64,000 nt of DNA from Gammaproteobacteria bacterium (GCA_965243395.1 CBDEUS010000002.1:107444-171443), one strand, 5' to 3'. Shown: positions 1 through 64,000, counted from the stretch's first letter. Made by a program: numbers and translations. The notes: a model not told the origin generated them from the sequence alone.

Positions 1-362
1 GGAAGCCATTCCATCGTTGCATTTTCTTTGACGACAATATTTTGATTTTGAAATGCAGTATGCCCATTTGATTGATAAAATTTATTTGCTGCAGGTGTTG
101 TAATAAGTGTAGAAGTATTTTTCTTGCAGCTTACATCTATATTTAAGCTATCTCCTCCGACGACTCCTCCAGGAGGATGTAATATATATAAGTGACATGT
201 TTCTGCTTCAGGATAAAAAGCGCGCTGAATTCTCAAAGGCCCTTCATGTCGAAGCTTGTCCAGAACGGTTCTATCGTGTTTTTTTTGCAAGCTCAACTGT
301 AATCTTGCTTCCCAGTTACTAGACGGGACTTCATCAACACGATTTTTAGCTACAGCAAGCAC
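1..362 (-). CDS. ureD: urease accessory protein UreD/UreH, N-terminal part (gene continues left of window)
   Basis: minus-strand translation of 1-362 reads ...WEARLQLSLQKKHDRTVLDKLRHEGPLRIQRAFYPEAETCHLYILHPPGGVVGGDSLNIDV..., the conserved UreD N-terminal region; probable GTG start at 362; in-frame stop just upstream. Confidence 0.6.
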   Translation of the reverse strand, partial: MLAVAKNRVDEVPSSNWEARLQLSLQKKHDRTVLDKLRHEGPLRIQRAFYPEAETCHLYILHPPGGVVGGDSLNIDVSCKKNTSTLITTPAANKFYQSNGHTAFQNQNIVVKENATMEWL

Positions 363-366
363 AAGG

Positions 367-573
367 TTATTTTTTGCGAGTTTTATTATTTAAAAATGCC
401 TTACAAATACCAACACCTACGAACAACAAAACTAACGCAATAACTGTATATGCAAGCAAGTTTTGTGAATTAGCCAACGCATCATGAGGCCAATGCCCGG
501 GATGTGCGAATAAGCTTATTGGCACTATTATTCCGGCAATAATTGATAAAATTATAATATAGGGTTTAATCAC
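367..573 (-). CDS. small two-helix membrane protein with HPGHWPHD motif (possible HupE/UreJ-like fragment)
   Basis: 68-aa ORF, two hydrophobic segments, His-rich HPGHWPHD between them; sits between ureD and urtE. Confidence 0.3.
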   Translation of the reverse strand: MIKPYIIILSIIAGIIVPISLFAHPGHWPHDALANSQNLLAYTVIALVLLFVGVGICKAFLNNKTRKK

Positions 574-599
574 ATTTACTCCTTATTAAGAATAGACAA

Positions 600-1283
600 T
601 TATACTTTTAAATAGCGATCGATAAGATCATCGTTTAGTTCGTTTATCTTTCCTCCCGCCATCATGGAGCCTTTTTCCATAATGCTGAAATCACTTGCTA
701 CTTTTCTGGCGAAAGGTAATTTTTGTTCTACTAATAATACAGTCAAGCCAAGATCTTTATTCAGTTTGTTTATGATATCGCCTATTTCTGAAACAATATT
801 AGGCTGAATACCTTCCGTGGGTTCATCCAGAATTAAGAGCTCAGGCTCTATTGCCAATGCCCTGCCAATTGCCAACTGCTGCTGTTGCCCTCCTGACAAA
901 TCTCCGCCTCTACGATTTAACATTTCTTTTAATACTGGAAATAGCTCATATATTAATGTGGGTAATTTTTTACCTGATGCAATTAATCCTGTTGCTAAAT
1001 TTTCCTCAACGGTTAACTGTGAAAATATTTCTCTACCTTGAGGAACATATGCAATTTTGTGACGAGCTCGTTGCTCTGAGGGTTTGGATGAAAACTCAAT
1101 TCCATTAAATTTAATTTCTCCATTTTTAACTGGCTCTAGACCCATAATACATTTAAGAAGTGTTGTCTTACCGACTCCATTTCTTCCCATTAAACACATG
1201 CACGCCCCTTTCTCGATTTCCATATCGATATTCCAAAGCGTATGACTTTCACCATAATAATGATCAAGATTGCTAATTTTCAC
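600..1283 (-). CDS. urtE: urea ABC transporter ATP-binding protein UrtE
   Basis: Walker A GRNGVGKTT, ABC signature LSGGQQQ, LivF-type; last gene of urt operon. Confidence 0.85.
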   Translation of the reverse strand: MKISNLDHYYGESHTLWNIDMEIEKGACMCLMGRNGVGKTTLLKCIMGLEPVKNGEIKFNGIEFSSKPSEQRARHKIAYVPQGREIFSQLTVEENLATGLIASGKKLPTLIYELFPVLKEMLNRRGGDLSGGQQQQLAIGRALAIEPELLILDEPTEGIQPNIVSEIGDIINKLNKDLGLTVLLVEQKLPFARKVASDFSIMEKGSMMAGGKINELNDDLIDRYLKV

Positions 1284-2065
1284 TGTTCACCCAAATATAC
1301 TTCGATCACTTTTTGATTATTTTGCACGCTGTCCATAGAACCCTCCGCCAATACACTGCCTTGATGTAGCACAGTTACTCGGTTAGCTAGTGAGCGTACA
1401 AATTCCATATCATGTTCCACCACTACTACAGAATGTTTTTCAGCAAGCTTTGTTAACAGCTCCGCAGTATGTTCTGACTCTTGTTTAGTCATTCCTGCAA
1501 CAGGCTCATCCACCAACAGTAGTTTAGGGTTTTGCATAAGCAACATGCCTATTTCTAACCATTGCTTTTGTCCATGCGAAAGTTCGCCTGCTTCACGAGA
1601 TAAATAATCTTGCAAGGCAATAATTTCGAGTACCTCATGAATTCTATCGTTGTCTTCAGCTGTTAATTTGAAAAATAAATTTTCAAATACTTTTCTTCTA
1701 CCTTCCAAAGCGAGTTTTAAATTTTCAAAAACGGTATGATTTTCAAATACAGTGGGCTTTTGAAATTTACGACCAATCCCTAAATTAGCAATATCCGCTT
1801 CACTGGTTACGGTAAGATCTGTCATGTCATCGAAAATGACTCTTCCCTCATCCGGTCGTGTTTTGCCTGTGATGATATCCATCATGGTTGTTTTACCGGC
1901 ACCATTGGGTCCGATAATACTTCTTAACTCATTTTTATTTACATAAAGGCTCAAATTGTTTATTGCTTTAAAGCCATCAAAACTTACTGTCACACCATCC
2001 AGATATAGAATACTTTCATCAGGCAAATGTAATGCAGAGGGTTCTTGAACACTTGGAATAGTCAT
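1280..2065 (-). CDS. urtD: urea ABC transporter ATP-binding protein UrtD
   Basis: Walker A GPNGAGKTT, signature LSHGQKQ, LivG-type; 4-nt overlap with urtE. Confidence 0.85.
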   Translation of the reverse strand: MTIPSVQEPSALHLPDESILYLDGVTVSFDGFKAINNLSLYVNKNELRSIIGPNGAGKTTMMDIITGKTRPDEGRVIFDDMTDLTVTSEADIANLGIGRKFQKPTVFENHTVFENLKLALEGRRKVFENLFFKLTAEDNDRIHEVLEIIALQDYLSREAGELSHGQKQWLEIGMLLMQNPKLLLVDEPVAGMTKQESEHTAELLTKLAEKHSVVVVEHDMEFVRSLANRVTVLHQGSVLAEGSMDSVQNNQKVIEVYLGEQ

Positions 2066-2069
2066 AACA

Positions 2070-3212
2070 TTAACCTACATTTACTTTTTTTGTGTCGGGT
2101 TCAATAGGTTTACTAGACTTTGTCGCAAAGTTTTTAACTGCTCCTACAATTCCTTTTGGCAAAAACAGCGTCACAAAAACAAACAGGCCGCCTAACATGA
2201 ACAACCAAACCTCGGGAGCAGCCGCAGTGAAATATGTTTTAGCGAAATTAACCACTACTGCACCTAAGGCAGCACCATACAGTGTGCCTCTTCCCCCAAT
2301 GGCCACCCAAATCACCATTTCGATTGAATTGATTGGTGAAAATTCACCTGGGTTAATAATGCCAACCTGCGGAACATAAAGCGCGCCTGCAAGGCCTGCT
2401 AACATGGCAGCTACTACAAAGACGAATAATTTGATGTATTCATCTCTATAACCTAAAGCGCGCACCCTACCTTCCGAGTCACGTATAGCGGTTACCAGAC
2501 TTCCAAGTCTTGATTGCACAATAAACTTACAAATCAGGTAACCAAAAATTACCGCAAGACCTGAACAAATGAATAGCACAACTCGTGTTGCATCAGACTG
2601 AAGATCAAATCCTAAAATATCTTTAAAGTCTGTGAGTCCGTTGTTACCGCCAAAACCAAAATTATTTCTAAAAAATGCAAGCATGAGTGCATACGTTAAC
2701 GCTTGAGTAATGATGGATAAATAAACTCCCGTTACCCTGGAGCGAAATGCAAGCCACCCAAATACAAAAGCAAGCAAACCGGGTACAAAGAAAATCATAA
2801 TGAAAGCAAACCAAAACATATCAAAGCCATACCAGAACCATGGCAACTCTTTATAATTCAAGAAAACCATAAAATCCGGTAATACTGGGTGGCCATAAAC
2901 ACCGCGATCACCAATTTGCCTCATGAGATACATCCCCATTGCGTACCCACCTAATCCAAAAAATGCTCCATGTCCTAAACTCAAAATTCCCAAATACCCC
3001 CAAACGAGATCTAAAGAAATTGCGAGTAATGCGTAGGTTAAATATTTGCCAACCAAGGTAACAACGTAAGTAGACATGTGAAATACAGATGTCTCTGGCA
3101 CAACTAAATTGCAGAAAGGGACTATCACCATAAGAGCTAAAATAACTGCTAGAAAGTAGCGACCTCCTTTATCGATTTCTAATAAACGAAAAATGATGGG
3201 CTTGTATTTCAT
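2070..3212 (-). CDS. urtC: urea ABC transporter permease UrtC
   Basis: 380-aa polytopic LivM-type permease between urtB and urtD. Confidence 0.8.
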   Translation of the reverse strand: MKYKPIIFRLLEIDKGGRYFLAVILALMVIVPFCNLVVPETSVFHMSTYVVTLVGKYLTYALLAISLDLVWGYLGILSLGHGAFFGLGGYAMGMYLMRQIGDRGVYGHPVLPDFMVFLNYKELPWFWYGFDMFWFAFIMIFFVPGLLAFVFGWLAFRSRVTGVYLSIITQALTYALMLAFFRNNFGFGGNNGLTDFKDILGFDLQSDATRVVLFICSGLAVIFGYLICKFIVQSRLGSLVTAIRDSEGRVRALGYRDEYIKLFVFVVAAMLAGLAGALYVPQVGIINPGEFSPINSIEMVIWVAIGGRGTLYGAALGAVVVNFAKTYFTAAAPEVWLFMLGGLFVFVTLFLPKGIVGAVKNFATKSSKPIEPDTKKVNVG

Positions 3213-3214
3213 TT

Positions 3215-4846
3215 TTAACTTTCTGCCGCTCTACCCTTAAGTGCAAACATGCCTCTTGGATACTTTTGTATAAATAAAATAATAAAAATAAGCACGAGAA
3301 TTTTTGCAAACACAGCGCCCGTAAAGGGTTCCATAAATTTGTTAGCGATTCCTAATGTCATGGCGCCAAAGAATGTTCCCCATAAATTTCCAACACCACC
3401 AAAGACAACAACCATGAATGAATCAACAATGTAAGCCTGTCCTAAATTTGGCCCCACGTTTGTAAGCTGGCTAAGTGCCACACCACCAACACCTGCAATT
3501 CCAGAACCCAAACCAAAAGTTAGTGAGTCAACCCAGTTGGTTCGGATGCCCATTGCTTTAGCCATGTTGCGATTCTGGGTTACCGCGCGCATTTGTAACC
3601 CAAATGAAGTTTTCTTAAGTAACCACAGCAACGCAAATAAAACCAATAAGGCAAACAAAACAATGTACATTCTGTTATAGGTAAGAGATAAAGCCGGATT
3701 GAATTCATATGACCCGCTCATCCAATCCGGTGTAATCACAGAACGATTAAGCGGTGAAAAGATTGATCGAACCGCCTGTTGCAGAATTAAACTTAAACCA
3801 AATGTCGCCAATAAAGTTTCAAGAGGTCTGCCATATAAATATCGAATGATCCCACGCTCTATACCTATCCCTACTAAACCTGTAAATATAAATGCAGCCG
3901 GAATAGCGATGAATAATGAATATTCAATCGAATTTGGCATGAGTTGCTGAATGACAAACGTCGTATAGGCACCCAGCATTAACATTTCTCCATGAGCCAT
4001 ATTAATTACACCCATTACACCAAACGTTATCGCCAAGCCCACTGCCGCAAGCAGTAAGACTGATCCTAAACTCAAGCCAAAAAAGATATTTTCGATTTGT
4101 TTATAAAATCCCTTCTTAAGTTTCGTGGACTGTATGGACTCATCTAATGCTTCTAGAAGTTCTGTATCTTTTTCAGGTTTTGCAAGTTGTTCAGCATTTA
4201 ATTTATCAAGCAAAATACCAATCTCTGGATAAAGAGATCCTGACAATGATTTTATGGCATGAACTTGTGTGTCTCGATCATCAGATTGCGCATCCACTGC
4301 GTGGATACAAATTTGCATAAGCTGTCTAACGTCTTCATCAGATTCCTGCTTGACTGCGTTTCTTATTATTTCGATTGACGATGGATTAAGATTTTTTAAG
4401 ATATTTCTTGTTGCTTGTAAGCGAGTTTCTTTATTTTCGCTATAAATAGTTAGCGCTGCTATTTTTTCATTTAACAAGCCGCGTAATTTATTATTTATTC
4501 CTACTTTTCTAAGCTCTTTCTTTTTCTTTTCACCTAACGCTTCATTATTTATTGGATCAAATGTTTTAAAATTTTTTGAATTAATCTTTTCAATTTTGAC
4601 AACTTGTTTGTCTTTTTTTCCGTAATACAACTTCCCATCTAATAAGTTAGATAAGATACTCAGCGCAGACGGATGCCCAGAATCAGAAATAGCATCAATT
4701 GCTTTTGTTTTATCTGAAAAGCTTTTGGAAGTTAAAAGCTCAAAACTGCCTTCAAGTGAGTTGATATTTTCAGAAGACTCACTTGCAAATAAATTGTGTG
4801 TCGAGAACACAAAAAGCAACAGCATTACAGAGTAAAGCTTCATCAT
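3215..4846 (-). CDS. urtB: urea ABC transporter permease UrtB with ~250-aa N-terminal secreted extension
   Basis: C-terminal ~290 aa LivH-type permease; N-terminus has signal peptide plus helical repeat-like domain. Confidence 0.8.
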   Translation of the reverse strand: MMKLYSVMLLLFVFSTHNLFASESSENINSLEGSFELLTSKSFSDKTKAIDAISDSGHPSALSILSNLLDGKLYYGKKDKQVVKIEKINSKNFKTFDPINNEALGEKKKKELRKVGINNKLRGLLNEKIAALTIYSENKETRLQATRNILKNLNPSSIEIIRNAVKQESDEDVRQLMQICIHAVDAQSDDRDTQVHAIKSLSGSLYPEIGILLDKLNAEQLAKPEKDTELLEALDESIQSTKLKKGFYKQIENIFFGLSLGSVLLLAAVGLAITFGVMGVINMAHGEMLMLGAYTTFVIQQLMPNSIEYSLFIAIPAAFIFTGLVGIGIERGIIRYLYGRPLETLLATFGLSLILQQAVRSIFSPLNRSVITPDWMSGSYEFNPALSLTYNRMYIVLFALLVLFALLWLLKKTSFGLQMRAVTQNRNMAKAMGIRTNWVDSLTFGLGSGIAGVGGVALSQLTNVGPNLGQAYIVDSFMVVVFGGVGNLWGTFFGAMTLGIANKFMEPFTGAVFAKILVLIFIILFIQKYPRGMFALKGRAAES

Positions 4847-4954
4847 TTGAGCCTGGATTTGTTATTATTTTAATTGGCGCCACCCCCTCAGTAGAGGATG
4901 GCGCAAGTTTGATTATAGTTTAAGAACAACTATATTTTTAGGGGGATACTGTGT

Positions 4955-6244
4955 TTAGTAATTCTGACCTGAGCATTTTTTAGTCTCAGTATTGTAATTA
5001 CCGCAGTTAATGGGATCAGTCCAGTCTGCAACAATAATCTTGCTTTCTGGTAACCAATCCGTCCAAGCATCTCCTTCAACTTCACCATCAGTCGACCAAA
5101 CAATATCAAATTGACCGTCATCTTGAATCTCACCGATTAAGACTGGCTTTGATAAGTGATGGTTGGGGTGCATGATAGCCGTTCCACCCGTTAGATTAGG
5201 TACTTCAATTCCGTATAACGCGGGGCGCACGGTATCAACATCGGTAGAACCTACTTTCTCAACCGCTTTTGCCCACATCTTGAAACCGATATAGGTCGCT
5301 TCCATTGGATCATTTGTTACACGATCTTCATCACCAATAAATCCGTGCCATGCTTCAATGAATTCGTCGTTTACTTCAGACTCAGCACTCATGAAGTAAT
5401 TCCAGGCTGCTAAGTGTCCAACCAAAGGACCAGTATCAATACCAGATAGTTCTTCTTCACCTACTGAAAATGCAACAACTGGAATGTCCTCTGCAGACAA
5501 GCCCTGGTTACCAAGTTCTTTGTAGAACGGAACATTTGCATCACCATTAATGGTCGAAACCACAGCAGTTTTCTTTCCTGCTGATCCAAAAGATTTAATG
5601 TCTGAAACAATGGTTTGCCAGTCAGAATGTCCGAATGGCGTGTAGTTAATCATGATGTCTTCTTCAGCAACACCTTTTTGCTTTAAGTAAGACTCCAGAA
5701 TTTTGTTAGTCGTACGTGGATATACATAATCCGTACCCGCTAATACCCAACGTTCTGCACCTACTTCATTCATTAAATAGTCAACAGCTGGAATTGCCTG
5801 TTGGTTTGGTGCAGCACCTGTATAGAAAACATTTTTAGAAGACTCTTCACCTTCATACTGAACTGGATAAAAAAGCAATCCATTCAACTCTTCTACAACG
5901 GGTAATACGGATTTACGTGATACTGAAGTCCAGCAGCCGAATATCACATCGACTTTATGTACTTCGATTAATTCACGCATTTTTTCCGCAAATAATGGCC
6001 AGTCTGATGCCGGATCAACAACAACCGCTTCGAGTTCCTTTCCTAGTAATCCACCGGCTTTATTCTGTTCTTCTACCATCATTAAAACCGTATCTTTAAG
6101 TGTGGTTTCACTAATTGCCATGGTCCCTGATAACGAATGCAAAACCCCAACTTTAATTATATCGGCAGACAAACCAATCTGAGGTATAAACATGATTAGT
6201 ACTGCCATGAGTATTGTTTTAAACAAGGGCACTTCTTTCCTCAT
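4955..6244 (-). CDS. urtA: urea ABC transporter substrate-binding protein UrtA
   Basis: 429-aa periplasmic binding protein with signal peptide, first gene of operon. Confidence 0.85.
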   Translation of the reverse strand: MRKEVPLFKTILMAVLIMFIPQIGLSADIIKVGVLHSLSGTMAISETTLKDTVLMMVEEQNKAGGLLGKELEAVVVDPASDWPLFAEKMRELIEVHKVDVIFGCWTSVSRKSVLPVVEELNGLLFYPVQYEGEESSKNVFYTGAAPNQQAIPAVDYLMNEVGAERWVLAGTDYVYPRTTNKILESYLKQKGVAEEDIMINYTPFGHSDWQTIVSDIKSFGSAGKKTAVVSTINGDANVPFYKELGNQGLSAEDIPVVAFSVGEEELSGIDTGPLVGHLAAWNYFMSAESEVNDEFIEAWHGFIGDEDRVTNDPMEATYIGFKMWAKAVEKVGSTDVDTVRPALYGIEVPNLTGGTAIMHPNHHLSKPVLIGEIQDDGQFDIVWSTDGEVEGDAWTDWLPESKIIVADWTDPINCGNYNTETKKCSGQNY

Positions 6245-6358
6245 TTTACTTCTCCTGAGTTTTTTAAATTTTTAATGCTTCATGAAAGTAAAATCTCATT
6301 AATTACTACTCTCACAAACTCACACTTGTACAAATTTGCACAATTGCTCTACATTGGA

Positions 6359-6374
6359 GCAATATGTATGCCAA
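6359..6374 (-). promoter_or_regulatory. sigma-54 (-24/-12) promoter for urtA operon
   Basis: minus strand reads cTTGGCATacataTTGCTcc = TGGCAT-N5-TTGCT, matching the TGGCAC-N5-TTGCW consensus with correct spacing, ~115 nt upstream of urtA start. Confidence 0.6.
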
Positions 6375-6467
6375 GTAATAGAATTGACTGAATACAATAA
6401 GAAGATCAGTCGCTTACCGAAATTTTTAAGGTTTTATCGTTGACCTGAATTTCTGATATCGAATGAA

Positions 6468-6484
6468 TTGCACAGATATAGTGC
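6468..6484. promoter_or_regulatory. NtrC-type enhancer palindrome upstream of the sigma-54 promoter
   Basis: TGCACAGATATAGTGCA (TGCAC-N7-GTGCA) ~100 bp upstream of the -24/-12 element; a further GTGCA half-site follows at 6489-6493. Confidence 0.5.
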
Positions 6485-6580
6485 ATAGATGTGCAGTATT
6501 AGAGCATTGGGGTTAAGTAAGATACGAGTTAGGTTGGAAGTAGAATGTTTATACAAACATCCGCAAATAAAGACAAATAT

Positions 6581-7168
6581 TTAATCAACCGTTATATATA
6601 TATTTTTAAATTCATAATACGAATTTTCATGTGCATGAACTATGGTTTCTCCAGATTCTATTTCTAGATACCACACTAAAGTATTCCATATATCTTCACA
6701 CTTAATTTCGAGCGTATTGTATTTTCCCCGAATGGTTTCGACCTGATAACTCAACCCAACTTTACATGTTCTAACTAAAACCTGATCGCCTAAATTTATT
6801 TTAAAATAAAATTTCCTATCCTTTTCCAACGGCCATATTCTCCCGCCATACTCAACAGTAACAGCATTGTCTTGAAAGGGCTTACAGTTTTTCCACAAGC
6901 TCGGAAATGAAAATTGAAAAAGTCTTTTAATAATGCAACCTTCGTTATCAATCCATGTGAGGCCGCTCTTATCTATCGCTGTGAGGGTTGATTTATAGGG
7001 TTTGCCATTTAGTAATGCTGAATATGTATCACCGATTTCAACTTTCTCCGGATGAAGAATTGTAAAAGTTTCATCAAGTTCAATTATTATCGGCTCATCA
7101 GCAAAGATATTTGCACTGAAAGTAATACTAGCCAGCAGCAAGAAATACTTTATACATCTCGTCAACAT
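6581..7168 (-). CDS. hypothetical secreted protein
   Basis: 195-aa ORF with N-terminal signal peptide, flanked by AT-rich intergenic DNA. Confidence 0.5.
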   Translation of the reverse strand: MLTRCIKYFLLLASITFSANIFADEPIIIELDETFTILHPEKVEIGDTYSALLNGKPYKSTLTAIDKSGLTWIDNEGCIIKRLFQFSFPSLWKNCKPFQDNAVTVEYGGRIWPLEKDRKFYFKINLGDQVLVRTCKVGLSYQVETIRGKYNTLEIKCEDIWNTLVWYLEIESGETIVHAHENSYYEFKNIYITVD

Positions 7169-7558
7169 AAGTTATCCAACTCCTAACAAGAAACATTTTT
7201 ATCTAAATTTATTTTTTCAAGCAGGTTGACTCATTCGATCTTATCCAAGGATTTATATACTTAGTGAGTCTCACAAGTTTTGTGATACATCAGTGTAAAT
7301 TTAAAAATAACTTTATTCTATTGTTTTGGAGTAACAAAAGAATATTTTGATTATCCTAATTAAGAAAATTTCTAACTTATAGTAAATTTCTTAAGTTATT
7401 CATAGGTTTGGCAAAAAGTAATTTGCAAATGAGAATATCTAATTTGTATAAAATTTTTTTTAATAAATATTTAAATCAATTTCATAACTGATAAACAATT
7501 ATCAATAGCCTTGAAACTCCAATTAATTTATTCGTATTTAATGCATACGAAGTAGGTT

Positions 7559-8959
7559 TTAAACGTGAACTTTAATCCACCTATTTTGACGAAAAATTAT
7601 CAATGAAATAACAGCCATAAGGCTTTCCGCAATAAAGATGGCCCAGAAAACACCATCGGGATGCTCAAGAACCTTCAATGAAAACCAGTATGCAAATGGG
7701 ATCTGAATTATCCAAAAACAAATAATATTTATCCAAGTGGGTGTATAGGTGTCACCCGCACCGTTAAAGGCTTGTATCATTGCCAATCCCAACCCATACA
7801 ACCCAAAACCGTAACTTAAAATACGCAAACATTTAGCACCAATATCAATGACATCTGCTTCATGAGTAAACAACCCGATAATAAATTCAGGAATTACAAT
7901 AAATACAAAAGAAATTAAAATCATTAAAGCAACGTTGTATTTAGTAACTTGATAGACCGCCTGTTTTGCTCTTTCTGTATTTTTTGCACCCAAATTTTGG
8001 CCGACTAATGTTGATACCGAATTACTCAAACCCCATACGGGCATAATAATAAAATCGATAACACGTATAGCAATGGTGTAACCCGCAAGTGCTGTACTGC
8101 CAAATTCCGCGATTATTTTCATTAAAAAAATCCAACTCGATGTGGCAATAAAAAATTGCAAAATTCCACCTATGGATACTTTTACCAATAACACGAGTTC
8201 ATCAATAACGAGGGTCAAATCTTTAAATGCTAATTGAATTCTTGAAGAACCTTTATACAAACTGTAAGCCACATACACTATTCCAATACCGCGCCCAAAA
8301 GTTGTGGCAATCGCAGCACCTTCTATACCCAACTTTGGAAAAGGACCTATGCCAAAAATCAAACACGGGTCTAAAAAAATGTTAATGATGCTTGCTATCC
8401 AAATTGCTTTCATAGCAATAACAGGATTCCCTGCGCCCCTGCATATTCCATTTAAAATAAATAACAACAGAATGGTTGCAGACCCGCCGAGCATAATAGC
8501 GGTATAACCATAATACTCATTTATGATTGTTTCAGAGGCGCCTACAAACGATAAAATATCTTTTGCAAATACGAAGCCACAAACTCCTATCACAATAGAA
8601 AGCACGATGCCTAACAATATTGATTGTCCGGCTAGTACTTTCGCACGTTGTATTTCATTTTCACCAATTCTTCTTGCCACTAGTGCTGTTACAGAAATGC
8701 TCAATCCAATTCCAATGGCATACAACAATGTAATCACGGCTTCCGTGATTCCCACCGTAGCCACAGCTTCGGTTCCAAGTTTGGCAACAAAGAAAATATC
8801 CGTGATCGCAAACAGGGCCTCTATAGAAGTTTCCAACATCATCGGAATCGCAAGAAGCACAACTGCTTTATTCAAAGGAATACGTGTATAGTCATACTCA
8901 TCACCCTGCAACGCAGACTTAACGAGCGCCCACCAATTCATTTGTTCAATCGTTTTCAT
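7559..8959 (-). CDS. MATE family efflux transporter
   Basis: 466 aa, 12 predicted TMs, MATE-like composition. Confidence 0.75.
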   Translation of the reverse strand: MKTIEQMNWWALVKSALQGDEYDYTRIPLNKAVVLLAIPMMLETSIEALFAITDIFFVAKLGTEAVATVGITEAVITLLYAIGIGLSISVTALVARRIGENEIQRAKVLAGQSILLGIVLSIVIGVCGFVFAKDILSFVGASETIINEYYGYTAIMLGGSATILLLFILNGICRGAGNPVIAMKAIWIASIINIFLDPCLIFGIGPFPKLGIEGAAIATTFGRGIGIVYVAYSLYKGSSRIQLAFKDLTLVIDELVLLVKVSIGGILQFFIATSSWIFLMKIIAEFGSTALAGYTIAIRVIDFIIMPVWGLSNSVSTLVGQNLGAKNTERAKQAVYQVTKYNVALMILISFVFIVIPEFIIGLFTHEADVIDIGAKCLRILSYGFGLYGLGLAMIQAFNGAGDTYTPTWINIICFWIIQIPFAYWFSLKVLEHPDGVFWAIFIAESLMAVISLIIFRQNRWIKVHV

Positions 8960-9888
8960 GATGCTTTACAACTTTTACAATTAAGTTCATTGCCTGCACA
9001 TAGTTTTGAAGATGACTTATTTGCAGGTAATTCAAAAAGAGCTAATCCAAACAAAATGAGCCCTCCACCAACAAAGATGGAAACCGATAGAGGCTCATTA
9101 TTTAAATAAGAACCCAGTAGTAAGGCACACACCGGTGTTATTAATGCTATGAGTGAAACTTTCACTGCATTTAACTTATTCAATATGTAGTAATACATTG
9201 AAAAACCGGCCGCAGTCGCGATAGCCCCTAAATACAAAATCGAGAGAACAGGTCGAGTAGTAAAATTGCCAACGGACTCACCCGATAATAAAAAAGTCAC
9301 CATGATTAATGGTACGGCTACAAGCAAACCTCCAAACGTAGATTGTGTTCCTGTAATAGGTGCATTGATTTTCTTCAGAATCACAGCACTTGTAGCATGC
9401 GCAACTGTACTCATTAGCATGGCAAGCACACCAAATATTGAATGGATACCCATAGCAGCACTGGTATGAAAAATTACAATTAACCCAATAATTCCTAAAA
9501 CCATTCCAAGTGTTTTATATTTTGTGAAATGGTTTTCATCTAATAAGACAATCGAAGCAACACCCGTGAAAATGGGGGATAAACCAAAAATCACAGAGAT
9601 CCATCCAGATGGAATGTATTGAGCACTCCAATATACAAGTGACATCGCAAAATAAATTCCCAAACCAGCAGCCAGATAGGCAACACAAGCTTGCATATTG
9701 AAAATTAGCTTTTGTCTGGAAACAGCAAATAATACGCCCAGCACAACAAGACCGAGACTCATACGAGACATCAGTCCAAATAACATTCCAGATTCAATGC
9801 TCCACTGGATAGCAAGAGGAGTAGTACTCCAAATCAGCATGACAGATATATAAGTTGTTTTAACCATTAGTAATTTTTCATAAGGCAA
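8956..9888 (-). CDS. DMT/EamA family transporter
   Basis: 310 aa, 10 TMs in two repeated halves; overlaps MATE start by 4 nt. Confidence 0.7.
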   Translation of the reverse strand: MPYEKLLMVKTTYISVMLIWSTTPLAIQWSIESGMLFGLMSRMSLGLVVLGVLFAVSRQKLIFNMQACVAYLAAGLGIYFAMSLVYWSAQYIPSGWISVIFGLSPIFTGVASIVLLDENHFTKYKTLGMVLGIIGLIVIFHTSAAMGIHSIFGVLAMLMSTVAHATSAVILKKINAPITGTQSTFGGLLVAVPLIMVTFLLSGESVGNFTTRPVLSILYLGAIATAAGFSMYYYILNKLNAVKVSLIALITPVCALLLGSYLNNEPLSVSIFVGGGLILFGLALFELPANKSSSKLCAGNELNCKSCKAS

Positions 9889-9918
9889 AAAAAAGGCCGC
9901 TAGTTTTACCTGCGGCCT
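9886..9918 (-). terminator. rho-independent terminator (minus-strand sense)
   Basis: AGGCCGC...GCGGCCT hairpin; minus strand reads hairpin then TTTTTTTT; downstream of the histidine-kinase gene. Confidence 0.5.
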
Positions 9919-10320
9919 TTCGAAACGAATTCTTTGATTCAGCTCAACATAAACACACAGGCAAGGAATTATCTGGACGCACTACCAGATCCCAAGTGAT
10001 TTTTAGTTTTGTGGCTGAAATATTCATGGCGCGAATTCTACATTTACATAATGCCAAGTCAATAGGATTTTCAAAATATTTAAATAAATATGGACGAGTG
10101 GTTAGTCAATTTTGACAGTAGAGTTACATATAAAAGTAATTGGTGTTTTAAACGATGTGAAAAATTTCGGATCTATATGTGTGATCCCCATCAACTTTAA
10201 CATCTTCCAATGCTCCCTTAGCCAAATCTATATCCGCTTGGCTATTTTCTATTAAATTATTCTTTCTGATAGATAGCCCATATCAATATCAGTTATATAT
10301 TAGGTTTTTTTAAGTTATTG

Positions 10321-12300
10321 TTAGGCAGCAATACTATTAATATTTTCTACAGTATATCGATCATCAATTGGCAAAGTAAAAATAAATGTAGATCCTTCGT
10401 TTGGTTTTGATTCTAATGTGATTTTTCCCCCATGTCGCTCAACTATTTTCTTACAAATAGACAATCCAATCCCTGTGCCAGGATATTTATCTCGTGTGTG
10501 TAATCGCTCAAATATTAAGAATATTTTTTCATGATGTTTTTCTTCTATACCAACACCATTGTCTGTTATATAAAACTTCCAATATTCAGATTCTTTGCAT
10601 GCTTTTATGTGGATTTTTGGTGGCTTACTGAGATTATACTTAATGGCATTACTTATAATATTTTGAAAAACAGTTTTTATTTGCACTGGATCAGCGTAAA
10701 TAGTTGGCATTTCATCCCATGAAATCAAAGAATATGTTTCATTAATTTTAATTTTCAGATCATTTTTAATCTGACGCAAAATTTTCTCAATCCATATGGA
10801 TTCCTTTGGTGTATTTTGTGTATCTACACGAGAAAACTTTAATAACCCGTCAATTAGTGATTCCATTCTTGAGCAACCTGATAGAACATAATCAATGAAT
10901 TTATCCGCATCTTTATCTAATTCATTTGAATATCGTTTTGATAATAACTTTGAATAACTGCTTATAGCTCGTAATGGTTCTTGCAAGTCATGAGAGGCTA
11001 CATAAGCAAATAAACTAAGATCTTCATTTGACCTTTTCAGCAATATTGATTGTTTTCTTAACTTCTCGTTTATAACTTTTCGTTCTGAAATTTGATTTTT
11101 TAATGTATCTAGTGCAAGAGATAACTTCGAAAATTCATCATTACCCGAGGTGTCGATCTCAAAGTTTAAATTTTCTTTAGATAACATGTTTGTCACATCA
11201 GATAAATTTGAGAGTCTCAATACAATATCTTTATAAACAAATTTAACTATAATGAATATGAAAATAATAATTGATAAAAGAGCAATTAAATAAAAAATAT
11301 ACTTGCTAGTTAAAATTGTATTACTTAAAGTATTTGCTGAATTTTCAGTACTATCTTTTACAGATTCACTCAATTGATTTACATTTTCATTTATTTTTTT
11401 TGTCAATAAGAAATTTTCTCCGTGAATTTCGTATACTTTTTTATGTGTATTAATTAAATTTAGTTTTAATTCAAATATGTCAGGTGTATCTTGCCCATAT
11501 TTAATTAATGTTAAGATGTGTTTGCCTAATACATCTTGTAGCTGAAGCTCTTTATTGCTCACAACTTCTCTGGTAATCGCCCTCAGCGAATGATCAAATT
11601 CCTGCTCAATTCCTAAAACACTATTCCGAGTACTAGCCTCGTCAATCACTATCAAGTCTTTACGCAATTCAGCAGATCTGGCTATTAAATCAGAAATAAC
11701 TTCAAGATTTAAAATGCTAGTCGTTGTATATTTCTCATATTCCTTTTTATTACGTATTTCCTTTGTATGCTCAGAAATATCTGCTTTTACATTAATTTTC
11801 TTTAGTGATATTAATTGAGTTAATTTTTCTAATGCTTCACGCATCAAAATTGTTTCATTATTATAATTAATTTGACGTTGTAAATTACTAGCTAACGCAT
11901 TGTATTCAAGATTCAAATTAACTTCCAAGATAAGTAGCGTAGATTTTACATTTTTAATTATTTCACTATATTGCAAATTATTTTTTAAGCCCTCAAGTTC
12001 GATATGCATATTATGAATAGATTCAAAAGATTCATCTGTTCTTGTATTTAATTCATATATTGTTTTTGATTCACTCATTTTGATAGTTGACTGTGCAAGA
12101 TCATGTGCATACGTAGACATGGTATTTACACTAACAAGCGCGGGGATAGAAGAATCAGTTAATGCATATTTAGATTCTTCAATTTTACGCAATATTACAC
12201 TTGAAATAATTACAGTAATAATAACTAAAAATAATCCTATTGAAAAAAATAGGATTAGCTTTTGACTAATCTCAAAAGAATTAAACTTATTTAAAAGCAT
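10321..12300 (-). CDS. sensor histidine kinase (HisKA + HATPase_c), membrane-anchored with long coiled-coil; no cognate response regulator in window
   Basis: H-box VASHDLQEPLR, G-boxes DNGVGI and GTGIGLSICK, N-terminal TMs. Confidence 0.8.
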   Translation of the reverse strand: MLLNKFNSFEISQKLILFFSIGLFLVIITVIISSVILRKIEESKYALTDSSIPALVSVNTMSTYAHDLAQSTIKMSESKTIYELNTRTDESFESIHNMHIELEGLKNNLQYSEIIKNVKSTLLILEVNLNLEYNALASNLQRQINYNNETILMREALEKLTQLISLKKINVKADISEHTKEIRNKKEYEKYTTTSILNLEVISDLIARSAELRKDLIVIDEASTRNSVLGIEQEFDHSLRAITREVVSNKELQLQDVLGKHILTLIKYGQDTPDIFELKLNLINTHKKVYEIHGENFLLTKKINENVNQLSESVKDSTENSANTLSNTILTSKYIFYLIALLSIIIFIFIIVKFVYKDIVLRLSNLSDVTNMLSKENLNFEIDTSGNDEFSKLSLALDTLKNQISERKVINEKLRKQSILLKRSNEDLSLFAYVASHDLQEPLRAISSYSKLLSKRYSNELDKDADKFIDYVLSGCSRMESLIDGLLKFSRVDTQNTPKESIWIEKILRQIKNDLKIKINETYSLISWDEMPTIYADPVQIKTVFQNIISNAIKYNLSKPPKIHIKACKESEYWKFYITDNGVGIEEKHHEKIFLIFERLHTRDKYPGTGIGLSICKKIVERHGGKITLESKPNEGSTFIFTLPIDDRYTVENINSIAA

Positions 12301-12507
12301 ATTAAAGAAAATACGAAAAGTGCCGACATACAGTGTACTTGCTTATAACTAAATTACATTGCTGCAAACCGATCGCGGAATAATGAAACAAAGTGTTTTC
12401 AAACTTGCACACAAATCCCTTGTATAAATATTTGAGTAGAAATTAAATTAGCCTTAAAAACTATAGACTATATAACGGCAATGAGTGTGAAAAATTGAGG
12501 TGGGAAA

Positions 12508-13983
12508 ATGAAATATAGCTTTTCAAAAAGTCGTCGAAATTTGATCAAAAATACTGTCTACGCAACAATAGCTTCGCAATTTTCATCTAATGCACTATTT
12601 GCAAGGTCTAACCAAGCTAAATTCATGCTTGAGAATTTAGATTCACAAATAGTAGAACGGGTTAAAAAGATGACAAACGGTAAAGCGTTATCTTTATCAA
12701 TTTTACAACCTAAAGGCTCGCTAGGAAATGTTAAACCTGTTGGGGATAAATTTTCACAACTAACAGGAGTAAAGGTAAATTATATTGAAGCATCACTTGA
12801 TGAAATAAATGTAAAGATACTATCTCAATCACTCTCTAATGAAACATATTTTGACATATCTCTTCCTGCTACTTTTGGATTACCTGATTTAATAGAAGCA
12901 GGTTCAATACGAGAATTAGATGAATTCGTTGAGAAATATGAACCGACTAATTTTGATAGTGAAATGCTTTATCCTATTGGGGATTCCTATAAAGGTAAAT
13001 TTTATGGATACCAAACTGATGGTGATACCTATTTAATGTTTTATAACAAAGTTTGGTTAGAAGATGAAACAGAACAAAATAATTTCTATGAAAAATATGG
13101 TTACCCGCTAGACACCCCTCAGACATGGGAACAACTTGATCAAATGATCGAATTTTTCCATCGGCCAGAGAAAAATATGTATGGTGGTGCTTTATATCGA
13201 AATAAAGATTACATTGCATGGGAATGGTGGACACGTTTTCACGCAAAAGGATATTATCCTTTTAATAATTTGCTACAACCACAAATTAACACACAAGAAG
13301 GTGTTGACGCTCTTTCAGAATTAATTAAAACAACAAAATACTTATACCCTCAATCTAAAACGAATGGACTCTTTGAAAATTGGGAAGCATTTGCAGAAGG
13401 AAATATGTTTTGCAACATTGGCTGGGGAGGAACTCAAAAGTACTTAAATGGACCTAAATCTAAAATTAAAGGTAAATTAGCTTTTGGACCTACTCCGGGT
13501 GGGATCGTAAATCATAAATTGCTGCATACCCCTTATTTCAACTGGGGATGGAATTACACAGTATCCAATTTTTCAAGACATCCTGAGATTGCATATTTAT
13601 TTACGCTTTATGCATGCAGCCCGAATATGTCTACAGAGGCTGTTAAATTTGCGGATGGTTATTTTGACCCATTTCGCAGCGAACATTACGTTAACAAAGA
13701 AATTATCAAAACCTACTCTGAGCCATTTTTAGCTGCACATAAATTTAGTATGGAGAATAGCATTCCTGATTTATATCTCTCAGGACAAGGAGAATATTGG
13801 GACATACTAAAAGAAAACATTGATCTAGCAGACCGTGGCACTCTTAGTCCCGAAATAGCATTAAATACAACGGCTAAAGCATGGAATCAAATTACTTCAC
13901 GATATGGTAAACAAGAACAGTTAGAACAGTGGCGTTTCTTAAAAAGTAAGTATCCAGAAAATATAAGAACTAAACTAATTTAG
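12508..13983 (+). CDS. periplasmic ABC-type solute-binding protein (family 1), Tat-like signal
   Basis: 491 aa, N-terminal SRRNLIK twin-arginine-like signal; divergent from the kinase. Confidence 0.65.
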   Translation: MKYSFSKSRRNLIKNTVYATIASQFSSNALFARSNQAKFMLENLDSQIVERVKKMTNGKALSLSILQPKGSLGNVKPVGDKFSQLTGVKVNYIEASLDEINVKILSQSLSNETYFDISLPATFGLPDLIEAGSIRELDEFVEKYEPTNFDSEMLYPIGDSYKGKFYGYQTDGDTYLMFYNKVWLEDETEQNNFYEKYGYPLDTPQTWEQLDQMIEFFHRPEKNMYGGALYRNKDYIAWEWWTRFHAKGYYPFNNLLQPQINTQEGVDALSELIKTTKYLYPQSKTNGLFENWEAFAEGNMFCNIGWGGTQKYLNGPKSKIKGKLAFGPTPGGIVNHKLLHTPYFNWGWNYTVSNFSRHPEIAYLFTLYACSPNMSTEAVKFADGYFDPFRSEHYVNKEIIKTYSEPFLAAHKFSMENSIPDLYLSGQGEYWDILKENIDLADRGTLSPEIALNTTAKAWNQITSRYGKQEQLEQWRFLKSKYPENIRTKLI

Positions 13984-14004
13984 TCCAGTAACTTTCAAAT
14001 TTAA

Positions 14005-14049
14005 TGGTAGCCAGCGGCAGAATCGAACTGCCGACATGAGGATTTTCAG
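14005..14049 (-). repeat. direct repeat 1: 3' half of a tRNA-Phe(GAA) gene (anticodon loop to CCA), att-site remnant
   Basis: minus strand reads CTGAAAATCCTCATGTCGGCAGTTCGATTCTGCCGCTGGCTACCA: Phe anticodon loop, GTGTC-type variable loop, T-arm and acceptor 3' strand, no 5' half; 42/45 identical to 47417-47461. Confidence 0.75.
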
Positions 14050-14510
14050 AATCACCCGAAATTATTCTCATCTAATAATACCAGTTTCCTCAATCTCAAT
14101 TATGTGGATAAGAGTATCACCAAACAGCTTTGCACTTTGTCAGTACATGTGTATGCGCGTGTTAGATGTCACTATTAACAATGGTATATAACAGAGAAGC
14201 AACAGCCACGTACAACTAAGCAGTAGCTATCACATTTGAGTAAAAAGCTCTTTTGGAAGTTTTATCGTTCTCTGCTTTTGCATGCTTAGTACCCATATGA
14301 GCTGTAAGAGCTAGATCATATGCTCTTATATTACTTTACAAATTTTATTTACGTAAAAGTATGTTCATCGTTAAAAAATGTCCGTTTATTTCTAAAACGA
14401 TGCCATATAACTCTATTTGGCTGGTGAATTATGACTCTACAAGAAGAATAAATTTTTATTCGTTCCTGCCGATAAATTCTTAATTCAATTTACTTTCTAG
14501 CAACAACACA

Positions 14511-15980
14511 ATGAATACAATCAAACTTATTGCTTTATCACTTTTTTCTTTATTTATTCTATTTCCTTTTAATGCGTACGCAGCAACTGCATCACATGAA
14601 ATACAAAATTTTACGACGCACTGGGCTGGAATTCTTGCATTAGTTATATTTGCAATTTCTTATTCTCTGGTAATTTTTGAAGAGCAATTACACTTAAGAA
14701 AATCCAAACCAGTACTTGTTTCTGCCGGTATAGTTTGGCTAATAGTTGCACTTGTATACATATCACATGGAGACACTCATACAGCTGAAGTATTAGTTCG
14801 TCATAATATTCTTGAGTTTGCAGAGTTGTTTTTATTCTTACTCGCTGCAATGACATTTATTAATACAATGTACGAGCGGGGGATATTTGACTGGCTGCGT
14901 GCATGGATGTTGAAAAAAGGATTTAGTCTACGAGGTGTGTTTTGGGCAACAGGTGTTGTTTCATTTTTCCTTTCACCCATAGCGGATAACCTTACAACAG
15001 CTTTACTTATGGCCACCGTCGCCATGGCTGTGGGTGGCACCAATATCAAGTTCACAAGTATCGCTTGTGTCAATATTGTCGTTGCCGCAAATGCCGGTGG
15101 TGCATTCAGCCCATTTGGTGATATCACCACATTAATGGTTTGGCAAAAAGGAATCGTTGAGTTCCAAGAGTTCTTTGTATTATTCATTCCATCAGTGGTG
15201 AATTGGATAATACCTGCAGTAATTTTAAGTTTCTTCATTTCTAACTCAAAACCAGAAAGTGTTCATAAAGAAGTCGTACTACGACAAGGTGCATGGATTG
15301 TAGTAATTTTATTTTTACTAACGATTGCAATGGCTGTATGCACACATAACTTCTTACACCTCCCTCCTGTCCTCGGCATGATGACAGGCTTAGGAATACT
15401 CAAGTTTTTTGGGTATTACTTAAAAATGACAGACAAAGACTCATTTGAAGGAGAAGGAATTGATGAGATTGAAGACGAAGCACTAGATATTGAAGATGAT
15501 GCGACACCAGTAGAATATGAACAAAAAAGACTGCATGAAAAATTTGATATATTCAAATCGATAGAACGTGCCGAGTGGGACACCCTCATGTTTTTTTACG
15601 GTGTTATTTTAAGCGTAGGTGGATTGGGTGCACTGGGTTACATGGCGCTAGGATCCGAATTAATGTATGAAGGGTTAGGTGCTACGAATGCAAATATTCT
15701 TGTAGGTTTCCTTTCTGCATTATTCGACAACATCCCAGTGATGTTTGCGGTACTCGCCATGGAACCGGCAATGAGCCATGGTCAATGGCTGCTTGTAACT
15801 TTAACCGCCGGTGTCGGTGGCTCTATGCTTTCTATTGGGTCGGCTGCAGGCGTTGCCGTAATGGGACAAGCACGCGGAATTTATACATTCTTTGCACATT
15901 TGAAATGGTCTTGGGCCATAGCACTCGGTTATGCCGCAAGTATATGGACACATTTTCTAGTGAATGGAAATTTATTTTAG
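14511..15980 (+). CDS. NhaD/ArsB-superfamily ion transporter (NhaD-like Na+/H+ antiporter)
   Basis: 489 aa, signal-like N-terminus, multiple TMs, SPFGDITT motif, central acidic loop. Confidence 0.6.
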   Translation: MNTIKLIALSLFSLFILFPFNAYAATASHEIQNFTTHWAGILALVIFAISYSLVIFEEQLHLRKSKPVLVSAGIVWLIVALVYISHGDTHTAEVLVRHNILEFAELFLFLLAAMTFINTMYERGIFDWLRAWMLKKGFSLRGVFWATGVVSFFLSPIADNLTTALLMATVAMAVGGTNIKFTSIACVNIVVAANAGGAFSPFGDITTLMVWQKGIVEFQEFFVLFIPSVVNWIIPAVILSFFISNSKPESVHKEVVLRQGAWIVVILFLLTIAMAVCTHNFLHLPPVLGMMTGLGILKFFGYYLKMTDKDSFEGEGIDEIEDEALDIEDDATPVEYEQKRLHEKFDIFKSIERAEWDTLMFFYGVILSVGGLGALGYMALGSELMYEGLGATNANILVGFLSALFDNIPVMFAVLAMEPAMSHGQWLLVTLTAGVGGSMLSIGSAAGVAVMGQARGIYTFFAHLKWSWAIALGYAASIWTHFLVNGNLF

Positions 15981-15998
15981 CGATTAAAATTAATACTA

Positions 15999-16805
15999 AT
16001 GGTTAATCTAGATAATAATATTAAGAAAAAGAAGCTGAGTAAAAAATACTACCAAAAAGAATTACTACACTTACAAAAAGAACTCATCAAATTACAAGAA
16101 TGGGTAAAACAAGAAAAATTACGTGTAGTAGTAGTATTTGAAGGACGCGATGCTGCGGGTAAAGGCGGTGTAATTAAACGCATTATGCAACACCTAAACC
16201 CACGTATATGTCATATTGTTGCACTCGGCACCCCTAGCGATCGTGAACGCAGTCAGTGGTATTTTCAACGCTATGTTGCGCATCTTCCTGCTGCCGGAGA
16301 AATCATGCTATTTGATCGCAGCTGGTACAACCGTGCAGGTGTGGAACGCGTAATGGAGTTTTGTAATGATGATGAATATTGGCAGTTTTTACGCGACTGT
16401 CCTCAGTTTGAAAGAATGTTAATTCAATCTGGCATCATTCTTCGAAAATATTGGTTCTCGGTCAGCAACGAAGAACAAGAACGTCGTTTTCAAGCAAGAA
16501 ATAATGAGCCAACTAAACGCTGGAAACTCAGCCCAATGGATATTGAAGCACGCAACCGGTGGAATGACTATTCACGCGCCAAAGACATTATGTTCGATCA
16601 TACAGATATTCGTGAAGCACCTTGGCATATTGTTGATGCAGATAATAAAAAACGTGCACGTCTAAATTGTATAAGCCATCTACTTAGTTCAATTGACTAC
16701 AAAGATCTAACACCAAAAGTGTCTAAGCTACCGACACGCGTTATAAAGAACAACTATGTCCGTGCACCTATAAATAAAAATAATCTTGTTGACCAAGGTT
16801 ATTAA
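15999..16805 (+). CDS. ppk2: polyphosphate kinase 2 family protein
   Basis: Walker A GRDAAGKGG, PPK2 core VVVFEGRDAAGKGGVIKRIMQHLNPR, lid region FDRSWYNR. Confidence 0.8.
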   Translation: MVNLDNNIKKKKLSKKYYQKELLHLQKELIKLQEWVKQEKLRVVVVFEGRDAAGKGGVIKRIMQHLNPRICHIVALGTPSDRERSQWYFQRYVAHLPAAGEIMLFDRSWYNRAGVERVMEFCNDDEYWQFLRDCPQFERMLIQSGIILRKYWFSVSNEEQERRFQARNNEPTKRWKLSPMDIEARNRWNDYSRAKDIMFDHTDIREAPWHIVDADNKKRARLNCISHLLSSIDYKDLTPKVSKLPTRVIKNNYVRAPINKNNLVDQGY

Positions 16806-16929
16806 CTTTTTTAGATCAAACTTTTGGATGTCAGTGTTTAAGCTGAAATGTTAACTCTTCTTTTAATTGCGAATAGAAGATCTTCTATCCTCTATTCCTG
16901 AGTATATTGATAAGGGGAACACCAATCCT

Positions 16930-16966
16930 CATAGCTCTATGTGCTAAAAGATGACACATAGAGCTT
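16930..16966. terminator. hairpin between convergent ppk2 and flotillin genes
   Basis: inverted repeat CATAGCTCTATGTG...CACATAGAGCT; flanks not strongly T-rich. Confidence 0.35.
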
Positions 16967-17038
16967 ATTGAATAGTAGCATTTGAATCTTACATAAAATG
17001 TATAAGCAGTAAGCTGCATAAGACTAAATAAAAATTAT

Positions 17039-18808
17039 TTAATCGCTATGGTTTTCGCCATTAGTTACTTTTTGTTTTCTTGCTAGCGATTGCGTAAGTC
17101 CATTTAGACTTTCACCATCAATACCAATTTCACTTAACAAGGAATCAACAATTGGGGACTGCACTTTATATTTAAGCGCACTGTTTACGACTTGGTCTGC
17201 AAGATTGGAGTCATCACCTTTACCTGTCCCAGATGACCCATTCCCATTTCCACCACTACCGATAGAATTTAAACCATCAATTTGCATGATTTTAATTCCA
17301 TCAATTTGTTCCATTGGTTTAACACTTTCACGAATGATGTCTGGCATATGTTTAACAATTGCCATTTTCACCTGCATTTCAATTTGCTCTGCAGATAAAA
17401 TATTACTTGCTTCATTGATAGAACGCTTACCTTCTGCATCGACCATATAGCGCATTTTGGCGGCATCAGCAGCAAGCTTTTCAGCATCTGCTGCACCTTG
17501 TGCCTCTATTCTTGCGCTATCTGAATCACCGACTGCTAGAGTTCGTACTGCCTCTGCCTTATCTTCGGCAGCTTGCTTTTCCGCCTCAGCAGCAACTGTG
17601 ACAGTAATTGCTTCACGTTCTGCAATCTTTCTAGCTTCAATTAATTCGATTTGTTTTTGTCGATCTGCAATTTCCTGTTCTTGTGCTGTAACTACTCGCT
17701 CTTCTTCTTTTACGGCTTCTGCCCGTGCAATAGAGGCAGCAGCTTCGGCTTCAGATGTTTCCCTGGATTTCTCAGCAATCACAATAGCCCGATCTTGCTC
17801 GGCAAGTTCAACAGTTTTTATCTTATCGATGTCAGTAGTTTCAATTGCTTTGGCTTTTTGAATATCTTTTTCTTTGATTTGTCTATCTTTCTCGATTCTT
17901 TCTTCTTCAACAGCTCGTTCAGCAAGAATATTTGCTAAGTCTATTTTTTGTTGGGCAGTAATTTGTGCTTCTTCAGCTTCACGTTTTTTTCTAGCTTGTT
18001 CTGAAGCAATTTCCGCAGACTGGGCGGCTCTTTGTATTTCAATTTCACGCTGTTGTTCTAATCTTGCATATTCTTCTTCTTTACCAATTTCAAGCTTTTG
18101 TCTTTCAGCCTCAAGATCCTTAGTTTTTATAGCAACCATAGTATCTTGCTCTATTTCGTTCCTGCGCTTTTTACGTACTTCAATTTCTTCTGTAAGTTTT
18201 GTGAGACCCTCTGCATCAAATGCATTGTTAGGATTAAAATACTCTTTGCTTGTTTGGTCTAATCCAGTCAATGAGACAGCCTCTAATTCTAAACCGTTTT
18301 TAAGTAAGTCTTCTGATACTACTTGTTGCACTTTTTGAACAAAGTCCACACGTTGTTCATGTAACTCTGTCATCGCCATTTCGGCCGCAACAGCTCGCAA
18401 TGCATCAACAAACTTACCTTCTACTAAATCTCTCAATGAGTCTGGCTTCATCGTGCGTAAACCAAGAGTTTGTGCAGCATAAGCTATAGATTCTTGATTT
18501 GGCTTAACACGAACATAGAACTCTGCTAACACGTCTACTCTCATTCTATCTCTTGTAATCAATGCTTGTTCATTTGCGCGTCTTACTTCTAAGCGCAAAG
18601 TATTCATGTTAACGGGAATGATTTCATGGAGAACTGGAAACACTAATGCACCTCCATTCATTACAACCTTTTGGCCGCCAAAACCTGTTCGCACAAAAGA
18701 TACTTCTTTTGATGATCTTTTATATAAGCGCGCAAAAATTAAACCAATTGCAAAAAAAGCAAAAAGAATTATTCCCGCATAAATAACAATGTCATATAGT
18801 TGATACAT
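17039..18808 (-). CDS. flotillin-like SPFH/band-7 protein with long coiled-coil (YqiK-type)
   Basis: N-terminal TM plus SPFH domain, then ~350 aa E/A/K/Q-rich coiled-coil. Confidence 0.75.
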   Translation of the reverse strand: MYQLYDIVIYAGIILFAFFAIGLIFARLYKRSSKEVSFVRTGFGGQKVVMNGGALVFPVLHEIIPVNMNTLRLEVRRANEQALITRDRMRVDVLAEFYVRVKPNQESIAYAAQTLGLRTMKPDSLRDLVEGKFVDALRAVAAEMAMTELHEQRVDFVQKVQQVVSEDLLKNGLELEAVSLTGLDQTSKEYFNPNNAFDAEGLTKLTEEIEVRKKRRNEIEQDTMVAIKTKDLEAERQKLEIGKEEEYARLEQQREIEIQRAAQSAEIASEQARKKREAEEAQITAQQKIDLANILAERAVEEERIEKDRQIKEKDIQKAKAIETTDIDKIKTVELAEQDRAIVIAEKSRETSEAEAAASIARAEAVKEEERVVTAQEQEIADRQKQIELIEARKIAEREAITVTVAAEAEKQAAEDKAEAVRTLAVGDSDSARIEAQGAADAEKLAADAAKMRYMVDAEGKRSINEASNILSAEQIEMQVKMAIVKHMPDIIRESVKPMEQIDGIKIMQIDGLNSIGSGGNGNGSSGTGKGDDSNLADQVVNSALKYKVQSPIVDSLLSEIGIDGESLNGLTQSLARKQKVTNGENHSD

Positions 18809-18821
18809 ATAATGCCCCTTA

Positions 18822-19478
18822 TCAATTTTCGAGAGATTTGTTCGGATTGCGAATTACTTTAAAAACACTTCCTGATTTACTTACTATTAGTACTTTTTCA
18901 CCTTGACTAATTGATTCATCACCATTGTCAGGCTCAACCATTACGTAATGTGTTTGGTTGTGAGAATCAATGAGCTTAGCCTCAGCTGGTGAACCTTTTT
19001 TTGCTGAGCCTAATGTTATTGTTGCTACTCTTCCTTTAAATGAATCTACTGATACAGCTTCAGTTTCATCTCTAGGCATAATCTTATTAATCAAACCGCC
19101 AAAAACTCTCATGCATGGTAATGCACCTAATACAGCTGGGATTGAAGCAAGTGGGCTTGGTAACAAGTGACCTGTCATTCCAATAGCACCCTTTTGAATA
19201 ATTAATCCAATTAAACCAAAAGCGGTCAAAAAGACTATTAATAAAACTAAAAATGGCACTTCTCCAATTCTTAACCATCCCAAGAAGTGTGATAACGTAG
19301 TGTTAGAATCTAAATTTGGACCATCAATATCGAAATCCATATCTGGTAACATAGATTCGAGAACGTTAGAAATCCCTAGACCAATTAATGCACCAACACC
19401 TTCTAAGGCAGCAATAAAAATCATTACTGCAATTGATACAGTAAAAGGAAGATTTTGAGCTTCTAGAAAAAAGTCCAT
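18822..19478 (-). CDS. NfeD/YqiJ-like membrane protein with C-terminal OB-fold
   Basis: 218 aa, N-terminal TMs, C-terminal beta-rich segment; immediately upstream of flotillin. Confidence 0.6.
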   Translation of the reverse strand: MDFFLEAQNLPFTVSIAVMIFIAALEGVGALIGLGISNVLESMLPDMDFDIDGPNLDSNTTLSHFLGWLRIGEVPFLVLLIVFLTAFGLIGLIIQKGAIGMTGHLLPSPLASIPAVLGALPCMRVFGGLINKIMPRDETEAVSVDSFKGRVATITLGSAKKGSPAEAKLIDSHNQTHYVMVEPDNGDESISQGEKVLIVSKSGSVFKVIRNPNKSLEN

Positions 19479-19493
19479 TTAAACCTTCTTCTC

Positions 19494-20180
19494 TTAGCCT
19501 TTTTTCTCAGCCTTAATTTTTGCCAAACGTTCTTTTATTCGATTTTGATGACTTAATTTATCAAGCTCTGCTATTTGTGCTGCAGTCTTTGTATCGGTAG
19601 TGCTTGATGAAGATGGTCCAATCCCGGTTCCTTTTTCCATAATTCGATCAAACGCTTCTTGAGCCTTCTCAACTTTTGCAACTACATCAGAGGAGCCGCT
19701 AATAGTTTTTCCATCTTCTTGCTTGGTTACAGTTTGCTTTCTACTTTCAACAAAGCTTCGAAGCTCTTCCCTCATCTCACGCTTTTTAGCTTTCAAAGCA
19801 ACAATATATCCTTCAAGCTCTTTTTCGCTTTCTGTTGCTTCAGTAATGCTTTTTTCTAATACTGGAATTTGTGCTTCAATATTTATCTGTTGTGCAATAG
19901 CTGCTTCTGCAAGATCATCACGCCCTTCATTAACAGCAAATTCAATTTTTTCAGATAAATCTTCATATTTTTTGTTTTCTTCCATCATTCTTTTATTCGC
20001 TAAATGACGGTTGGCTACTACAGTTCCTAATTCAGAGCGCACATCATATATTGCGCTGTCTATTTCTCTAATCGCTTCTTCCATCACTAGGTCTGGTGCA
20101 GAATTCTCTATAGAGTCAATGATTGCATTGATCCCACCACTCAAAATTCGCCCAACACGTGAACTAATACTTTCGCTCAT
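19494..20180 (-). CDS. PspA/IM30 family protein
   Basis: 228 aa all-helical, N-terminus like PspA (RVGRILSGGINAIIDSIEN...), heptad repeats. Confidence 0.7.
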   Translation of the reverse strand: MSESISSRVGRILSGGINAIIDSIENSAPDLVMEEAIREIDSAIYDVRSELGTVVANRHLANKRMMEENKKYEDLSEKIEFAVNEGRDDLAEAAIAQQINIEAQIPVLEKSITEATESEKELEGYIVALKAKKREMREELRSFVESRKQTVTKQEDGKTISGSSDVVAKVEKAQEAFDRIMEKGTGIGPSSSSTTDTKTAAQIAELDKLSHQNRIKERLAKIKAEKKG

Positions 20181-20182
20181 TA

Positions 20183-20689
20183 CTATGTCTCCTTAATTAA
20201 CTTCGTTTCATTGTCTAGCAAGCGTAATAGCTGTATGTATGTATTAAGCTTGTTTCTAAATATATTCTTTCGAGTAGTATTCGTACTTTGAATAACACCA
20301 AGATGAATCGTCCTCTCGAATAATCTTGATACCCGCTCCATCAATTCATTTTCAAATTCTTGACAACTTAATATGTTTTCCACATTTCTACCTGATGAAA
20401 TGAAGTAAGCTAATATTTCTGCTATTGAATCTCGAATAGGCTCTATAACTTGTGAGTAAGTGTTTTCATCATGCTGAACCTGTTTTATTTGCCTCGATAT
20501 AGGTAGTAAATAGTTCTCAATATTCGTCAGCACTTCACTGTAGTCACTACCGCTCAGATCAGATTTTCGTTTCTCTTTTATTATCGCTCGAATTTTGTCA
20601 CTTGGTGTTTTAGCACCTTCGATATCCAAATTAGCAATAAACTCAGCGTCTTCATGCGAAATTCGCACGCTTAGTGGAATAGTCTTCAT
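20183..20689 (-). CDS. hypothetical protein with N-terminal ribbon-helix-helix-like motif (candidate operon regulator)
   Basis: 168 aa; beta-strand-then-helices pattern LSVRISHEDAEFIANL; stop overlaps pspA-like start. Confidence 0.4.
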   Translation of the reverse strand: MKTIPLSVRISHEDAEFIANLDIEGAKTPSDKIRAIIKEKRKSDLSGSDYSEVLTNIENYLLPISRQIKQVQHDENTYSQVIEPIRDSIAEILAYFISSGRNVENILSCQEFENELMERVSRLFERTIHLGVIQSTNTTRKNIFRNKLNTYIQLLRLLDNETKLIKET

Positions 20690-20725
20690 TTACAGTAAAC
20701 ATGTGTATTCAAATAAATACCTATT

Positions 20726-20743
20726 GTATACATATGTATACAT
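20726..20743. promoter_or_regulatory. perfect 18-bp palindrome TGTATACATATGTATACA, candidate operator
   Basis: self-complementary 18-mer ~35 nt upstream of the RHH-pspA-nfeD-flotillin operon start. Confidence 0.45.
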
Positions 20744-21019
20744 TTGTCAACAAATATCATATGGGTACAACAAACCACAATAATACAAATAGTTACAAAT
20801 TATCTAAATAGCTAAAAATGACGCTCGACTGGAATTATTAAGTCTCTATCAGTTTTTGATCACACTGCAAAGACGGATATTGAGAAATAAACATTAAAAA
20901 TTTGAGTAGATTAAGGGAGATGTACTCCTCTAATCACCTCAGAATTGGCGTATTGATAACGACTAGTTAGTGAATACCACTTATCTGGATAAGAATATCC
21001 ACCTAATTTCCACCAAATT

Positions 21020-21460
21020 CTAAGCTTTGCTAATGCTCGGCGTATCTGCATGAATCAACGATTGAGCGCTATATAGTAAGAATAATACTATTGCCGCCAT
21101 CGTTAGATTTAAGCCAACCCCAAGATAAACTTCGTAATAAACACATAGTGCAGTATCAAAAACCACCCACATAAGTATCGAAACAAGTAACACATTCCAT
21201 GTCCTTTGACTTGGGTTTTCAAAATATTGATTTACAACAAATGTAAATAAAACACCCCAACTGGCTAAAGTTGGACCAAATACACTTAATAAGAATATAG
21301 TGGGGTATGTAGTAGTTCCCGCACCAAATATTAATTCAATACCTTGTTGATGTACTTGTGAAAAAAACGGAAATAGCGTAAGTGCTAAACCAGCAAGCAC
21401 ATGAATTGGTCCTATTATTTTTAGTAGTCGATAAATTTTCATATGTAATAATCTCTGCAA
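21020..21460 (-). CDS. hypothetical membrane protein
   Basis: 146 aa, 4 hydrophobic helices. Confidence 0.5.
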   Translation of the reverse strand: MQRLLHMKIYRLLKIIGPIHVLAGLALTLFPFFSQVHQQGIELIFGAGTTTYPTIFLLSVFGPTLASWGVLFTFVVNQYFENPSQRTWNVLLVSILMWVVFDTALCVYYEVYLGVGLNLTMAAIVLFLLYSAQSLIHADTPSISKA

Positions 21461-21925
21461 TTATAAAAAAGGTTTGGATACCATCAACCAATACAAAACT
21501 AGAACGGAGAAAAATGCGGGAAATCCAAGGCTAAACCAAGTTTTGTAAATCCTATGGTATGAGTCTGGTAACGATTCCCAATTAGCTGTCGCGTATGCAA
21601 TATCTCTCAACCTTGTTTGCATAACTACTACCGGTATCCAGCAAACACCAATCAAAATATACAACCCTATTACAAGATAAAACCATATTGAGTCGAAAGG
21701 ATAATTCAATAAATGCATTAAATGGAATCCAGTAACAGGTTGTATGATTACTGCAGGTGTCGTGAAAATCCAATCTGCAAATACGACAGAGCTAGAAGTG
21801 CTTCTTAATGTATTAATGTCATTGCTTAAATTTGCTCTTACCATGAAGAACGCTGTTCCAAGTCCAGTGCCAAACAATATTGTCGAACTTACTATATGTA
21901 AAAGTTTAAGTATTAAATATTCCAT
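21461..21925 (-). CDS. DUF2269-like integral membrane protein
   Basis: 154 aa, 4 TMs, LKLLHIVSSTILFGTGLGTAFF start typical of that family. Confidence 0.5.
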   Translation of the reverse strand: MEYLILKLLHIVSSTILFGTGLGTAFFMVRANLSNDINTLRSTSSSVVFADWIFTTPAVIIQPVTGFHLMHLLNYPFDSIWFYLVIGLYILIGVCWIPVVVMQTRLRDIAYATANWESLPDSYHRIYKTWFSLGFPAFFSVLVLYWLMVSKPFL

Positions 21926-21926
21926 T

Positions 21927-23036
21927 TTAATGCCTCACAATTTCCCAACTGATATCAAGATGTGCCACTGCATCATCAAATTCATTTAAACTAATCAGCT
22001 CAAAACAAGGCATTGCACCTGTGTGTGCAATATCTTTATTTGCTAATTTTTTTGCGAGAATAATGGCTGGTATTATAGGTATTTCAGGGCCATGTCCATT
22101 TAATGCAGTTAAATACCATGTTAGTTCCTTCAACTTATTATCCTGATCTTTTCCAATTAGATTTATAAACATTCCACCATCCGGTGTTCCCATAAAATTG
22201 AGCACATCGCCAATCTTCTTTATAAGTTTTGCATGTCTATCAGGATTTTTAATTATTCCTAGACGTGATAAGGAAGCTATCAACCAAAATCCGAATTGGG
22301 ACGTTTTCGTTTCAAGAGCAGCATGAAATAAAACCGTCTTTGTATTTGTATACCGCTCAGGGAAAAGACTTAAGTCCGGCACATCGCAAATGCCTAGCCA
22401 TCTTTTTCCTAATTTTGGAAAATCATGTGCATGGATATCTTGCCAACCAAACAACGTTTTCCATTCACCATTAACCCAACATAAAATTGGTTTGCCGCAA
22501 TACGAAAGTACTGCTGCTATCGTTGACTCACCTCTTGGCGCTTTATTCCCGGGAGTGATACAAGTTTTTATTGATTCAATTGAATTAAACTCATGTTTGA
22601 AATGCTTTATAACGGCTGATGACAAACCAGGCAACGTACTGGCGCCCGTAACAAGCAGTACATCTTTATCTTTAGCTTCGTTATTAAAATTCGTAAATCC
22701 TTCTACGAATGATCTTCCATCTGCAAGGTCAATATAGTGGGTTTTAGTTTGGATGCATGCCTCAGCTACTGAATAATCTTGTCCTTGATACGGCCCACTC
22801 GTATGGATCAAACAATCAACATTTAATGACTCAAGCCTTTTAATAAATTCACTGGAATTTTGATCTATGCTTATTGCGACATGGTTGTCTCTATTTTCCA
22901 GCCTTCTTAATAAGGTATTCGCTCTATCTAGACTTCTACCAGCTACGAATAGTTGTATATTCGGATCTCCCGACAAAGCATTACAAATGCGTGTGCCGAA
23001 ATTTCCATATCCACCAAGGACCAAAATCCTATACAT
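21927..23036 (-). CDS. saccharopine dehydrogenase-like NAD(P)-binding oxidoreductase
   Basis: N-terminal Rossmann LVLGGYGNFG, saccharopine-dehydrogenase NADP-binding pattern. Confidence 0.65.
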   Translation of the reverse strand: MYRILVLGGYGNFGTRICNALSGDPNIQLFVAGRSLDRANTLLRRLENRDNHVAISIDQNSSEFIKRLESLNVDCLIHTSGPYQGQDYSVAEACIQTKTHYIDLADGRSFVEGFTNFNNEAKDKDVLLVTGASTLPGLSSAVIKHFKHEFNSIESIKTCITPGNKAPRGESTIAAVLSYCGKPILCWVNGEWKTLFGWQDIHAHDFPKLGKRWLGICDVPDLSLFPERYTNTKTVLFHAALETKTSQFGFWLIASLSRLGIIKNPDRHAKLIKKIGDVLNFMGTPDGGMFINLIGKDQDNKLKELTWYLTALNGHGPEIPIIPAIILAKKLANKDIAHTGAMPCFELISLNEFDDAVAHLDISWEIVRH

Positions 23037-23056
23037 ATCTCAGTGTCACTTCTTTA

Positions 23057-23476
23057 TTAAAATCGATCATTACCTTTAATCTCTAGGTTGTTTATTTTTG
23101 TTTTACCTAAAATTTTTAGTAATAAGTTTCGACAAGAACGTAATACTGGATATAAAAAATATGATCGAGCTTTGGATTTGAATATCCAATAATTTAATCT
23201 ATTGAAAATGCCGGACTTGCTGCTAATTAAAGCCAGCGCATGTATTGCATCTGAGCCATAGAAAATTTTATCATTCATCTTCAGTACCATCCCTTGGTCA
23301 ATGTCTAACCCCATCTTGGTAATTTCCTCACGCACATCACTTTCCTCGCGTGCATCAACTATTTTTAGATTTCCAATATCTTCACGAATGCGAACAACTT
23401 GGCAGTAGTTATTACACGCCGGGCATTCCTTGTCGTACACAAGTAAAATTTCTTCTTTATCCATGATCATTAACAA
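23057..23476 (-). CDS. DCC-type thiol-disulfide oxidoreductase (DUF393)
   Basis: 139 aa, CPACNNYC near N-terminus. Confidence 0.65.
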   Translation of the reverse strand: MLMIMDKEEILLVYDKECPACNNYCQVVRIREDIGNLKIVDAREESDVREEITKMGLDIDQGMVLKMNDKIFYGSDAIHALALISSKSGIFNRLNYWIFKSKARSYFLYPVLRSCRNLLLKILGKTKINNLEIKGNDRF

Positions 23477-24386
23477 TTATTTCTGACACGAGAAACTCTG
23501 CCATCTTTTTAACACCATATCTTTCCAAAGGCTCGAAGTACCACGAAGGATCTAATTTTCGGTCAAACATAATATTCAGCCTGACACGTGTCTCATTTTC
23601 TGAAATTTTTTCAAGTTCAACATGCGTGCCTTTAAAATCAATATAGTTTGATATGTAACTCGTGTCTTTCAAAATTTCTGTCTTTAGGTAGTCATCTCCC
23701 ACATCTGCAATTTTTAATTCTGTATGACCTTCATGAATATTTGTGAAAAACCATTTCTTGTATCGATAGTAAATTTTGTGAACTGCACCTTTGTCTATAT
23801 TTCCGGCCTCTACTTTGTACGGCATTGGGAACATTCTTAGAAACCAATGCCTCTCTTTTTGCAAGTCAATTGGTCTAACCATCCTTTCTTTTATTGTTTC
23901 AATATCAAATGAAACTACTGTTTCAAAACTTACTGTATTATCCCTATCAAAGCTTAAATCTTCATGTGTACCTTCAAACGCAGAAATAAGAACTATTAAG
24001 GGAAGCAAATGCACATATAAACTTCCTTTTCCTTTACCTTTTACTTTTCTCCAAATAAGTTCATAAATAAACCCTAATGTCATCACACCAAAATAAATTG
24101 GCATAAACATCACTACACATAAAAATCCTTCAAATAAAAGGACTGAGCTTCCCAGCATCACAATCAATGAACCTCTTGCAACATTCCAATAACCAGTCCA
24201 CCAATTTTTCTTAGGCTCTTGTCTACTTGTCATCACAGCAAGTATCACTGCAATTAAGAAAGGAGCAGCAACATATAACAATGCAGAGTTATGAAAGTTG
24301 TACCCAATTAATAAACGTACCGCTAGCGATCCAATTGCAGCTAGAAATAATAAAAATAAAATTGTTTTAGTATTCATTTTTCTCAA
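23457..24386 (-). CDS. hypothetical membrane protein with soluble C-terminal domain
   Basis: 309 aa; four N-terminal TMs then ~180-aa soluble domain. Confidence 0.5.
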   Translation of the reverse strand: MRKMNTKTILFLLFLAAIGSLAVRLLIGYNFHNSALLYVAAPFLIAVILAVMTSRQEPKKNWWTGYWNVARGSLIVMLGSSVLLFEGFLCVVMFMPIYFGVMTLGFIYELIWRKVKGKGKGSLYVHLLPLIVLISAFEGTHEDLSFDRDNTVSFETVVSFDIETIKERMVRPIDLQKERHWFLRMFPMPYKVEAGNIDKGAVHKIYYRYKKWFFTNIHEGHTELKIADVGDDYLKTEILKDTSYISNYIDFKGTHVELEKISENETRVRLNIMFDRKLDPSWYFEPLERYGVKKMAEFLVSEIIVNDHG

Positions 24387-25276
24387 CCTATTAGTTGCAA
24401 ATCATCTCTTAGCACTTCAGCTCTCGGGATTCCGATATTGCTTGCGAGATTTAAATGCTTAAGAATTTGGATAACTCTCCATCCTGGATCACATTGACCT
24501 TTTTCAATGCCAATTTGGGCAGATTCTGGAAATGCATGATGATTGTTGTGCCAACATTCCCCATAGGTGGCAACGCCCAGTCCAGGAATATTAGATGCTT
24601 GAACATATGCATCTTTAACCCGCCAATTACCAGGCCCGGGATTGTGACAAAAGTACGTGATTGTCCAGTGACCAACTACGCTGACGGACACTCTTACAAA
24701 TACACCCCATACAACCCAAGACCAACCTCCAAATAAATATAAAGGAACCGCTAAAAGTAGTTGGTGGAATCTCCAGGTTTTCTCCATAAATACAAACCAT
24801 GGATCCTCAGCAATCTCTTTTTCAATGATTATTTTTGGAGGCTTTGCATAGTTAAATTTAGATGTTAACTGCCACCAAATATCTAAAAAGAAATTTCTTC
24901 GATGGGAGAAAAAGTCATGACACTCATTTTGTCGTTGCGCCCAATCCCTTTGATCATGAATACGAATAACGCCAAACGGACCTGCCATGCCAACCAAAAC
25001 CCCAACATATACAAGTAGTCTTGATGCCCACTTAGGAGATTCAAACGTTCTATGAATAAGTAAGCGATGCATTCCAACACTATGCCCAATTAGAAGAGAA
25101 AAGTAAGTTGTCACAACAAATAGTGTAAAAGCACTCCAAGTGAAAGTGATGGGGGCTAATATCACTGCTAGCAATATCATTGATAAATTCCAAGCAGCTT
25201 TTTTAGAATCGATACTAATAGTTCCCTCATTAGCTGAAGCATGTGTAGCCTTAATTCTTAAAACTGGTTTCATCAT
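24383..25276 (-). CDS. membrane fatty-acid desaturase-like His-box protein (paralog 1)
   Basis: His boxes GMHRLLIHRTF and WHNNHHAFP; canonical HxxHH second box replaced by HDQRDWAQRQNECHDFFSH. Confidence 0.6.
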   Translation of the reverse strand: MMKPVLRIKATHASANEGTISIDSKKAAWNLSMILLAVILAPITFTWSAFTLFVVTTYFSLLIGHSVGMHRLLIHRTFESPKWASRLLVYVGVLVGMAGPFGVIRIHDQRDWAQRQNECHDFFSHRRNFFLDIWWQLTSKFNYAKPPKIIIEKEIAEDPWFVFMEKTWRFHQLLLAVPLYLFGGWSWVVWGVFVRVSVSVVGHWTITYFCHNPGPGNWRVKDAYVQASNIPGLGVATYGECWHNNHHAFPESAQIGIEKGQCDPGWRVIQILKHLNLASNIGIPRAEVLRDDLQLIG

Positions 25277-25286
25277 AATCAGTACC

Positions 25287-26267
25287 TCAATTATTTGTAG
25301 CTAATGTTGTCTTGGTGTTATCCAAATCATATTGCCCAGGAAGTTTTCTTTTAGTTATGGATTTAAGTTCTTTTCTTAATGGCATGTCTTCTGGAAGTTT
25401 TATATCCCATACAAGACCAATCTCAGATAAAAACATTAACACCCACCATCCCGGATCAACTTGATCTTCATAAATACCTAATAACGCAGAGCCGGGATAA
25501 GCATGATGATTATTGTGCCAACACTCTCCCATAGTGATCCAACCTGTATATTTAATGTTATATCCTTGAACGGCGGCACCTTCAACTTCCCAATCACGAT
25601 GACCTTCGTTATGTGCAAAGTAACCAATTAACCAATGCCCAGTAACAGAAACACTAACGCGGCAGCAGATGCCCCAAATAACCCAAGAAATACCTCCAAA
25701 ATAGAAAAGTAATATTGCCCACGGTAATTGTTGCAACATCCATGTGTTCTCCATGAATTTATAAACTTTGTCATTTGAAATTCGTGTTTCTGGCTCAAAT
25801 AAAGGTGGGTTATCAAGATTCAAATCACAATGTATTTGCCACCATCCATCTTTAAGAAAACTATTTCCATGACAGAAATAATCATGGCACTCACTTTGTC
25901 GCTGTGCCCAATCTCGTATATCGTGTGTTTTAACCATTCCGATTGGCCCAGCCATTCCTACTAATGTTCCCAAGTGAACAAAAAAATATTCAATCCACTT
26001 AGGACATTCATAACTGTTATGTATTAATCTACGATGCATCCCTAATGAATGCCCTAAACAAAGCGTTGTTGCAGTGAAAATAATAAATACGAAAAAAGCA
26101 CTGAGTGAGAACGTTAAATAGCCACCAACTAATGACGAAACATACATACTTGTAATCCAAATTGATTTTTTGGGTGACCATCTCACTGTTCCATTTATTG
26201 GATTCGCGCCATTCGTATCATTAATTCTTGGCACTCCATTATTTGTATTCATCGTTACACCCCCCAT
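25287..26267 (-). CDS. membrane fatty-acid desaturase-like His-box protein (paralog 2)
   Basis: same boxes: GMHRRLIHNSY, THDIRDWAQRQSECHDYFCH, WHNNHHAYP; tandem paralog. Confidence 0.6.
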   Translation of the reverse strand: MGGVTMNTNNGVPRINDTNGANPINGTVRWSPKKSIWITSMYVSSLVGGYLTFSLSAFFVFIIFTATTLCLGHSLGMHRRLIHNSYECPKWIEYFFVHLGTLVGMAGPIGMVKTHDIRDWAQRQSECHDYFCHGNSFLKDGWWQIHCDLNLDNPPLFEPETRISNDKVYKFMENTWMLQQLPWAILLFYFGGISWVIWGICCRVSVSVTGHWLIGYFAHNEGHRDWEVEGAAVQGYNIKYTGWITMGECWHNNHHAYPGSALLGIYEDQVDPGWWVLMFLSEIGLVWDIKLPEDMPLRKELKSITKRKLPGQYDLDNTKTTLATNN

Positions 26268-27016
26268 TCATTTGTATTAAATTCACGTTTTTTTAAAGGA
26301 AGAATCCACATTTGATAAATAGATGTGAACCACATAAAAGTCGAAGCAGCTGTGTAACCAAAACCACCGATTAAAGTGAACCATGCAAATATTGGAATCC
26401 ATTTAGTAAGCCACCATGACATGACATCTACAATTAAAAACAAGAAAGGTAGAGCGATTGCTGATGCCTTAAGCCAATTAGGAATTCCAACCGCAAAGCT
26501 AAAAATCAATCCTACAAAGAAGAAAATAAATGAAATACCAAACAAATGAATATGTGAAACTCTTGTTAGCGAACCAATAGAAGCACCTTCATCTATTTCG
26601 CTCACAGATTTAACGTTTTCAAACTTAGTAAAGTCTGGTAGTCCAGGTTCTTCATCATGGCAAAAGACACAATTCTTTTGAAAAATAATGTTTATGTTTT
26701 CATTCCAACCTTTTTCTGATGCACCTTCTCTTACCCATTTAATAATTTGTGCGCGATCATGCGATGATGCTTTGTCTTTCATCGAGCCATTTAATTTATT
26801 CTCTAATTTGCTATTTTCACGATTGCCGTAGTAGCTATAGACGATGTCATCTACTGAGACACCAAGCTTTCCATCCGCCATGCCGTGAGTAAGTAAAATT
26901 TGCATTCCTGCCATCAATAACCCCAAACCTATCGCTAATAAATAACCAGTAAATAGCACACGAACGGATAGTGCTAATGATGGTAGATTCATATACTCGC
27001 CATATTTGGTCTTCAT
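26255..27016 (-). CDS. membrane protein with a single CxxCH haem-c motif
   Basis: 253 aa; N-terminal TM, CVFCH motif, C-terminal TM bundle; overlaps desaturase paralog 2 start. Confidence 0.5.
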   Translation of the reverse strand: MKTKYGEYMNLPSLALSVRVLFTGYLLAIGLGLLMAGMQILLTHGMADGKLGVSVDDIVYSYYGNRENSKLENKLNGSMKDKASSHDRAQIIKWVREGASEKGWNENINIIFQKNCVFCHDEEPGLPDFTKFENVKSVSEIDEGASIGSLTRVSHIHLFGISFIFFFVGLIFSFAVGIPNWLKASAIALPFLFLIVDVMSWWLTKWIPIFAWFTLIGGFGYTAASTFMWFTSIYQMWILPLKKREFNTNEWGV

Positions 27017-27186
27017 ATTCTTCCCTTAAAAAATGAGATCTATTAGTTAATAAACTGTGTTCAGCAGGAAGATTAGGGGGCAAACAAGGAAATAACTTCC
27101 CGCTTTATAGAGAAGGAATAGAAATAAAATTTACTGTTGAAAACCAGTAAGTTAGATAATTACTGGTTTATAAAATAGGAATGTAA

Positions 27187-28200
27187 TTAGTCAGATTCTA
27201 GGTTTTTTCTGTAGTTTCCTGGGGACATCCCAGTAATTTCACGAAATGCCGAGTAGAAGTTGGACTGGGACTTAAACCCGTTTGCTAAGCCTACAGAAAG
27301 TACTGATGCATTAGGCTCATTGGTTAGCATATTTTTAGCCTCAGTAACGCGTCTTTCTCTTATGAATCGAGGAAATCCACAGTCATATTGTGTATTGATT
27401 AATTCAGATAATTGATGACTATTAATATCGAGCATTTCTGCAAGCATGCTTAAACTTAGGTTCTCATTTTGATAAACCTTGTCATCATTCATAAGTTTTT
27501 CTAAAGAAGCACGCACAGATTCAACATTGATGCCTCCTAAAGTAGATTTTGCGTAGGCAGCTTCCGTAATTTCAACAATGTCACTTAGCAATTCAGGAAA
27601 GATAATTACCGATGCTGTAACTAATAACATTGCAATCCCTATTGAAGAGGCATATGCGCCAAAAAAGATTGTGTGGTTTATATAAGGCACAGATAAACCG
27701 AGTATCAAAGCTAACAAAGCCATCAACGCAAACAACAAACCAAAGAATATTTCAAATTTGAAACGACTACTCTGAGGGCGTAATTGGAAAATAATTCTTG
27801 CAATCCAAAATGTATATCCTGTTCCAATTAAAAAAGCGATTACCGGAATTATTTTTACAGGAAGAAATAAACCTATAGCGACTGGCACAAAGTGAAGAAT
27901 ATGATAGATGCTTAGCTTCGATTCCGGGAATAAAACTACTCGACTGAAAAAATAAAACGTCATTGGAACAAAAAGCAATAAATATAAATATCCACGATTA
28001 TTGAGTAAATCAGTATCGTTGGAAAAATATAGATAATGCCAAAATTGCAAACCAGAAAGAGAAATCAGCAATGCAACACAAGACAACTTGCTGATGAAGT
28101 TCTTCCTAATATTTGGGAGAAAAAATAAATATGAAAAAAGAAGAATAACTGCGCTGAATATAGAAAACCCAGCTATCAATTGTACAAATGTAGATACCAT
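27187..28200 (-). CDS. AraC-family transcriptional regulator with N-terminal 6-7 TM domain
   Basis: C-terminal AraC HTH (SQSNFYSAFREITGMSPGNYR); N-terminal 200 aa hydrophobic. Confidence 0.7.
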   Translation of the reverse strand: MVSTFVQLIAGFSIFSAVILLFSYLFFLPNIRKNFISKLSCVALLISLSGLQFWHYLYFSNDTDLLNNRGYLYLLLFVPMTFYFFSRVVLFPESKLSIYHILHFVPVAIGLFLPVKIIPVIAFLIGTGYTFWIARIIFQLRPQSSRFKFEIFFGLLFALMALLALILGLSVPYINHTIFFGAYASSIGIAMLLVTASVIIFPELLSDIVEITEAAYAKSTLGGINVESVRASLEKLMNDDKVYQNENLSLSMLAEMLDINSHQLSELINTQYDCGFPRFIRERRVTEAKNMLTNEPNASVLSVGLANGFKSQSNFYSAFREITGMSPGNYRKNLESD

Positions 28201-28368
28201 CTTATTGTTCTTGTGCCCCAGCTAAATATACATCTACATTCTATATGTGATTAGCCGACATGTATTCATCGGATCAATAAATTTAAGCCAAATAAAAACA
28301 GTAGATTACGATTTATATGACTCTTGTTTGAATAATATCCACCGTACTTCCACCAAAGTATTGATTAT

Positions 28369-29151
28369 CTATACCCAAGTGCTATTCAAGGTATCCCTAA
28401 AATAGTTATTTAAACCCTCAGCTTCAGCCTCAGAGCTTTTTTGAGCAAATTTTGTGTCCTCTAATCGATTTAATTCAGATTCAATAAACTCATTTAGTAC
28501 TGTAATCTTTTCTGAAGTATCTTTCTCAAATCCAGATTTTTTTCGCTCTAGCAAGTTATTTATGGCACTAAGAAGCTTATTGTCATCAACTAACTTTTCT
28601 ATTAGTTTGGAAAATTCAGTGGGCACCACGCCATAATCATTTTCTATCCATTGCACTGCTAATAATGGGCGAAGAACATAAAAATATTTTTTTAAACGAA
28701 CTTGTTCTTTCTGCAAATGCTCTTTATATGTTCTTTTAGCCATACTTAAATAATGATAGGCGCATGAAACTGGTGAAAAACTTTTTGGGAGTAAGTTTTG
28801 AAACCCATCAGAAAATTTTTCCTTATCTTTATAGACAATAGGAGACCCTATCCACTCAATCAAAGGTGGATTAGATTTTCGTAACAATCCGAGTGCCTTT
28901 CTCAGATCCCAACCATTTATATCAAGCAAATCATCTATAGGTAATTCGATCACATCTCTTTTGTGTTCAAGATCAATAGATAGATACCACTCAGGTGGAT
29001 GTATATAAATAAAACGTACGTCAAAATCACTATCTTTAGATGCAAACCCCCACGCTCGACTACCCGATTCACAGGCATACAAAACTTGAACATTATATTC
29101 ATCTTCAATTTCATCAAGCTTTTGAAGGATCTCTTCTTTTCTTTCTATCAT
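28369..29151 (-). CDS. Pol-beta-superfamily nucleotidyltransferase (RtcB-associated RlaP-like family)
   Basis: GS...D.D motif in CESGSRAWGFASKDSDFDVRFIY; ~260 aa; operonic with rtcB. Confidence 0.5.
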   Translation of the reverse strand: MIERKEEILQKLDEIEDEYNVQVLYACESGSRAWGFASKDSDFDVRFIYIHPPEWYLSIDLEHKRDVIELPIDDLLDINGWDLRKALGLLRKSNPPLIEWIGSPIVYKDKEKFSDGFQNLLPKSFSPVSCAYHYLSMAKRTYKEHLQKEQVRLKKYFYVLRPLLAVQWIENDYGVVPTEFSKLIEKLVDDNKLLSAINNLLERKKSGFEKDTSEKITVLNEFIESELNRLEDTKFAQKSSEAEAEGLNNYFRDTLNSTWV

Positions 29152-29159
29152 AGGTATAT

Positions 29160-29459
29160 CTAGAAAAAAGTTTTAACAGTTAAAACTATTCCTAAGATTG
29201 GTAGCAATAAAAGCCAAATAATAAATATAGTGGCAATTAATATATTAGCTAAATACGAAGACTCCACTCCTTCGTCTTCCCAATCTTCATCTGCACAAAT
29301 TACAGATACAAAATCTGAATTAAACTCAACATTAGAATGTTTATTATCAATTGCGATATCAATCGCATCTTTTAGTAACATTAAACCATCCTTATTGCCT
29401 GCAATATTATCTTCATATCTTTCACTGTAAATTTTTACCCAAGCTGTTTCATTATACAT
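29160..29459 (-). CDS. hypothetical protein with C-terminal membrane anchor
   Basis: 99 aa, acidic N-terminal part, single C-terminal TM; between the nucleotidyltransferase and rtcB. Confidence 0.4.
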   Translation of the reverse strand: MYNETAWVKIYSERYEDNIAGNKDGLMLLKDAIDIAIDNKHSNVEFNSDFVSVICADEDWEDEGVESSYLANILIATIFIIWLLLLPILGIVLTVKTFF

Positions 29460-29473
29460 TCAACTACTCCTAA

Positions 29474-30670
29474 CTATCCTTTTACACATACAACTTGACG
29501 CAAAGTGTGTTCAACGCTTACTAAATCATTTTGGTTTTCCATCACCACATCAATATCTTTATATGCGCCAGGAATTTCATCTAACACACCTTTGTCTTTA
29601 CGACATTCAACACCAGCCGTTTGCGCTTCAATATCTTCTTCATTGAAATGGCGTTTTGCTTTACCACGACTCATACGTCGACCTGCACCATGCGAACATG
29701 AACTAAATGATTCAGGGTTACCTTTGCCACGAACAATGTAAGATTTAGCGCCCATACTACCCGGAATAATTCCAAGCTCATCCACACCAGCACGAATCGC
29801 ACCTTTGCGTGTAATGTAAACATTTTCACCAAAATGGTTTTCCATAGACACATAATTATGATGACAATTGATGGCTTCTTTAGTGATACCAAATTTCGGT
29901 AACACTTTTTTTAATGCATCAATTATCAAGCGCATCATTTCTTTGCGATTTTCCATTGCGTAATCTTGAGCCCAGTTCACTGCATTTACATAGTCATCAA
30001 AGTGCTCTGCCCCTTCAGTAAAATATGCTAAATCTTTATCTGGCAAATTATGAATATGCTTTTGCATATCTTTTTGTGCTAATCGAATAAAGAATTGGCC
30101 AATAATATTCCCTACTCCACGGCTACCCGAATGAAGCATAATCCATACATCATTATTTTCATCTAAACAGATTTCAATAAAATGATTCCCACCACCAAGT
30201 GTGCCTAGTTGACGCACCCAAGTTTGATAAGGCTTTTTCTGCATCTTTAAAAGTTTGGGGTGTTTTTCTAGTAAGCGATCTAAACCGTCAGATAAAGGTC
30301 GTATAGTTGAATTGCGAGCTTTATCTGACTTATGCATATCAAAACCAACAGGTATTGCAACTTCAATAGCAGTACGCACTTTGCGTAAGTTATCTGGAAG
30401 ATCATTAGCATTCATTGAAAGACGCAAAGCATTCATTCCACAACCAATGTCTACACCAACCGCAGCAGGAATAATTGCACCTTTACATGGAATTACCGAA
30501 CCCACAGTCGCACCTTTACCAAAGTGCACATCCGGCATCGCCGCAATATGACTATGGATAAAAGGCAACTGTGATAGGTTGCATAGTTGCTGGTAGGCTT
30601 CGTGCTCTATGTCATCAGTATAGATTTTTACTCGCACATTACCTTTGGTAATGACTTTTTTAATTGGCAT
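29474..30670 (-). CDS. rtcB: RNA-splicing ligase RtcB
   Basis: 398 aa with RtcB metal/GTP-binding His motifs (HNYVSMENHFGENVYITRKGA, GSMGAKSYIV, SCSHGAGR). Confidence 0.85.
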   Translation of the reverse strand: MPIKKVITKGNVRVKIYTDDIEHEAYQQLCNLSQLPFIHSHIAAMPDVHFGKGATVGSVIPCKGAIIPAAVGVDIGCGMNALRLSMNANDLPDNLRKVRTAIEVAIPVGFDMHKSDKARNSTIRPLSDGLDRLLEKHPKLLKMQKKPYQTWVRQLGTLGGGNHFIEICLDENNDVWIMLHSGSRGVGNIIGQFFIRLAQKDMQKHIHNLPDKDLAYFTEGAEHFDDYVNAVNWAQDYAMENRKEMMRLIIDALKKVLPKFGITKEAINCHHNYVSMENHFGENVYITRKGAIRAGVDELGIIPGSMGAKSYIVRGKGNPESFSSCSHGAGRRMSRGKAKRHFNEEDIEAQTAGVECRKDKGVLDEIPGAYKDIDVVMENQNDLVSVEHTLRQVVCVKG

Positions 30671-30718
30671 ATGTCACCCTAATTAATCTCTAAAATATTC
30701 ATTTCTATTAGAACCATC

Positions 30719-30884
30719 ATGTCGCTTTTTCTTCAAGCAACAATTCTTGAAATCTACGCCCTGATCCACATACACATGGATCATTCCGGCCGAACTTCTC
30801 GCTAAGTTCTTTATTGCCATGAACGATTCTATTTCCTCGTTTAACGTTTGTTTCTGATGGGAATCCTTTACGACGTTTACTCAT
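30719..30884 (-). pseudogene. small SEC-C-motif-like ORF, apparently frameshifted
   Basis: minus strand: [55 protein letters not shown]; the +1 frame after CGSGRR reads [13 protein letters not shown], completing CxCGSG...K.CC only with a frameshift. Confidence 0.25.
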
Positions 30885-30950
30885 ACGCTCAAAAGGATTG
30901 ATCCTTATTTTTAAATTTACACATGTTGCACCTCACATTACTAAACTAAA

Positions 30951-31337
30951 TCAGTTGTATTTTTTGCGATAGTTACTGGTAAAAGGTTGCGCAACAATTT
31001 GATAATCATCTTGATAGCGTATCCTTCCAATTTCCTCACATTTAATCATATCTACAGCAATACCTTTATTTTGTATTACAGAAAAGAGCTTCCACATAAC
31101 GCGTATATGCTCTTGTGCACTAGGTTTAAACCAACACAGGCAGCGATAGTTACCGGGTATCTTCAAAATAGGAGGCACAATTAAATTTCTATCAATCCAT
31201 CTAAACACATATTGAACTTCTTCATATTCATAATCAGTGAATGAATTGTTGTATTTTAGCTTGTACGCAAGATGTATTAGGCCTTGTTCATAACGTGACC
31301 TCCTGTCTTGGCACAGCCCAATAAATCGTAAGTACAT
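30951..31337 (-). CDS. hypothetical protein
   Basis: 128-aa ORF upstream of the SPFH gene. Confidence 0.4.
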   Translation of the reverse strand: MYLRFIGLCQDRRSRYEQGLIHLAYKLKYNNSFTDYEYEEVQYVFRWIDRNLIVPPILKIPGNYRCLCWFKPSAQEHIRVMWKLFSVIQNKGIAVDMIKCEEIGRIRYQDDYQIVAQPFTSNYRKKYN

Positions 31338-31426
31338 TTTTAATATCCATTTATATTATTTCTCAAATTTAATTAAATGACGCAGGCCCTCAAATAATAG
31401 AGGGCCTTTGTCAGTTTATACTCACG

Positions 31427-32575
31427 CTACCCATCAACTTTGATTTGTACCGTGTCTTTTAGGATGCCATCCAAACCTCCGAAGACAGTTAGTTTGTCTA
31501 CTTTGTCAGTGACTTTTTCCAACGTCTCCAACTCTTTCAAGCGCATCAAGGTTGGGTTGTCATCCATCAATTTCGCAGTGTTCAACAATGAACGTGTAGC
31601 TGCAGTTTCTTCACGTCTTTTAATGACATTTGCTTGCGCCACTTTTTCTGCTTGAACTACTTGGTTCAAGATATCTTTCATGTCGCCTGGCAAAATGACA
31701 TCTTTCACGCCAACGCTGCGAATTTCGATACCGTATTCAGATACGTTTGCTTTAACAGATTCGTAGACGTATTTGTCTAGTTCATCTTTAGTTACAAGCA
31801 ATGCATCCAAAGTGCGTGTACCAATTACCTGACGAAGTGCAAATTGCATTTCGCGGTAAATGTATCCAGCAAGGTCTACCAATTCATGACGCGCTTTAAT
31901 TGGGTCACGAATTTGATATTGAGCTGACAAGTTTGCACGTAGGCTAACTTTGTCTTTTGTCAAAACCTCTTGACCTTGCACTTCCATGCTTTGCATTCGC
32001 AAATCAACTTGTTCAACTATTACGTTGCGGTTGTATTTCCAGTATGCGTACAAGCCTGGTTGCAATGATTCTTTTAATTCACCATCCACAACCAATAGGC
32101 CAACATAGTTGTCTGCAACTTCTGCGATGTAAATTGAATTAATCAATTCACTTGGTACTTGTTTCGCACGTGTGTGCACAAACTGACCCACTTTATTTGC
32201 AGGCAATGCAAAATCTTCTGCAATATTTTGCACTTCAACTGTCATTTCAACTGGACCTTTCCAAAATAATTGGCGTGTACCAGGTGCTACAACAGTGCTC
32301 AATTGGCCACGTTGATAAACCAATCCAACTTCATATGCGTCGGTTTCAACAACTTGGAAGTATTTTGTTACTATCTCAGGTTGTTCTTTTACCAAGACAT
32401 CCACATATTTGTGGTTGAATTGCGCTTCCGTTACATCATAAATCTCGACTTGAATTCGGCCGAAAATATCGAAATATCGATATACGCCTGGTTCAAGCAC
32501 TTTTACAATGCTTCGGTTTTTCAAGTAAATTCCTCGCTCATGCTGCGCAATAACAATTCTTTTAAATCCGAACAT
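31427..32575 (-). CDS. SPFH/band-7 domain protein (soluble, no N-terminal TM)
   Basis: 382 aa; SPFH core then coiled-coil with DVILPGDMKDILNQVVQAEKVAQANVIKRREETAATR. Confidence 0.65.
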   Translation of the reverse strand: MFGFKRIVIAQHERGIYLKNRSIVKVLEPGVYRYFDIFGRIQVEIYDVTEAQFNHKYVDVLVKEQPEIVTKYFQVVETDAYEVGLVYQRGQLSTVVAPGTRQLFWKGPVEMTVEVQNIAEDFALPANKVGQFVHTRAKQVPSELINSIYIAEVADNYVGLLVVDGELKESLQPGLYAYWKYNRNVIVEQVDLRMQSMEVQGQEVLTKDKVSLRANLSAQYQIRDPIKARHELVDLAGYIYREMQFALRQVIGTRTLDALLVTKDELDKYVYESVKANVSEYGIEIRSVGVKDVILPGDMKDILNQVVQAEKVAQANVIKRREETAATRSLLNTAKLMDDNPTLMRLKELETLEKVTDKVDKLTVFGGLDGILKDTVQIKVDG

Positions 32576-32724
32576 AATTACTCCTTATTAAATAAAGTTT
32601 CGGGAAATGCTCCACATATAAATTGCGGGTAAACTCCTGTTGTAGTAACGGGTCTAAAATCTTTCGCATGTCATTGCGATACCCCAACTATCGCTTTGAA
32701 CATGTTTCAGTCTCTAGACTGGTT

Positions 32725-32740
32725 ATCACAAGCTTGTGAT
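32725..32740. promoter_or_regulatory. 16-bp perfect palindrome ATCACAAGCTTGTGAT upstream of the SPFH gene
   Basis: self-complementary 16-mer ~150 nt upstream of the SPFH start codon. Confidence 0.3.
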
Positions 32741-32836
32741 CACGCAGGCAATCTACATGTTGCGACATAAAAAACTCTCAACCGTAGTTGAGCTATTTGA
32801 AATGTCGCGGGAACATTTCCCTGGTTAGTGTTTTCA

Positions 32837-32895
32837 CACAAAATGCGGATTCGAACCGCAGGCTTTCGCCATTACCAATGAACAACGTTTAAAGT
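32837..32895 (-). other. tRNA-like remnant (T-arm TGCGG-ATTCGAA-CCGCA) without a foldable anticodon arm
   Basis: clear T-arm; downstream sequence does not form anticodon or D arms. Confidence 0.25.
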
Positions 32896-32897
32896 TG

Positions 32898-32969
32898 TCG
32901 AAAGAACAGGAATCGAACCTGCAACATTTCCGTTATCAGCGGAATGCTCTCCCTTTGAGCTATCTTTCA
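32898..32969 (-). tRNA. tRNA-Ile (anticodon GAU), CCA not encoded
   Basis: minus-strand cloverleaf: T-arm ACAGG-AATCGAA-CCTGC, anticodon arm TTCCG/TTATCAG/CGGAA (anticodon GAT), D-arm GCTC...GAGC. Confidence 0.55.
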
Positions 32970-33193
32970 CTGGTGTATCGGACCACTTACAACTTTGTAT
33001 ACACATTGCAATCACCTTTCGGCTTAGCTTTTGTGCACAGGTCTGAATTCAAGAATCAGATCCGCTAAGTAAATAAATGTCTCTCAATACTCATGAACTC
33101 AATGTTTATAAAACATCGAATTACAATTCTTTAAATACAGGTGACCTGCCCCATTGCAGGCCACCATTTTTCACGCCCCCTTTCTCCTAAAAT

Positions 33194-33760
33194 TTAACGT
33201 CGCTCTTTAGGACATTGTGTTTTCAAGAACGCCATTTGGTCTGCCAAAATTTTGCGGTTAGATAAAATCAATCCTTCTGCATAATTTGGCTCATATGGAA
33301 TTCCTAATAATGAAATTCCTATTCTTTCTGCCTCACTAGGCATTAAGCTATCTTTACGTGCATTACATGCACGGCATGCTGTAACCACATTCATCCATGT
33401 GTTTTTCCCACCACGTGATAGTGGAATCACATGATCGCGCGTTAAGCGATTTCGAGAATATTGATCACCGCAATACATGCACATGTAATCATCACGTCGA
33501 AACAATCTTGCATTTGTCAGTGCAGGCACTTCACGAATGTGGTCGTCTGATCGCATCACACCATGTGTTGCAACAATACTGTTCACATCAATAAATGAAC
33601 GAGTTCTTGTTCTGCGATTTACACCACCATGAATACGAAAAGAATTTGAACCCATTTCGTAAACAACTTGTTCTCGTGCATACACTAATGCTGCATATTC
33701 CCAGTTCATCCATTCAACTGGACGCCCAGCTACGTCTAAACGCAAAATTAAATTTTCCAT
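33194..33760 (-). CDS. HNH endonuclease (free-standing, within tRNA array)
   Basis: CMYCGDQYSRNRLTRDHVIPLSRGGKNTWMNVVTACRACNARK = HNH C-x2-C...H...N...C-x2-C motif. Confidence 0.8.
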   Translation of the reverse strand: MENLILRLDVAGRPVEWMNWEYAALVYAREQVVYEMGSNSFRIHGGVNRRTRTRSFIDVNSIVATHGVMRSDDHIREVPALTNARLFRRDDYMCMYCGDQYSRNRLTRDHVIPLSRGGKNTWMNVVTACRACNARKDSLMPSEAERIGISLLGIPYEPNYAEGLILSNRKILADQMAFLKTQCPKERR

Positions 33761-33820
33761 TTAACTTTTCTCTTTTATAAAGTTACTGTTTAACAATTTG
33801 GATGATTGAAGAGTTTAATT

Positions 33821-33897
33821 TGGTACGCAGCCCCAGATTTGAACTGGGAATCAAGTAGGTTTGAGCTACTCAGGTCTTCCAATTGCCTCAGCTGCGC
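33821..33897 (-). tRNA. class-I (77 nt) tRNA with Leu anticodon CAA
   Basis: TGG-T-acceptor ACGCAGC, T-arm CCCAG-ATTTGAA-CTGGG, 5-nt variable loop, anticodon arm AGTAG/GTTTGAG/CTACT (anticodon CAA, U33 A37), D-loop with GG, A73. Confidence 0.6.
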
Positions 33898-33909
33898 AAA
33901 AATTTAATT

Positions 33910-33986
33910 TGGTATCCCTGGCAAGATTCGAACTTGCAACATTCTGGTTTTAAGTCAGATGCGTCTTCCGGTTGCGCCACAGGGAC
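33910..33986 (-). tRNA. class-I (77 nt) tRNA with Leu anticodon UAA
   Basis: T-arm GCAAG-ATTCGAA-CTTGC, 5-nt variable loop, anticodon arm TCTGG/TTTTAAG/TCAGA (anticodon TAA), A73. Confidence 0.6.
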
Positions 33987-33997
33987 GTAATGTAATT

Positions 33998-34076
33998 TGG
34001 TAGCCACCCTCGGATTTGAACCGAGATGCACCATGTTCTAAGCATGGTAGGTATGCCAATTCCCGTCAGATGGCCA
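33998..34076 (-). tRNA. class-I (79 nt) tRNA with Leu anticodon UAG
   Basis: T-arm CTCGG-ATTTGAA-CCGAG, 5-nt variable loop, anticodon arm CCATG/TTCTAAG/CATGG (anticodon TAG); acceptor closes with two G-U pairs. Confidence 0.55.
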
Positions 34077-34118
34077 AAATTTTTATTTTTATAATTTAGT
34101 TATACATAAATTATGATT

Positions 34119-34193
34119 TGGTACCCCTAGTAAGATTCGAACTCACATCAACTGATTTAGAAGATCAGTGCTTTTCCAATTAAGCTATAGAGG
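34119..34193 (-). tRNA. tRNA-Arg (UCU)
   Basis: T-arm GTAAG-ATTCGAA-CTCAC, anticodon arm CTGAT/TTAGAAG/ATCAG. Confidence 0.65.
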
Positions 34194-34217
34194 TAAAAAA
34201 CTAATTGAATTATTTTT

Positions 34218-34313
34218 GGTACCCCAACCAAGATTCGAACTTGGATCTACCACTAATCTGGTGCGTGAATCACGGGATATAAATCCGCTGCTTTACCGTT
34301 AAGCTATTGGGGC
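34218..34313 (-). tRNA. 96-nt tRNA-like gene with intact acceptor, T and D arms but no canonical anticodon arm
   Basis: acceptor ACCCCAA/TTGGGGC, T-arm CCAAG-ATTCGAA-CTTGG, D-arm GCTT-TACCGTT-AAGC; 61 nt between T and D arms with only a CGTGA-A-TCACG mini-hairpin; best weak fold gives anticodon UAU. Confidence 0.4.
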
Positions 34314-34322
34314 AAAATTTTT

Positions 34323-34396
34323 TGGACACTCCGCTCAGAATTGAACTGAGTCCTCAAGGGTTGCAACCTTGCGTCTTGCCGATCGACCACGGAGTG
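34323..34396 (-). tRNA. tRNA-Cys (GCA)
   Basis: T-arm CTCAG-AATTGAA-CTGAG, anticodon arm CAAGG/GTTGCAA/CCTTG, U73 discriminator. Confidence 0.7.
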
Positions 34397-34472
34397 TTGG
34401 CACATCCGGAAAGATTTGAACTTTCATCTTTGGGTTTGGAGGCCAATGTTCTGCCAATTGAACTACAGATGC
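34397..34472 (-). tRNA. tRNA-Trp (CCA)
   Basis: T-arm GAAAG-ATTTGAA-CTTTC, anticodon loop TTTGGAG (anticodon CCA), D-arm GTTC-TGCCAATT-GAAC. Confidence 0.65.
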
Positions 34473-34474
34473 TC

Positions 34475-34550
34475 TGGCTGGGAGTCCTGGACTCGAACCA
34501 AGATCTCAAGAGTCAAAGTCTTGCGTCTTAACCAGTTAGACGAATTCCCA
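34475..34550 (-). tRNA. tRNA-Gln (UUG)
   Basis: T-arm CCTGG-ACTCGAA-CCAAG, anticodon arm CAAGA/GTCAAAG/TCTTG. Confidence 0.7.
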
Positions 34551-34559
34551 TTTTTGTTT

Positions 34560-34635
34560 TGGCGCGGTTGGAAAGACTCAAACTTTCATCTTCGACTTTC
34601 GTAGAGTCGTGCTTTATCCGATTAAGCTACAACCG
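34560..34635 (-). tRNA. tRNA-Arg (ACG)
   Basis: T-arm GAAAG-ACTCAAA-CTTTC, anticodon arm CGACT/TTCGTAG/AGTCG, acceptor GCGGTTG/CAACCGC. Confidence 0.7.
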
Positions 34636-34644
34636 CAAAAACTT

Positions 34645-34720
34645 TGGTAGCCCGAATCCGATTCGAACGGATAACTTTCGCTTTGTAAGAACGACACTCT
34701 GCCAATTGAGTTATCGGGCT
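34645..34720 (-). tRNA. tRNA-Val (UAC)
   Basis: T-arm ATCCG-ATTCGAA-CGGAT, anticodon loop TTGTAAG, acceptor AGCCCGA/TCGGGCT. Confidence 0.65.
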
Positions 34721-34728
34721 AAAATTTT

Positions 34729-34800
34729 TGGTAGTTACGGTTAGAATCGAACTAACAAGTCCAGGGTTATGAGCCCTAGCCGAAGACCACTTCCGTAACT
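34729..34800 (-). tRNA. tRNA-Met (CAU), initiator-like anticodon stem, shortened D-arm
   Basis: RNA anticodon arm TAGGG-CTCATAA-CCCTG (GGG/CCC stem as in initiators); only 12 nt between anticodon arm and acceptor (4-bp stem, 4-nt loop); total 72 nt. Confidence 0.5.
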
Positions 34801-34808
34801 AAAGTATT

Positions 34809-34882
34809 TGGTGGATCCAGTAGGAGTCGAACCTACCTCTGCGGGTTAAAAGCCCGCTGCACAACCGCTATGCCATAGATCC
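34809..34882 (-). tRNA. tRNA-Lys (UUU)
   Basis: T-arm GTAGG-AGTCGAA-CCTAC, anticodon arm GCGGG/TTAAAAG/CCCGC. Confidence 0.7.
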
Positions 34883-34883
34883 T

Positions 34884-34959
34884 TGGCACGCCTGAAAGGA
34901 GTTGAACCTTTATCTCACTGGTTCGAAGCCAGTGGCTCTTCCAATTAAGCTACAGACGT
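34884..34959 (-). tRNA. tRNA-Arg (UCG)
   Basis: T-arm AAAGG-AGTTGAA-CCTTT, anticodon arm ACTGG/TTCGAAG/CCAGT. Confidence 0.65.
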
Positions 34960-34961
34960 AT

Positions 34962-35052
34962 TGGCGGAGAAGAACAGATTCGAACTGTTGAATGAAAAAT
35001 TTCCATCCCTCCTTTAGCAAAGGAGTGCTTTAAACCACTCAGCCACTTCTCC
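34962..35052 (-). tRNA. tRNA-Ser (GCU), class II
   Basis: 91 nt; T-arm AACAG-ATTCGAA-CTGTT, 19-nt variable arm, anticodon arm CTCCT/TTAGCAA/AGGAG. Confidence 0.7.
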
Positions 35053-35112
35053 AATTTATAATTTGCAGCGCTTCGCGATATTTAATTTGCGAGTAATACC
35101 CACTCGCAAGCG

Positions 35113-35188
35113 TGGGGTGAACTACCGGACTCGAACCGGTATCTACCAGATTCACGTTCTGGGGCTTTGCCATTAAGCTAAGCTCACC
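35113..35188 (-). tRNA. tRNA-His (GUG) with encoded G-1 and C73
   Basis: T-arm ACCGG-ACTCGAA-CCGGT, anticodon arm CCAGA/TTCACGT/TCTGG (anticodon GTG, position 33 = C), C73, extra 5' G at 35188. Confidence 0.65.
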
Positions 35189-35199
35189 ATAATTATTTT

Positions 35200-35291
35200 T
35201 GGCGGAAGGCGGAGGGCACGATCCCCACCAACTAAAAAGCCAGCCACCAGTTTTCAAGACTGGGACACCCCCACTGGGTGAATCACCTTCC
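35200..35291 (-). tRNA. tRNA-Ser (UGA), class II, non-canonical T-loop
   Basis: 92 nt; anticodon arm CCAGT/TTTCAAG/ACTGG; T-loop reads GCACGAT rather than ATTCGAA. Confidence 0.5.
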
Positions 35292-35316
35292 TTATATATG
35301 TAAATTTGGAGCGGAT

Positions 35317-35391
35317 AATCGGATTCGAACCGATATTTATGGTTTGGAAGACCATCACTCTGCCAATTGAGTTATACCCGCAGATTTGGTC
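35317..35391 (-). tRNA. tRNA-Gly (UCC)
   Basis: T-arm ATCGG-ATTCGAA-CCGAT, anticodon arm ATGGT/TTGGAAG/ACCAT. Confidence 0.7.
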
Positions 35392-35396
35392 TGAGT

Positions 35397-35474
35397 GGCT
35401 GGATTCGAACCAACGACCTCTCGCTTCCAAGGCGAGTACTCTGCCCAGGCTGAGCTACACTCAGAGAATTAATT
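35397..35474 (-). tRNA. tRNA-Pro (UGG)
   Basis: T-arm GCTGG-ATTCGAA-CCAAC, anticodon arm CTCGC/TTCCAAG/GCGAG, acceptor CTGAGTG/CACTCAG. Confidence 0.65.
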
Positions 35475-35491
35475 AAATATAAAAAATTATT

Positions 35492-35567
35492 TGGTGCATC
35501 GAGTTGGACTTGAACCAACGACCACACGATTATCGGTCGTGCGCTCTACCAACTGAGCTATCGATGC
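35492..35567 (-). tRNA. tRNA-Ile (GAU)
   Basis: canonical D-arm GCTCTACCAACTGAGC, T-arm GTTGG-ACTTGAA-CCAAC, anticodon arm CACGA/TTATCGG/TCGTG (anticodon GAT, position 33 = C), acceptor GCATCGA/TCGATGC. Confidence 0.7.
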
Positions 35568-35568
35568 T

Positions 35569-35644
35569 TGGTGTTCCTGACCAGAATTGAACTGGCATCT
35601 CGAGTTTGAAAGACTCGTGACCTCACCATTAGTCGACAGGAACT
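35569..35644 (-). tRNA. tRNA-Glu (UUC)
   Basis: anticodon arm CGAGT/TTGAAAG/ACTCG, acceptor GTTCCTG/CAGGAAC. Confidence 0.7.
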
Positions 35645-35657
35645 AATAAAATATTTT

Positions 35658-35733
35658 TGGCGGACCCGATCGGACTCAAACCGACATCCCCTTTATCGAC
35701 AGTAAAGTGCTTTATCAATTAAGCTACGAATCC
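35658..35733 (-). tRNA. tRNA-Asp (GUC)
   Basis: anticodon arm CTTTA/TCGACAG/TAAAG, T-arm ATCGG-ACTCAAA-CCGAC. Confidence 0.65.
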
Positions 35734-36088
35734 AACTTTTGTTTAAAGGTTGAGACTATGCCTTTAAAAATCACTCTTTTGTTGAAGTACCTAACGCATT
35801 GCTGTGCGATAGTTGCCAACGTGTCCACATTACCCTGGTTGCTCCAGCGATTATGTTAGTGATCATGACTGCTTTTTTTAAAGTGTAGCGATTCACTTGT
35901 CGCGTTAATCTATTCAGCTATTCACTTACCGAGAACCTTGCCAGGCTCTAAACGGAGGCTATCCGAACGTGCAATGAAGTAACTAAAGTTCTTTGGCTTG
36001 CGACCGCAGAATCTTCCATGTTCCCAAGTGGGCATGGACTTAAGTCATTTTCAATTAACACCGAGACGCGTCTTTGCGTTTCACCGTA
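35734..36088 (-). other. 355-nt non-coding spacer inside the tRNA array; candidate structured or stable RNA
   Basis: no minus-strand ORF, no recognisable tRNA; short palindromes AGACGCGTCT and TGATCA. Confidence 0.25.
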
Positions 36089-36165
36089 TGGTGATCTATG
36101 TGGGAGTCGAACCCACGACCTATTGATTCTAAGTCAATCGCTCTACCAATCTGAGCTAAAAGATC
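36089..36165 (-). tRNA. class-I (77 nt) tRNA with Leu anticodon UAG (second copy)
   Basis: T-arm GTGGG-AGTCGAA-CCCAC, 5-nt variable loop, anticodon arm ATTGA/TTCTAAG/TCAAT (anticodon TAG), canonical D-arm, A73. Confidence 0.6.
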
Positions 36166-36605
36166 AGGTACTACTAAGACGTGCACGTCTCAGTTGCTTC
36201 ATTATTTTTTGAATAACGAAATACAACACGCCTTTTGTCTTTCCTCTGCCGAGTACTTAACCGAATATTCGGATCATGGCTTCCACCCATTTCCCTAATA
36301 ATCTGCACAACCGCACTTGTCTGCAAAACTCGTACTATGTTGTACTACCTGTTATCTCTCGTAGTACGCAATCTAGTATCACGGGTTACAGCACTACCTG
36401 TATCTTTCTCACGACCCGTATTCCCAAGTAAACCTGGTACGTCAATCGTGGTACTTCCGCGTATTGCTTGGCTACTATTGCCGATTGAATTACGACAACA
36501 TGGAGACCAGGCTTGCTTGGTTTGACCTACTTTGAAAAGTGGGCGAAATACCGTAGTCGTATTCCTTTCCTATCGTTGCCGATAGTTATCGTGCCAAGCC
36601 ACATA
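36166..36605 (-). other. 440-nt non-coding spacer inside the tRNA array; candidate ncRNA
   Basis: no minus-strand ORF; 14-bp perfect palindrome AGACGTGCACGTCT at 36176-36189; + strand ORFs here are antisense and implausible. Confidence 0.25.
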
Positions 36606-36681
36606 TTTGGTGGAGGATCACGGATTTGAACCGTGCGCCTTCTGTTTGCAATACAGACGCTCTGCCAACTGAGCTAATCCC
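36606..36681 (-). tRNA. tRNA-Ala (UGC) with G3:U70
   Basis: anticodon arm TCTGT/TTGCAAT/ACAGA; acceptor strands GGGGGAT/ATCCTCC give the G3:U70 Ala identity pair. Confidence 0.75.
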
Positions 36682-36690
36682 CCAAACTTA

Positions 36691-36765
36691 TTTGGCTGCG
36701 ACGGTTGGACTCGAACCAACATTGCTTCGCTTAACAGACGAATGTTCTACCATTGAACTACATCG
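36691..36765 (-). tRNA. tRNA-Asn (GUU)
   Basis: anticodon arm TTCGC/TTAACAG/ACGAA, T-arm GTTGG-ACTCGAA-CCAAC. Confidence 0.65.
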
Positions 36766-36775
36766 CAATTATATT

Positions 36776-36852
36776 TGGTGCATCAGGATGGATTCGAACC
36801 ACCATCGCGTCGGGCTTCAACCGACCGCTCTACCCATTGGAGCTACCGATGC
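36776..36852 (-). tRNA. tRNA-Phe (GAA); sequence differs from the att-site Phe fragments
   Basis: anticodon arm GTCGG/GCTTCAA/CCGAC, D-arm GCTCTACCCATTGGAGC; its T-arm and acceptor differ from the 14005/47417 repeats. Confidence 0.7.
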
Positions 36853-36860
36853 AAAAATAA

Positions 36861-36945
36861 TTGGTGGAGAGAGATGGATTCGAACCACCACGCTAATAAT
36901 TAGCACTGGGTTACAGCCAGCGTGTCTCACCAATGACTGTCTCTC
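36861..36945 (-). tRNA. tRNA-Tyr (GUA), class II
   Basis: 85 nt; 15-nt variable hairpin ACGCTAATAATTAGC; anticodon arm ACTGG/GTTACAG/CCAGC. Confidence 0.65.
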
Positions 36946-36959
36946 CTAAAGTTAAAACT

Positions 36960-37035
36960 GGAGCTGGTGATAGGCGTCGAACCTACAACCTACTGCTTAC
37001 AAAGCAGTTGCTCTGCCATTTGAGCTACACCAGCA
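36960..37035 (-). tRNA. tRNA-Thr (UGU)
   Basis: anticodon arm ACTGC/TTACAAA/GCAGT, acceptor GCTGGTG/CACCAGC. Confidence 0.7.
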
Positions 37036-37039
37036 AAAA

Positions 37040-37075
37040 ATATGGGACAGTCGCACATGCGCACAACTCAACTTA
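37040..37075 (-). promoter_or_regulatory. candidate sigma-70 promoter for the tRNA array
   Basis: minus strand reads TTGTGC-N18-TATTTT about 7 nt upstream of the first tRNA 5' end; weak match. Confidence 0.25.
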
Positions 37076-37161
37076 GGAGTTGGGCATAATTTAAAAATTA
37101 AATTACGCACTGCCCCGCCTACTTCAATCATCCAAATTGTTAAAGAGCTACTGCCAGGACT

Positions 37162-37204
37162 AAAAAACCCCGGAAGGCGAACCTAACCGGGGTTTTATTT
37201 TGAT
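37162..37204. terminator. bidirectional rho-independent terminator hairpin
   Basis: AAAAAACCCCGGAAGGCGAACCTAACCGGGGTTTTATTTT: 8-bp GC-rich stem flanked by an A-run and a T-run; separates gene 37495-38148 from the tRNA array. Confidence 0.6.
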
Positions 37205-37494
37205 TCCGGAAGGCTCGCAACGCGCACCCTCCGAATTAATTTGGAAGGTACTACGTAATTGGGTCCTCTAAGGTGGCCCCAATAAAATTATTTGTGCCGA
37301 GATTCGATATCTCATGCACAGCAACACACCACAAAAAACACGACGGCTTTAATAACCGCTGCATTAGTTGCGCTGAAAAACTAGTTGTATATGTACTTCT
37401 ATTCATAGTGCGCGAAAGTCTAATGATATGGATTTTAAAGTCAAGTAATATTTTACTAAGTAAAGTGTGAATTTACGCCCAATTATCGGCCAAA

Positions 37495-38148
37495 TTAATC
37501 CTCAAGGGCTGACAAAAAAGAAATCATTGCTTTACGTTGTTTTTCATTTAAAGAGAGTGATGCAGAAATTATTTCTTGAATGTCCGTTAATTGTTTTTGA
37601 AATTCTTTATTGTTCAATTCTTTAGGTGCTTCATCCAACCAACCTACTGGTTTTTTTGCTGCAACTTCAATTCCTCTTGCAAACTCATCACTCATGCTTG
37701 GAATAAATGGTGTTTTGTAATGTTGTTGAAATAATTCCCATGATACTCCTGCTGATTCACATTCTTTTTTAGAACAAACCTTATTACCAGACTTTCCACA
37801 TAGGGTCTTAAAGTTTGTAAATCTAACGATTTGAAGAAATGGGTCTAAGTTTTTTACAGGAGCAGTGCCAAATAATAACCAATTGGTGGAATATCCAGTA
37901 ACTTTGCTAATACCTTCAATGATTTTTAAATTTGGGTTTTGTGGAGCCGACGTTTCGTAAAGAGAAAGAAGTTGTTTTGACACCTTTAGTCTTCTTTTTT
38001 TCAATAATTGCATCATCTCACTTGGATCAATGCCATTAACTACACGTGCAAAACGCACCCTTGATGAAACTGTAGCTAATTCATTTTTTCGTTTTGAACT
38101 ACTAGTTGATTTTTTGGAGACACGACGTTTAGATTTATTTTTTACCAT
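37495..38148 (-). CDS. hypothetical protein with strongly basic N-terminus
   Basis: 217 aa; N-terminal MVKNKSKRRVSKKSTSSSKRKNE; no recognisable domain. Confidence 0.45.
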   Translation of the reverse strand: MVKNKSKRRVSKKSTSSSKRKNELATVSSRVRFARVVNGIDPSEMMQLLKKRRLKVSKQLLSLYETSAPQNPNLKIIEGISKVTGYSTNWLLFGTAPVKNLDPFLQIVRFTNFKTLCGKSGNKVCSKKECESAGVSWELFQQHYKTPFIPSMSDEFARGIEVAAKKPVGWLDEAPKELNNKEFQKQLTDIQEIISASLSLNEKQRKAMISFLSALED

Positions 38149-38199
38149 TCGTTTTTCACTTCATGTTTTCAAGCAATAATTTTAAATTCTTATTATTTT

Positions 38200-39915
38200 C
38201 TATGGTATGACGGGTACTCGCATATGCGTAGGCGTTTCTCCTCCGAAACAAATTTTTTGCATAGCACTTATTGCCTCAGTCTCATAAGGAATGGAATCTC
38301 CAGTGTTTGGGTTTCGATCAAATCTTGGGAAACTGCTGCTTGTGATATGGACCCTAATTTGATGTCCCTTTTTGAAAACATAACTTGTAGGCCACAGTTC
38401 AATCTCAATCTTTTTCGCATTTTTACAGCTTTGTCCTTCTAATTGATACTCCGCTCTTTTTATGCCATCAGTAACGTTATAGGAACTTCCATCTTCAAAT
38501 ACATCCGTAATTCTAACTACAAAATCTGTATTACTTACATTTGTTTGCACATAAAGAAATGCAGATACAGGACCAGTTATTTCAGTATCTTCATTCAGCA
38601 CTTCGCTTGTATAAACAAGTACATCTTTTCTCGATTCGATTTCATTTTGCAGTGCGATCCCAGCCCGTGGACCTAAAACTACTCCACCATTTGATGGAAC
38701 TGGAATATTTGGATCATAGACATAATGATCAAACCCAAATTTTTCAGGATTAGCCCAAGTTAATTTTCCCGAATGTGCTGAAGTACCCGCAGTTCCATCA
38801 CTGGAAATGTATAAATTCTTAAATTGAGTCCTCGCTAATGGCCATTCGTTTTCATATCTCCATTCATTCTTACCAAGTACAAATAATTTAATTTTTCCCA
38901 AGCCATTTTTCTCATTGTTTTGTTCTAATAATTTTTTGTCAAACCAATTTAAGGCTTCTTTGATACTTGTCTCTCTATATGTTGGTACTTTATTTAAACT
39001 AGGTATTTTTACTTCTCTTGCATGTGACCACGGACCGACTATTATTTCTCCCTGTTTTAATTGCACGAAATCATTAATTTGAGAGGGTAAAAATGGGTCA
39101 AACCAGCCAGCAAGCATTTGCACGGGGGCACTTATTGTTTTTGCTCTATCGACACCATCAATATTAATCCAGTAGTTATTTTTAGTATTGTTTAGTACCC
39201 AGTCGTTAAAAAACTGTATGTCTTTATCAGCGCGCTCGTCTGCTTCAATTAATGGGAACCCATCAAATCCTTTTTCCATATCCTTAATTTTAGGTTCGAT
39301 GTCTTTTTTGCCACCACTTTGAAGTGACCATCTAAGTGCGCTCTCAAGAGAGAAAGCACCGCCTGGGTAAAACATGTCATAGAAGCTAGTACTAACAATA
39401 TGCAAGTGGTAAGCACTGATACTTGGATTAATTTGATCAGAGATGGCTAGCTGTGTGTATCCAAAAGCAGAACCACCCCACATGCCAAGTTGTCCATTGA
39501 ACCATGGTTGCTCGTTCAACCATTGCAATGTTTCGATTCCATCACTTCTTTCATTTATTAATGGATAGTAATCACCTTGAGATTTATAACGCCCACGTGT
39601 TCCTTGAATAACAACATTGTATCCACGAGATGCCCAGTATCTTGCGACTGATTCTGATTTCAAACGATTCGAGAATGTATTTGTAAAAGGTATTCTTACT
39701 AAAATCGTAGGTACCGGTTTATTAACAATTGGCCTATAGACATCAGAGACAAGAGTTATATTGTCTGATGTAATTAAACTTTTATCTTCATGTTTTACTA
39801 CTTTATATTCTCTTGATCGAACTCCTTCATTCGGAAGAAATAATTCTTGTGTAATGGTTTGACAACCATATAACAGAAAAAATAACAAAAAAGAAAGATA
39901 TCTAAAAAGTTTCAT
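38200..39915 (-). CDS. CocE/NonD-family hydrolase (S15 X-Pro dipeptidyl-peptidase fold), secreted
   Basis: 571 aa, signal peptide, catalytic-Ser context GGSAFGY, alpha/beta-hydrolase plus C-terminal beta-sandwich. Confidence 0.7.
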   Translation of the reverse strand: MKLFRYLSFLLFFLLYGCQTITQELFLPNEGVRSREYKVVKHEDKSLITSDNITLVSDVYRPIVNKPVPTILVRIPFTNTFSNRLKSESVARYWASRGYNVVIQGTRGRYKSQGDYYPLINERSDGIETLQWLNEQPWFNGQLGMWGGSAFGYTQLAISDQINPSISAYHLHIVSTSFYDMFYPGGAFSLESALRWSLQSGGKKDIEPKIKDMEKGFDGFPLIEADERADKDIQFFNDWVLNNTKNNYWINIDGVDRAKTISAPVQMLAGWFDPFLPSQINDFVQLKQGEIIVGPWSHAREVKIPSLNKVPTYRETSIKEALNWFDKKLLEQNNEKNGLGKIKLFVLGKNEWRYENEWPLARTQFKNLYISSDGTAGTSAHSGKLTWANPEKFGFDHYVYDPNIPVPSNGGVVLGPRAGIALQNEIESRKDVLVYTSEVLNEDTEITGPVSAFLYVQTNVSNTDFVVRITDVFEDGSSYNVTDGIKRAEYQLEGQSCKNAKKIEIELWPTSYVFKKGHQIRVHITSSSFPRFDRNPNTGDSIPYETEAISAMQKICFGGETPTHMRVPVIP

Positions 39916-40658
39916 CTTGGTTTTTTTCGCTTCACACCTAGCAATTTAGCAAACCCCCATTTTCTGAAACCGAGCATCATTGCAACACCATTACGCTTAT
40001 TAGCAGGTATTTTCAAATCTTCGCTAATTAACTGGTCAAAGTATCTTGCAACTTCATCAAGCTTCTCATGCATTTTATGGATTGCCCCGTCGGTAAGCAT
40101 TCCGCCAACGAAATGGAGTTTTTCATCTTGATGCAAAAATTTAGTTTTTAGAAACTCTGTTAACACTTCTTGATTGAAAAACTTTTGTACAGGCCCATTG
40201 TCAGACCATTTAAAATTTCGAGCCGTTAATACTCGAATTCGATTGAATGGTTGTAGCTCTATAAGTCCAATTTTTTCTAATTTTATAAAATGCTTGTTAA
40301 GCTCGGCTTCAGATATATCAAACGTATCTTTTATTTCATATTCTTTCCAATGATTGAGAACAAGGTAAGTGACGAGTAGTAAACGATGATTATTCACAAA
40401 CTCTTTTTCTTGCTCTAGCGTAAGTTGTGTCACCAAAGGTTGTTGTTGCTCAGAATCTAAAACAATTTCTTTGATATCGATTCCAAGCCAACTGCACAAA
40501 GTTTCAAGTCGATTTAAAGATAGTCCTCCCGTGGAAAAGAGTCTTCTGATACTGGGCTCACTGAGCTGTAATACTTTTGCTGCATCGCTGTATGTTTTCC
40601 CCTGCTCCCTTATCCGTTTCTTTAGAGCAACATGAATTGATTTGCTTTGAATTGCCAT
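39912..40658 (-). CDS. HTH-domain transcriptional regulator
   Basis: 248 aa; N-terminal HTH (KTYSDAAKVLQLSEPSIRRLFSTG); 4-nt overlap with the hydrolase; divergent from the lipid operon. Confidence 0.5.
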   Translation of the reverse strand: MAIQSKSIHVALKKRIREQGKTYSDAAKVLQLSEPSIRRLFSTGGLSLNRLETLCSWLGIDIKEIVLDSEQQQPLVTQLTLEQEKEFVNNHRLLLVTYLVLNHWKEYEIKDTFDISEAELNKHFIKLEKIGLIELQPFNRIRVLTARNFKWSDNGPVQKFFNQEVLTEFLKTKFLHQDEKLHFVGGMLTDGAIHKMHEKLDEVARYFDQLISEDLKIPANKRNGVAMMLGFRKWGFAKLLGVKRKKPR

Positions 40659-40768
40659 AATGTATTATATATTGATACATATTGACTATATTTTGCAATT
40701 ATTTAGATAAATATTGCAAATATTGAGACAAAACGGAAATATACTCTCAAATACAAGGGAGTATCAGC

Positions 40769-41500
40769 GTGAGTCCATTTGTCATAATTGTCGCTATAGG
40801 GATCAGCATGATCATAATTGAAAGATTGTGGCCAAACGCTGTGTTACCCAATACTCCACGTTGGTGGGCAAGAGCTTTTACATTTAATTTTGCCCAAGCG
40901 TTAATCAGTTTTATTGCGGCGGTTACTTGGGACAAGTGGTTTCCATACTTCAATTTATTTGATATCGACACACTTCCTAACGCTGTTCAAATATTTATTG
41001 GCTACATCACAATTACATTTATCTATTATTGGTGGCATCGTGCACGACATGAAATTCCTTTGCTGTGGAATGTGTTTCACCAAATTCATCATAGTCCAGC
41101 AAGACTAGAGGTAATCACAAGCTTTTATAAACATCCGCTAGAAATATTCGTAAACGGAGTACTATCAAGTTGGTTGTTACATAGCTTATTAGGTGTAACA
41201 CCCACCGTTGCTGCCTCTGTTGTGATGATCACCGGTCTTGCTGAATTCTTTTATCACTGGAATATACGCACACCTTACTGGTTAGGATACTTGTTTCAGC
41301 GCCCAGAAAGTCATCGCGTGCATCATCAGCATGGGCTTCATCATTTTAATTATTCGGATTTACCGGTTTGGGACATGTTATTTGGAACATTCAATAATCC
41401 TAAATCAACACCCATGCAAACAGGATTTGAAATTAAAGATGAATTACAGCTTAAAACCATGTTGCTTGGAAAGCCTGTTGTTAATAGGAAAACATCATGA
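40769..41500 (+). CDS. fatty-acid hydroxylase / sterol desaturase family membrane protein
   Basis: His boxes HRARHEIPLLWNVFHQIHHS and HRVHHQHGLHHFN. Confidence 0.7.
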   Translation: MSPFVIIVAIGISMIIIERLWPNAVLPNTPRWWARAFTFNFAQALISFIAAVTWDKWFPYFNLFDIDTLPNAVQIFIGYITITFIYYWWHRARHEIPLLWNVFHQIHHSPARLEVITSFYKHPLEIFVNGVLSSWLLHSLLGVTPTVAASVVMITGLAEFFYHWNIRTPYWLGYLFQRPESHRVHHQHGLHHFNYSDLPVWDMLFGTFNNPKSTPMQTGFEIKDELQLKTMLLGKPVVNRKTS

Positions 41501-41994
41501 AGCATAAAATAATTTTTTTATTCTTAATATTCATAGGCAGTGTACGCGCAGTTGCAGATATTGGTGGATATTCAAACGTATCTTCGTTTTTCTCATTATT
41601 TAATGCATCACCCGCTATGAAAGTTTTCACGGCACACAAAAATTATGAGACATTTTCACCAATTTTTATGCTTGATTTTCATGGAAACAATGGTGCTTCC
41701 ACATCTGTTGAATTAACACCTGAACTCTATAGAAAATTAGAAGGCCCTTACAATCGAAGAAACATATTTGGCGCTGCTATTTCCTATGGTCCTGTTCTCG
41801 TAAGCAATCAAAATACAGCAGATTTATTTTACAGTGTTGCTAGGTATAGTTTTTGTAATCCAGGTAAGCTGATTAAAGAATTAGAAATTGATGTGCCGGA
41901 TGATGTAAACAAAGTGACGGTTCGTTATCTTCATCAAGAAAATGTAAATACTGATTATCCTGTTCAATTGGAGGTGGACTGTGAAAAATTCTAA
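41497..41994 (+). CDS. hypothetical secreted protein
   Basis: 165 aa with signal peptide; 4-nt overlap with the upstream gene. Confidence 0.45.
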   Translation: MKHKIIFLFLIFIGSVRAVADIGGYSNVSSFFSLFNASPAMKVFTAHKNYETFSPIFMLDFHGNNGASTSVELTPELYRKLEGPYNRRNIFGAAISYGPVLVSNQNTADLFYSVARYSFCNPGKLIKELEIDVPDDVNKVTVRYLHQENVNTDYPVQLEVDCEKF

Positions 41995-43219
41995 CTGGAC
42001 TGCTGGTATGTTCGCAATCTTCAGAATTTTACTAGGATCGTATTTAGTAGTGCACTTTCTACATCTTGTACCATGGGGCGCAGAAGTTTTTGGTAACAAT
42101 GGAACGCTACATAGTTCTTCAGTCAGTCCACTCATGGGTATCATACCGAACCCACTAAACACATTAGGTGATAGTTATTTTATAAGTGTATTACTTGTGA
42201 TCGGTGCAATAAGTGGAATACTACTTGTATTAGGCAAGTGGGACCGCATAGGTGCTGCTATTTCATTGGTTGTATTAGCATGGCTCTATCAACGAAATCC
42301 TCTGATTGCGAATCCTTCGTTACCATTACTTGGTTGGATGTTGCTTGCTTATTGCTTTATACCTTTAGGAGGAATAGGCCGGGCATTTATAAATAACCGA
42401 GATACGACAAATTTTAACTGGCGATTACCAGGATCTGTATGGTGGGCAGCATGGATCGTATTAGGTGTAGCTTATACATATAGTGGCTATACAAAGTTAT
42501 TAAGTCCATCATGGGTGGACGGCTCTGCAATAAGTATTGTTCTAGAAAATCCTCTAGCAAGAGACTATTTTTTAAATAGTTTCCTTTTATCTATAGATCC
42601 ATGGTTTTTAAAAGGCCTTACGTGGGCAATTACATGGATTGAATTATTATTTCTACCACTAATTGCATTTAAGTCAACGCGATTTATTGTGTGGGCGTTG
42701 ATGTTGATTGTGCAGTTTGGCTTTCTTTTCTTGCTTAACTTTGCAGATTTAACGTTTCCAATGTTGCTTATCCATTTATTGCTATTCGACCCTCAATGGA
42801 TCAAACCAAAGCCAAATAAAAAAGAAACGATTTTCTATGATGGAAATTGTGCATTGTGTCATTCTGTTATACGCCTTGCATTATCTGAAATGCCAAGAGG
42901 ACGATACACATTTTCACCACTTCAAGGTAAATTGTTTGAAAATGCAATTCCAGAAAGTGCACGTTCACAATTACCCGATTCCTTTCTCGTTCTTACAAGT
43001 GACAATAAAGTGAAAGTCGAAGGTGATGCAGTTTTGCATGTGCTTCGTAGCTTTGGAGGACTGTGGTACTTATTAGGAACAGCTTTGAGTATTTTACCCA
43101 AAGTGATAATAAATTTCGGATATCGGGTTGTAGCAATAGTAAGATACCGATTATTTGGAACAAAAAGTAATTTGTGCCCGATAGTACCAACTGAATTCCA
43201 AAAATTATTCGTTAGTTAA
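41981..43219 (+). CDS. HTTM-like membrane domain fused to DCC thiol-disulfide oxidoreductase domain
   Basis: N-terminal ~290-aa polytopic HTTM-like domain; C-terminal FYDGNCALCH... matches the DUF393/DCC motif. Confidence 0.6.
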   Translation: MKNSNWTAGMFAIFRILLGSYLVVHFLHLVPWGAEVFGNNGTLHSSSVSPLMGIIPNPLNTLGDSYFISVLLVIGAISGILLVLGKWDRIGAAISLVVLAWLYQRNPLIANPSLPLLGWMLLAYCFIPLGGIGRAFINNRDTTNFNWRLPGSVWWAAWIVLGVAYTYSGYTKLLSPSWVDGSAISIVLENPLARDYFLNSFLLSIDPWFLKGLTWAITWIELLFLPLIAFKSTRFIVWALMLIVQFGFLFLLNFADLTFPMLLIHLLLFDPQWIKPKPNKKETIFYDGNCALCHSVIRLALSEMPRGRYTFSPLQGKLFENAIPESARSQLPDSFLVLTSDNKVKVEGDAVLHVLRSFGGLWYLLGTALSILPKVIINFGYRVVAIVRYRLFGTKSNLCPIVPTEFQKLFVS

Positions 43220-43223
43220 AACT

Positions 43224-43658
43224 ATGAGCAAGAGTAGTAAATATGCAATTGTTCTTTGGGTATTGCTTGGACTTTTCTGTTTTCGAGTACTTGCACAACT
43301 ATTTCAATTTATTTTTGATAGCCCATTTTTGCCACCGTTTGATGCTTGGTACAGCGGAGCGTTGGCCTATCCTTATTTGCTGATTTCTCAGGTGCTGATT
43401 ATCAGTATTTATTCATTTATCTGCATTCAATTTACCAAAGGTGTCTTTACGCCATCTAATCGGGTAGGAGTATTTTTCTTAGCAATTGGGGGCGTTTATG
43501 TGTGCTTTATGCTAGGAAGATTGCTTATTGGTCAGCTATTTACTTCTTCTGCTTGGTTTCACGCTTACATTCCCATTTTCTTTCATTTTATTCTTGCGCT
43601 ATTCCTAATTGTAGTTGGAATATTTCATATCAGAAATAAGAATATAGATGACTACTGA
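43224..43658 (+). CDS. hypothetical membrane protein
   Basis: 144 aa, 4 TMs. Confidence 0.45.
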   Translation: MSKSSKYAIVLWVLLGLFCFRVLAQLFQFIFDSPFLPPFDAWYSGALAYPYLLISQVLIISIYSFICIQFTKGVFTPSNRVGVFFLAIGGVYVCFMLGRLLIGQLFTSSAWFHAYIPIFFHFILALFLIVVGIFHIRNKNIDDY

Positions 43659-46236
43659 AGCAGTAAATAGATGGTTACCATGGGTTGCATACCCGCTTGG
43701 TATTGGAATAGGGATCTATCTGCATTTAACTATGCTGTCTTGGGGTATTGATATTCAAATTAGTACTTATGTACCAGTATTCCTTGCAGCTGGAATAATT
43801 ACATTGCTTGAGATTTATTTTCCATATTTACAACAATGGAAACCCAATACTCAAGATATAAAAAATGATGCAATGTACATGCTTGTGGTACAAACGATCT
43901 TGCCAAAAGTATTGGCATTTCTTACTGCATTAGTACTGTTACGTTATTCAAACGAAAGTGGATTATTTAATTTAAACCTTTGGCCTCATCACTTACCGGT
44001 TTGGCTTCAGGCAGTGCTAATGATTTTAGTGGCTGATTTTCTCCGTTACTGGCTTCATGTTGCTTCTCATAAAAATCGTTTCTTATGGAGATTTCATGCA
44101 GTTCATCATTCTCCTAAAAAATTGTATTGGATAAACACCGGAAGATTTCATCCCATTGAAGAAGTTGCTCAGTTTTTACTCGATGCTTTACCTTTCATTC
44201 TATTGGGTGTCAGTGAATATGTTTTGGCATTTTATTTCGTTTTCTATGCTATCAATGGTTTTTTTCAGCACTCCAATATAAGACTTAAGTTTGGTGTATT
44301 GAATTACGTAATTAGCACAGCAGAACTACATCGTTGGCATCATTCACGTCTTGAGAATGAATCTAATTCTAACTATGGAAATAACACAATTATCTGGGAT
44401 CTAGTCTTTTGTACAAGATACCTGCCTAGTGATAGAAGCATTGAAAAAATAGGGCTCATTAATTCTAAATATCCCATAACGTTTTTAGATCAACTTAAAA
44501 CACCATTTGTTGGAGGACTGGATAAAAAGTATTTGCCATTGCCTAGCATTAAACAGCTAATTGTGAACGGTTTAATTAAGCTTCAAATGAACATTACCAA
44601 ACATACTATTTGGAAACCTATGCTAAAAGCTGCCATAGACCCTATGCATACGCAATTTAGTTTCCTAAAAAAACTCATTGAAGAAAATGCTGATACTGAA
44701 TTCGGCAAAGAACATCATTTTAAAAAAATTAACTCTTATGAAGATTACTGCAGGCTTGTTCCTATTCAGTCATACGAAAGCTTAAGTCCATATTTTACAA
44801 AACAAGATAAGTTAAAAGAATTTTCGATAAACAGCCAACAACCGTTTATGTATGCCGTTACAAGCGGTACTACGGGTGCATCTAAACTTATACCGATTCT
44901 TGATAAGACAGTTAAACAAAATAAAAAACACCAGAAGCTTTTTACCTATATTCAATACAGAGACAATCCGGGAACATTCAGCGGTAAAATGCTTGGAATT
45001 GTAAGCCCTGCGATTGAAGGATATACAGAGCCAGGTACGCCATTTGGCTCAGTATCTGGTGTTCTATATAAAAACATGCCTTCGATCATGAAATCGAAAT
45101 ATGTGCTTCCATTTGAAATTTTTTCAATTGAAAACTATGACCTTAAATATCAGCTAATTCTTAGGATTGCTCTATCACACAAAGATATCACCTACTTTGT
45201 TACAGCAAATCCATCAACTTTACTATTACTCAACAAAATACTAAACGAGGATATTTCTGTATTAGCAAATGAAATTGAGCAAGGAGATTTTAGAGAATAC
45301 GAAACTTTACCAAAGAGCATCCAAACATTTATTACAAAGAATTTGAAGCCAAATCCTGATCGGGCAAATGAACTACGTCAGCTGATATTGAATAAAAAAG
45401 AAATTACTTTTGCGGATGTGTGGCCACAATTACAAACTGTTGTTACTTGGACGGGTGGTAGTTGTGGTATCGCAATAGATGCGGTTAAGCAAAAACTTCC
45501 AGCCATTACAAAAGTAATCGAGCTAGGTTATATGGCTACTGAAGTCAGAGGGACTATAACAATTGATGCAGAAAAAAATCTTGGTTTACCTACAATTCAA
45601 GATAATTTCTTTGAATTTGTTGAAAGAGATGATTGGGAGAATGAAAAACATAACTTCATAACAATTGATCAACTATCTAAAAACAAAGAATACTATATTT
45701 TCATAACAACAAACTCTGGTCTTTATCGATATTTCATCAACGACATAGTAAGAGTAAATGGAAAAATTGAAAATACACCTACTATTCAATTCATACAAAA
45801 AGGAAAAGGTGTAACTAGTATTACTGGCGAAAAATTATATGAATGTCAGGTTATTGAATCGATGAAACTAACGGAAAAAGAATTTAATTTCTCAAACATT
45901 TTTTACATGATGCTTGCTGATAATGTACATTCAAACTACGAATTATTCATTGAGACACCTGAGAATTATGACCCTCCTTTGGAAGCAATAAGAGACTATA
46001 TTGAGACTTGTCTATGCAAATTAAATATTGAATACCAAAGTAAGCTTGCAAGCGGGAGATTAAAACCACTTTCTTTGCATCATATAAAAAGTGGGACAAG
46101 AGAAAGTTTTAAGAAATTTTATATTGAAAAAGGTCAAAAAGAGAGTCAATTTAAAATCGTGGCACTTCAATATAAGGATGAACTAGAGTTTGATTTTGAG
46201 AATTATATTATAGAATTATTTGAAAAGGCGAGTTAA
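43648..46236 (+). CDS. fusion protein: N-terminal fatty-acid hydroxylase domain + C-terminal GH3-family acyl-acid amido synthetase domain
   Basis: residues ~1-260: TMs and His boxes HVASHKNRFLWRFHAVHHS / HRWHHS; residues ~300-862: GH3 nucleotide-binding motif YAVTSGTTGASKLIP. Confidence 0.65.
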   Translation: MTTEAVNRWLPWVAYPLGIGIGIYLHLTMLSWGIDIQISTYVPVFLAAGIITLLEIYFPYLQQWKPNTQDIKNDAMYMLVVQTILPKVLAFLTALVLLRYSNESGLFNLNLWPHHLPVWLQAVLMILVADFLRYWLHVASHKNRFLWRFHAVHHSPKKLYWINTGRFHPIEEVAQFLLDALPFILLGVSEYVLAFYFVFYAINGFFQHSNIRLKFGVLNYVISTAELHRWHHSRLENESNSNYGNNTIIWDLVFCTRYLPSDRSIEKIGLINSKYPITFLDQLKTPFVGGLDKKYLPLPSIKQLIVNGLIKLQMNITKHTIWKPMLKAAIDPMHTQFSFLKKLIEENADTEFGKEHHFKKINSYEDYCRLVPIQSYESLSPYFTKQDKLKEFSINSQQPFMYAVTSGTTGASKLIPILDKTVKQNKKHQKLFTYIQYRDNPGTFSGKMLGIVSPAIEGYTEPGTPFGSVSGVLYKNMPSIMKSKYVLPFEIFSIENYDLKYQLILRIALSHKDITYFVTANPSTLLLLNKILNEDISVLANEIEQGDFREYETLPKSIQTFITKNLKPNPDRANELRQLILNKKEITFADVWPQLQTVVTWTGGSCGIAIDAVKQKLPAITKVIELGYMATEVRGTITIDAEKNLGLPTIQDNFFEFVERDDWENEKHNFITIDQLSKNKEYYIFITTNSGLYRYFINDIVRVNGKIENTPTIQFIQKGKGVTSITGEKLYECQVIESMKLTEKEFNFSNIFYMMLADNVHSNYELFIETPENYDPPLEAIRDYIETCLCKLNIEYQSKLASGRLKPLSLHHIKSGTRESFKKFYIEKGQKESQFKIVALQYKDELEFDFENYIIELFEKAS

Positions 46237-46244
46237 CCGCAGTC

Positions 46245-47369
46245 ATGCTGATTGAAAACGCCAATCTAAAAAAAATAGATATCCCCTTTGTAGTCTCTTT
46301 TAAACACTCCTCTGCCGAACGATCTAAAACGGAGAGTGTTCTCGTAGAGATGATTTCCAAAAGCAGTATATCTGGTTATGGGGAATCATGTCCAAGAGAA
46401 TATGTAACATCAGAAAATATTGAGAGTGTAAAAGTATTTTTTAATAAAAATATTCTCTCTTTCAAAGATTATGTAAATGACATAGATAGCCTAAAAATTT
46501 GGTTGGGAAACAATATTGAAAGTATTGATCTTAATCCTGCAGCAATGTGTGCTATTGAAATGGCCTTTTTAGATATGTTTTCAAAAAATAAGGGTATATC
46601 AATTGAGAATTCAATAGGCATTCCTGAACTGCAAGGTCAATTTAAATATACAGCAGTAATTGGAGATAGTAGTTCAGAAATATTTTATAGCATTCTTAAA
46701 AAGTATATTGATATGGGTTTTGATGATTACAAAATTAAGCTCTCTGGTATCTTAGAGAAGGATCAAGAAAAATGTCATATATTAAATACTAAACTAACAT
46801 TCCCTTTTCGCTTACGCTTCGATGCTAATAATTTATGGAATAATCATGAAACTGCGATCAGTTACTTATCTAAACTAGATATCGATTATTTTGCAATTGA
46901 AGAACCCCTTACACCAAATGATTATCTAGGTTTAGCCAAACTCTCAAGTGAGCTAAATAAACAAATCATATTAGATGAGAGTTTTTTGAACCTTGGTCAA
47001 TTCGATAACCTCTTTGAAAATCCTGAAATGTGGATAATTAATCTTCGAGTATCAAAAATGGGCGGTTTATTAAGATCAATGAAGATTATTGATATAGCAA
47101 AAAATCATGGGATTAAAATAATTATCGGTGCTCAGGTCGGTGAAACAAGCCTTCTTACAAGAGCAGCTCTAACTATTGCAAATTATGCAAGAGATATTCT
47201 TATTGCCCAAGAAGGTGCGTTTGGAAATTTATTACTGAAATCAGATTTATGTGATTCACCCATTATGTTTGGTAAATCAGGCATCCTTGATTCTTCCAAA
47301 TTACAAACAACCAGCTCTGGCTTTGGGTTTGAACTTAAAAACTACGAACACTTCGAGCAGCTAAGTTAG
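46245..47369 (+). CDS. enolase-superfamily enzyme (MR/MLE subgroup; OSBS / N-acylamino-acid racemase / dipeptide-epimerase-like)
   Basis: catalytic pattern KIKLSG, DANNLW, IEEP, ILDES, NLRVSKMGG. Confidence 0.65.
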   Translation: MLIENANLKKIDIPFVVSFKHSSAERSKTESVLVEMISKSSISGYGESCPREYVTSENIESVKVFFNKNILSFKDYVNDIDSLKIWLGNNIESIDLNPAAMCAIEMAFLDMFSKNKGISIENSIGIPELQGQFKYTAVIGDSSSEIFYSILKKYIDMGFDDYKIKLSGILEKDQEKCHILNTKLTFPFRLRFDANNLWNNHETAISYLSKLDIDYFAIEEPLTPNDYLGLAKLSSELNKQIILDESFLNLGQFDNLFENPEMWIINLRVSKMGGLLRSMKIIDIAKNHGIKIIIGAQVGETSLLTRAALTIANYARDILIAQEGAFGNLLLKSDLCDSPIMFGKSGILDSSKLQTTSSGFGFELKNYEHFEQLS

Positions 47370-47416
47370 TTTGCTACTTAAAGAAATACTATCAAGTTTG
47401 TAAAAAACTGACTCAA

Positions 47417-47461
47417 TGGTGGCCAGGGGCAGAATCGAACTGCCGACACGAGGATTTTCAG
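47417..47461 (-). repeat. direct repeat 2: 3' half of a tRNA-Phe(GAA) gene, att-site remnant
   Basis: minus strand reads CTGAAAATCCTCGTGTCGGCAGTTCGATTCTGCCCCTGGCCACCA; identity to a tRNA ends exactly at the 5' side of the anticodon loop. Confidence 0.75.
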
Positions 47462-47585
47462 CCTGCTTCATAACTGTAGATACTCGTGCACGTTTCGTGT
47501 TTAATAGTAATTAAATCTTACACTTAAAACGTTTAATTAATTTTAAACGTGTCTAATCGTAGCACGAAATCTTCCACCAAATGGT

Positions 47586-48881
47586 ATGAAAAAAGTGCAA
47601 GGGTGGTGCAAAGTTCGCTACGAGGATTTTTTGGAGGATGACCATATGAGTAAACATCAAATCCACTTAACCAAACACGATGTACAAAACTATCCACGAC
47701 CCGAACAAGGAATGCTTCGATTGTGGGACAGCGAGATTGAAGGTTTGTATGTTTTAATTCCAGCTGCAGGAAAACGAACCGCATACTTTCGTTATCGCAT
47801 TCAAGGACGCCAACGTGATTTTCGCATTGGTCGCATCGATCGTCTGAGCTTGAAGGCAATACGTGATGAAGCCAAAAAGTGCGCCGCGAGAGTCGAGCTT
47901 GGCCAAGACATACAAGAAGCCAGAAATGCAGCTAAGCTTGCGCTACGTGAAGCCAAAAATAATCAAGGTGCGCCCAATCTCCAATTGTTTGGAGACTTCT
48001 ATCAACACTATTACATCGATTATGCAAAAGCGACACTGAAAGATTATCGAAAACGTCTACGAGCCATCGAATTTAACTTTTCACAATGGTTTGATAAACG
48101 TTTAGATGAAATCAATGTGCCGTTAGTGGCTAGTTGGCGTAATCACAAACTGGCAACACCTGTTACAGTAGGCAAAGGCGACAATCAAAAACAACGTGAA
48201 CGTACTACCGGCGCGATCAATCGACCGGTTGGCTATTTGAAAGCGCTACTCTCCGTTGCTTATGAAGAAGCGGAGCTTTTGGATCATCACCCTCTTGATC
48301 GACTCAAACCTTTGAAAGAACCTCGACACAAGCGTGATCGGTTCTTAACCAATGAAGAATTTAAACGTTTACGTAATAGTTTGCGCGGACGTGATGATTA
48401 TCTACCGGTTTTAATAGAACTGGGTATTAACACAGGTTTGCGTTTGAATGAGATGCTCACCTTAGAATGGGGATCAGTTGATTTACGTAATCAGACGCTG
48501 ACGGTGGAAAGTCATTACGCCAAAAGCAAACGCAAGCGAACCGTTCCACTCAATAATTCGATTACCGCAGTCATACGTGATTGGAAACTTCGTACTCAAC
48601 GCTTTGGTCCATGGGTATTCACCAATCCGAATACCGATAATCACTACGTCTCCATTTACCGCGCATGGAATACAGCGATGCAAGAAGCCGGCATTGAAAA
48701 CTTCGTGCGTCATGATTTACGCCGTACCTTTGGCAGTTGGCTCGCCGAACGCGGTGAGAGCATTTATGTGATTAAGAATTTACTCGGACACTCCAGTGTG
48801 AAAGTCACCGAAGAAAGTTATGCGTATCTACAAGACAAATCTCAACGCGATGCGGTAGAACGCCTTGAAGCGATCGCATAG
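47586..48881 (+). CDS. int: tyrosine recombinase, P4-type integrase
   Basis: 431 aa; C-terminal catalytic box HDLRRTFGSWLAERG...LLGHSSVKVTEESYAY (R, H-x-x-R, Y). Confidence 0.85.
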   Translation: MKKVQGWCKVRYEDFLEDDHMSKHQIHLTKHDVQNYPRPEQGMLRLWDSEIEGLYVLIPAAGKRTAYFRYRIQGRQRDFRIGRIDRLSLKAIRDEAKKCAARVELGQDIQEARNAAKLALREAKNNQGAPNLQLFGDFYQHYYIDYAKATLKDYRKRLRAIEFNFSQWFDKRLDEINVPLVASWRNHKLATPVTVGKGDNQKQRERTTGAINRPVGYLKALLSVAYEEAELLDHHPLDRLKPLKEPRHKRDRFLTNEEFKRLRNSLRGRDDYLPVLIELGINTGLRLNEMLTLEWGSVDLRNQTLTVESHYAKSKRKRTVPLNNSITAVIRDWKLRTQRFGPWVFTNPNTDNHYVSIYRAWNTAMQEAGIENFVRHDLRRTFGSWLAERGESIYVIKNLLGHSSVKVTEESYAYLQDKSQRDAVERLEAIA

Positions 48882-49194
48882 TACTGCATGGAATAGTGTC
48901 ATTCATGACATTAAAAACCTCGTTGTACCCGATGCGAAAGAGCTCGCCCATTTGCTCGTATCCGAAAAAGAAATCCCTGGCATCGTACGCCTGTGGCTTG
49001 GGATGTATATTCTTAGCCATCTTAAACCGGATGGAAAACTGCTTAGAAGACACCAACGAAATCTCGTTCGCGATATTTATCAAGAGGCAATTAAAAATAA
49101 TATGAAACGTAAAGATGCAATCGAGTTTATCAGTAAACAAATCCACAAAAGCCCAAAAACCATCGAGGGTTACATCGATTCTCCACGTGAGTGA
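48865..49194 (+). CDS. hypothetical small protein (uncertain)
   Basis: 109-aa + strand ORF just downstream of int; competes with a minus ORF 48805-49320. Confidence 0.3.
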   Translation: MKRSHSTAWNSVIHDIKNLVVPDAKELAHLLVSEKEIPGIVRLWLGMYILSHLKPDGKLLRRHQRNLVRDIYQEAIKNNMKRKDAIEFISKQIHKSPKTIEGYIDSPRE

Positions 49195-49393
49195 GGTGCA
49201 GAGCCCAAATCCTCGCCTCATATAAAACAATCCACTCGGTTTCTGACAGTTACGACAAAGATTTAACGAACAGTTATTTTTTCCACTGTTGTTCCACCTA
49301 AAACACCTGAGTTTTTTCAAAAAATTCCGGTTTTAACCATTATTAACCGTCGCTATGGTGCATGCTTCATAGATCGAACACGAAGGTATCAAC

Positions 49394-49660
49394 ATGGAAC
49401 AAATGAGTAAAATAATTGGTTCAATACAAAATGGTGAAATCTTCACTTCAGGAGAAGCCGCAAAGTATTTAGGCGTATCGTACGAAACTCTAAAACGTGC
49501 CCGCTATACCAGCAAACTCAATGGGCAACCTGCTCCCAAACACATGCGTCTCAACTATCGAACTGTGGTCTATCGTAAAACCAGTTTGGATGAATGGCTG
49601 AACTCACTAGAAGAATTTGAAACTGGCGCAGAGGCCAATACGGCTCTGTATGAGAAATAG
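49394..49660 (+). CDS. AlpA/excisionase-like HTH protein
   Basis: 88 aa; HTH FTSGEAAKYLGVSYETLKRARY; typical position downstream of a P4-type int. Confidence 0.55.
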   Translation: MEQMSKIIGSIQNGEIFTSGEAAKYLGVSYETLKRARYTSKLNGQPAPKHMRLNYRTVVYRKTSLDEWLNSLEEFETGAEANTALYEK

Positions 49661-50123
49661 AGAAAAACCATTTCGATTTAAATGGGCAGATGCAGTACGA
49701 AATTCAGACTTACCCGCTACAACAAAACACGTGTTATTAGCGCTATCGACTTATATGAAGAATACAGGAACAGACTGTTGGCCTTCTTATCAAAGGATTG
49801 CCAAAGATACGAGTCGCAACCGAACCACAGTAATTAAGCATATACAAAATGCGGTGAATTTAGGTTGGATAGTCAAAAAAGTCAGGCACGATGTTCATGG
49901 TGATCATACAAGTAATGTGTATCTACCCAGAATTCCTAACAGTAGTCTTACTAAACAACTACCTGGTTGCAAACAACAACAACCTTGGTCAAAACTAAAT
50001 GGGACAGTAGTAGCAGCAGCCGACTCTAACAATACAATTAACCATATAACTAACAAGACGAATACGGTTATTAATGTAGAAGAATCAAGAAAACAAGTGC
50101 GTGAACTCGTAGGCTTAAAGTAA
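49617..50123 (+). CDS. phage/plasmid replication-associated HTH protein (HTH_36-like)
   Basis: TTKHVLLALSTYMKNTGTDCWPSYQRIAKDTSRNRTTVIKHIQNAVNLGWI. Confidence 0.5.
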   Translation: MKLAQRPIRLCMRNREKPFRFKWADAVRNSDLPATTKHVLLALSTYMKNTGTDCWPSYQRIAKDTSRNRTTVIKHIQNAVNLGWIVKKVRHDVHGDHTSNVYLPRIPNSSLTKQLPGCKQQQPWSKLNGTVVAAADSNNTINHITNKTNTVINVEESRKQVRELVGLK

Positions 50124-50137
50124 CAGGAATTTCAAAG

Positions 50138-50365
50138 ATGGATGATGGTTATGTACATATTTCAGTAGTTGAACATTTAGTATCGTTAGGCTTCGATGAT
50201 GTGACAATGTGCAGCTTAAATGAGAAGCAGCTAAAAGCGATGGAAACATTAGCAAAAGAAGCAGGTATCAAGATACTCGATGAAAATCCAGAAGAGTATT
50301 TAAAAATTAATAATTATTCCCCACATTTCAAATTGATTAAGGGCGGCGGGAAAGGGAGACAATGA
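50138..50365 (+). CDS. hypothetical small protein
   Basis: 75-aa ORF following the replication-HTH gene. Confidence 0.35.
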   Translation: MDDGYVHISVVEHLVSLGFDDVTMCSLNEKQLKAMETLAKEAGIKILDENPEEYLKINNYSPHFKLIKGGGKGRQ

Positions 50366-50396
50366 CTTAAATTAATTACTAAATTAGAAAGCCAAA

Positions 50397-51155
50397 TTAT
50401 TCAGAAAAAAATTCTTTTATAATATATTCACTACCTGAAATTATATTTTCATATAAAGCAAATGAAAAACTTAATAAACTTAATAATAATAATATCAAAA
50501 TCACTATCCTAACTGGCTTTCGTATAGTCGAGTACCTCCCAAATACCTCCCAAAATAATTCACGCTCAACCTCTTTAGTCTGTTCTATATCAAGCTCATT
50601 ATCTGAATTTAATATAGGCATGCCTAAAGAATAAATTTTACTTTTGTACTCAAAATATAGTACTGATTGATTTTCTTGAACATTAACTAATGGTATATCA
50701 GAAGCCTTAATGCCAAAATTTGATAATTCAGACTTACTTAGCTCTTTTATATATCCTTTTGTTTTTATTCTTTCAAAAAATTTTGGGAGCTCACTTTTTG
50801 CTTTCACAATATCTAATGAAATCCATGCAATCCAGCGTGGAGCATGTTTGTGAGACTTATAATCTGAAAATGATGAGTATGTCTTGATAAATTTTGGGCA
50901 AAATATCATATAAAGTATATATGCAATGACAAAAAACAAGGATGCAGCCCAAAGATATTGCCATGTAAATGGAAGTTGAAAATTTATAGTTAACGAAGAA
51001 TTTTCATTAACTTTGAATATAACTTGCTCGGGAACATTTTCTAATATTTTTGCAATTGCAGGTACAATTGCAAACCAAGCCACAAGATAGCGAAATACAG
51101 TTATATTAAATTTTTCGTTATACCATTGCCAATGAGAATATACATTATTCAACAT
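50397..51155 (-). CDS. hypothetical membrane protein (partner of radical-SAM gene)
   Basis: 252 aa; TMs at N-terminus, middle and C-terminus; start overlaps the radical-SAM stop by 7 nt. Confidence 0.45.
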   Translation of the reverse strand: MLNNVYSHWQWYNEKFNITVFRYLVAWFAIVPAIAKILENVPEQVIFKVNENSSLTINFQLPFTWQYLWAASLFFVIAYILYMIFCPKFIKTYSSFSDYKSHKHAPRWIAWISLDIVKAKSELPKFFERIKTKGYIKELSKSELSNFGIKASDIPLVNVQENQSVLYFEYKSKIYSLGMPILNSDNELDIEQTKEVERELFWEVFGRYSTIRKPVRIVILILLLLSLLSFSFALYENIISGSEYIIKEFFSE

Positions 51156-52375
51156 TTCACTTTATCCCACTTATAAATTTTCCTTCCGGATTTATCTTTA
51201 TCACCATTAAAGTATACTCCATAAAAAGTTGTTGGGTTAAATGGTGAATCCAGATTTTGCCAACGATGAAGCAAATAATCCTCAACAGTATTATGTGCAT
51301 TATTTCTTTTTGGTAATCGAGAATTTGAATTTAAGTGTTTATCAATTGATCCAGCTGGTTTCCAATATTTTTGGATTCGATCGTATGTAATATTTTCAAA
51401 TCCAGATTTTTTAACCGCATGACTTATTTGATACTTATTCCAATTTTCAAATCCATCAAATTGATCTACTCCACTACAACAACAGTTTGTGTCTGACATA
51501 TATTGAAGCTCATTATCAGCAGCACCAAATGTTATCCCAAATTTATTAGAAGCTGATTTAACTTCTTTTAGTCGTTCAATCTTATATTCAGGAGGTAGCA
51601 CATATTCTCTACCATCACGATTGGCTTTAGATAATTTATAATGATTATTTATATCAAAATCTAACTTAAGCGATAGGCGTCGCCATAACTCATTATTTTT
51701 TTCAATTGGTAGTTTCAAGTGTTCTAAACCGAGATGCTTTATCCCACTTGCAGCAATTGCGCTTACAAACTTGCTTGGATCTTCACTTACATTTGGTATA
51801 TATGGTTGCCATCTAACAGTTGTATTAATACCATTTCGCGATAGCTTACTTATTGCTTTTAATTTTTCTGAGGATGTAGGCGCATGTGGTTCAGAATAAT
51901 TAGAAATCTCATTTATTGCACTAGAGAAAGAATACTGAACAACTAAATGTGGATTAGATTTTAGAACATCTAAATATTCTTTTTCAGCAACTAGCGGTGA
52001 TTTTGTACTTATTACTACAGGATAATTTATCTCACATAAATATTTTAAAATCGCTAATGACACCCCACTTTTTTTCTCTGCAGGTTGAAATGGATCACTC
52101 ATACCTCCGAAATGTAGCGGAAGTCGATGTCTTATAGCTTCTGAAACAATACCTGTGGCCGTATCCGGATGTTTTATCGCAAATTTAAATCTTTTAATAA
52201 TTTTTTCAGGATCTGCAATTTTTAATTTTTTAGATGAAGTATTTCCCCCTCGAAGTCTGGCAAAACAGTAGCTACAGTTAAAATTACATCCCGAATATGT
52301 ATCAAGCCTAAAAGGTAAACCACAAAAACTGAATTGGCTAGTGATTCCAATTGGCGTCGTATATTCTATTGTCAT
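51149..52375 (-). CDS. radical SAM protein, spore-photoproduct-lyase-like (COG1533-type)
   Basis: CNFNCSYC = Cx3Cx2C near N-terminus; 408 aa. Confidence 0.65.
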   Translation of the reverse strand: MTIEYTTPIGITSQFSFCGLPFRLDTYSGCNFNCSYCFARLRGGNTSSKKLKIADPEKIIKRFKFAIKHPDTATGIVSEAIRHRLPLHFGGMSDPFQPAEKKSGVSLAILKYLCEINYPVVISTKSPLVAEKEYLDVLKSNPHLVVQYSFSSAINEISNYSEPHAPTSSEKLKAISKLSRNGINTTVRWQPYIPNVSEDPSKFVSAIAASGIKHLGLEHLKLPIEKNNELWRRLSLKLDFDINNHYKLSKANRDGREYVLPPEYKIERLKEVKSASNKFGITFGAADNELQYMSDTNCCCSGVDQFDGFENWNKYQISHAVKKSGFENITYDRIQKYWKPAGSIDKHLNSNSRLPKRNNAHNTVEDYLLHRWQNLDSPFNPTTFYGVYFNGDKDKSGRKIYKWDKVKC

Positions 52376-52592
52376 TCCTGTGGCTATAAATTAAGAATAA
52401 ATACAGGGTTGTCACATAGTATATTCCGATCAATATCGAAAAAACTCTGGATAGTATCTGCCTAATTCAATTTGTTAAAATTCAGAGTCGTGAATATGAG
52501 AAATCTCCCTGAGTGCAGTGAACCGCTTATCTGCCTAACTTGAAAAATTGTGAAATCTTGGCATAAAAAAGAGGTTTATTTGATATAATTAA

Positions 52593-52667
52593 TGGAGGCC
52601 AGGGTCGGAGTTGAACCGACGTATTACACCTTGCTGGGGGTATGCATCACCACTCTGCCACCTGGCC
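52593..52667 (-). pseudogene. degenerate tRNA-like gene (Cys-like: anticodon GCA, U73) with broken anticodon stem and A33
   Basis: acceptor GGCCAGG/CCTGGCC, T-arm GTCGG-AGTTGAA-CCGAC, D-arm GCA-TCACCACTC-TGC; no 5-bp anticodon stem; loop CAGCAAG lacks U33; overlaps the ImmA stop by 21 nt. Confidence 0.4.
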
Positions 52668-53270
52668 TTTTAAGCTCACTCTTTGCAAATTTGCTAAAAT
52701 CTTCATTGCTTCGATTAAGGAGCAATCGTAAATTCTCATAATTTTTTCTTTATCTCTTTCGTCTCCAAGTAATCTTGAATCTAATAAAAACGCATCTCTA
52801 AATAAATCTGCTTGGCACTCGGAATCAGTATGTCTATCTACTGATTGAAATTCATCAGTTAAGTTTAGGTACTTGGATTTGTGATTACAGAAATAATGTC
52901 CAAGTTCGTGTGTAATTACTTGGAGAGCATCAAAAGAATATGATTCAGCAGCTGCCCAGATGCTTTCTCTAAACTGAAAAAAATTGGATGGATTATCTGT
53001 ATTATCTTTAGGACAAAATCTAGCTGGCCCGAAGTCCAATAAATCATCCTCAAGCAATTCAAAGTATGGATAATTGTTATCTGGGCTATGCTTAATACTA
53101 AAATATGTAATTAATTTTGTTGGATCTGCAAGATTTTTATTATTATTTCTAACAAATCCATATTCCAAACAGTAGTCTATAGCCTGATGTGCGATAGAAA
53201 CAATCTCATCATCTGATTTATACGGTACTTTGCAACCATAATTTCTTGTATCACGTAGAGTACTCATCAA
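52647..53270 (-). CDS. ImmA/IrrE-family metallopeptidase
   Basis: HExxH in THELGHYFCNH; 207 aa; overlaps the upstream XRE gene. Confidence 0.7.
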   Translation of the reverse strand: MMSTLRDTRNYGCKVPYKSDDEIVSIAHQAIDYCLEYGFVRNNNKNLADPTKLITYFSIKHSPDNNYPYFELLEDDLLDFGPARFCPKDNTDNPSNFFQFRESIWAAAESYSFDALQVITHELGHYFCNHKSKYLNLTDEFQSVDRHTDSECQADLFRDAFLLDSRLLGDERDKEKIMRIYDCSLIEAMKILANLQRVSLKGQVAEW

Positions 53271-53610
53271 GAATAGCCTTTATTCTTTTTTTGTCCTCAA
53301 CAGAAAGTTTTTTAAATCTTTGATGAAATGAATGAGTTAAAGCCCTCTCATCCAAACTATAATCATCAAGGTTAAGTTTTAATTGATTAATTGATAATTC
53401 CGCCCACTCATTCCATTGTTTTTTTGTAATCCCAAGGTTTTTAAAGAATTTGTAAGTCTTATTAATTATGTCTGTAGAAATTGGTTTCTTGCCATTCTCA
53501 ACCGCTGATAAATAACTAAGTTTGATACCCAAATACTCAGCCATTTCTGTCATGGTTACACCTTTATCTGTTCTGGCAATTCTGGCTTCTCTACCAAATT
53601 TTGTAATCAT
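53251..53610 (-). CDS. XRE-family HTH transcriptional regulator
   Basis: MTEMAEYLGIKLSYLSAVENGKKPIS; classic XRE-ImmA pair. Confidence 0.7.
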   Translation of the reverse strand: MITKFGREARIARTDKGVTMTEMAEYLGIKLSYLSAVENGKKPISTDIINKTYKFFKNLGITKKQWNEWAELSINQLKLNLDDYSLDERALTHSFHQRFKKLSVEDKKRIKAILDEYST

Positions 53611-53721
53611 ATTAAAATCACTCCAATATAATCTATTCGGGTTAAAATATTAACCTATATAGGTTAACTTTTCAAGACTAGGCAGAAGTAATTTAATGAC
53701 CATGTAATTGCTTGTTTTTGA

Positions 53722-53752
53722 AGGTGGAACCGGTAGAACTCGAATCTACGGT
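53722..53752 (-). repeat. tRNA 3'-end fragment (T-arm + acceptor strand only)
   Basis: GGAACCG then GTAGA-ACTCGAA-TCTAC; no foldable anticodon or D arm follows. Confidence 0.4.
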
Positions 53753-53822
53753 CAAAGGATTGTGTGGTTTCTTATTTTGTAAGAATTGAGGATATTTGAA
53801 TCAAGTTGGATCCTGATGATCA

Positions 53823-54413
53823 TTAATCATTAAATCCGACTATAAATGAGATGCTATACATATCATTCCCTTCCGCATCGGTAATGATAGTGATGTTTTC
53901 TTGGGTAAGTATTTGATGCTCTTTTGGAATGTATTCTTGTTCAAGTACGGGACGCACTAATTTTAACAAAGACCGAGGTGATAACGACTCAATATCAATT
54001 ACTGAGAAAAATAAGGTAATGGCTGTCATCCCATCTTGCCACCATAATTCCAACCGGTAAGGTCTCTGGTTTTCTAACATACCGGATTTAGCACCAAGAT
54101 CCCCTTCACGTAATTGAGAATCATTACAATATTGATTAGGTATAAATTTAGATCGATTAGGTACTGGATACTTTGAAGTAGATTCAGAGTAACTACAATT
54201 ATGTGCAAAAGATCTAGAACCAATTTTCATGCGCTCTTTTTGTTGATCTTCTTGCCACCAAAAATATCCTATTATTCCACCCAGCATGAGGACAAGTGCG
54301 TTACCAGTGGTCAGTCCATGATCTAACACATAAACGGTTCCTAATATCAGAGCTGAAAGCCCGATAAGGTAAACGATCGTTTTGCCTGTATTTTTAATGG
54401 CCTTTAATTGCAT
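53823..54413 (-). CDS. hypothetical membrane protein
   Basis: 196 aa, two N-terminal TMs. Confidence 0.45.
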   Translation of the reverse strand: MQLKAIKNTGKTIVYLIGLSALILGTVYVLDHGLTTGNALVLMLGGIIGYFWWQEDQQKERMKIGSRSFAHNCSYSESTSKYPVPNRSKFIPNQYCNDSQLREGDLGAKSGMLENQRPYRLELWWQDGMTAITLFFSVIDIESLSPRSLLKLVRPVLEQEYIPKEHQILTQENITIITDAEGNDMYSISFIVGFND

Positions 54414-54469
54414 TCTTGTTTCATGAGTATATAGGTTTTACTTACTGTAGACTATAGTCCGTAGACTAT

Positions 54470-54733
54470 ATGTCACATCTGGATAAGGTCTATCACATGA
54501 TAGACCAACGGATTCTGCAAGATTGTTTTGGAGATGTGCTCCGAGAAGCTAGATTGCGTGCATCCTTATCACAAGAAGCCTTAGCGATGGAATGCGAGCT
54601 AGATCGTACTTTTATTTCAATGTTAGAGCGAGGTCAAAGACAGCCTTCACTCTCAACAATTTTTGCTCTATCTGATGCCCTTGGTATTAGACCCTCTACT
54701 CTATTGAAAAAAGTAGAAACTGCAACTGAGTAG
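54470..54733 (+). CDS. XRE-family HTH transcriptional regulator
   Basis: LSQEALAMECELDRTFISMLERGQRQPSLSTIFALSDALGIRPSTLL. Confidence 0.6.
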   Translation: MSHLDKVYHMIDQRILQDCFGDVLREARLRASLSQEALAMECELDRTFISMLERGQRQPSLSTIFALSDALGIRPSTLLKKVETATE

Positions 54734-54972
54734 AGGATATGTATACTGAATGTCGCTCTAAAAATTGGAGCAACTATCAAATAGTTAATTAATAGTTGAT
54801 ATATACATAATTGATTTCCACCTAATTTCCATCAAATAAACTTCAATAATTCAGTTTATTTTAAACCCTTCTTCAGTATGCTTTCAGCTAGTCTTCAGCA
54901 CGAAAAACTAGTCAAAAACCTCCCCGCAGTAACCTATTTATTTAATATAGAAATGCGGACAATCAAACCTCA

Positions 54973-54996
54973 ATGCTTCAATATCCGCTTTCAGCC
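54973..54996. repeat. intergenic imperfect-palindrome repeat, copy 1
   Basis: ATCCGCT-TTCAGCCAAT-AGCGGAT; a related half-site TGCGGACAAT lies 20 nt upstream. Confidence 0.55.
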
Positions 54997-55027
54997 AATA
55001 GCGGATAAAAATATAATTACCTGGCGA

Positions 55028-55702
55028 TTAATCCCAATTAACAAACTTTTTATGAGAAAAAAACAAAATATTAATAATCCAATACAAAATAACTATCAGT
55101 ACCAACATTGTCGGAATACCAACAATGTAAAATACTTGCTCTATTGGCATTTCTTTAACGTTAGAACCTTGCATTTTTATAATCTTATCCGTGAATGCTA
55201 ATAGGGCCCAAATCAGAGAAAATCCGATTCGCCATACATGTCTAATTATGCGTTGATTTCCTGATAAGCCTGATAGATATAAATTTCGGATATCTCCAAT
55301 TGCACAAAGAAAGGCAAAGCCTGCCCAAAAAAGATAAACACTTGGAACATTTACATCACGCCAACCAGCACTTACAAAAAGTGCAGCTATAGCAAAGATA
55401 ACAATCCATGCTAGAGCCACATATTCCATGAAGCCAGTTTCATATTTTTTATGCTTCGCTGTTAGCCATGCAGTGAATACTGTATAGATCACAACAGCAC
55501 TTAAAAACATGTCATCTGTGGATTCTTTTAAATGTGCGGCTACGAATCCTGAAACTAGCATGATGGTCATTGAAACAGTGAACCAATTACCAGCTTTCCG
55601 ATGACTAATGCCTCCTTTGATTACGAACAAGGCAACAACAGCAGTAATGAGTCCAATGGCTCCTGTAGGAGTATGAATCATCCAAACTACTATTTCTTTC
55701 AT
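55028..55702 (-). CDS. hypothetical polytopic membrane protein
   Basis: 224 aa, ~6 TMs. Confidence 0.5.
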   Translation of the reverse strand: MKEIVVWMIHTPTGAIGLITAVVALFVIKGGISHRKAGNWFTVSMTIMLVSGFVAAHLKESTDDMFLSAVVIYTVFTAWLTAKHKKYETGFMEYVALAWIVIFAIAALFVSAGWRDVNVPSVYLFWAGFAFLCAIGDIRNLYLSGLSGNQRIIRHVWRIGFSLIWALLAFTDKIIKMQGSNVKEMPIEQVFYIVGIPTMLVLIVILYWIINILFFSHKKFVNWD

Positions 55703-55769
55703 TTAATTATTCTCTATCTGTTGAACTATTAAATAAAATGAATGACCGCTTTGGCTCGTTAGCAGTCAT

Positions 55770-55799
55770 TTTGAACGTTTGTTTTCAAGCTTCCAACCA
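55770..55799. repeat. intergenic imperfect-palindrome repeat, copy 2
   Basis: AATGACCGCT-TTGGCTCGTT-AGCAGTCATT. Confidence 0.55.
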
Positions 55800-55824
55800 A
55801 ACTTCCCTTAAATTAATCTAAATT

Positions 55825-55852
55825 ATGTCCGCTTTCGGCCAATAGCGGACAT
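55825..55852. repeat. intergenic imperfect-palindrome repeat, copy 3 (25 bp right of copy 2)
   Basis: ATGTCCGCT-TTCGGCCAAT-AGCGGACAT; 9-bp perfect arms, 10-nt spacer. Confidence 0.6.
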
Positions 55853-55859
55853 TCATGAA

Positions 55860-56429
55860 CTAACCTTTTTCAAATAAATATTCATAGTTATTTCCATCAT
55901 CTTCTGATTCATGGATTAGTTCCCAGCCTGCATTATTAGCTAGTTCATTATATGCAGCCGAACCTAGGGAATAATATTTAAAAGAAATACCATTCATCTC
56001 ACCTATTGTTGTGTTTTTTTCCTTCGCAGACGTAAACAGAAATCGTCCACCACTAGCTACTGAATTAAAAACATTGTTTAGAACTTCTATCTGATCATCA
56101 GGATTGAGATGAAATAGTGCACCCCAACAAAGAACACCATCAATTGTAGTCTTAGGAAAAACATAATCTTGTAGACGTGAGTGGATTACAGCTGAGTTAG
56201 TAAAGTTTGATTTAAAAGATTCAACCATTAACCTTGAACTATCAACACCAAGTATATTCATCCCCATCTGTTTTATTGTATTGGCAAGCGGTAATCCTGT
56301 ACCGCAACCTAAATCAACAATAGTTGAACCTGGCTTTAAATTTTTGAATGCTAACTTAACAGAATCAACTCCCACGTCGTCATTCCTAGATTTAAGATAC
56401 CAGTCAAATATTTGATCGTATTCTTTCAA
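55860..56429 (-). CDS. class I SAM-dependent methyltransferase
   Basis: motif I VDLGCGTGL; 189 aa. Confidence 0.7.
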   Translation of the reverse strand: MKEYDQIFDWYLKSRNDDVGVDSVKLAFKNLKPGSTIVDLGCGTGLPLANTIKQMGMNILGVDSSRLMVESFKSNFTNSAVIHSRLQDYVFPKTTIDGVLCWGALFHLNPDDQIEVLNNVFNSVASGGRFLFTSAKEKNTTIGEMNGISFKYYSLGSAAYNELANNAGWELIHESEDDGNNYEYLFEKG

Positions 56430-56470
56430 GATTGTTAAATTGGTTTTTATCTGTTTTGGATCGTTTCAGT

Positions 56471-56932
56471 CTAATTTATCTTGTATTCTTTTTCCCAGTT
56501 ATCTAACTCAGCAAGTGTTAGTTCAATCATACGATCAGGGTTATTTCTCAGCAGCTTTAGTTTTTCTTTCGGTATATACACCAAATCATCTAAGTGCCTG
56601 CTAGACCATCGAACAAGATGAGTAAGGGTATGAACCAAGTCCTTACCGCTTTGAGTTAAATAATAAAGTTTACGGGTTCCATATTCAGGATGCGGTATCA
56701 CATCAATCAACTCATACTCAAGCAATCGATCTAGTCGGTTGCTCAGAATATTAGTGGAAATACCTTCCTCAGCGTCAAGTAGCTCTTTGTACTCATGTCG
56801 ATTGAAAAACAGTAGATCACGGATGATAAGAAGCGTCCATTTATCGCCAAGGACATCTAAGGCACACGCCACTGGACATTTCGTACGTTCACAGTGCAGT
56901 TGCTTAGGTGATGCCATATATATTACTTGCAA
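56471..56932 (-). CDS. HxlR-family winged-helix transcriptional regulator
   Basis: CPVACALDVLGDKWTLLIIRDLLFFNRHEYKEL. Confidence 0.65.
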   Translation of the reverse strand: MQVIYMASPKQLHCERTKCPVACALDVLGDKWTLLIIRDLLFFNRHEYKELLDAEEGISTNILSNRLDRLLEYELIDVIPHPEYGTRKLYYLTQSGKDLVHTLTHLVRWSSRHLDDLVYIPKEKLKLLRNNPDRMIELTLAELDNWEKEYKIN

Positions 56933-56973
56933 AATAAAAGTGATGTGTCTATAGTTTCATATCCACTTCCATT

Positions 56974-57696
56974 TTGCAAGTGGTATTTACTGAGGACATT
57001 ATTATGCCAACACATAACGTCGTGACACATAGAGAATGGGTAGCCGCTCGCAAACAACTGCTCGTAGAAGAAAAAGAATTTACTCGTCTTCGAGACCAGC
57101 TAAGCCAAAAACGTCGAGATTTACCTTGGGTAAAACTTGAAAAAGAATATGTATTTGATGGACCCAGTGGTCAGCATACTCTTTCAGATTTATTTGAGGG
57201 ACAAAGCCAGTTAATAGTGTATCACTTCATGTTAGGGCCTGATTGGGATGAAGGTTGTAAGAGCTGTTCGTTTTGGGCAGACAATTTTGAAGGTACAGAT
57301 ATTCATCTAAAGCATCGTGATATTACCTTTCTTGCCATATCAAGAGCTGAAATTGAAAAAATTGAAGCTTATAAAAAACGTATGGGCTGGACCTTTAAAT
57401 GGTTTTCTTCATTCAATACAGATTTCAATTATGACTTCCAAGCCTCGTTTACTTCGGATCAGAAAGAAAAGAATGAAGTGATCTATAACTACATTAAACA
57501 ACCCTATTTTATAGATGAGATGGCAGGGGTAAGTGTATTTATCAAAGATGAGAATAATAACATCTTTCACACCTACTCTACTTATGCTCGTGGTTTGGAT
57601 ATTTTAAATGGTGCCTACAACTATATTGATTTAACACCTATGGGACGTAATGAGGAAGACGGCATGTCATGGCTACGGCATCATGATCAATATTAG
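56974..57696 (+). CDS. DUF899 thioredoxin-like family protein
   Basis: 240 aa; CKSCSF motif; divergent from the HxlR regulator. Confidence 0.55.
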   Translation: MQVVFTEDIIMPTHNVVTHREWVAARKQLLVEEKEFTRLRDQLSQKRRDLPWVKLEKEYVFDGPSGQHTLSDLFEGQSQLIVYHFMLGPDWDEGCKSCSFWADNFEGTDIHLKHRDITFLAISRAEIEKIEAYKKRMGWTFKWFSSFNTDFNYDFQASFTSDQKEKNEVIYNYIKQPYFIDEMAGVSVFIKDENNNIFHTYSTYARGLDILNGAYNYIDLTPMGRNEEDGMSWLRHHDQY

Positions 57697-57723
57697 TTTC
57701 AAATATAAATCTATCAATACCAT

Positions 57724-58119
57724 ATGAAAGCTTTAACTAGTGGCAGGTGCATGTGCGGTGCAATACGTTATGAATTTAACGACAAACCTTTATATTCACT
57801 CATCTGCCAATGTACACAGTGTCAAAAAATTACTGGCGCTGGTAATGCGCCTTCCATAGCAATTGCAAATGAAACATTCAAGCTTGAAGGAAAACTAAGT
57901 TATTTTAAACAGTTAGCAGAAGATGGAAATACGGTCAGCAATGGGTTTTGTTCAAAATGTGGAAATCCCATTCTCAAAACAACCACCGCATTTCAAGACC
58001 GAGTTTACCTGCATGTAGGTAGTTTAGATGATCCAGGAAAGTTTGAACCAGAATTCGTTGTATTTAGTAGAAGTGGGTATTCATGGGACACCGTTGATCC
58101 TAAATTAAAGCGGCTCTAA
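57724..58119 (+). CDS. GFA-family (CENP-V / glutathione-dependent formaldehyde-activating-like) zinc protein
   Basis: CMCGAIRYEF, CQCTQCQKITG, CSKCGNP cysteine pattern. Confidence 0.65.
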   Translation: MKALTSGRCMCGAIRYEFNDKPLYSLICQCTQCQKITGAGNAPSIAIANETFKLEGKLSYFKQLAEDGNTVSNGFCSKCGNPILKTTTAFQDRVYLHVGSLDDPGKFEPEFVVFSRSGYSWDTVDPKLKRL

Positions 58120-58161
58120 TTAAAGCTAATTAATCTTAATCAATAGAAGAAAAGAATTACC

Positions 58162-58572
58162 ATGAAAAAATTTATTCTCGCTACACTTTCATTTTTCATT
58201 TTAACTATGCCCTGGGCATATTCGTGGCATGTGATTTGGTTTCATGAGCTTTATGGACAACTAGGAGCATTTACGCGCACATCGCCCATTATGCCTCTTG
58301 GTATTGCGGCGGTATTAATACAAGGTGCTGTTATATCTTATCTCTATCCATTTTATTACCGAGGTGGGCATCCAATATTTCAAGGAATTAAGTTCAGCTT
58401 AATTATCGGTTTAATGGTGTATACAGTGATGGGTTTTGCTAATGCTGCAAAGCTTGCGATTGAGCCTATTTCAACCTACTTGGCGTACCATACAATTTTT
58501 CAGCTCATTCAGTTCGTTGTTACCGGTGCAGCACTAGGATTAATTTATGGTAGAACACTGAACTCAGCATAA
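58162..58572 (+). CDS. hypothetical membrane protein
   Basis: 136 aa, 4 TMs. Confidence 0.45.
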   Translation: MKKFILATLSFFILTMPWAYSWHVIWFHELYGQLGAFTRTSPIMPLGIAAVLIQGAVISYLYPFYYRGGHPIFQGIKFSLIIGLMVYTVMGFANAAKLAIEPISTYLAYHTIFQLIQFVVTGAALGLIYGRTLNSA

Positions 58573-58579
58573 ATAATTT

Positions 58580-58607
58580 ATGTCAGATTTCGACCATTAG
58601 CGGTCAT
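58580..58607. repeat. intergenic imperfect-palindrome repeat, copy 4 (degenerate left arm)
   Basis: ATGTCAGAT-TTCGACCATT-AGCGGTCAT, between convergent genes. Confidence 0.5.
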
Positions 58608-58612
58608 TCCTT

Positions 58613-58975
58613 TTACAAATCAACCAAGACATTAAACCCACCCATAATCATTCTATTGATTTCAAATGGCATATTATTTTCATCACAGCTTTCTTTCATG
58701 CGTGGATCTTGAAATACCTTTTGATTGACTTCATCACGATGTTCTCTTGATTTATATACGACAAATGCAAATATTACGGTCTCACCATCGGATGAATTGG
58801 CCGCTTTGCGGAATGCGCCATTAGACATTTCTGAATCAATATCATCAGCGATGCATTCTTTATAAGCTAAAGCACCATGCTCCATCCAGACTGCACCCAT
58901 TTTCTTTGCCAAATCTTTATATGCATCAATATTAGATTCAGGTAGTGGGATTACATAACCATCGACATAACTCAT
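58613..58975 (-). CDS. DUF1428-like small protein
   Basis: 120 aa, MSYVDGYVIPLPESNIDAYKDLAKKMGAVWMEHGALAYKECIADD. Confidence 0.45.
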   Translation of the reverse strand: MSYVDGYVIPLPESNIDAYKDLAKKMGAVWMEHGALAYKECIADDIDSEMSNGAFRKAANSSDGETVIFAFVVYKSREHRDEVNQKVFQDPRMKESCDENNMPFEINRMIMGGFNVLVDL

Positions 58976-59012
58976 TTTTTAATTCCTAATATAATTACTT
59001 TTATAAGACTAA

Positions 59013-59040
59013 ATGTCCGCTTTGGGCCGTAAGTAGTCAT
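59013..59040. repeat. intergenic imperfect-palindrome repeat, copy 5 (degenerate right arm)
   Basis: ATGTCCGCT-TTGGGCCGTA-AGTAGTCAT. Confidence 0.5.
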
Positions 59041-59177
59041 CTTAAACCATGACCTGGTGAGATGTATTCCTTGTTTCAGATACTTGAAAGGCGATATGCG
59101 GACCACCAATCCCCTGTTCTTAATAAGTATAGCTAATTTTTATAATCACTTTTGTAGCAAAGGAAGAAAATAATATG

Positions 59178-59582
59178 TTAATCATGTTTGGGTAAGTCGT
59201 CTACAATATCAATTATGCGCCTACCATAGAAAAAATGACTATCAGAATGTAATTCTTCAGGTAGTTCATTGTTATTACATTTTCTGATTAAAAGCTGAGA
59301 GAAAACACGCCAGTCCATCGCATTTGTGTTGAAAAGTGTTTCGCCACAACTCGAACAAAATACTCGTTTCATCTCTAAGGTTGGATGTTGATGACTTGAT
59401 AATTTCTCCTCTCCCTGCACGATATTAACTTGATCTTTATTCCAAGCAGTTACGGAGTGAAAAGGAATGCATAGTAAGTCACGACAATCCTCACAATGGC
59501 AAAACCCTTTTACTCTTGGCTTACCAGATAGGGATATTTTAACTTCACCACATTCACATTTTATTTGATATTGTTTATCCAT
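59178..59582 (-). CDS. GFA-family zinc protein (second copy)
   Basis: CECGEVKI, CHCEDCRD, CSSCGETLF cysteine pattern. Confidence 0.6.
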   Translation of the reverse strand: MDKQYQIKCECGEVKISLSGKPRVKGFCHCEDCRDLLCIPFHSVTAWNKDQVNIVQGEEKLSSHQHPTLEMKRVFCSSCGETLFNTNAMDWRVFSQLLIRKCNNNELPEELHSDSHFFYGRRIIDIVDDLPKHD

Positions 59583-59611
59583 TATTAAAATCTCAATTAC
59601 TTTATACTGTA

Positions 59612-60196
59612 TTAAAATATTTTATTTAGATGTCCTGAAAATCGTTTAAGGTCGCTATCAATCTGCGGGTTTTTCATTACATCGAAACATGCAAATGTTT
59701 CTAGCGCTGTCATGCCAAAAAAACGAAAGTTCATGTGCATCGGGAAAAACAAATCATCTACTTTTTTTCCTTGAAATAGATATTCACTCTGATTTTCAAA
59801 TGATTCTTCAGGTGCATTGAAAGTTAATGAAAGCATATACTTAGTATTAGTTAGTGTGCCACCTCCCCCATAGTTTAATTTTGGGTTCTCGGTTGTTCTG
59901 CCATCTCCATTGCATAAGTCACCACCCATACCGGCTGAATATACTTCATCCATATACTTCTTAAAACTCCATGGTACTCCCATCCAATTAACGGGACTTT
60001 GCAAAATGATGTAGTTCGCCCATTTATGTTTTTCTAATTCATCCTTTACATCATATTCCTCTGCACTAACCGTCCTTTGTACTTGGTAACCTTTTTCTTT
60101 TAAATAAGAGATAGCGCTATCCGTTAACGTTTGATTAAGTTTGCCTTCTGAAAATGGATATGGCTGATGCGCTTTAATATGTAGAATATTTTTCAT
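59612..60196 (-). CDS. flavodoxin-like-fold NAD(P)H dehydrogenase (quinone) family protein
   Basis: 194 aa; N-terminus [12 protein letters not shown]... and [15 protein letters not shown] match the Flavodoxin_2/KefF-like family. Confidence 0.6.
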
Positions 60197-60281
60197 ATAA
60201 GCTAGTCTCTAATAATTTTACGGTTAACTGCGAGTTGAAACATTCATTTGATATTCCAACTCGCATCTGGATTAAATGCCA

Positions 60282-61115
60282 TTACGCTACTTTTGCTTTA
60301 TTTAAGTCTGGCCCAACTTGTAGATCCCAAAGACTGTCTTGGTACTTTTTACAATCTTCAATAAAACGCTCAGGATAAACATTGCGAAAGTTATGATTGT
60401 CCTTTGGTATAACATCAACCATAAACTCAATCATACTTTGTGGATCAAGTTGTAACTCATCACCAGAAAACAAACCTTGAATTTCACGAATGGGTGCTTC
60501 GGCACTAAAATTATTGCTAGGCTCATACCACTGATCTAAGGTGTCATACATACGATCATTAAACCCTGTACGGAAAGGCCCTGGGTTAATCGTTGCGATA
60601 GTGACGCCTGTATCTTGCATTTCTTCACGCATCAATTGAACAATTGCTTCAAGTGCATGTTTTGAAGCAACATAAGGCGCAAGATATGGAAAGGTTGAAA
60701 ATCCGACGATAGAAGAAGTAAATATAATTTTGCCTTTCCCTTTTTCAACAAAAGCTTTTGCAAATGCTTGAGCTAATTCAAGTGTATTAAATACATTGAC
60801 TTCAAAAACTTGTCGAATCCGATCTACAGGGATTTCTGCCACAGGTCCTGTTTGTCCAGTCGCTGCATTTGGTACAAATATATCTACTTTATCTGAATAT
60901 TTTCGGATAATGGTTTCATGGTCATCCTTGTTTAAGTAATCTAACTTAGTCACTTCTAACTCAACACCCTCTGTATTAGCTGCTTCCATTAATGCCGAAA
61001 CCTGTGGCCAATTTTCACAAGTGGCAATTACATTGTGACCATTTTTCGCAAGCCCAATTGCCGTACCTTTACCAAGTCCTGAGCCTGCACCTGTAATTAA
61101 AATTGTTTTACTCAT
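60282..61115 (-). CDS. SDR-family oxidoreductase
   Basis: TGAGSGLG cofactor motif, catalytic YVASK; 277 aa. Confidence 0.75.
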   Translation of the reverse strand: MSKTILITGAGSGLGKGTAIGLAKNGHNVIATCENWPQVSALMEAANTEGVELEVTKLDYLNKDDHETIIRKYSDKVDIFVPNAATGQTGPVAEIPVDRIRQVFEVNVFNTLELAQAFAKAFVEKGKGKIIFTSSIVGFSTFPYLAPYVASKHALEAIVQLMREEMQDTGVTIATINPGPFRTGFNDRMYDTLDQWYEPSNNFSAEAPIREIQGLFSGDELQLDPQSMIEFMVDVIPKDNHNFRNVYPERFIEDCKKYQDSLWDLQVGPDLNKAKVA

Positions 61116-61144
61116 TTTTCATACCTCATATATTAAAATGTGAA

Positions 61145-61465
61145 TTAAATGATTTGATGTCCTTTATGAATGACTGGATTTCTCTCCAGTACATTAGTTA
61201 ATTTCTCAATGGCTGAATTCAGATGAGGTGTTTCCCAATGAGCACTCTCATCATCTACAGTCCTCCATTTTTCATACGATAAAATAGTGTTAGCTTTCTC
61301 TTTATCGTGGATAAAGAAATATTCGATTGCCCCAGCTTCCTTTCGAGTATTTGTTGCTAGGTCATTTAGAATCGCTTTCAACTCATCATATTTGCCATCT
61401 TTGGCAGTGAGTTCTGCAATGGTGTACATGTATTCACTCATAGTATTTTCTCCTTTCAATCTCAT
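61145..61465 (-). CDS. ABM (antibiotic-biosynthesis-monooxygenase-like) domain protein
   Basis: 106 aa, ferredoxin-like fold pattern. Confidence 0.5.
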   Translation of the reverse strand: MRLKGENTMSEYMYTIAELTAKDGKYDELKAILNDLATNTRKEAGAIEYFFIHDKEKANTILSYEKWRTVDDESAHWETPHLNSAIEKLTNVLERNPVIHKGHQII

Positions 61466-61545
61466 GAATTTTTCAATGTTGAAAAATATATCGATTCAGG
61501 TTACTATAATCAACCAGTATACTTTTAGTAACCTAATAAGTTTTC

Positions 61546-61902
61546 ATGGAAAGTAGAGTAAAAACAGATAGTAAAGGCCGTAAAAGTGTCATTGAGCCAT
61601 GTTTAGAACCATGTCCAATTGAACGTGGTATGCGAATACTTGGAGGCAAATGGAAAGGATCTATTTTGTGGCATTTGAAAGATGAGCCAGTTCGATTTAA
61701 TGACCTAACACGAATGTTGGGTGGTGCTAGTAAGAAGATGGTTGATCAGCGGTTGAAAGAAATGGAAAAGGAAGGATTAATTGTTCGTAAAGTTCTAAGT
61801 GAACGCCCGATTGCTGTTACCTACCAAGCGACAGAATTTGGCAAAAGTGCTTTAAGCATTCTTGATGGCTTAAAAACTTGGACTGAAGCAAATAATCTCT
61901 AA
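61546..61902 (+). CDS. HxlR-family winged-helix transcriptional regulator
   Basis: CPIERGMRILGGKWKGSILWHLKDEPVRFNDLTRML; divergent from the ABM/SDR genes. Confidence 0.7.
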   Translation: MESRVKTDSKGRKSVIEPCLEPCPIERGMRILGGKWKGSILWHLKDEPVRFNDLTRMLGGASKKMVDQRLKEMEKEGLIVRKVLSERPIAVTYQATEFGKSALSILDGLKTWTEANNL

Positions 61903-61923
61903 AAGACCAAACTTTTCTAGTAA

Positions 61924-61950
61924 ATGTCCGCTTTAGATCGTTAGCGGTCA
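61924..61950. repeat. intergenic imperfect-palindrome repeat, copy 6
   Basis: ATGTCCGCT-TTAGATCGTT-AGCGGTCA, between the HxlR gene and terS. Confidence 0.5.
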
Positions 61951-62153
61951 ATTTAAACTATGCTCTGCAGAGATGTATTCATCCAATCAGCTAAATTTAA
62001 TTAAAGTAAAACAGTGTATTACGCACTGCATGACACCGAATAGACTTCTATCCACCATACTTCCACCAACTCTCAGCTTTTTTAGCATCAATAATTCTCT
62101 TATCTATGAGCTCATGATGCCTAAAACCTGTCATTTCCTGTATTTTAGTCTTT

Positions 62154-62609
62154 ATGAAAATCTGTTCCAAAAACTTAAAACGAGATCTGTTTGTCCGTCA
62201 TTATCTAAACCATCTCAACATTAATGAGGCATATAAACGAGCGGGGTTTTCGCCAGATGATGCCAATGCAAATCGATATTTCCATCGCAAAGATGTCCAA
62301 TTAGCATTGGAAGCACATGCTGCTAAGACATTACAGAAACTTGATATCAGTATTGACAAAACGATCAAGCATCTTGCTGCTATAGCTTATGGAAACGCTC
62401 TAGACGTAATGGAATATGAGACTGGGAAATGGAAGTTTAAAGAACTTCATGAACTCCCGCCTTGGGTCGCAGTATCGTTAAGAAAGTTTGATAAACAAGA
62501 TAATAGAATATCTTATTCTTTTGAACCAAAAATTCCAGCTCTTAAACTTTTACTTAAGTACCTTGAACTAAGAAAATTACTAAACAGACAGTCACAAGTC
62601 GGAAATTGA
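62154..62609 (+). CDS. terS: phage terminase small subunit (Terminase_2 / P27-like), orphan
   Basis: N-terminus KRDLFVRHYLNHLNINEAYKRAGFSPDDA matches the FV-EYL-NATEAA-RAGYS signature; no large-subunit or structural genes nearby. Confidence 0.65.
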   Translation: MKICSKNLKRDLFVRHYLNHLNINEAYKRAGFSPDDANANRYFHRKDVQLALEAHAAKTLQKLDISIDKTIKHLAAIAYGNALDVMEYETGKWKFKELHELPPWVAVSLRKFDKQDNRISYSFEPKIPALKLLLKYLELRKLLNRQSQVGN

Positions 62610-62645
62610 AATTTAGCTATGTTCTTATTAAACAACCAAATCTTT

Positions 62646-63263
62646 CTAGTTTGAAATTTCATTTATCGCATCTGCAATTTCTTGACTTAACTCTGCAAGG
62701 GCTTCACTTTCAGCAACAACTATTGCGTCATAATTATCCGCAGCTGGTATTTTTGAAATCTTTGACCTCTTTCTCATTATTTCCTTTCTTCCACGATCAG
62801 TTAATAGTGACCAACGAGCCTCAATTGTTGCCTCTTCACCAATTACGCTATCAAATCTGGTGACATCAATTGCGACTTGATAATCAATAGGTACAAATCG
62901 ATTCCATGGGTATGTATTTATTTTTTCTGTACCTAGTAAAGTTGCGAAATTGTCGCTAAGCACTCTAGATACATTGTTATTCAATGACTCTGCCCAACGA
63001 TGGAACTCATCAATGACGAGTTCATTCCCACCGTTTTTTGTGACAATCTGGGGTCGATTAACATAGTCAGGTAATTTAATTGGACCGATACCAATCGAAA
63101 GTGTATCCCCGCTAAGACTATTTGGAATGTTATCAACCTCTGCAAGTGAAGTAAGTACATAAAATTTTGTTGGCTTACTTGAGCATCCACTAACACTTAA
63201 CGCAATTAAAGTTAGTGTGACACATGCAATCTTTGTTAATTTAAAAATATTTTTAGTATTCAC
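62646..63263 (-). CDS. pqiC: PqiC/YmbA-like ABC-transport auxiliary lipoprotein
   Basis: lipobox LSVSGC; ~205 aa; immediately downstream of an MCE-domain gene. Confidence 0.6.
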   Translation of the reverse strand: MNTKNIFKLTKIACVTLTLIALSVSGCSSKPTKFYVLTSLAEVDNIPNSLSGDTLSIGIGPIKLPDYVNRPQIVTKNGGNELVIDEFHRWAESLNNNVSRVLSDNFATLLGTEKINTYPWNRFVPIDYQVAIDVTRFDSVIGEEATIEARWSLLTDRGRKEIMRKRSKISKIPAADNYDAIVVAESEALAELSQEIADAINEISN

Positions 63264-63274
63264 ATTGTCCTCTC

Positions 63275-64000
63275 TTATTTTTTACCAGCTATAAGTGCTT
63301 CTGGATGTCGTTCTAAATAGTTTGTTAATACACGGATTGACTGAGCCATCTCTTTAAATTCAACCATCATGTTGGCTAAGTCATATTGAAGAGCTGAATC
63401 AGGTGCGACTATTCCATCTACCGATTCAAGTGTTTGTGTAGCTTGCACTAATGTTTCGTTGGTAGAGTGAATAATATTTTTCATATCCGGGTCATTAATC
63501 AAATGATTCATGCCTTGGGTTGTTTCAAGTAAATTTTGCCCAATTTCATCAAGTGGTAGATTTTGGAAGTTTCTAGCCACTTTCGTAATCATTTCTTCAA
63601 TTTCTGCTATTGTAGTTGGTATTGTTGGTAACTCTGGATGGGCATGTTCGATTCTTGCCAGCTTCATCTCTGCATTTGGGTGAAACTCCAAATCAACAAA
63701 CAATTGACCTGTTAGCATACTGCCTGTTTGCAATTGTGCCTTCAGACCGCGCTCAACAAGAGCACCAATAACATCTTCATCACTTCTTTCTACAAGTTGT
63801 TTGCCGTTGATGTATGGGATTCGCTCTGGTTCTAACTCTACTGTTACAGGAATGTATATTTCTAGTGATTCCGGATCCTCCATGATATGAATATCTGTTA
63901 CCTCACCTAACTTAATACCACGAAATTCAACTGGAGCACCAACACTCAAACCACGAACTGAGCCACTAAAAAACATTACATAAGGAATTTTTTCATCGTA
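63275..64000 (-). CDS. pqiB: PqiB-like MCE-domain protein, C-terminal part (gene continues right of window)
   Basis: MCE-domain sequence GSVRGLSVGAPVEFRGIKLGEVTDI; frame stays open upstream of the listed Met to position 64000. Confidence 0.6.
   Translation of the reverse strand, partial: YDEKIPYVMFFSGSVRGLSVGAPVEFRGIKLGEVTDIHIMEDPESLEIYIPVTVELEPERIPYINGKQLVERSDEDVIGALVERGLKAQLQTGSMLTGQLFVDLEFHPNAEMKLARIEHAHPELPTIPTTIAEIEEMITKVARNFQNLPLDEIGQNLLETTQGMNHLINDPDMKNIIHSTNETLVQATQTLESVDGIVAPDSALQYDLANMMVEFKEMAQSIRVLTNYLERHPEALIAGKK

Follow-up and report, generated by a model that had tools for sequence, protein, structure and literature searches.

REP, BIME and REPIN elements (PMC2817692, PMC3116915, PMC3733652) are short (20-40 bp), imperfect extragenic palindromes present in many copies. 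They are found chiefly downstream of genes, in gaps between tandem or convergent ones, occur in fixed composite dimers with a possible longer hairpin, are tied to rearrangement joints and are specific targets of insertion sequences (PMC1525189). The CGTC-tagged repeats (PMC3733652) are built from a CGTC/TGTC end tag, an 8-9-bp stem starting with AT, a 4-5-nt loop and a CCA tail; Neisseria dRS3/NIME (the CGTC-1 family of PMC3733652), a short palindrome with a tag, an 8-bp stem, a 4-nt loop and a CCA tail, borders variable gene segments and is targeted by mobile elements. In integrons, small accessory genes, many of them without a promoter, are arrayed as cassettes; an imperfect palindrome of one polarity, attC, closely follows each gene, and cassettes recur with this site in different contexts. 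On Acinetobacter plasmids, XerC-XerD sites flank mobile modules, the pdif modules.

The window (the whole 64,000-nucleotide stretch of DNA from a Gammaproteobacteria bacterium analysed here) holds six copies of a 28-bp palindrome that resembles each of these systems in part. The six repeats are genuine copies of a very large REP-like family located in the intergenic DNA of many Proteobacteria. REP/BIME/REPIN elements are matched in length, extragenic location, position relative to genes, composite dimers, insertion-sequence targeting and association with rearrangement joints. They differ in that the unit has no terminal GTAG or CGTC tag (logo of 353 sites), no RAYT gene was found in the window or the repeat loci covered, units of one locus are direct and not alternating, the arms stay the same from one bacterial class to another while REPs as a rule are genus-specific, and the window copies are clustered rather than dispersed. 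Compared with the CGTC-tagged repeats, TGTC lies inside the stem of the unit, the centre is 6-10 nt and the CCA tail is absent; the unit shares with dRS3 the position beside variable gene segments and the role of mobile-element target, but dRS3 has another sequence and architecture, and the unit sequence is absent from the supplementary files of PMC3733652.

The likeness to integron cassettes extends to gene arrays with one-polarity palindromes and to modules that recur with their site. An attC site, however, is 55-141 bp and carries R''/L''/L'/R' boxes and a conserved GTTRRRY, none of which the unit has; integron integrase and attI are absent here, some modules contain several genes with their own regulators, and copies also lie beside housekeeping genes. 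Identity with attC is not supported, given the 28-bp length with sharp limits, the missing attC boxes and the missing integron integrase. As in dif and pdif, the 28-bp site can be read as 11-6-11, flanks single- or multi-gene modules and has no linked recombinase gene. Its arms, ATGTCCGCTTT and AAAGCGGACAT, are nevertheless unlike the dif consensus ..CATAA-N6-TTATG.. (PMC2731167), and pdif sites alternate, whereas the sites here have one orientation and highly variable centres.

Copies in the window

The copies span 54981-61951 and are absent from the rest of the 64 kb; within the window, the part of the source DNA covered, six copies lie in 7 kb and none in the other 57 kb. They and the doublet formed by two of them are as follows.

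54981-55008, plus strand, copy 1: ATATCCGCTTTCAGCCAATAGCGGATAA; B-type centre; predicted hairpin -10.4 kcal/mol
55742-55769, plus strand, copy 2: ATGACCGCTTTGGCTCGTTAGCAGTCAT; A-type centre; left half of the doublet
55825-55852, plus strand, copy 3: ATGTCCGCTTTCGGCCAATAGCGGACAT; B-type centre; right half of the doublet; predicted hairpin -13.6 kcal/mol
58580-58607, plus strand, copy 4: left arm decayed, ATGTCAGAT
59013-59040 (with flank 59013-59082), plus strand, copy 5: right arm decayed, AGTAGTCAT
61924-61951 (with flank 61924-61993), plus strand, copy 6: A-type centre
55742-55852, plus strand, doublet: A-type unit, 55-nt spacer (..TCCAACC..), B-type unit; 83-bp period

All six share one orientation (ATG..CAT on the plus strand) irrespective of the direction of neighbouring genes. 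The minus-strand membrane-protein gene 55028-55702 has copy 1 at 20 nt past its stop and copy 2 at 40 nt upstream of its start; copy 3 is 8 nt past the stop of the methyltransferase gene 55860-56429. Two convergent genes enclose copy 4: the stop of one, at 58572, is 8 nt before it, and that of the other, at 58613, is 6 nt beyond it. Copy 5 is 38 nt upstream of the DUF1428 start, and the HxlR gene 61546-61902 has its stop 22 nt before copy 6. Perfect 9-bp arms were found in copy 3 only; mutational decay is evident in copies 1 (arms ATATCCGCT / AGCGGATAA), 4 and 5. The central 6 nt vary from copy to copy, in all six of the window as among copies generally. A right flank of about 42 nt is similar between copies 5 and 6 (family D1).

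Window scans with the core CCGCT-N10-AGCGG at up to one mismatch gave 4 matches against 0.31 expected, and the full consensus at up to three mismatches recovered five copies against 0.00 expected. Scanning with the 9-nt arms only, at up to four arm mismatches, returned exactly the six copies, against 0.07-0.27 in shuffles; at five mismatches two additional matches appeared, which is the chance level. The repeat family, its consensus, its six copies and its confinement to one part of the window, all proposed in a first-pass annotation, were borne out by these scans. The intergenic placement of all copies also held against plausible genes, and the tandem pair reported there corresponds to copies 2 and 3. 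Two of its six intervals were wrong: copy 1 had been placed at 54973-54996, and copy 2 at 55770-55799, an interval with zero overlap with the real copy. The common orientation of the six copies and the decay of copies 1, 4 and 5 are additions to that annotation.

Distribution and composite forms

The unit combines constant arms, ATGTCCGCT(TT) on one side and (AA)AGCGGACAT on the other, with a variable 6-10-nt centre. The same arms were found at at least 119 genome loci and at least 120 metagenome loci, the latter with a B-type centre (266 sites, GC 0.33 to 0.67). Carriers belong to the Alpha-, Beta- and Gammaproteobacteria and include cultured isolates (Lysobacter soli, Frateuria hangzhouensis, Sphingomonas rhizophila and Pseudoroseicyclus aestuarii); enterobacterial and Pseudomonas plasmids carry single copies. 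The logo of the 353 sites has sharp 28-bp limits with unconserved flanks. Copy density in relatives reaches 11 per 10 kb, and in others is 0-1 per 20 kb. On the complete chromosome OZ252002.1 the unit is present at two places 736 kb apart. The refuting observation named in the first-pass annotation, a uniform chromosomal spread without island association, holds in part: in relatives the motif lies at far-apart chromosomal places and also next to housekeeping genes, and is therefore not an island-specific element, yet its spread is patchy and not uniform.

Multiplication within genomes was seen as identical copies and composite forms. The A-55 nt-B composite recurs at loci L059, L007 and L040 (twice) and at many metagenome loci. 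The window doublet is predicted to fold into a long hairpin (-38.1 kcal/mol, z -3.3); each of its units is itself near-palindromic, which is compatible with a direct or an inverted arrangement of the two. Doublets of 83-bp period are frequent in low-GC genomes and arrays of 45-bp period in Hyphomicrobiales, and at L126 the palindrome lies within a longer repeat of about 200 bp.

Gene modules and their borders

The four accessory-gene modules delimited by the window copies belong to a satellite- or prophage-like island, whose XRE regulator gene lies on one side of them and whose small-terminase-like gene lies on the other.

55028..55702, minus strand, module 1 (copies 1-2): single membrane-protein gene, 224 aa
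55860..58572, mixed strands, module 2 (copies 3-4): methyltransferase (minus), HxlR (minus), DUF899 (plus), GFA (plus), 136-aa membrane protein (plus)
58613..58975, minus strand, module 3 (copies 4-5): DUF1428 gene
59178..61902, mixed strands, module 4 (copies 5-6): GFA (minus), flavodoxin-like NAD(P)H dehydrogenase (minus), SDR (minus), putative ABM-like monooxygenase (minus), HxlR (plus)

The monooxygenase of module 4 is presumably ABM-like, the name being taken from its sequence only. The HxlR-DUF899-membrane core of module 2 was also found in L256-L259 at about 80% nucleotide identity, but neither flanking repeats nor the GFA gene are present there. The unit formed by module 3 (repeat, 37 nt, gene, 5 nt, repeat) was found again in L252 with identical spacing and other neighbours, and L249 holds an 89%-identical DUF1428 gene without intact repeats.

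Of 148 internal endpoints of inter-genome similarity, 31 fell within 6 bp of a repeat border, against 2.45 expected (about 12 times chance). A CBS gene forms a repeat-flanked module in both L007 and L029, and a zinc-ribbon gene in both L007 and L220, the contexts being different in each pair. L129 and L160 have flanks that are 97-99.5% identical up to the repeats, with different DNA between the repeats. The repeats coincide with ends of inter-genome similarity, and repeat-gene-repeat modules accordingly turn up again among unrelated neighbours. An IS30-family element, whose ends are unrelated to the palindrome, was inserted at the exact palindrome centre on three unrelated contigs.

No RAYT-like protein was found in the window or the repeat loci covered (about 1.4-1.5 Mb) with an E. 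coli RAYT sequence as query, at most about one match being expected for a single-copy gene. The neighbour genes of the repeats showed no enriched transposase or recombinase family, and no pair of filled and empty sites indicating insertion was found. As to the IntI-like genes that the first-pass annotation proposed to look for, the recurring gene families of the other repeat loci showed no recognisable integron integrase, and three of those loci have a P4-type integrase. The window integrase is likewise P4-type (Arm-DNA-bind_3), lies beside a tRNA-Phe fragment and scored 46 bits with the integron-integrase model, for which the cut-off is 265.

Position, polarity and folding

At low-GC loci, 79 copies were in tandem, 32 in convergent and 18 in divergent intergenic contexts, and 8 were inside ORFs; the median distance from a stop codon to the downstream copy was 43 nt. 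Relative to the gene with its 3' end facing the copy, 58 copies at these loci were antisense and 11 sense (p = 8e-9). Hairpins of -7 to -13.6 kcal/mol were predicted for the better window copies (1, 2, 3 and 6); copies 4 and 5 gave no canonical hairpin. Stem covariation was weak (paired cells 77.9%, against 76.9% in shuffles, with few compensated changes), and so gives little sign of selection on the folded form. None of the six window copies was called as a terminator, and none is followed by a T-tract. Rfam covariance models gave no relevant match in the window region at E <= 10 or in five other loci at E <= 0.1.

Explanations considered

The palindrome is probably an untagged REP-like repeat family, a dispersed, hairpin-capable 28-bp unit that also serves as a recombination joint. 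The unit would be a non-autonomous repeat copied by a trans-acting enzyme encoded outside the window; once placed, it would be transcribed as a hairpin at message 3' ends, and its many near-identical copies may act as joints for recombination that swaps accessory-gene modules. Since most of the six window copies have diverged in both arms and centre, the set is best taken for relics, not active sites. Several observations run counter to a REP-like reading: no copying enzyme, no filled and empty pair, weak stem covariation, no REP tag, arms invariant from class to class, clustering in the window, and some relatives with none in 20 kb.

The first-pass annotation had offered REP/MITE-like elements, degenerate cassette boundaries and operators shared by the two HxlR regulators. 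The REP-like part of the first option agrees with an extragenic palindrome at hundreds of sites that forms doublets and is an insertion-sequence target. The MITE part does not: a MITE has terminal inverted repeats around an internal segment, whereas the unit has neither separate terminal repeats nor an internal segment, and its flanks are not duplicated. Miniature transposons, either MITEs or the abutting terminal repeats that an insertion sequence left behind, are a very improbable origin; the inner 26 bp do start with TG and end with CA, like many DDE transposon ends, and the L126 palindrome is embedded in its larger repeat, but the logo has no target-site duplication, no parent insertion sequence with matching ends was found, and the unit is much shorter than known MITEs. 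Operators of the two HxlR-family regulators, or of another transcription factor encoded nearby, have next to no probability. In their favour, palindromes are bound by dimeric regulators, and the copies have two HxlR genes among them; yet no copy lies within the HxlR divergent promoter regions 56932-56974 and 61465-61546, most copies are at gene 3' ends, HxlR homologues are absent from the 255 other repeat-bearing loci, and the two HxlR proteins are mutually dissimilar at E <= 1e-5. An HxlR operator was rejected on both promoter location and regulator co-occurrence, and the palindromes are not regulator sites or integron sites. It is unlikely, if less so than the two preceding explanations, that they are primarily RNA elements, 3'-end hairpins that terminate transcription or shield messages from exonucleases and are retained for this function. 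The position at a median of 43 nt after stops, the strong polarity to the upstream gene, the stable predicted hairpins and a mild excess of G-U-keeping changes in the message-sense strand (49 vs 29, p = 0.03) are consistent with such a role. The missing T-tracts and terminator calls in the six window copies, the missing Rfam match and the near-shuffled covariation argue against it, and function alone explains neither near-identical 28-mers across bacterial classes nor composite doublets. The polarity also vanishes for minority-orientation genes (7 vs 7), and may therefore be set by the replication strand or by the array, not by transcription.

The cassette-boundary option stood as to the boundary role, since similarity ends at the repeats and modules recur, but not as to attC identity. 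A broader version, in which the palindromes are core sites of site-specific recombination that moves gene modules, in the manner of integron cassettes or Xer-dependent pdif modules, though through an 11-6-11 site of their own and a trans-acting recombinase, is possible though doubtful. Two 11-bp arms around a 6-bp centre give the 28 bp of dif-type geometry; arrays, the window included, have a single polarity irrespective of gene direction; repeat-gene-repeat modules are tightly packed, with stops 0-10 nt from a repeat; and modules recur with their repeats elsewhere, similarity stopping at the borders even at 97-99.5% identity. However, no recombinase is linked to the repeats at 255 loci, the window integrase is of P4 type and far under the integron-integrase cut-off, the variable central 6 nt would block strand exchange by a tyrosine recombinase, and the arms are unlike dif. 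Tandem arrays of 45-bp period, fixed doublets and copies at housekeeping genes are atypical of recombination sites, and the HxlR-DUF899 module occurs in L256-L259 without repeats.

Implications

The REP-like family with a secondary role in recombination is the preferred reading. A bolder and rather unlikely proposal sees the palindrome as the joint of a gene-module exchange system that is widespread in Proteobacteria and has so far gone unrecognised. A conserved enzyme acting in trans, other than integron integrase, XerCD or RAYT, would insert repeat-flanked modules at resident copies, or delete or replace them there. If this were true, the arms that stay invariant from class to class would reflect the specificity of that enzyme, and accessory genes or small regulator-plus-operon units would travel between genomes as repeat-flanked modules, in a dispersed, integrase-less counterpart of the integron.

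Copies of the unit in the window

The 28-bp imperfect palindrome (the unit) was located by reading 54.5-62.5 kb and by pattern searches. The copies found are listed below.

Copies of the unit (window coordinates, strand, state)
54981-55008, +, copy 1
55742-55769, +, copy 2
55825-55852, +, copy 3, the sole copy with perfect 9-bp arms
58580-58607, +, copy 4, left arm decayed
59013-59040, +, copy 5, right arm decayed
61924-61951, +, copy 6, almost intact

A scan with the two 9-nt arms alone, allowing up to four arm mismatches, returned exactly six matches (0.07-0.27 in shuffles) and no further copy in the remaining 57 kb of the window. This bore out the first-pass annotation, in which six copies were confined to one region. 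Its coordinates held for copies 3-5 and, with the end moved to 61951, for copy 6; copy 1 had been misplaced at 54973-54996, and the interval given for copy 2 (55770-55799) missed the real copy.

All six copies read ATG..CAT on the + strand irrespective of neighbouring gene direction, and this orientation was kept on either side of divergently arranged modules. The central 6 nt differed in each. Uncompensated arm mutations were present in copies 1, 4 and 5, and by folding prediction copies 4 and 5 no longer form the hairpin. Most window copies are best explained as relics. The right flanks of copies 5 and 6 (59041-59082 and 61952-61993) were alike over ~42 nt (..TTAAAC.ATG..CTG..GAGATGTATTC..), a likeness that suggests a further composite form of the A-type unit, so named for its centre.

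Genomic setting

An XRE regulator gene (54470-54733) precedes the six copies, and after them comes a small-terminase-like ORF (62154-62609), which directly adjoins pqiC. They bound four gene blocks, here called modules.

Features upstream of the copies, and module contents
47417-47470, minus strand, tRNA-Phe 3' fragment beside the integrase gene
47586-48881, P4-type integrase gene
49617-50123, replication initiator gene
51149-52375, radical-SAM protein gene, adjoined by a 252-aa membrane protein
52647-53610, ImmA-like/XRE pair
Module 1 (copies 1/2), membrane protein gene
Module 2 (copies 3/4), methyltransferase, HxlR, DUF899, GFA, membrane protein
Module 3 (copies 4/5), DUF1428
Module 4 (copies 5/6), GFA, flavodoxin-like dehydrogenase, SDR, putative ABM-like monooxygenase (judged from sequence alone), HxlR

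Given the integrase, tRNA-Phe fragment, replication initiator and ImmA/XRE pair, the segment at 47.4-62.6 kb (47417-62609) resembles the remnant of a satellite or prophage. No match to 54.0-62.5 kb was found in phage and plasmid records by megablast.

Several tRNA features were recorded nearby. The minus strand carries 25 tRNA genes in an array (32897-37034) in which most anticodon families are represented; such an array is unusual on a chromosome and suggests that it came from a mobile element or phage. The minus strand also holds two directly oriented tRNA-Phe(GAA) 3'-half fragments of ~50 nt each (14005-14055 and 47417-47470); the second is 116 bp upstream of the integrase gene, and the two look like att repeats around a ~33-kb segment carrying the array. 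No tRNA was called at the 14.0-kb fragment by ARAGORN or Rfam, or at the 47.4-kb fragment by ARAGORN. A further ARAGORN call at 52593-52667, tRNA-like and with cagc as its four-base anticodon, overlaps the ImmA-like ORF start and is probably spurious.

Distribution of the unit

Genomes, one per species, were scanned with the pattern ATGTCCGCTTT-N4-C-N2-TAGCGG (18 fixed bases). At least 119 loci matched, with ~17 expected by chance. Among the matches listed were Hyphomicrobiales (Pseudolabrys), Sphingomonadales, Caulobacterales, Rhodobacterales and Xanthomonadales, together with beta-proteobacterial and low-GC gamma-proteobacterial genomes; cultured isolates were included, and two matches lay on one complete chromosome, 736 kb apart. 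A relaxed re-scan of the listed loci gave 353 sites, with logo limits sharp at 28 bp and unconserved flanks. The metagenome scan with the B-type centre, another centre variant, yielded at least 120 loci and 266 sites (GC 0.33-0.67). Six viral contigs also carried copies, as did a few plasmids from enterobacteria and Pseudomonas. The unit is therefore specific neither to this island nor to this organism. The scans were seeded with window-derived patterns and so sampled only part of the family.

The arms were constant and the centre was lineage-dependent (GGGTCG, CGGCCA, TGGCAC, GGGCCA and others). TAG at unit positions 19-21 is an ascertainment effect, because the scan patterns came from the window. 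A short ATG..TAG reading frame within the unit was likewise dismissed as an artefact: the pattern demanded TAGCGG, and relatives have AAAGCGG. No published description of the unit was found in searches by sequence, Nitrosomonas, Bradyrhizobium and REP accounts, the literature coverage being incomplete.

Composite forms

In Hyphomicrobiales loci (within L002-L119 of the compared loci, e.g. L038, L013 and L034) the unit formed arrays of strict 45-bp period, the 28-bp unit being constant and the 17-bp spacers not conserved. Centre variants followed a set order (GGGTCA, ACCCCCG, GTGCCA). These arrays give spurious ORFs of the 'MSALGQKRT' or 'CPL..KRT' type. In low-GC genomes a composite of 83-bp period recurred, in which an A-type unit is followed, after a spacer of 55 nt, by a B-type unit. 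Copies 2 and 3 of the window are one example; L040 has two, and L059, L007 and many metagenome loci have the composite as well. By folding prediction it can form a long hairpin. In the L126 locus, which is the nearest relative with a readable neighbourhood, the palindrome forms the core of a ~200-bp repeat with conserved flanks on both sides (1290-1560, 3900-4140, 4620-4700 and 6400-6670). Low-GC copies extend the palindrome to TGA-ATG..CAT-TCA, so that stop codons border them in both directions.

Position, polarity and fold

Position was counted in loci with GC < 0.44, ORFs being defined by a simple longest-ORF rule. Intergenic contexts were tandem in 79 cases, convergent in 32 and divergent in 18, with 8 copies inside ORFs; the median distance from stop codon to copy was 43 nt. 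Orientation was called from four centre positions. With respect to the gene that turns its 3' end to the copy, the motif strand was antisense in 58 cases and sense in 11 (p = 8e-9). For minority-orientation genes of a locus the ratio was 7 to 7, and orientation agreed with GC skew in 21 loci and opposed it in 10 (p = 0.07), a trend that is only suggestive. Transcription, replication strand and array polarity are therefore inseparable in these data. Small proteins with 'DRR..F..P..D..G..I..DRR' motifs recurred beside repeats in low-GC loci (L129 148-390; L144 2596-2814; L075 7218-7998).

Predicted hairpins of the better copies ranged from -7 to -13.6 kcal/mol. Arm variants across the broad set were hardly ever compensated. 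In 146 low-GC copies 77.9% of cells were paired (76.9% shuffled) with a covariation score of 0.114 (0.101 shuffled), and G-U-compatible changes on the message-sense strand were in mild excess (49 vs 29). It follows that sequence is what is conserved; selection for the folded form is at most weak. The unit failed the test for an intrinsic terminator: neither a T-tract after the copies nor a terminator call at them was found. No Rfam match to the repeats was found in the window region or in five other loci. The idea of a DNA-uptake sequence was discarded because single arms never occurred apart from whole units.

Module borders

In repeat-bearing loci 31 of 148 internal BLAST similarity ends lay no more than 6 bp from a repeat border (2.45 at random; maximum 9 in 2000 trials). 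This excess is partly expected because the repeat itself is alignable, but a number of individual cases were clear. A CBS-domain gene and both flanking repeats were 83% identical between L007 and L029, the outside DNA being unrelated. A zinc-ribbon gene had repeats at both ends in L007 and in L220. Between L129 and L160, flanks 97-99.5% identical ended exactly at repeats and enclosed different genes (1.4 kb vs 5.8 kb). The DUF1428 module (repeat-gene-repeat, with spacings of about 37-38 nt and 5-6 nt) occurred in the window and in L252 with different neighbours; L249 carries an 89%-identical DUF1428 gene that lacks intact repeats; a decayed copy may lie downstream of it. In L256-L259 the HxlR-DUF899-membrane core of module 2 was present without repeats, and repeats are therefore not obligatory for every module. 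No pair of filled and empty sites was found among near-identical loci. The copies may help drive module exchange.

Within module 2, the GFA gene (57724-58119) lies between DUF899 and the gene for a 136-aa membrane protein, with no repeat at its borders. The DUF899 and membrane-protein genes are adjacent in L256 and L259, and the window GFA gene was accordingly taken as an insertion.

Enzymes and regulators near the repeats

An approximate E. coli RAYT query found no RAYT-like protein in the window and about 1.5 Mb of loci. ORF clustering of neighbours gave no enriched recombinase or transposase family; it returned paralogous solute-binding proteins, spurious repeat ORFs, an IS30-family element and a few P4-type integrases. 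The window integrase scored far under the integron-integrase cut-off. A tRNA or att-site origin of integrase-adjacent copies was set aside, as no tRNA adjoined them.

The IS30-family element (293-300 bits, cut-off 80) was the single specific association. It was inserted in the exact palindrome centre, with half-units on either side, in three unrelated metagenome contigs (L189 ~700-1960; L200 ~1775-3036; L227 ~3868-4289). Some insertion sequences are known to target REPs (PMC1525189), a habit matched by this element, which seems to be an IS30 relative that targets REPs; IS30 is absent from the five REP-targeting families listed in that account.

Interpretation

The unit is best explained as an untagged REP-like dispersed repeat that lies at gene 3' ends: a putative enzyme acting in trans would copy it, and its copies would serve as joints where accessory-gene modules are exchanged. 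Membership of the GTAG or CGTC super-family was rejected, the defining tags being missing. Tests for attC, dif and MITE identity failed. The REP half of the REP/MITE option raised in the first-pass annotation was supported and the MITE half was not, and its cassette-boundary option was supported as module-border behaviour, not as attC identity. The HxlR-operator option failed, with no HxlR homologue in the 255 other repeat-bearing loci.

The main rival is a dedicated site-specific recombination system, which the 11-6-11 geometry of the unit, its uniform polarity and the behaviour of the modules speak for. Such a system is hard to square with variable centres, with tandem arrays and doublets, with copies next to housekeeping genes and with the failure to find a linked recombinase.

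In this window the repeats carry no specific information on HxlR regulons or on an integron. Spurious small 'MSALGQKRT'-type proteins from arrays clutter annotation in GC-rich carriers. More broadly, the arms of the unit do not vary among Alpha-, Beta- and Gammaproteobacteria, and the unit has a fixed polarity and recurring composites. The copying of REP-like repeats for which no transposase is known is an open question in general, and this unit, present in cultured strains too, is a tractable one in which to look for the copying enzyme. Its copies fall at the borders of accessory-gene modules in which near-identical genomes differ, and could mark the limits of swapped modules in flexible genome regions.
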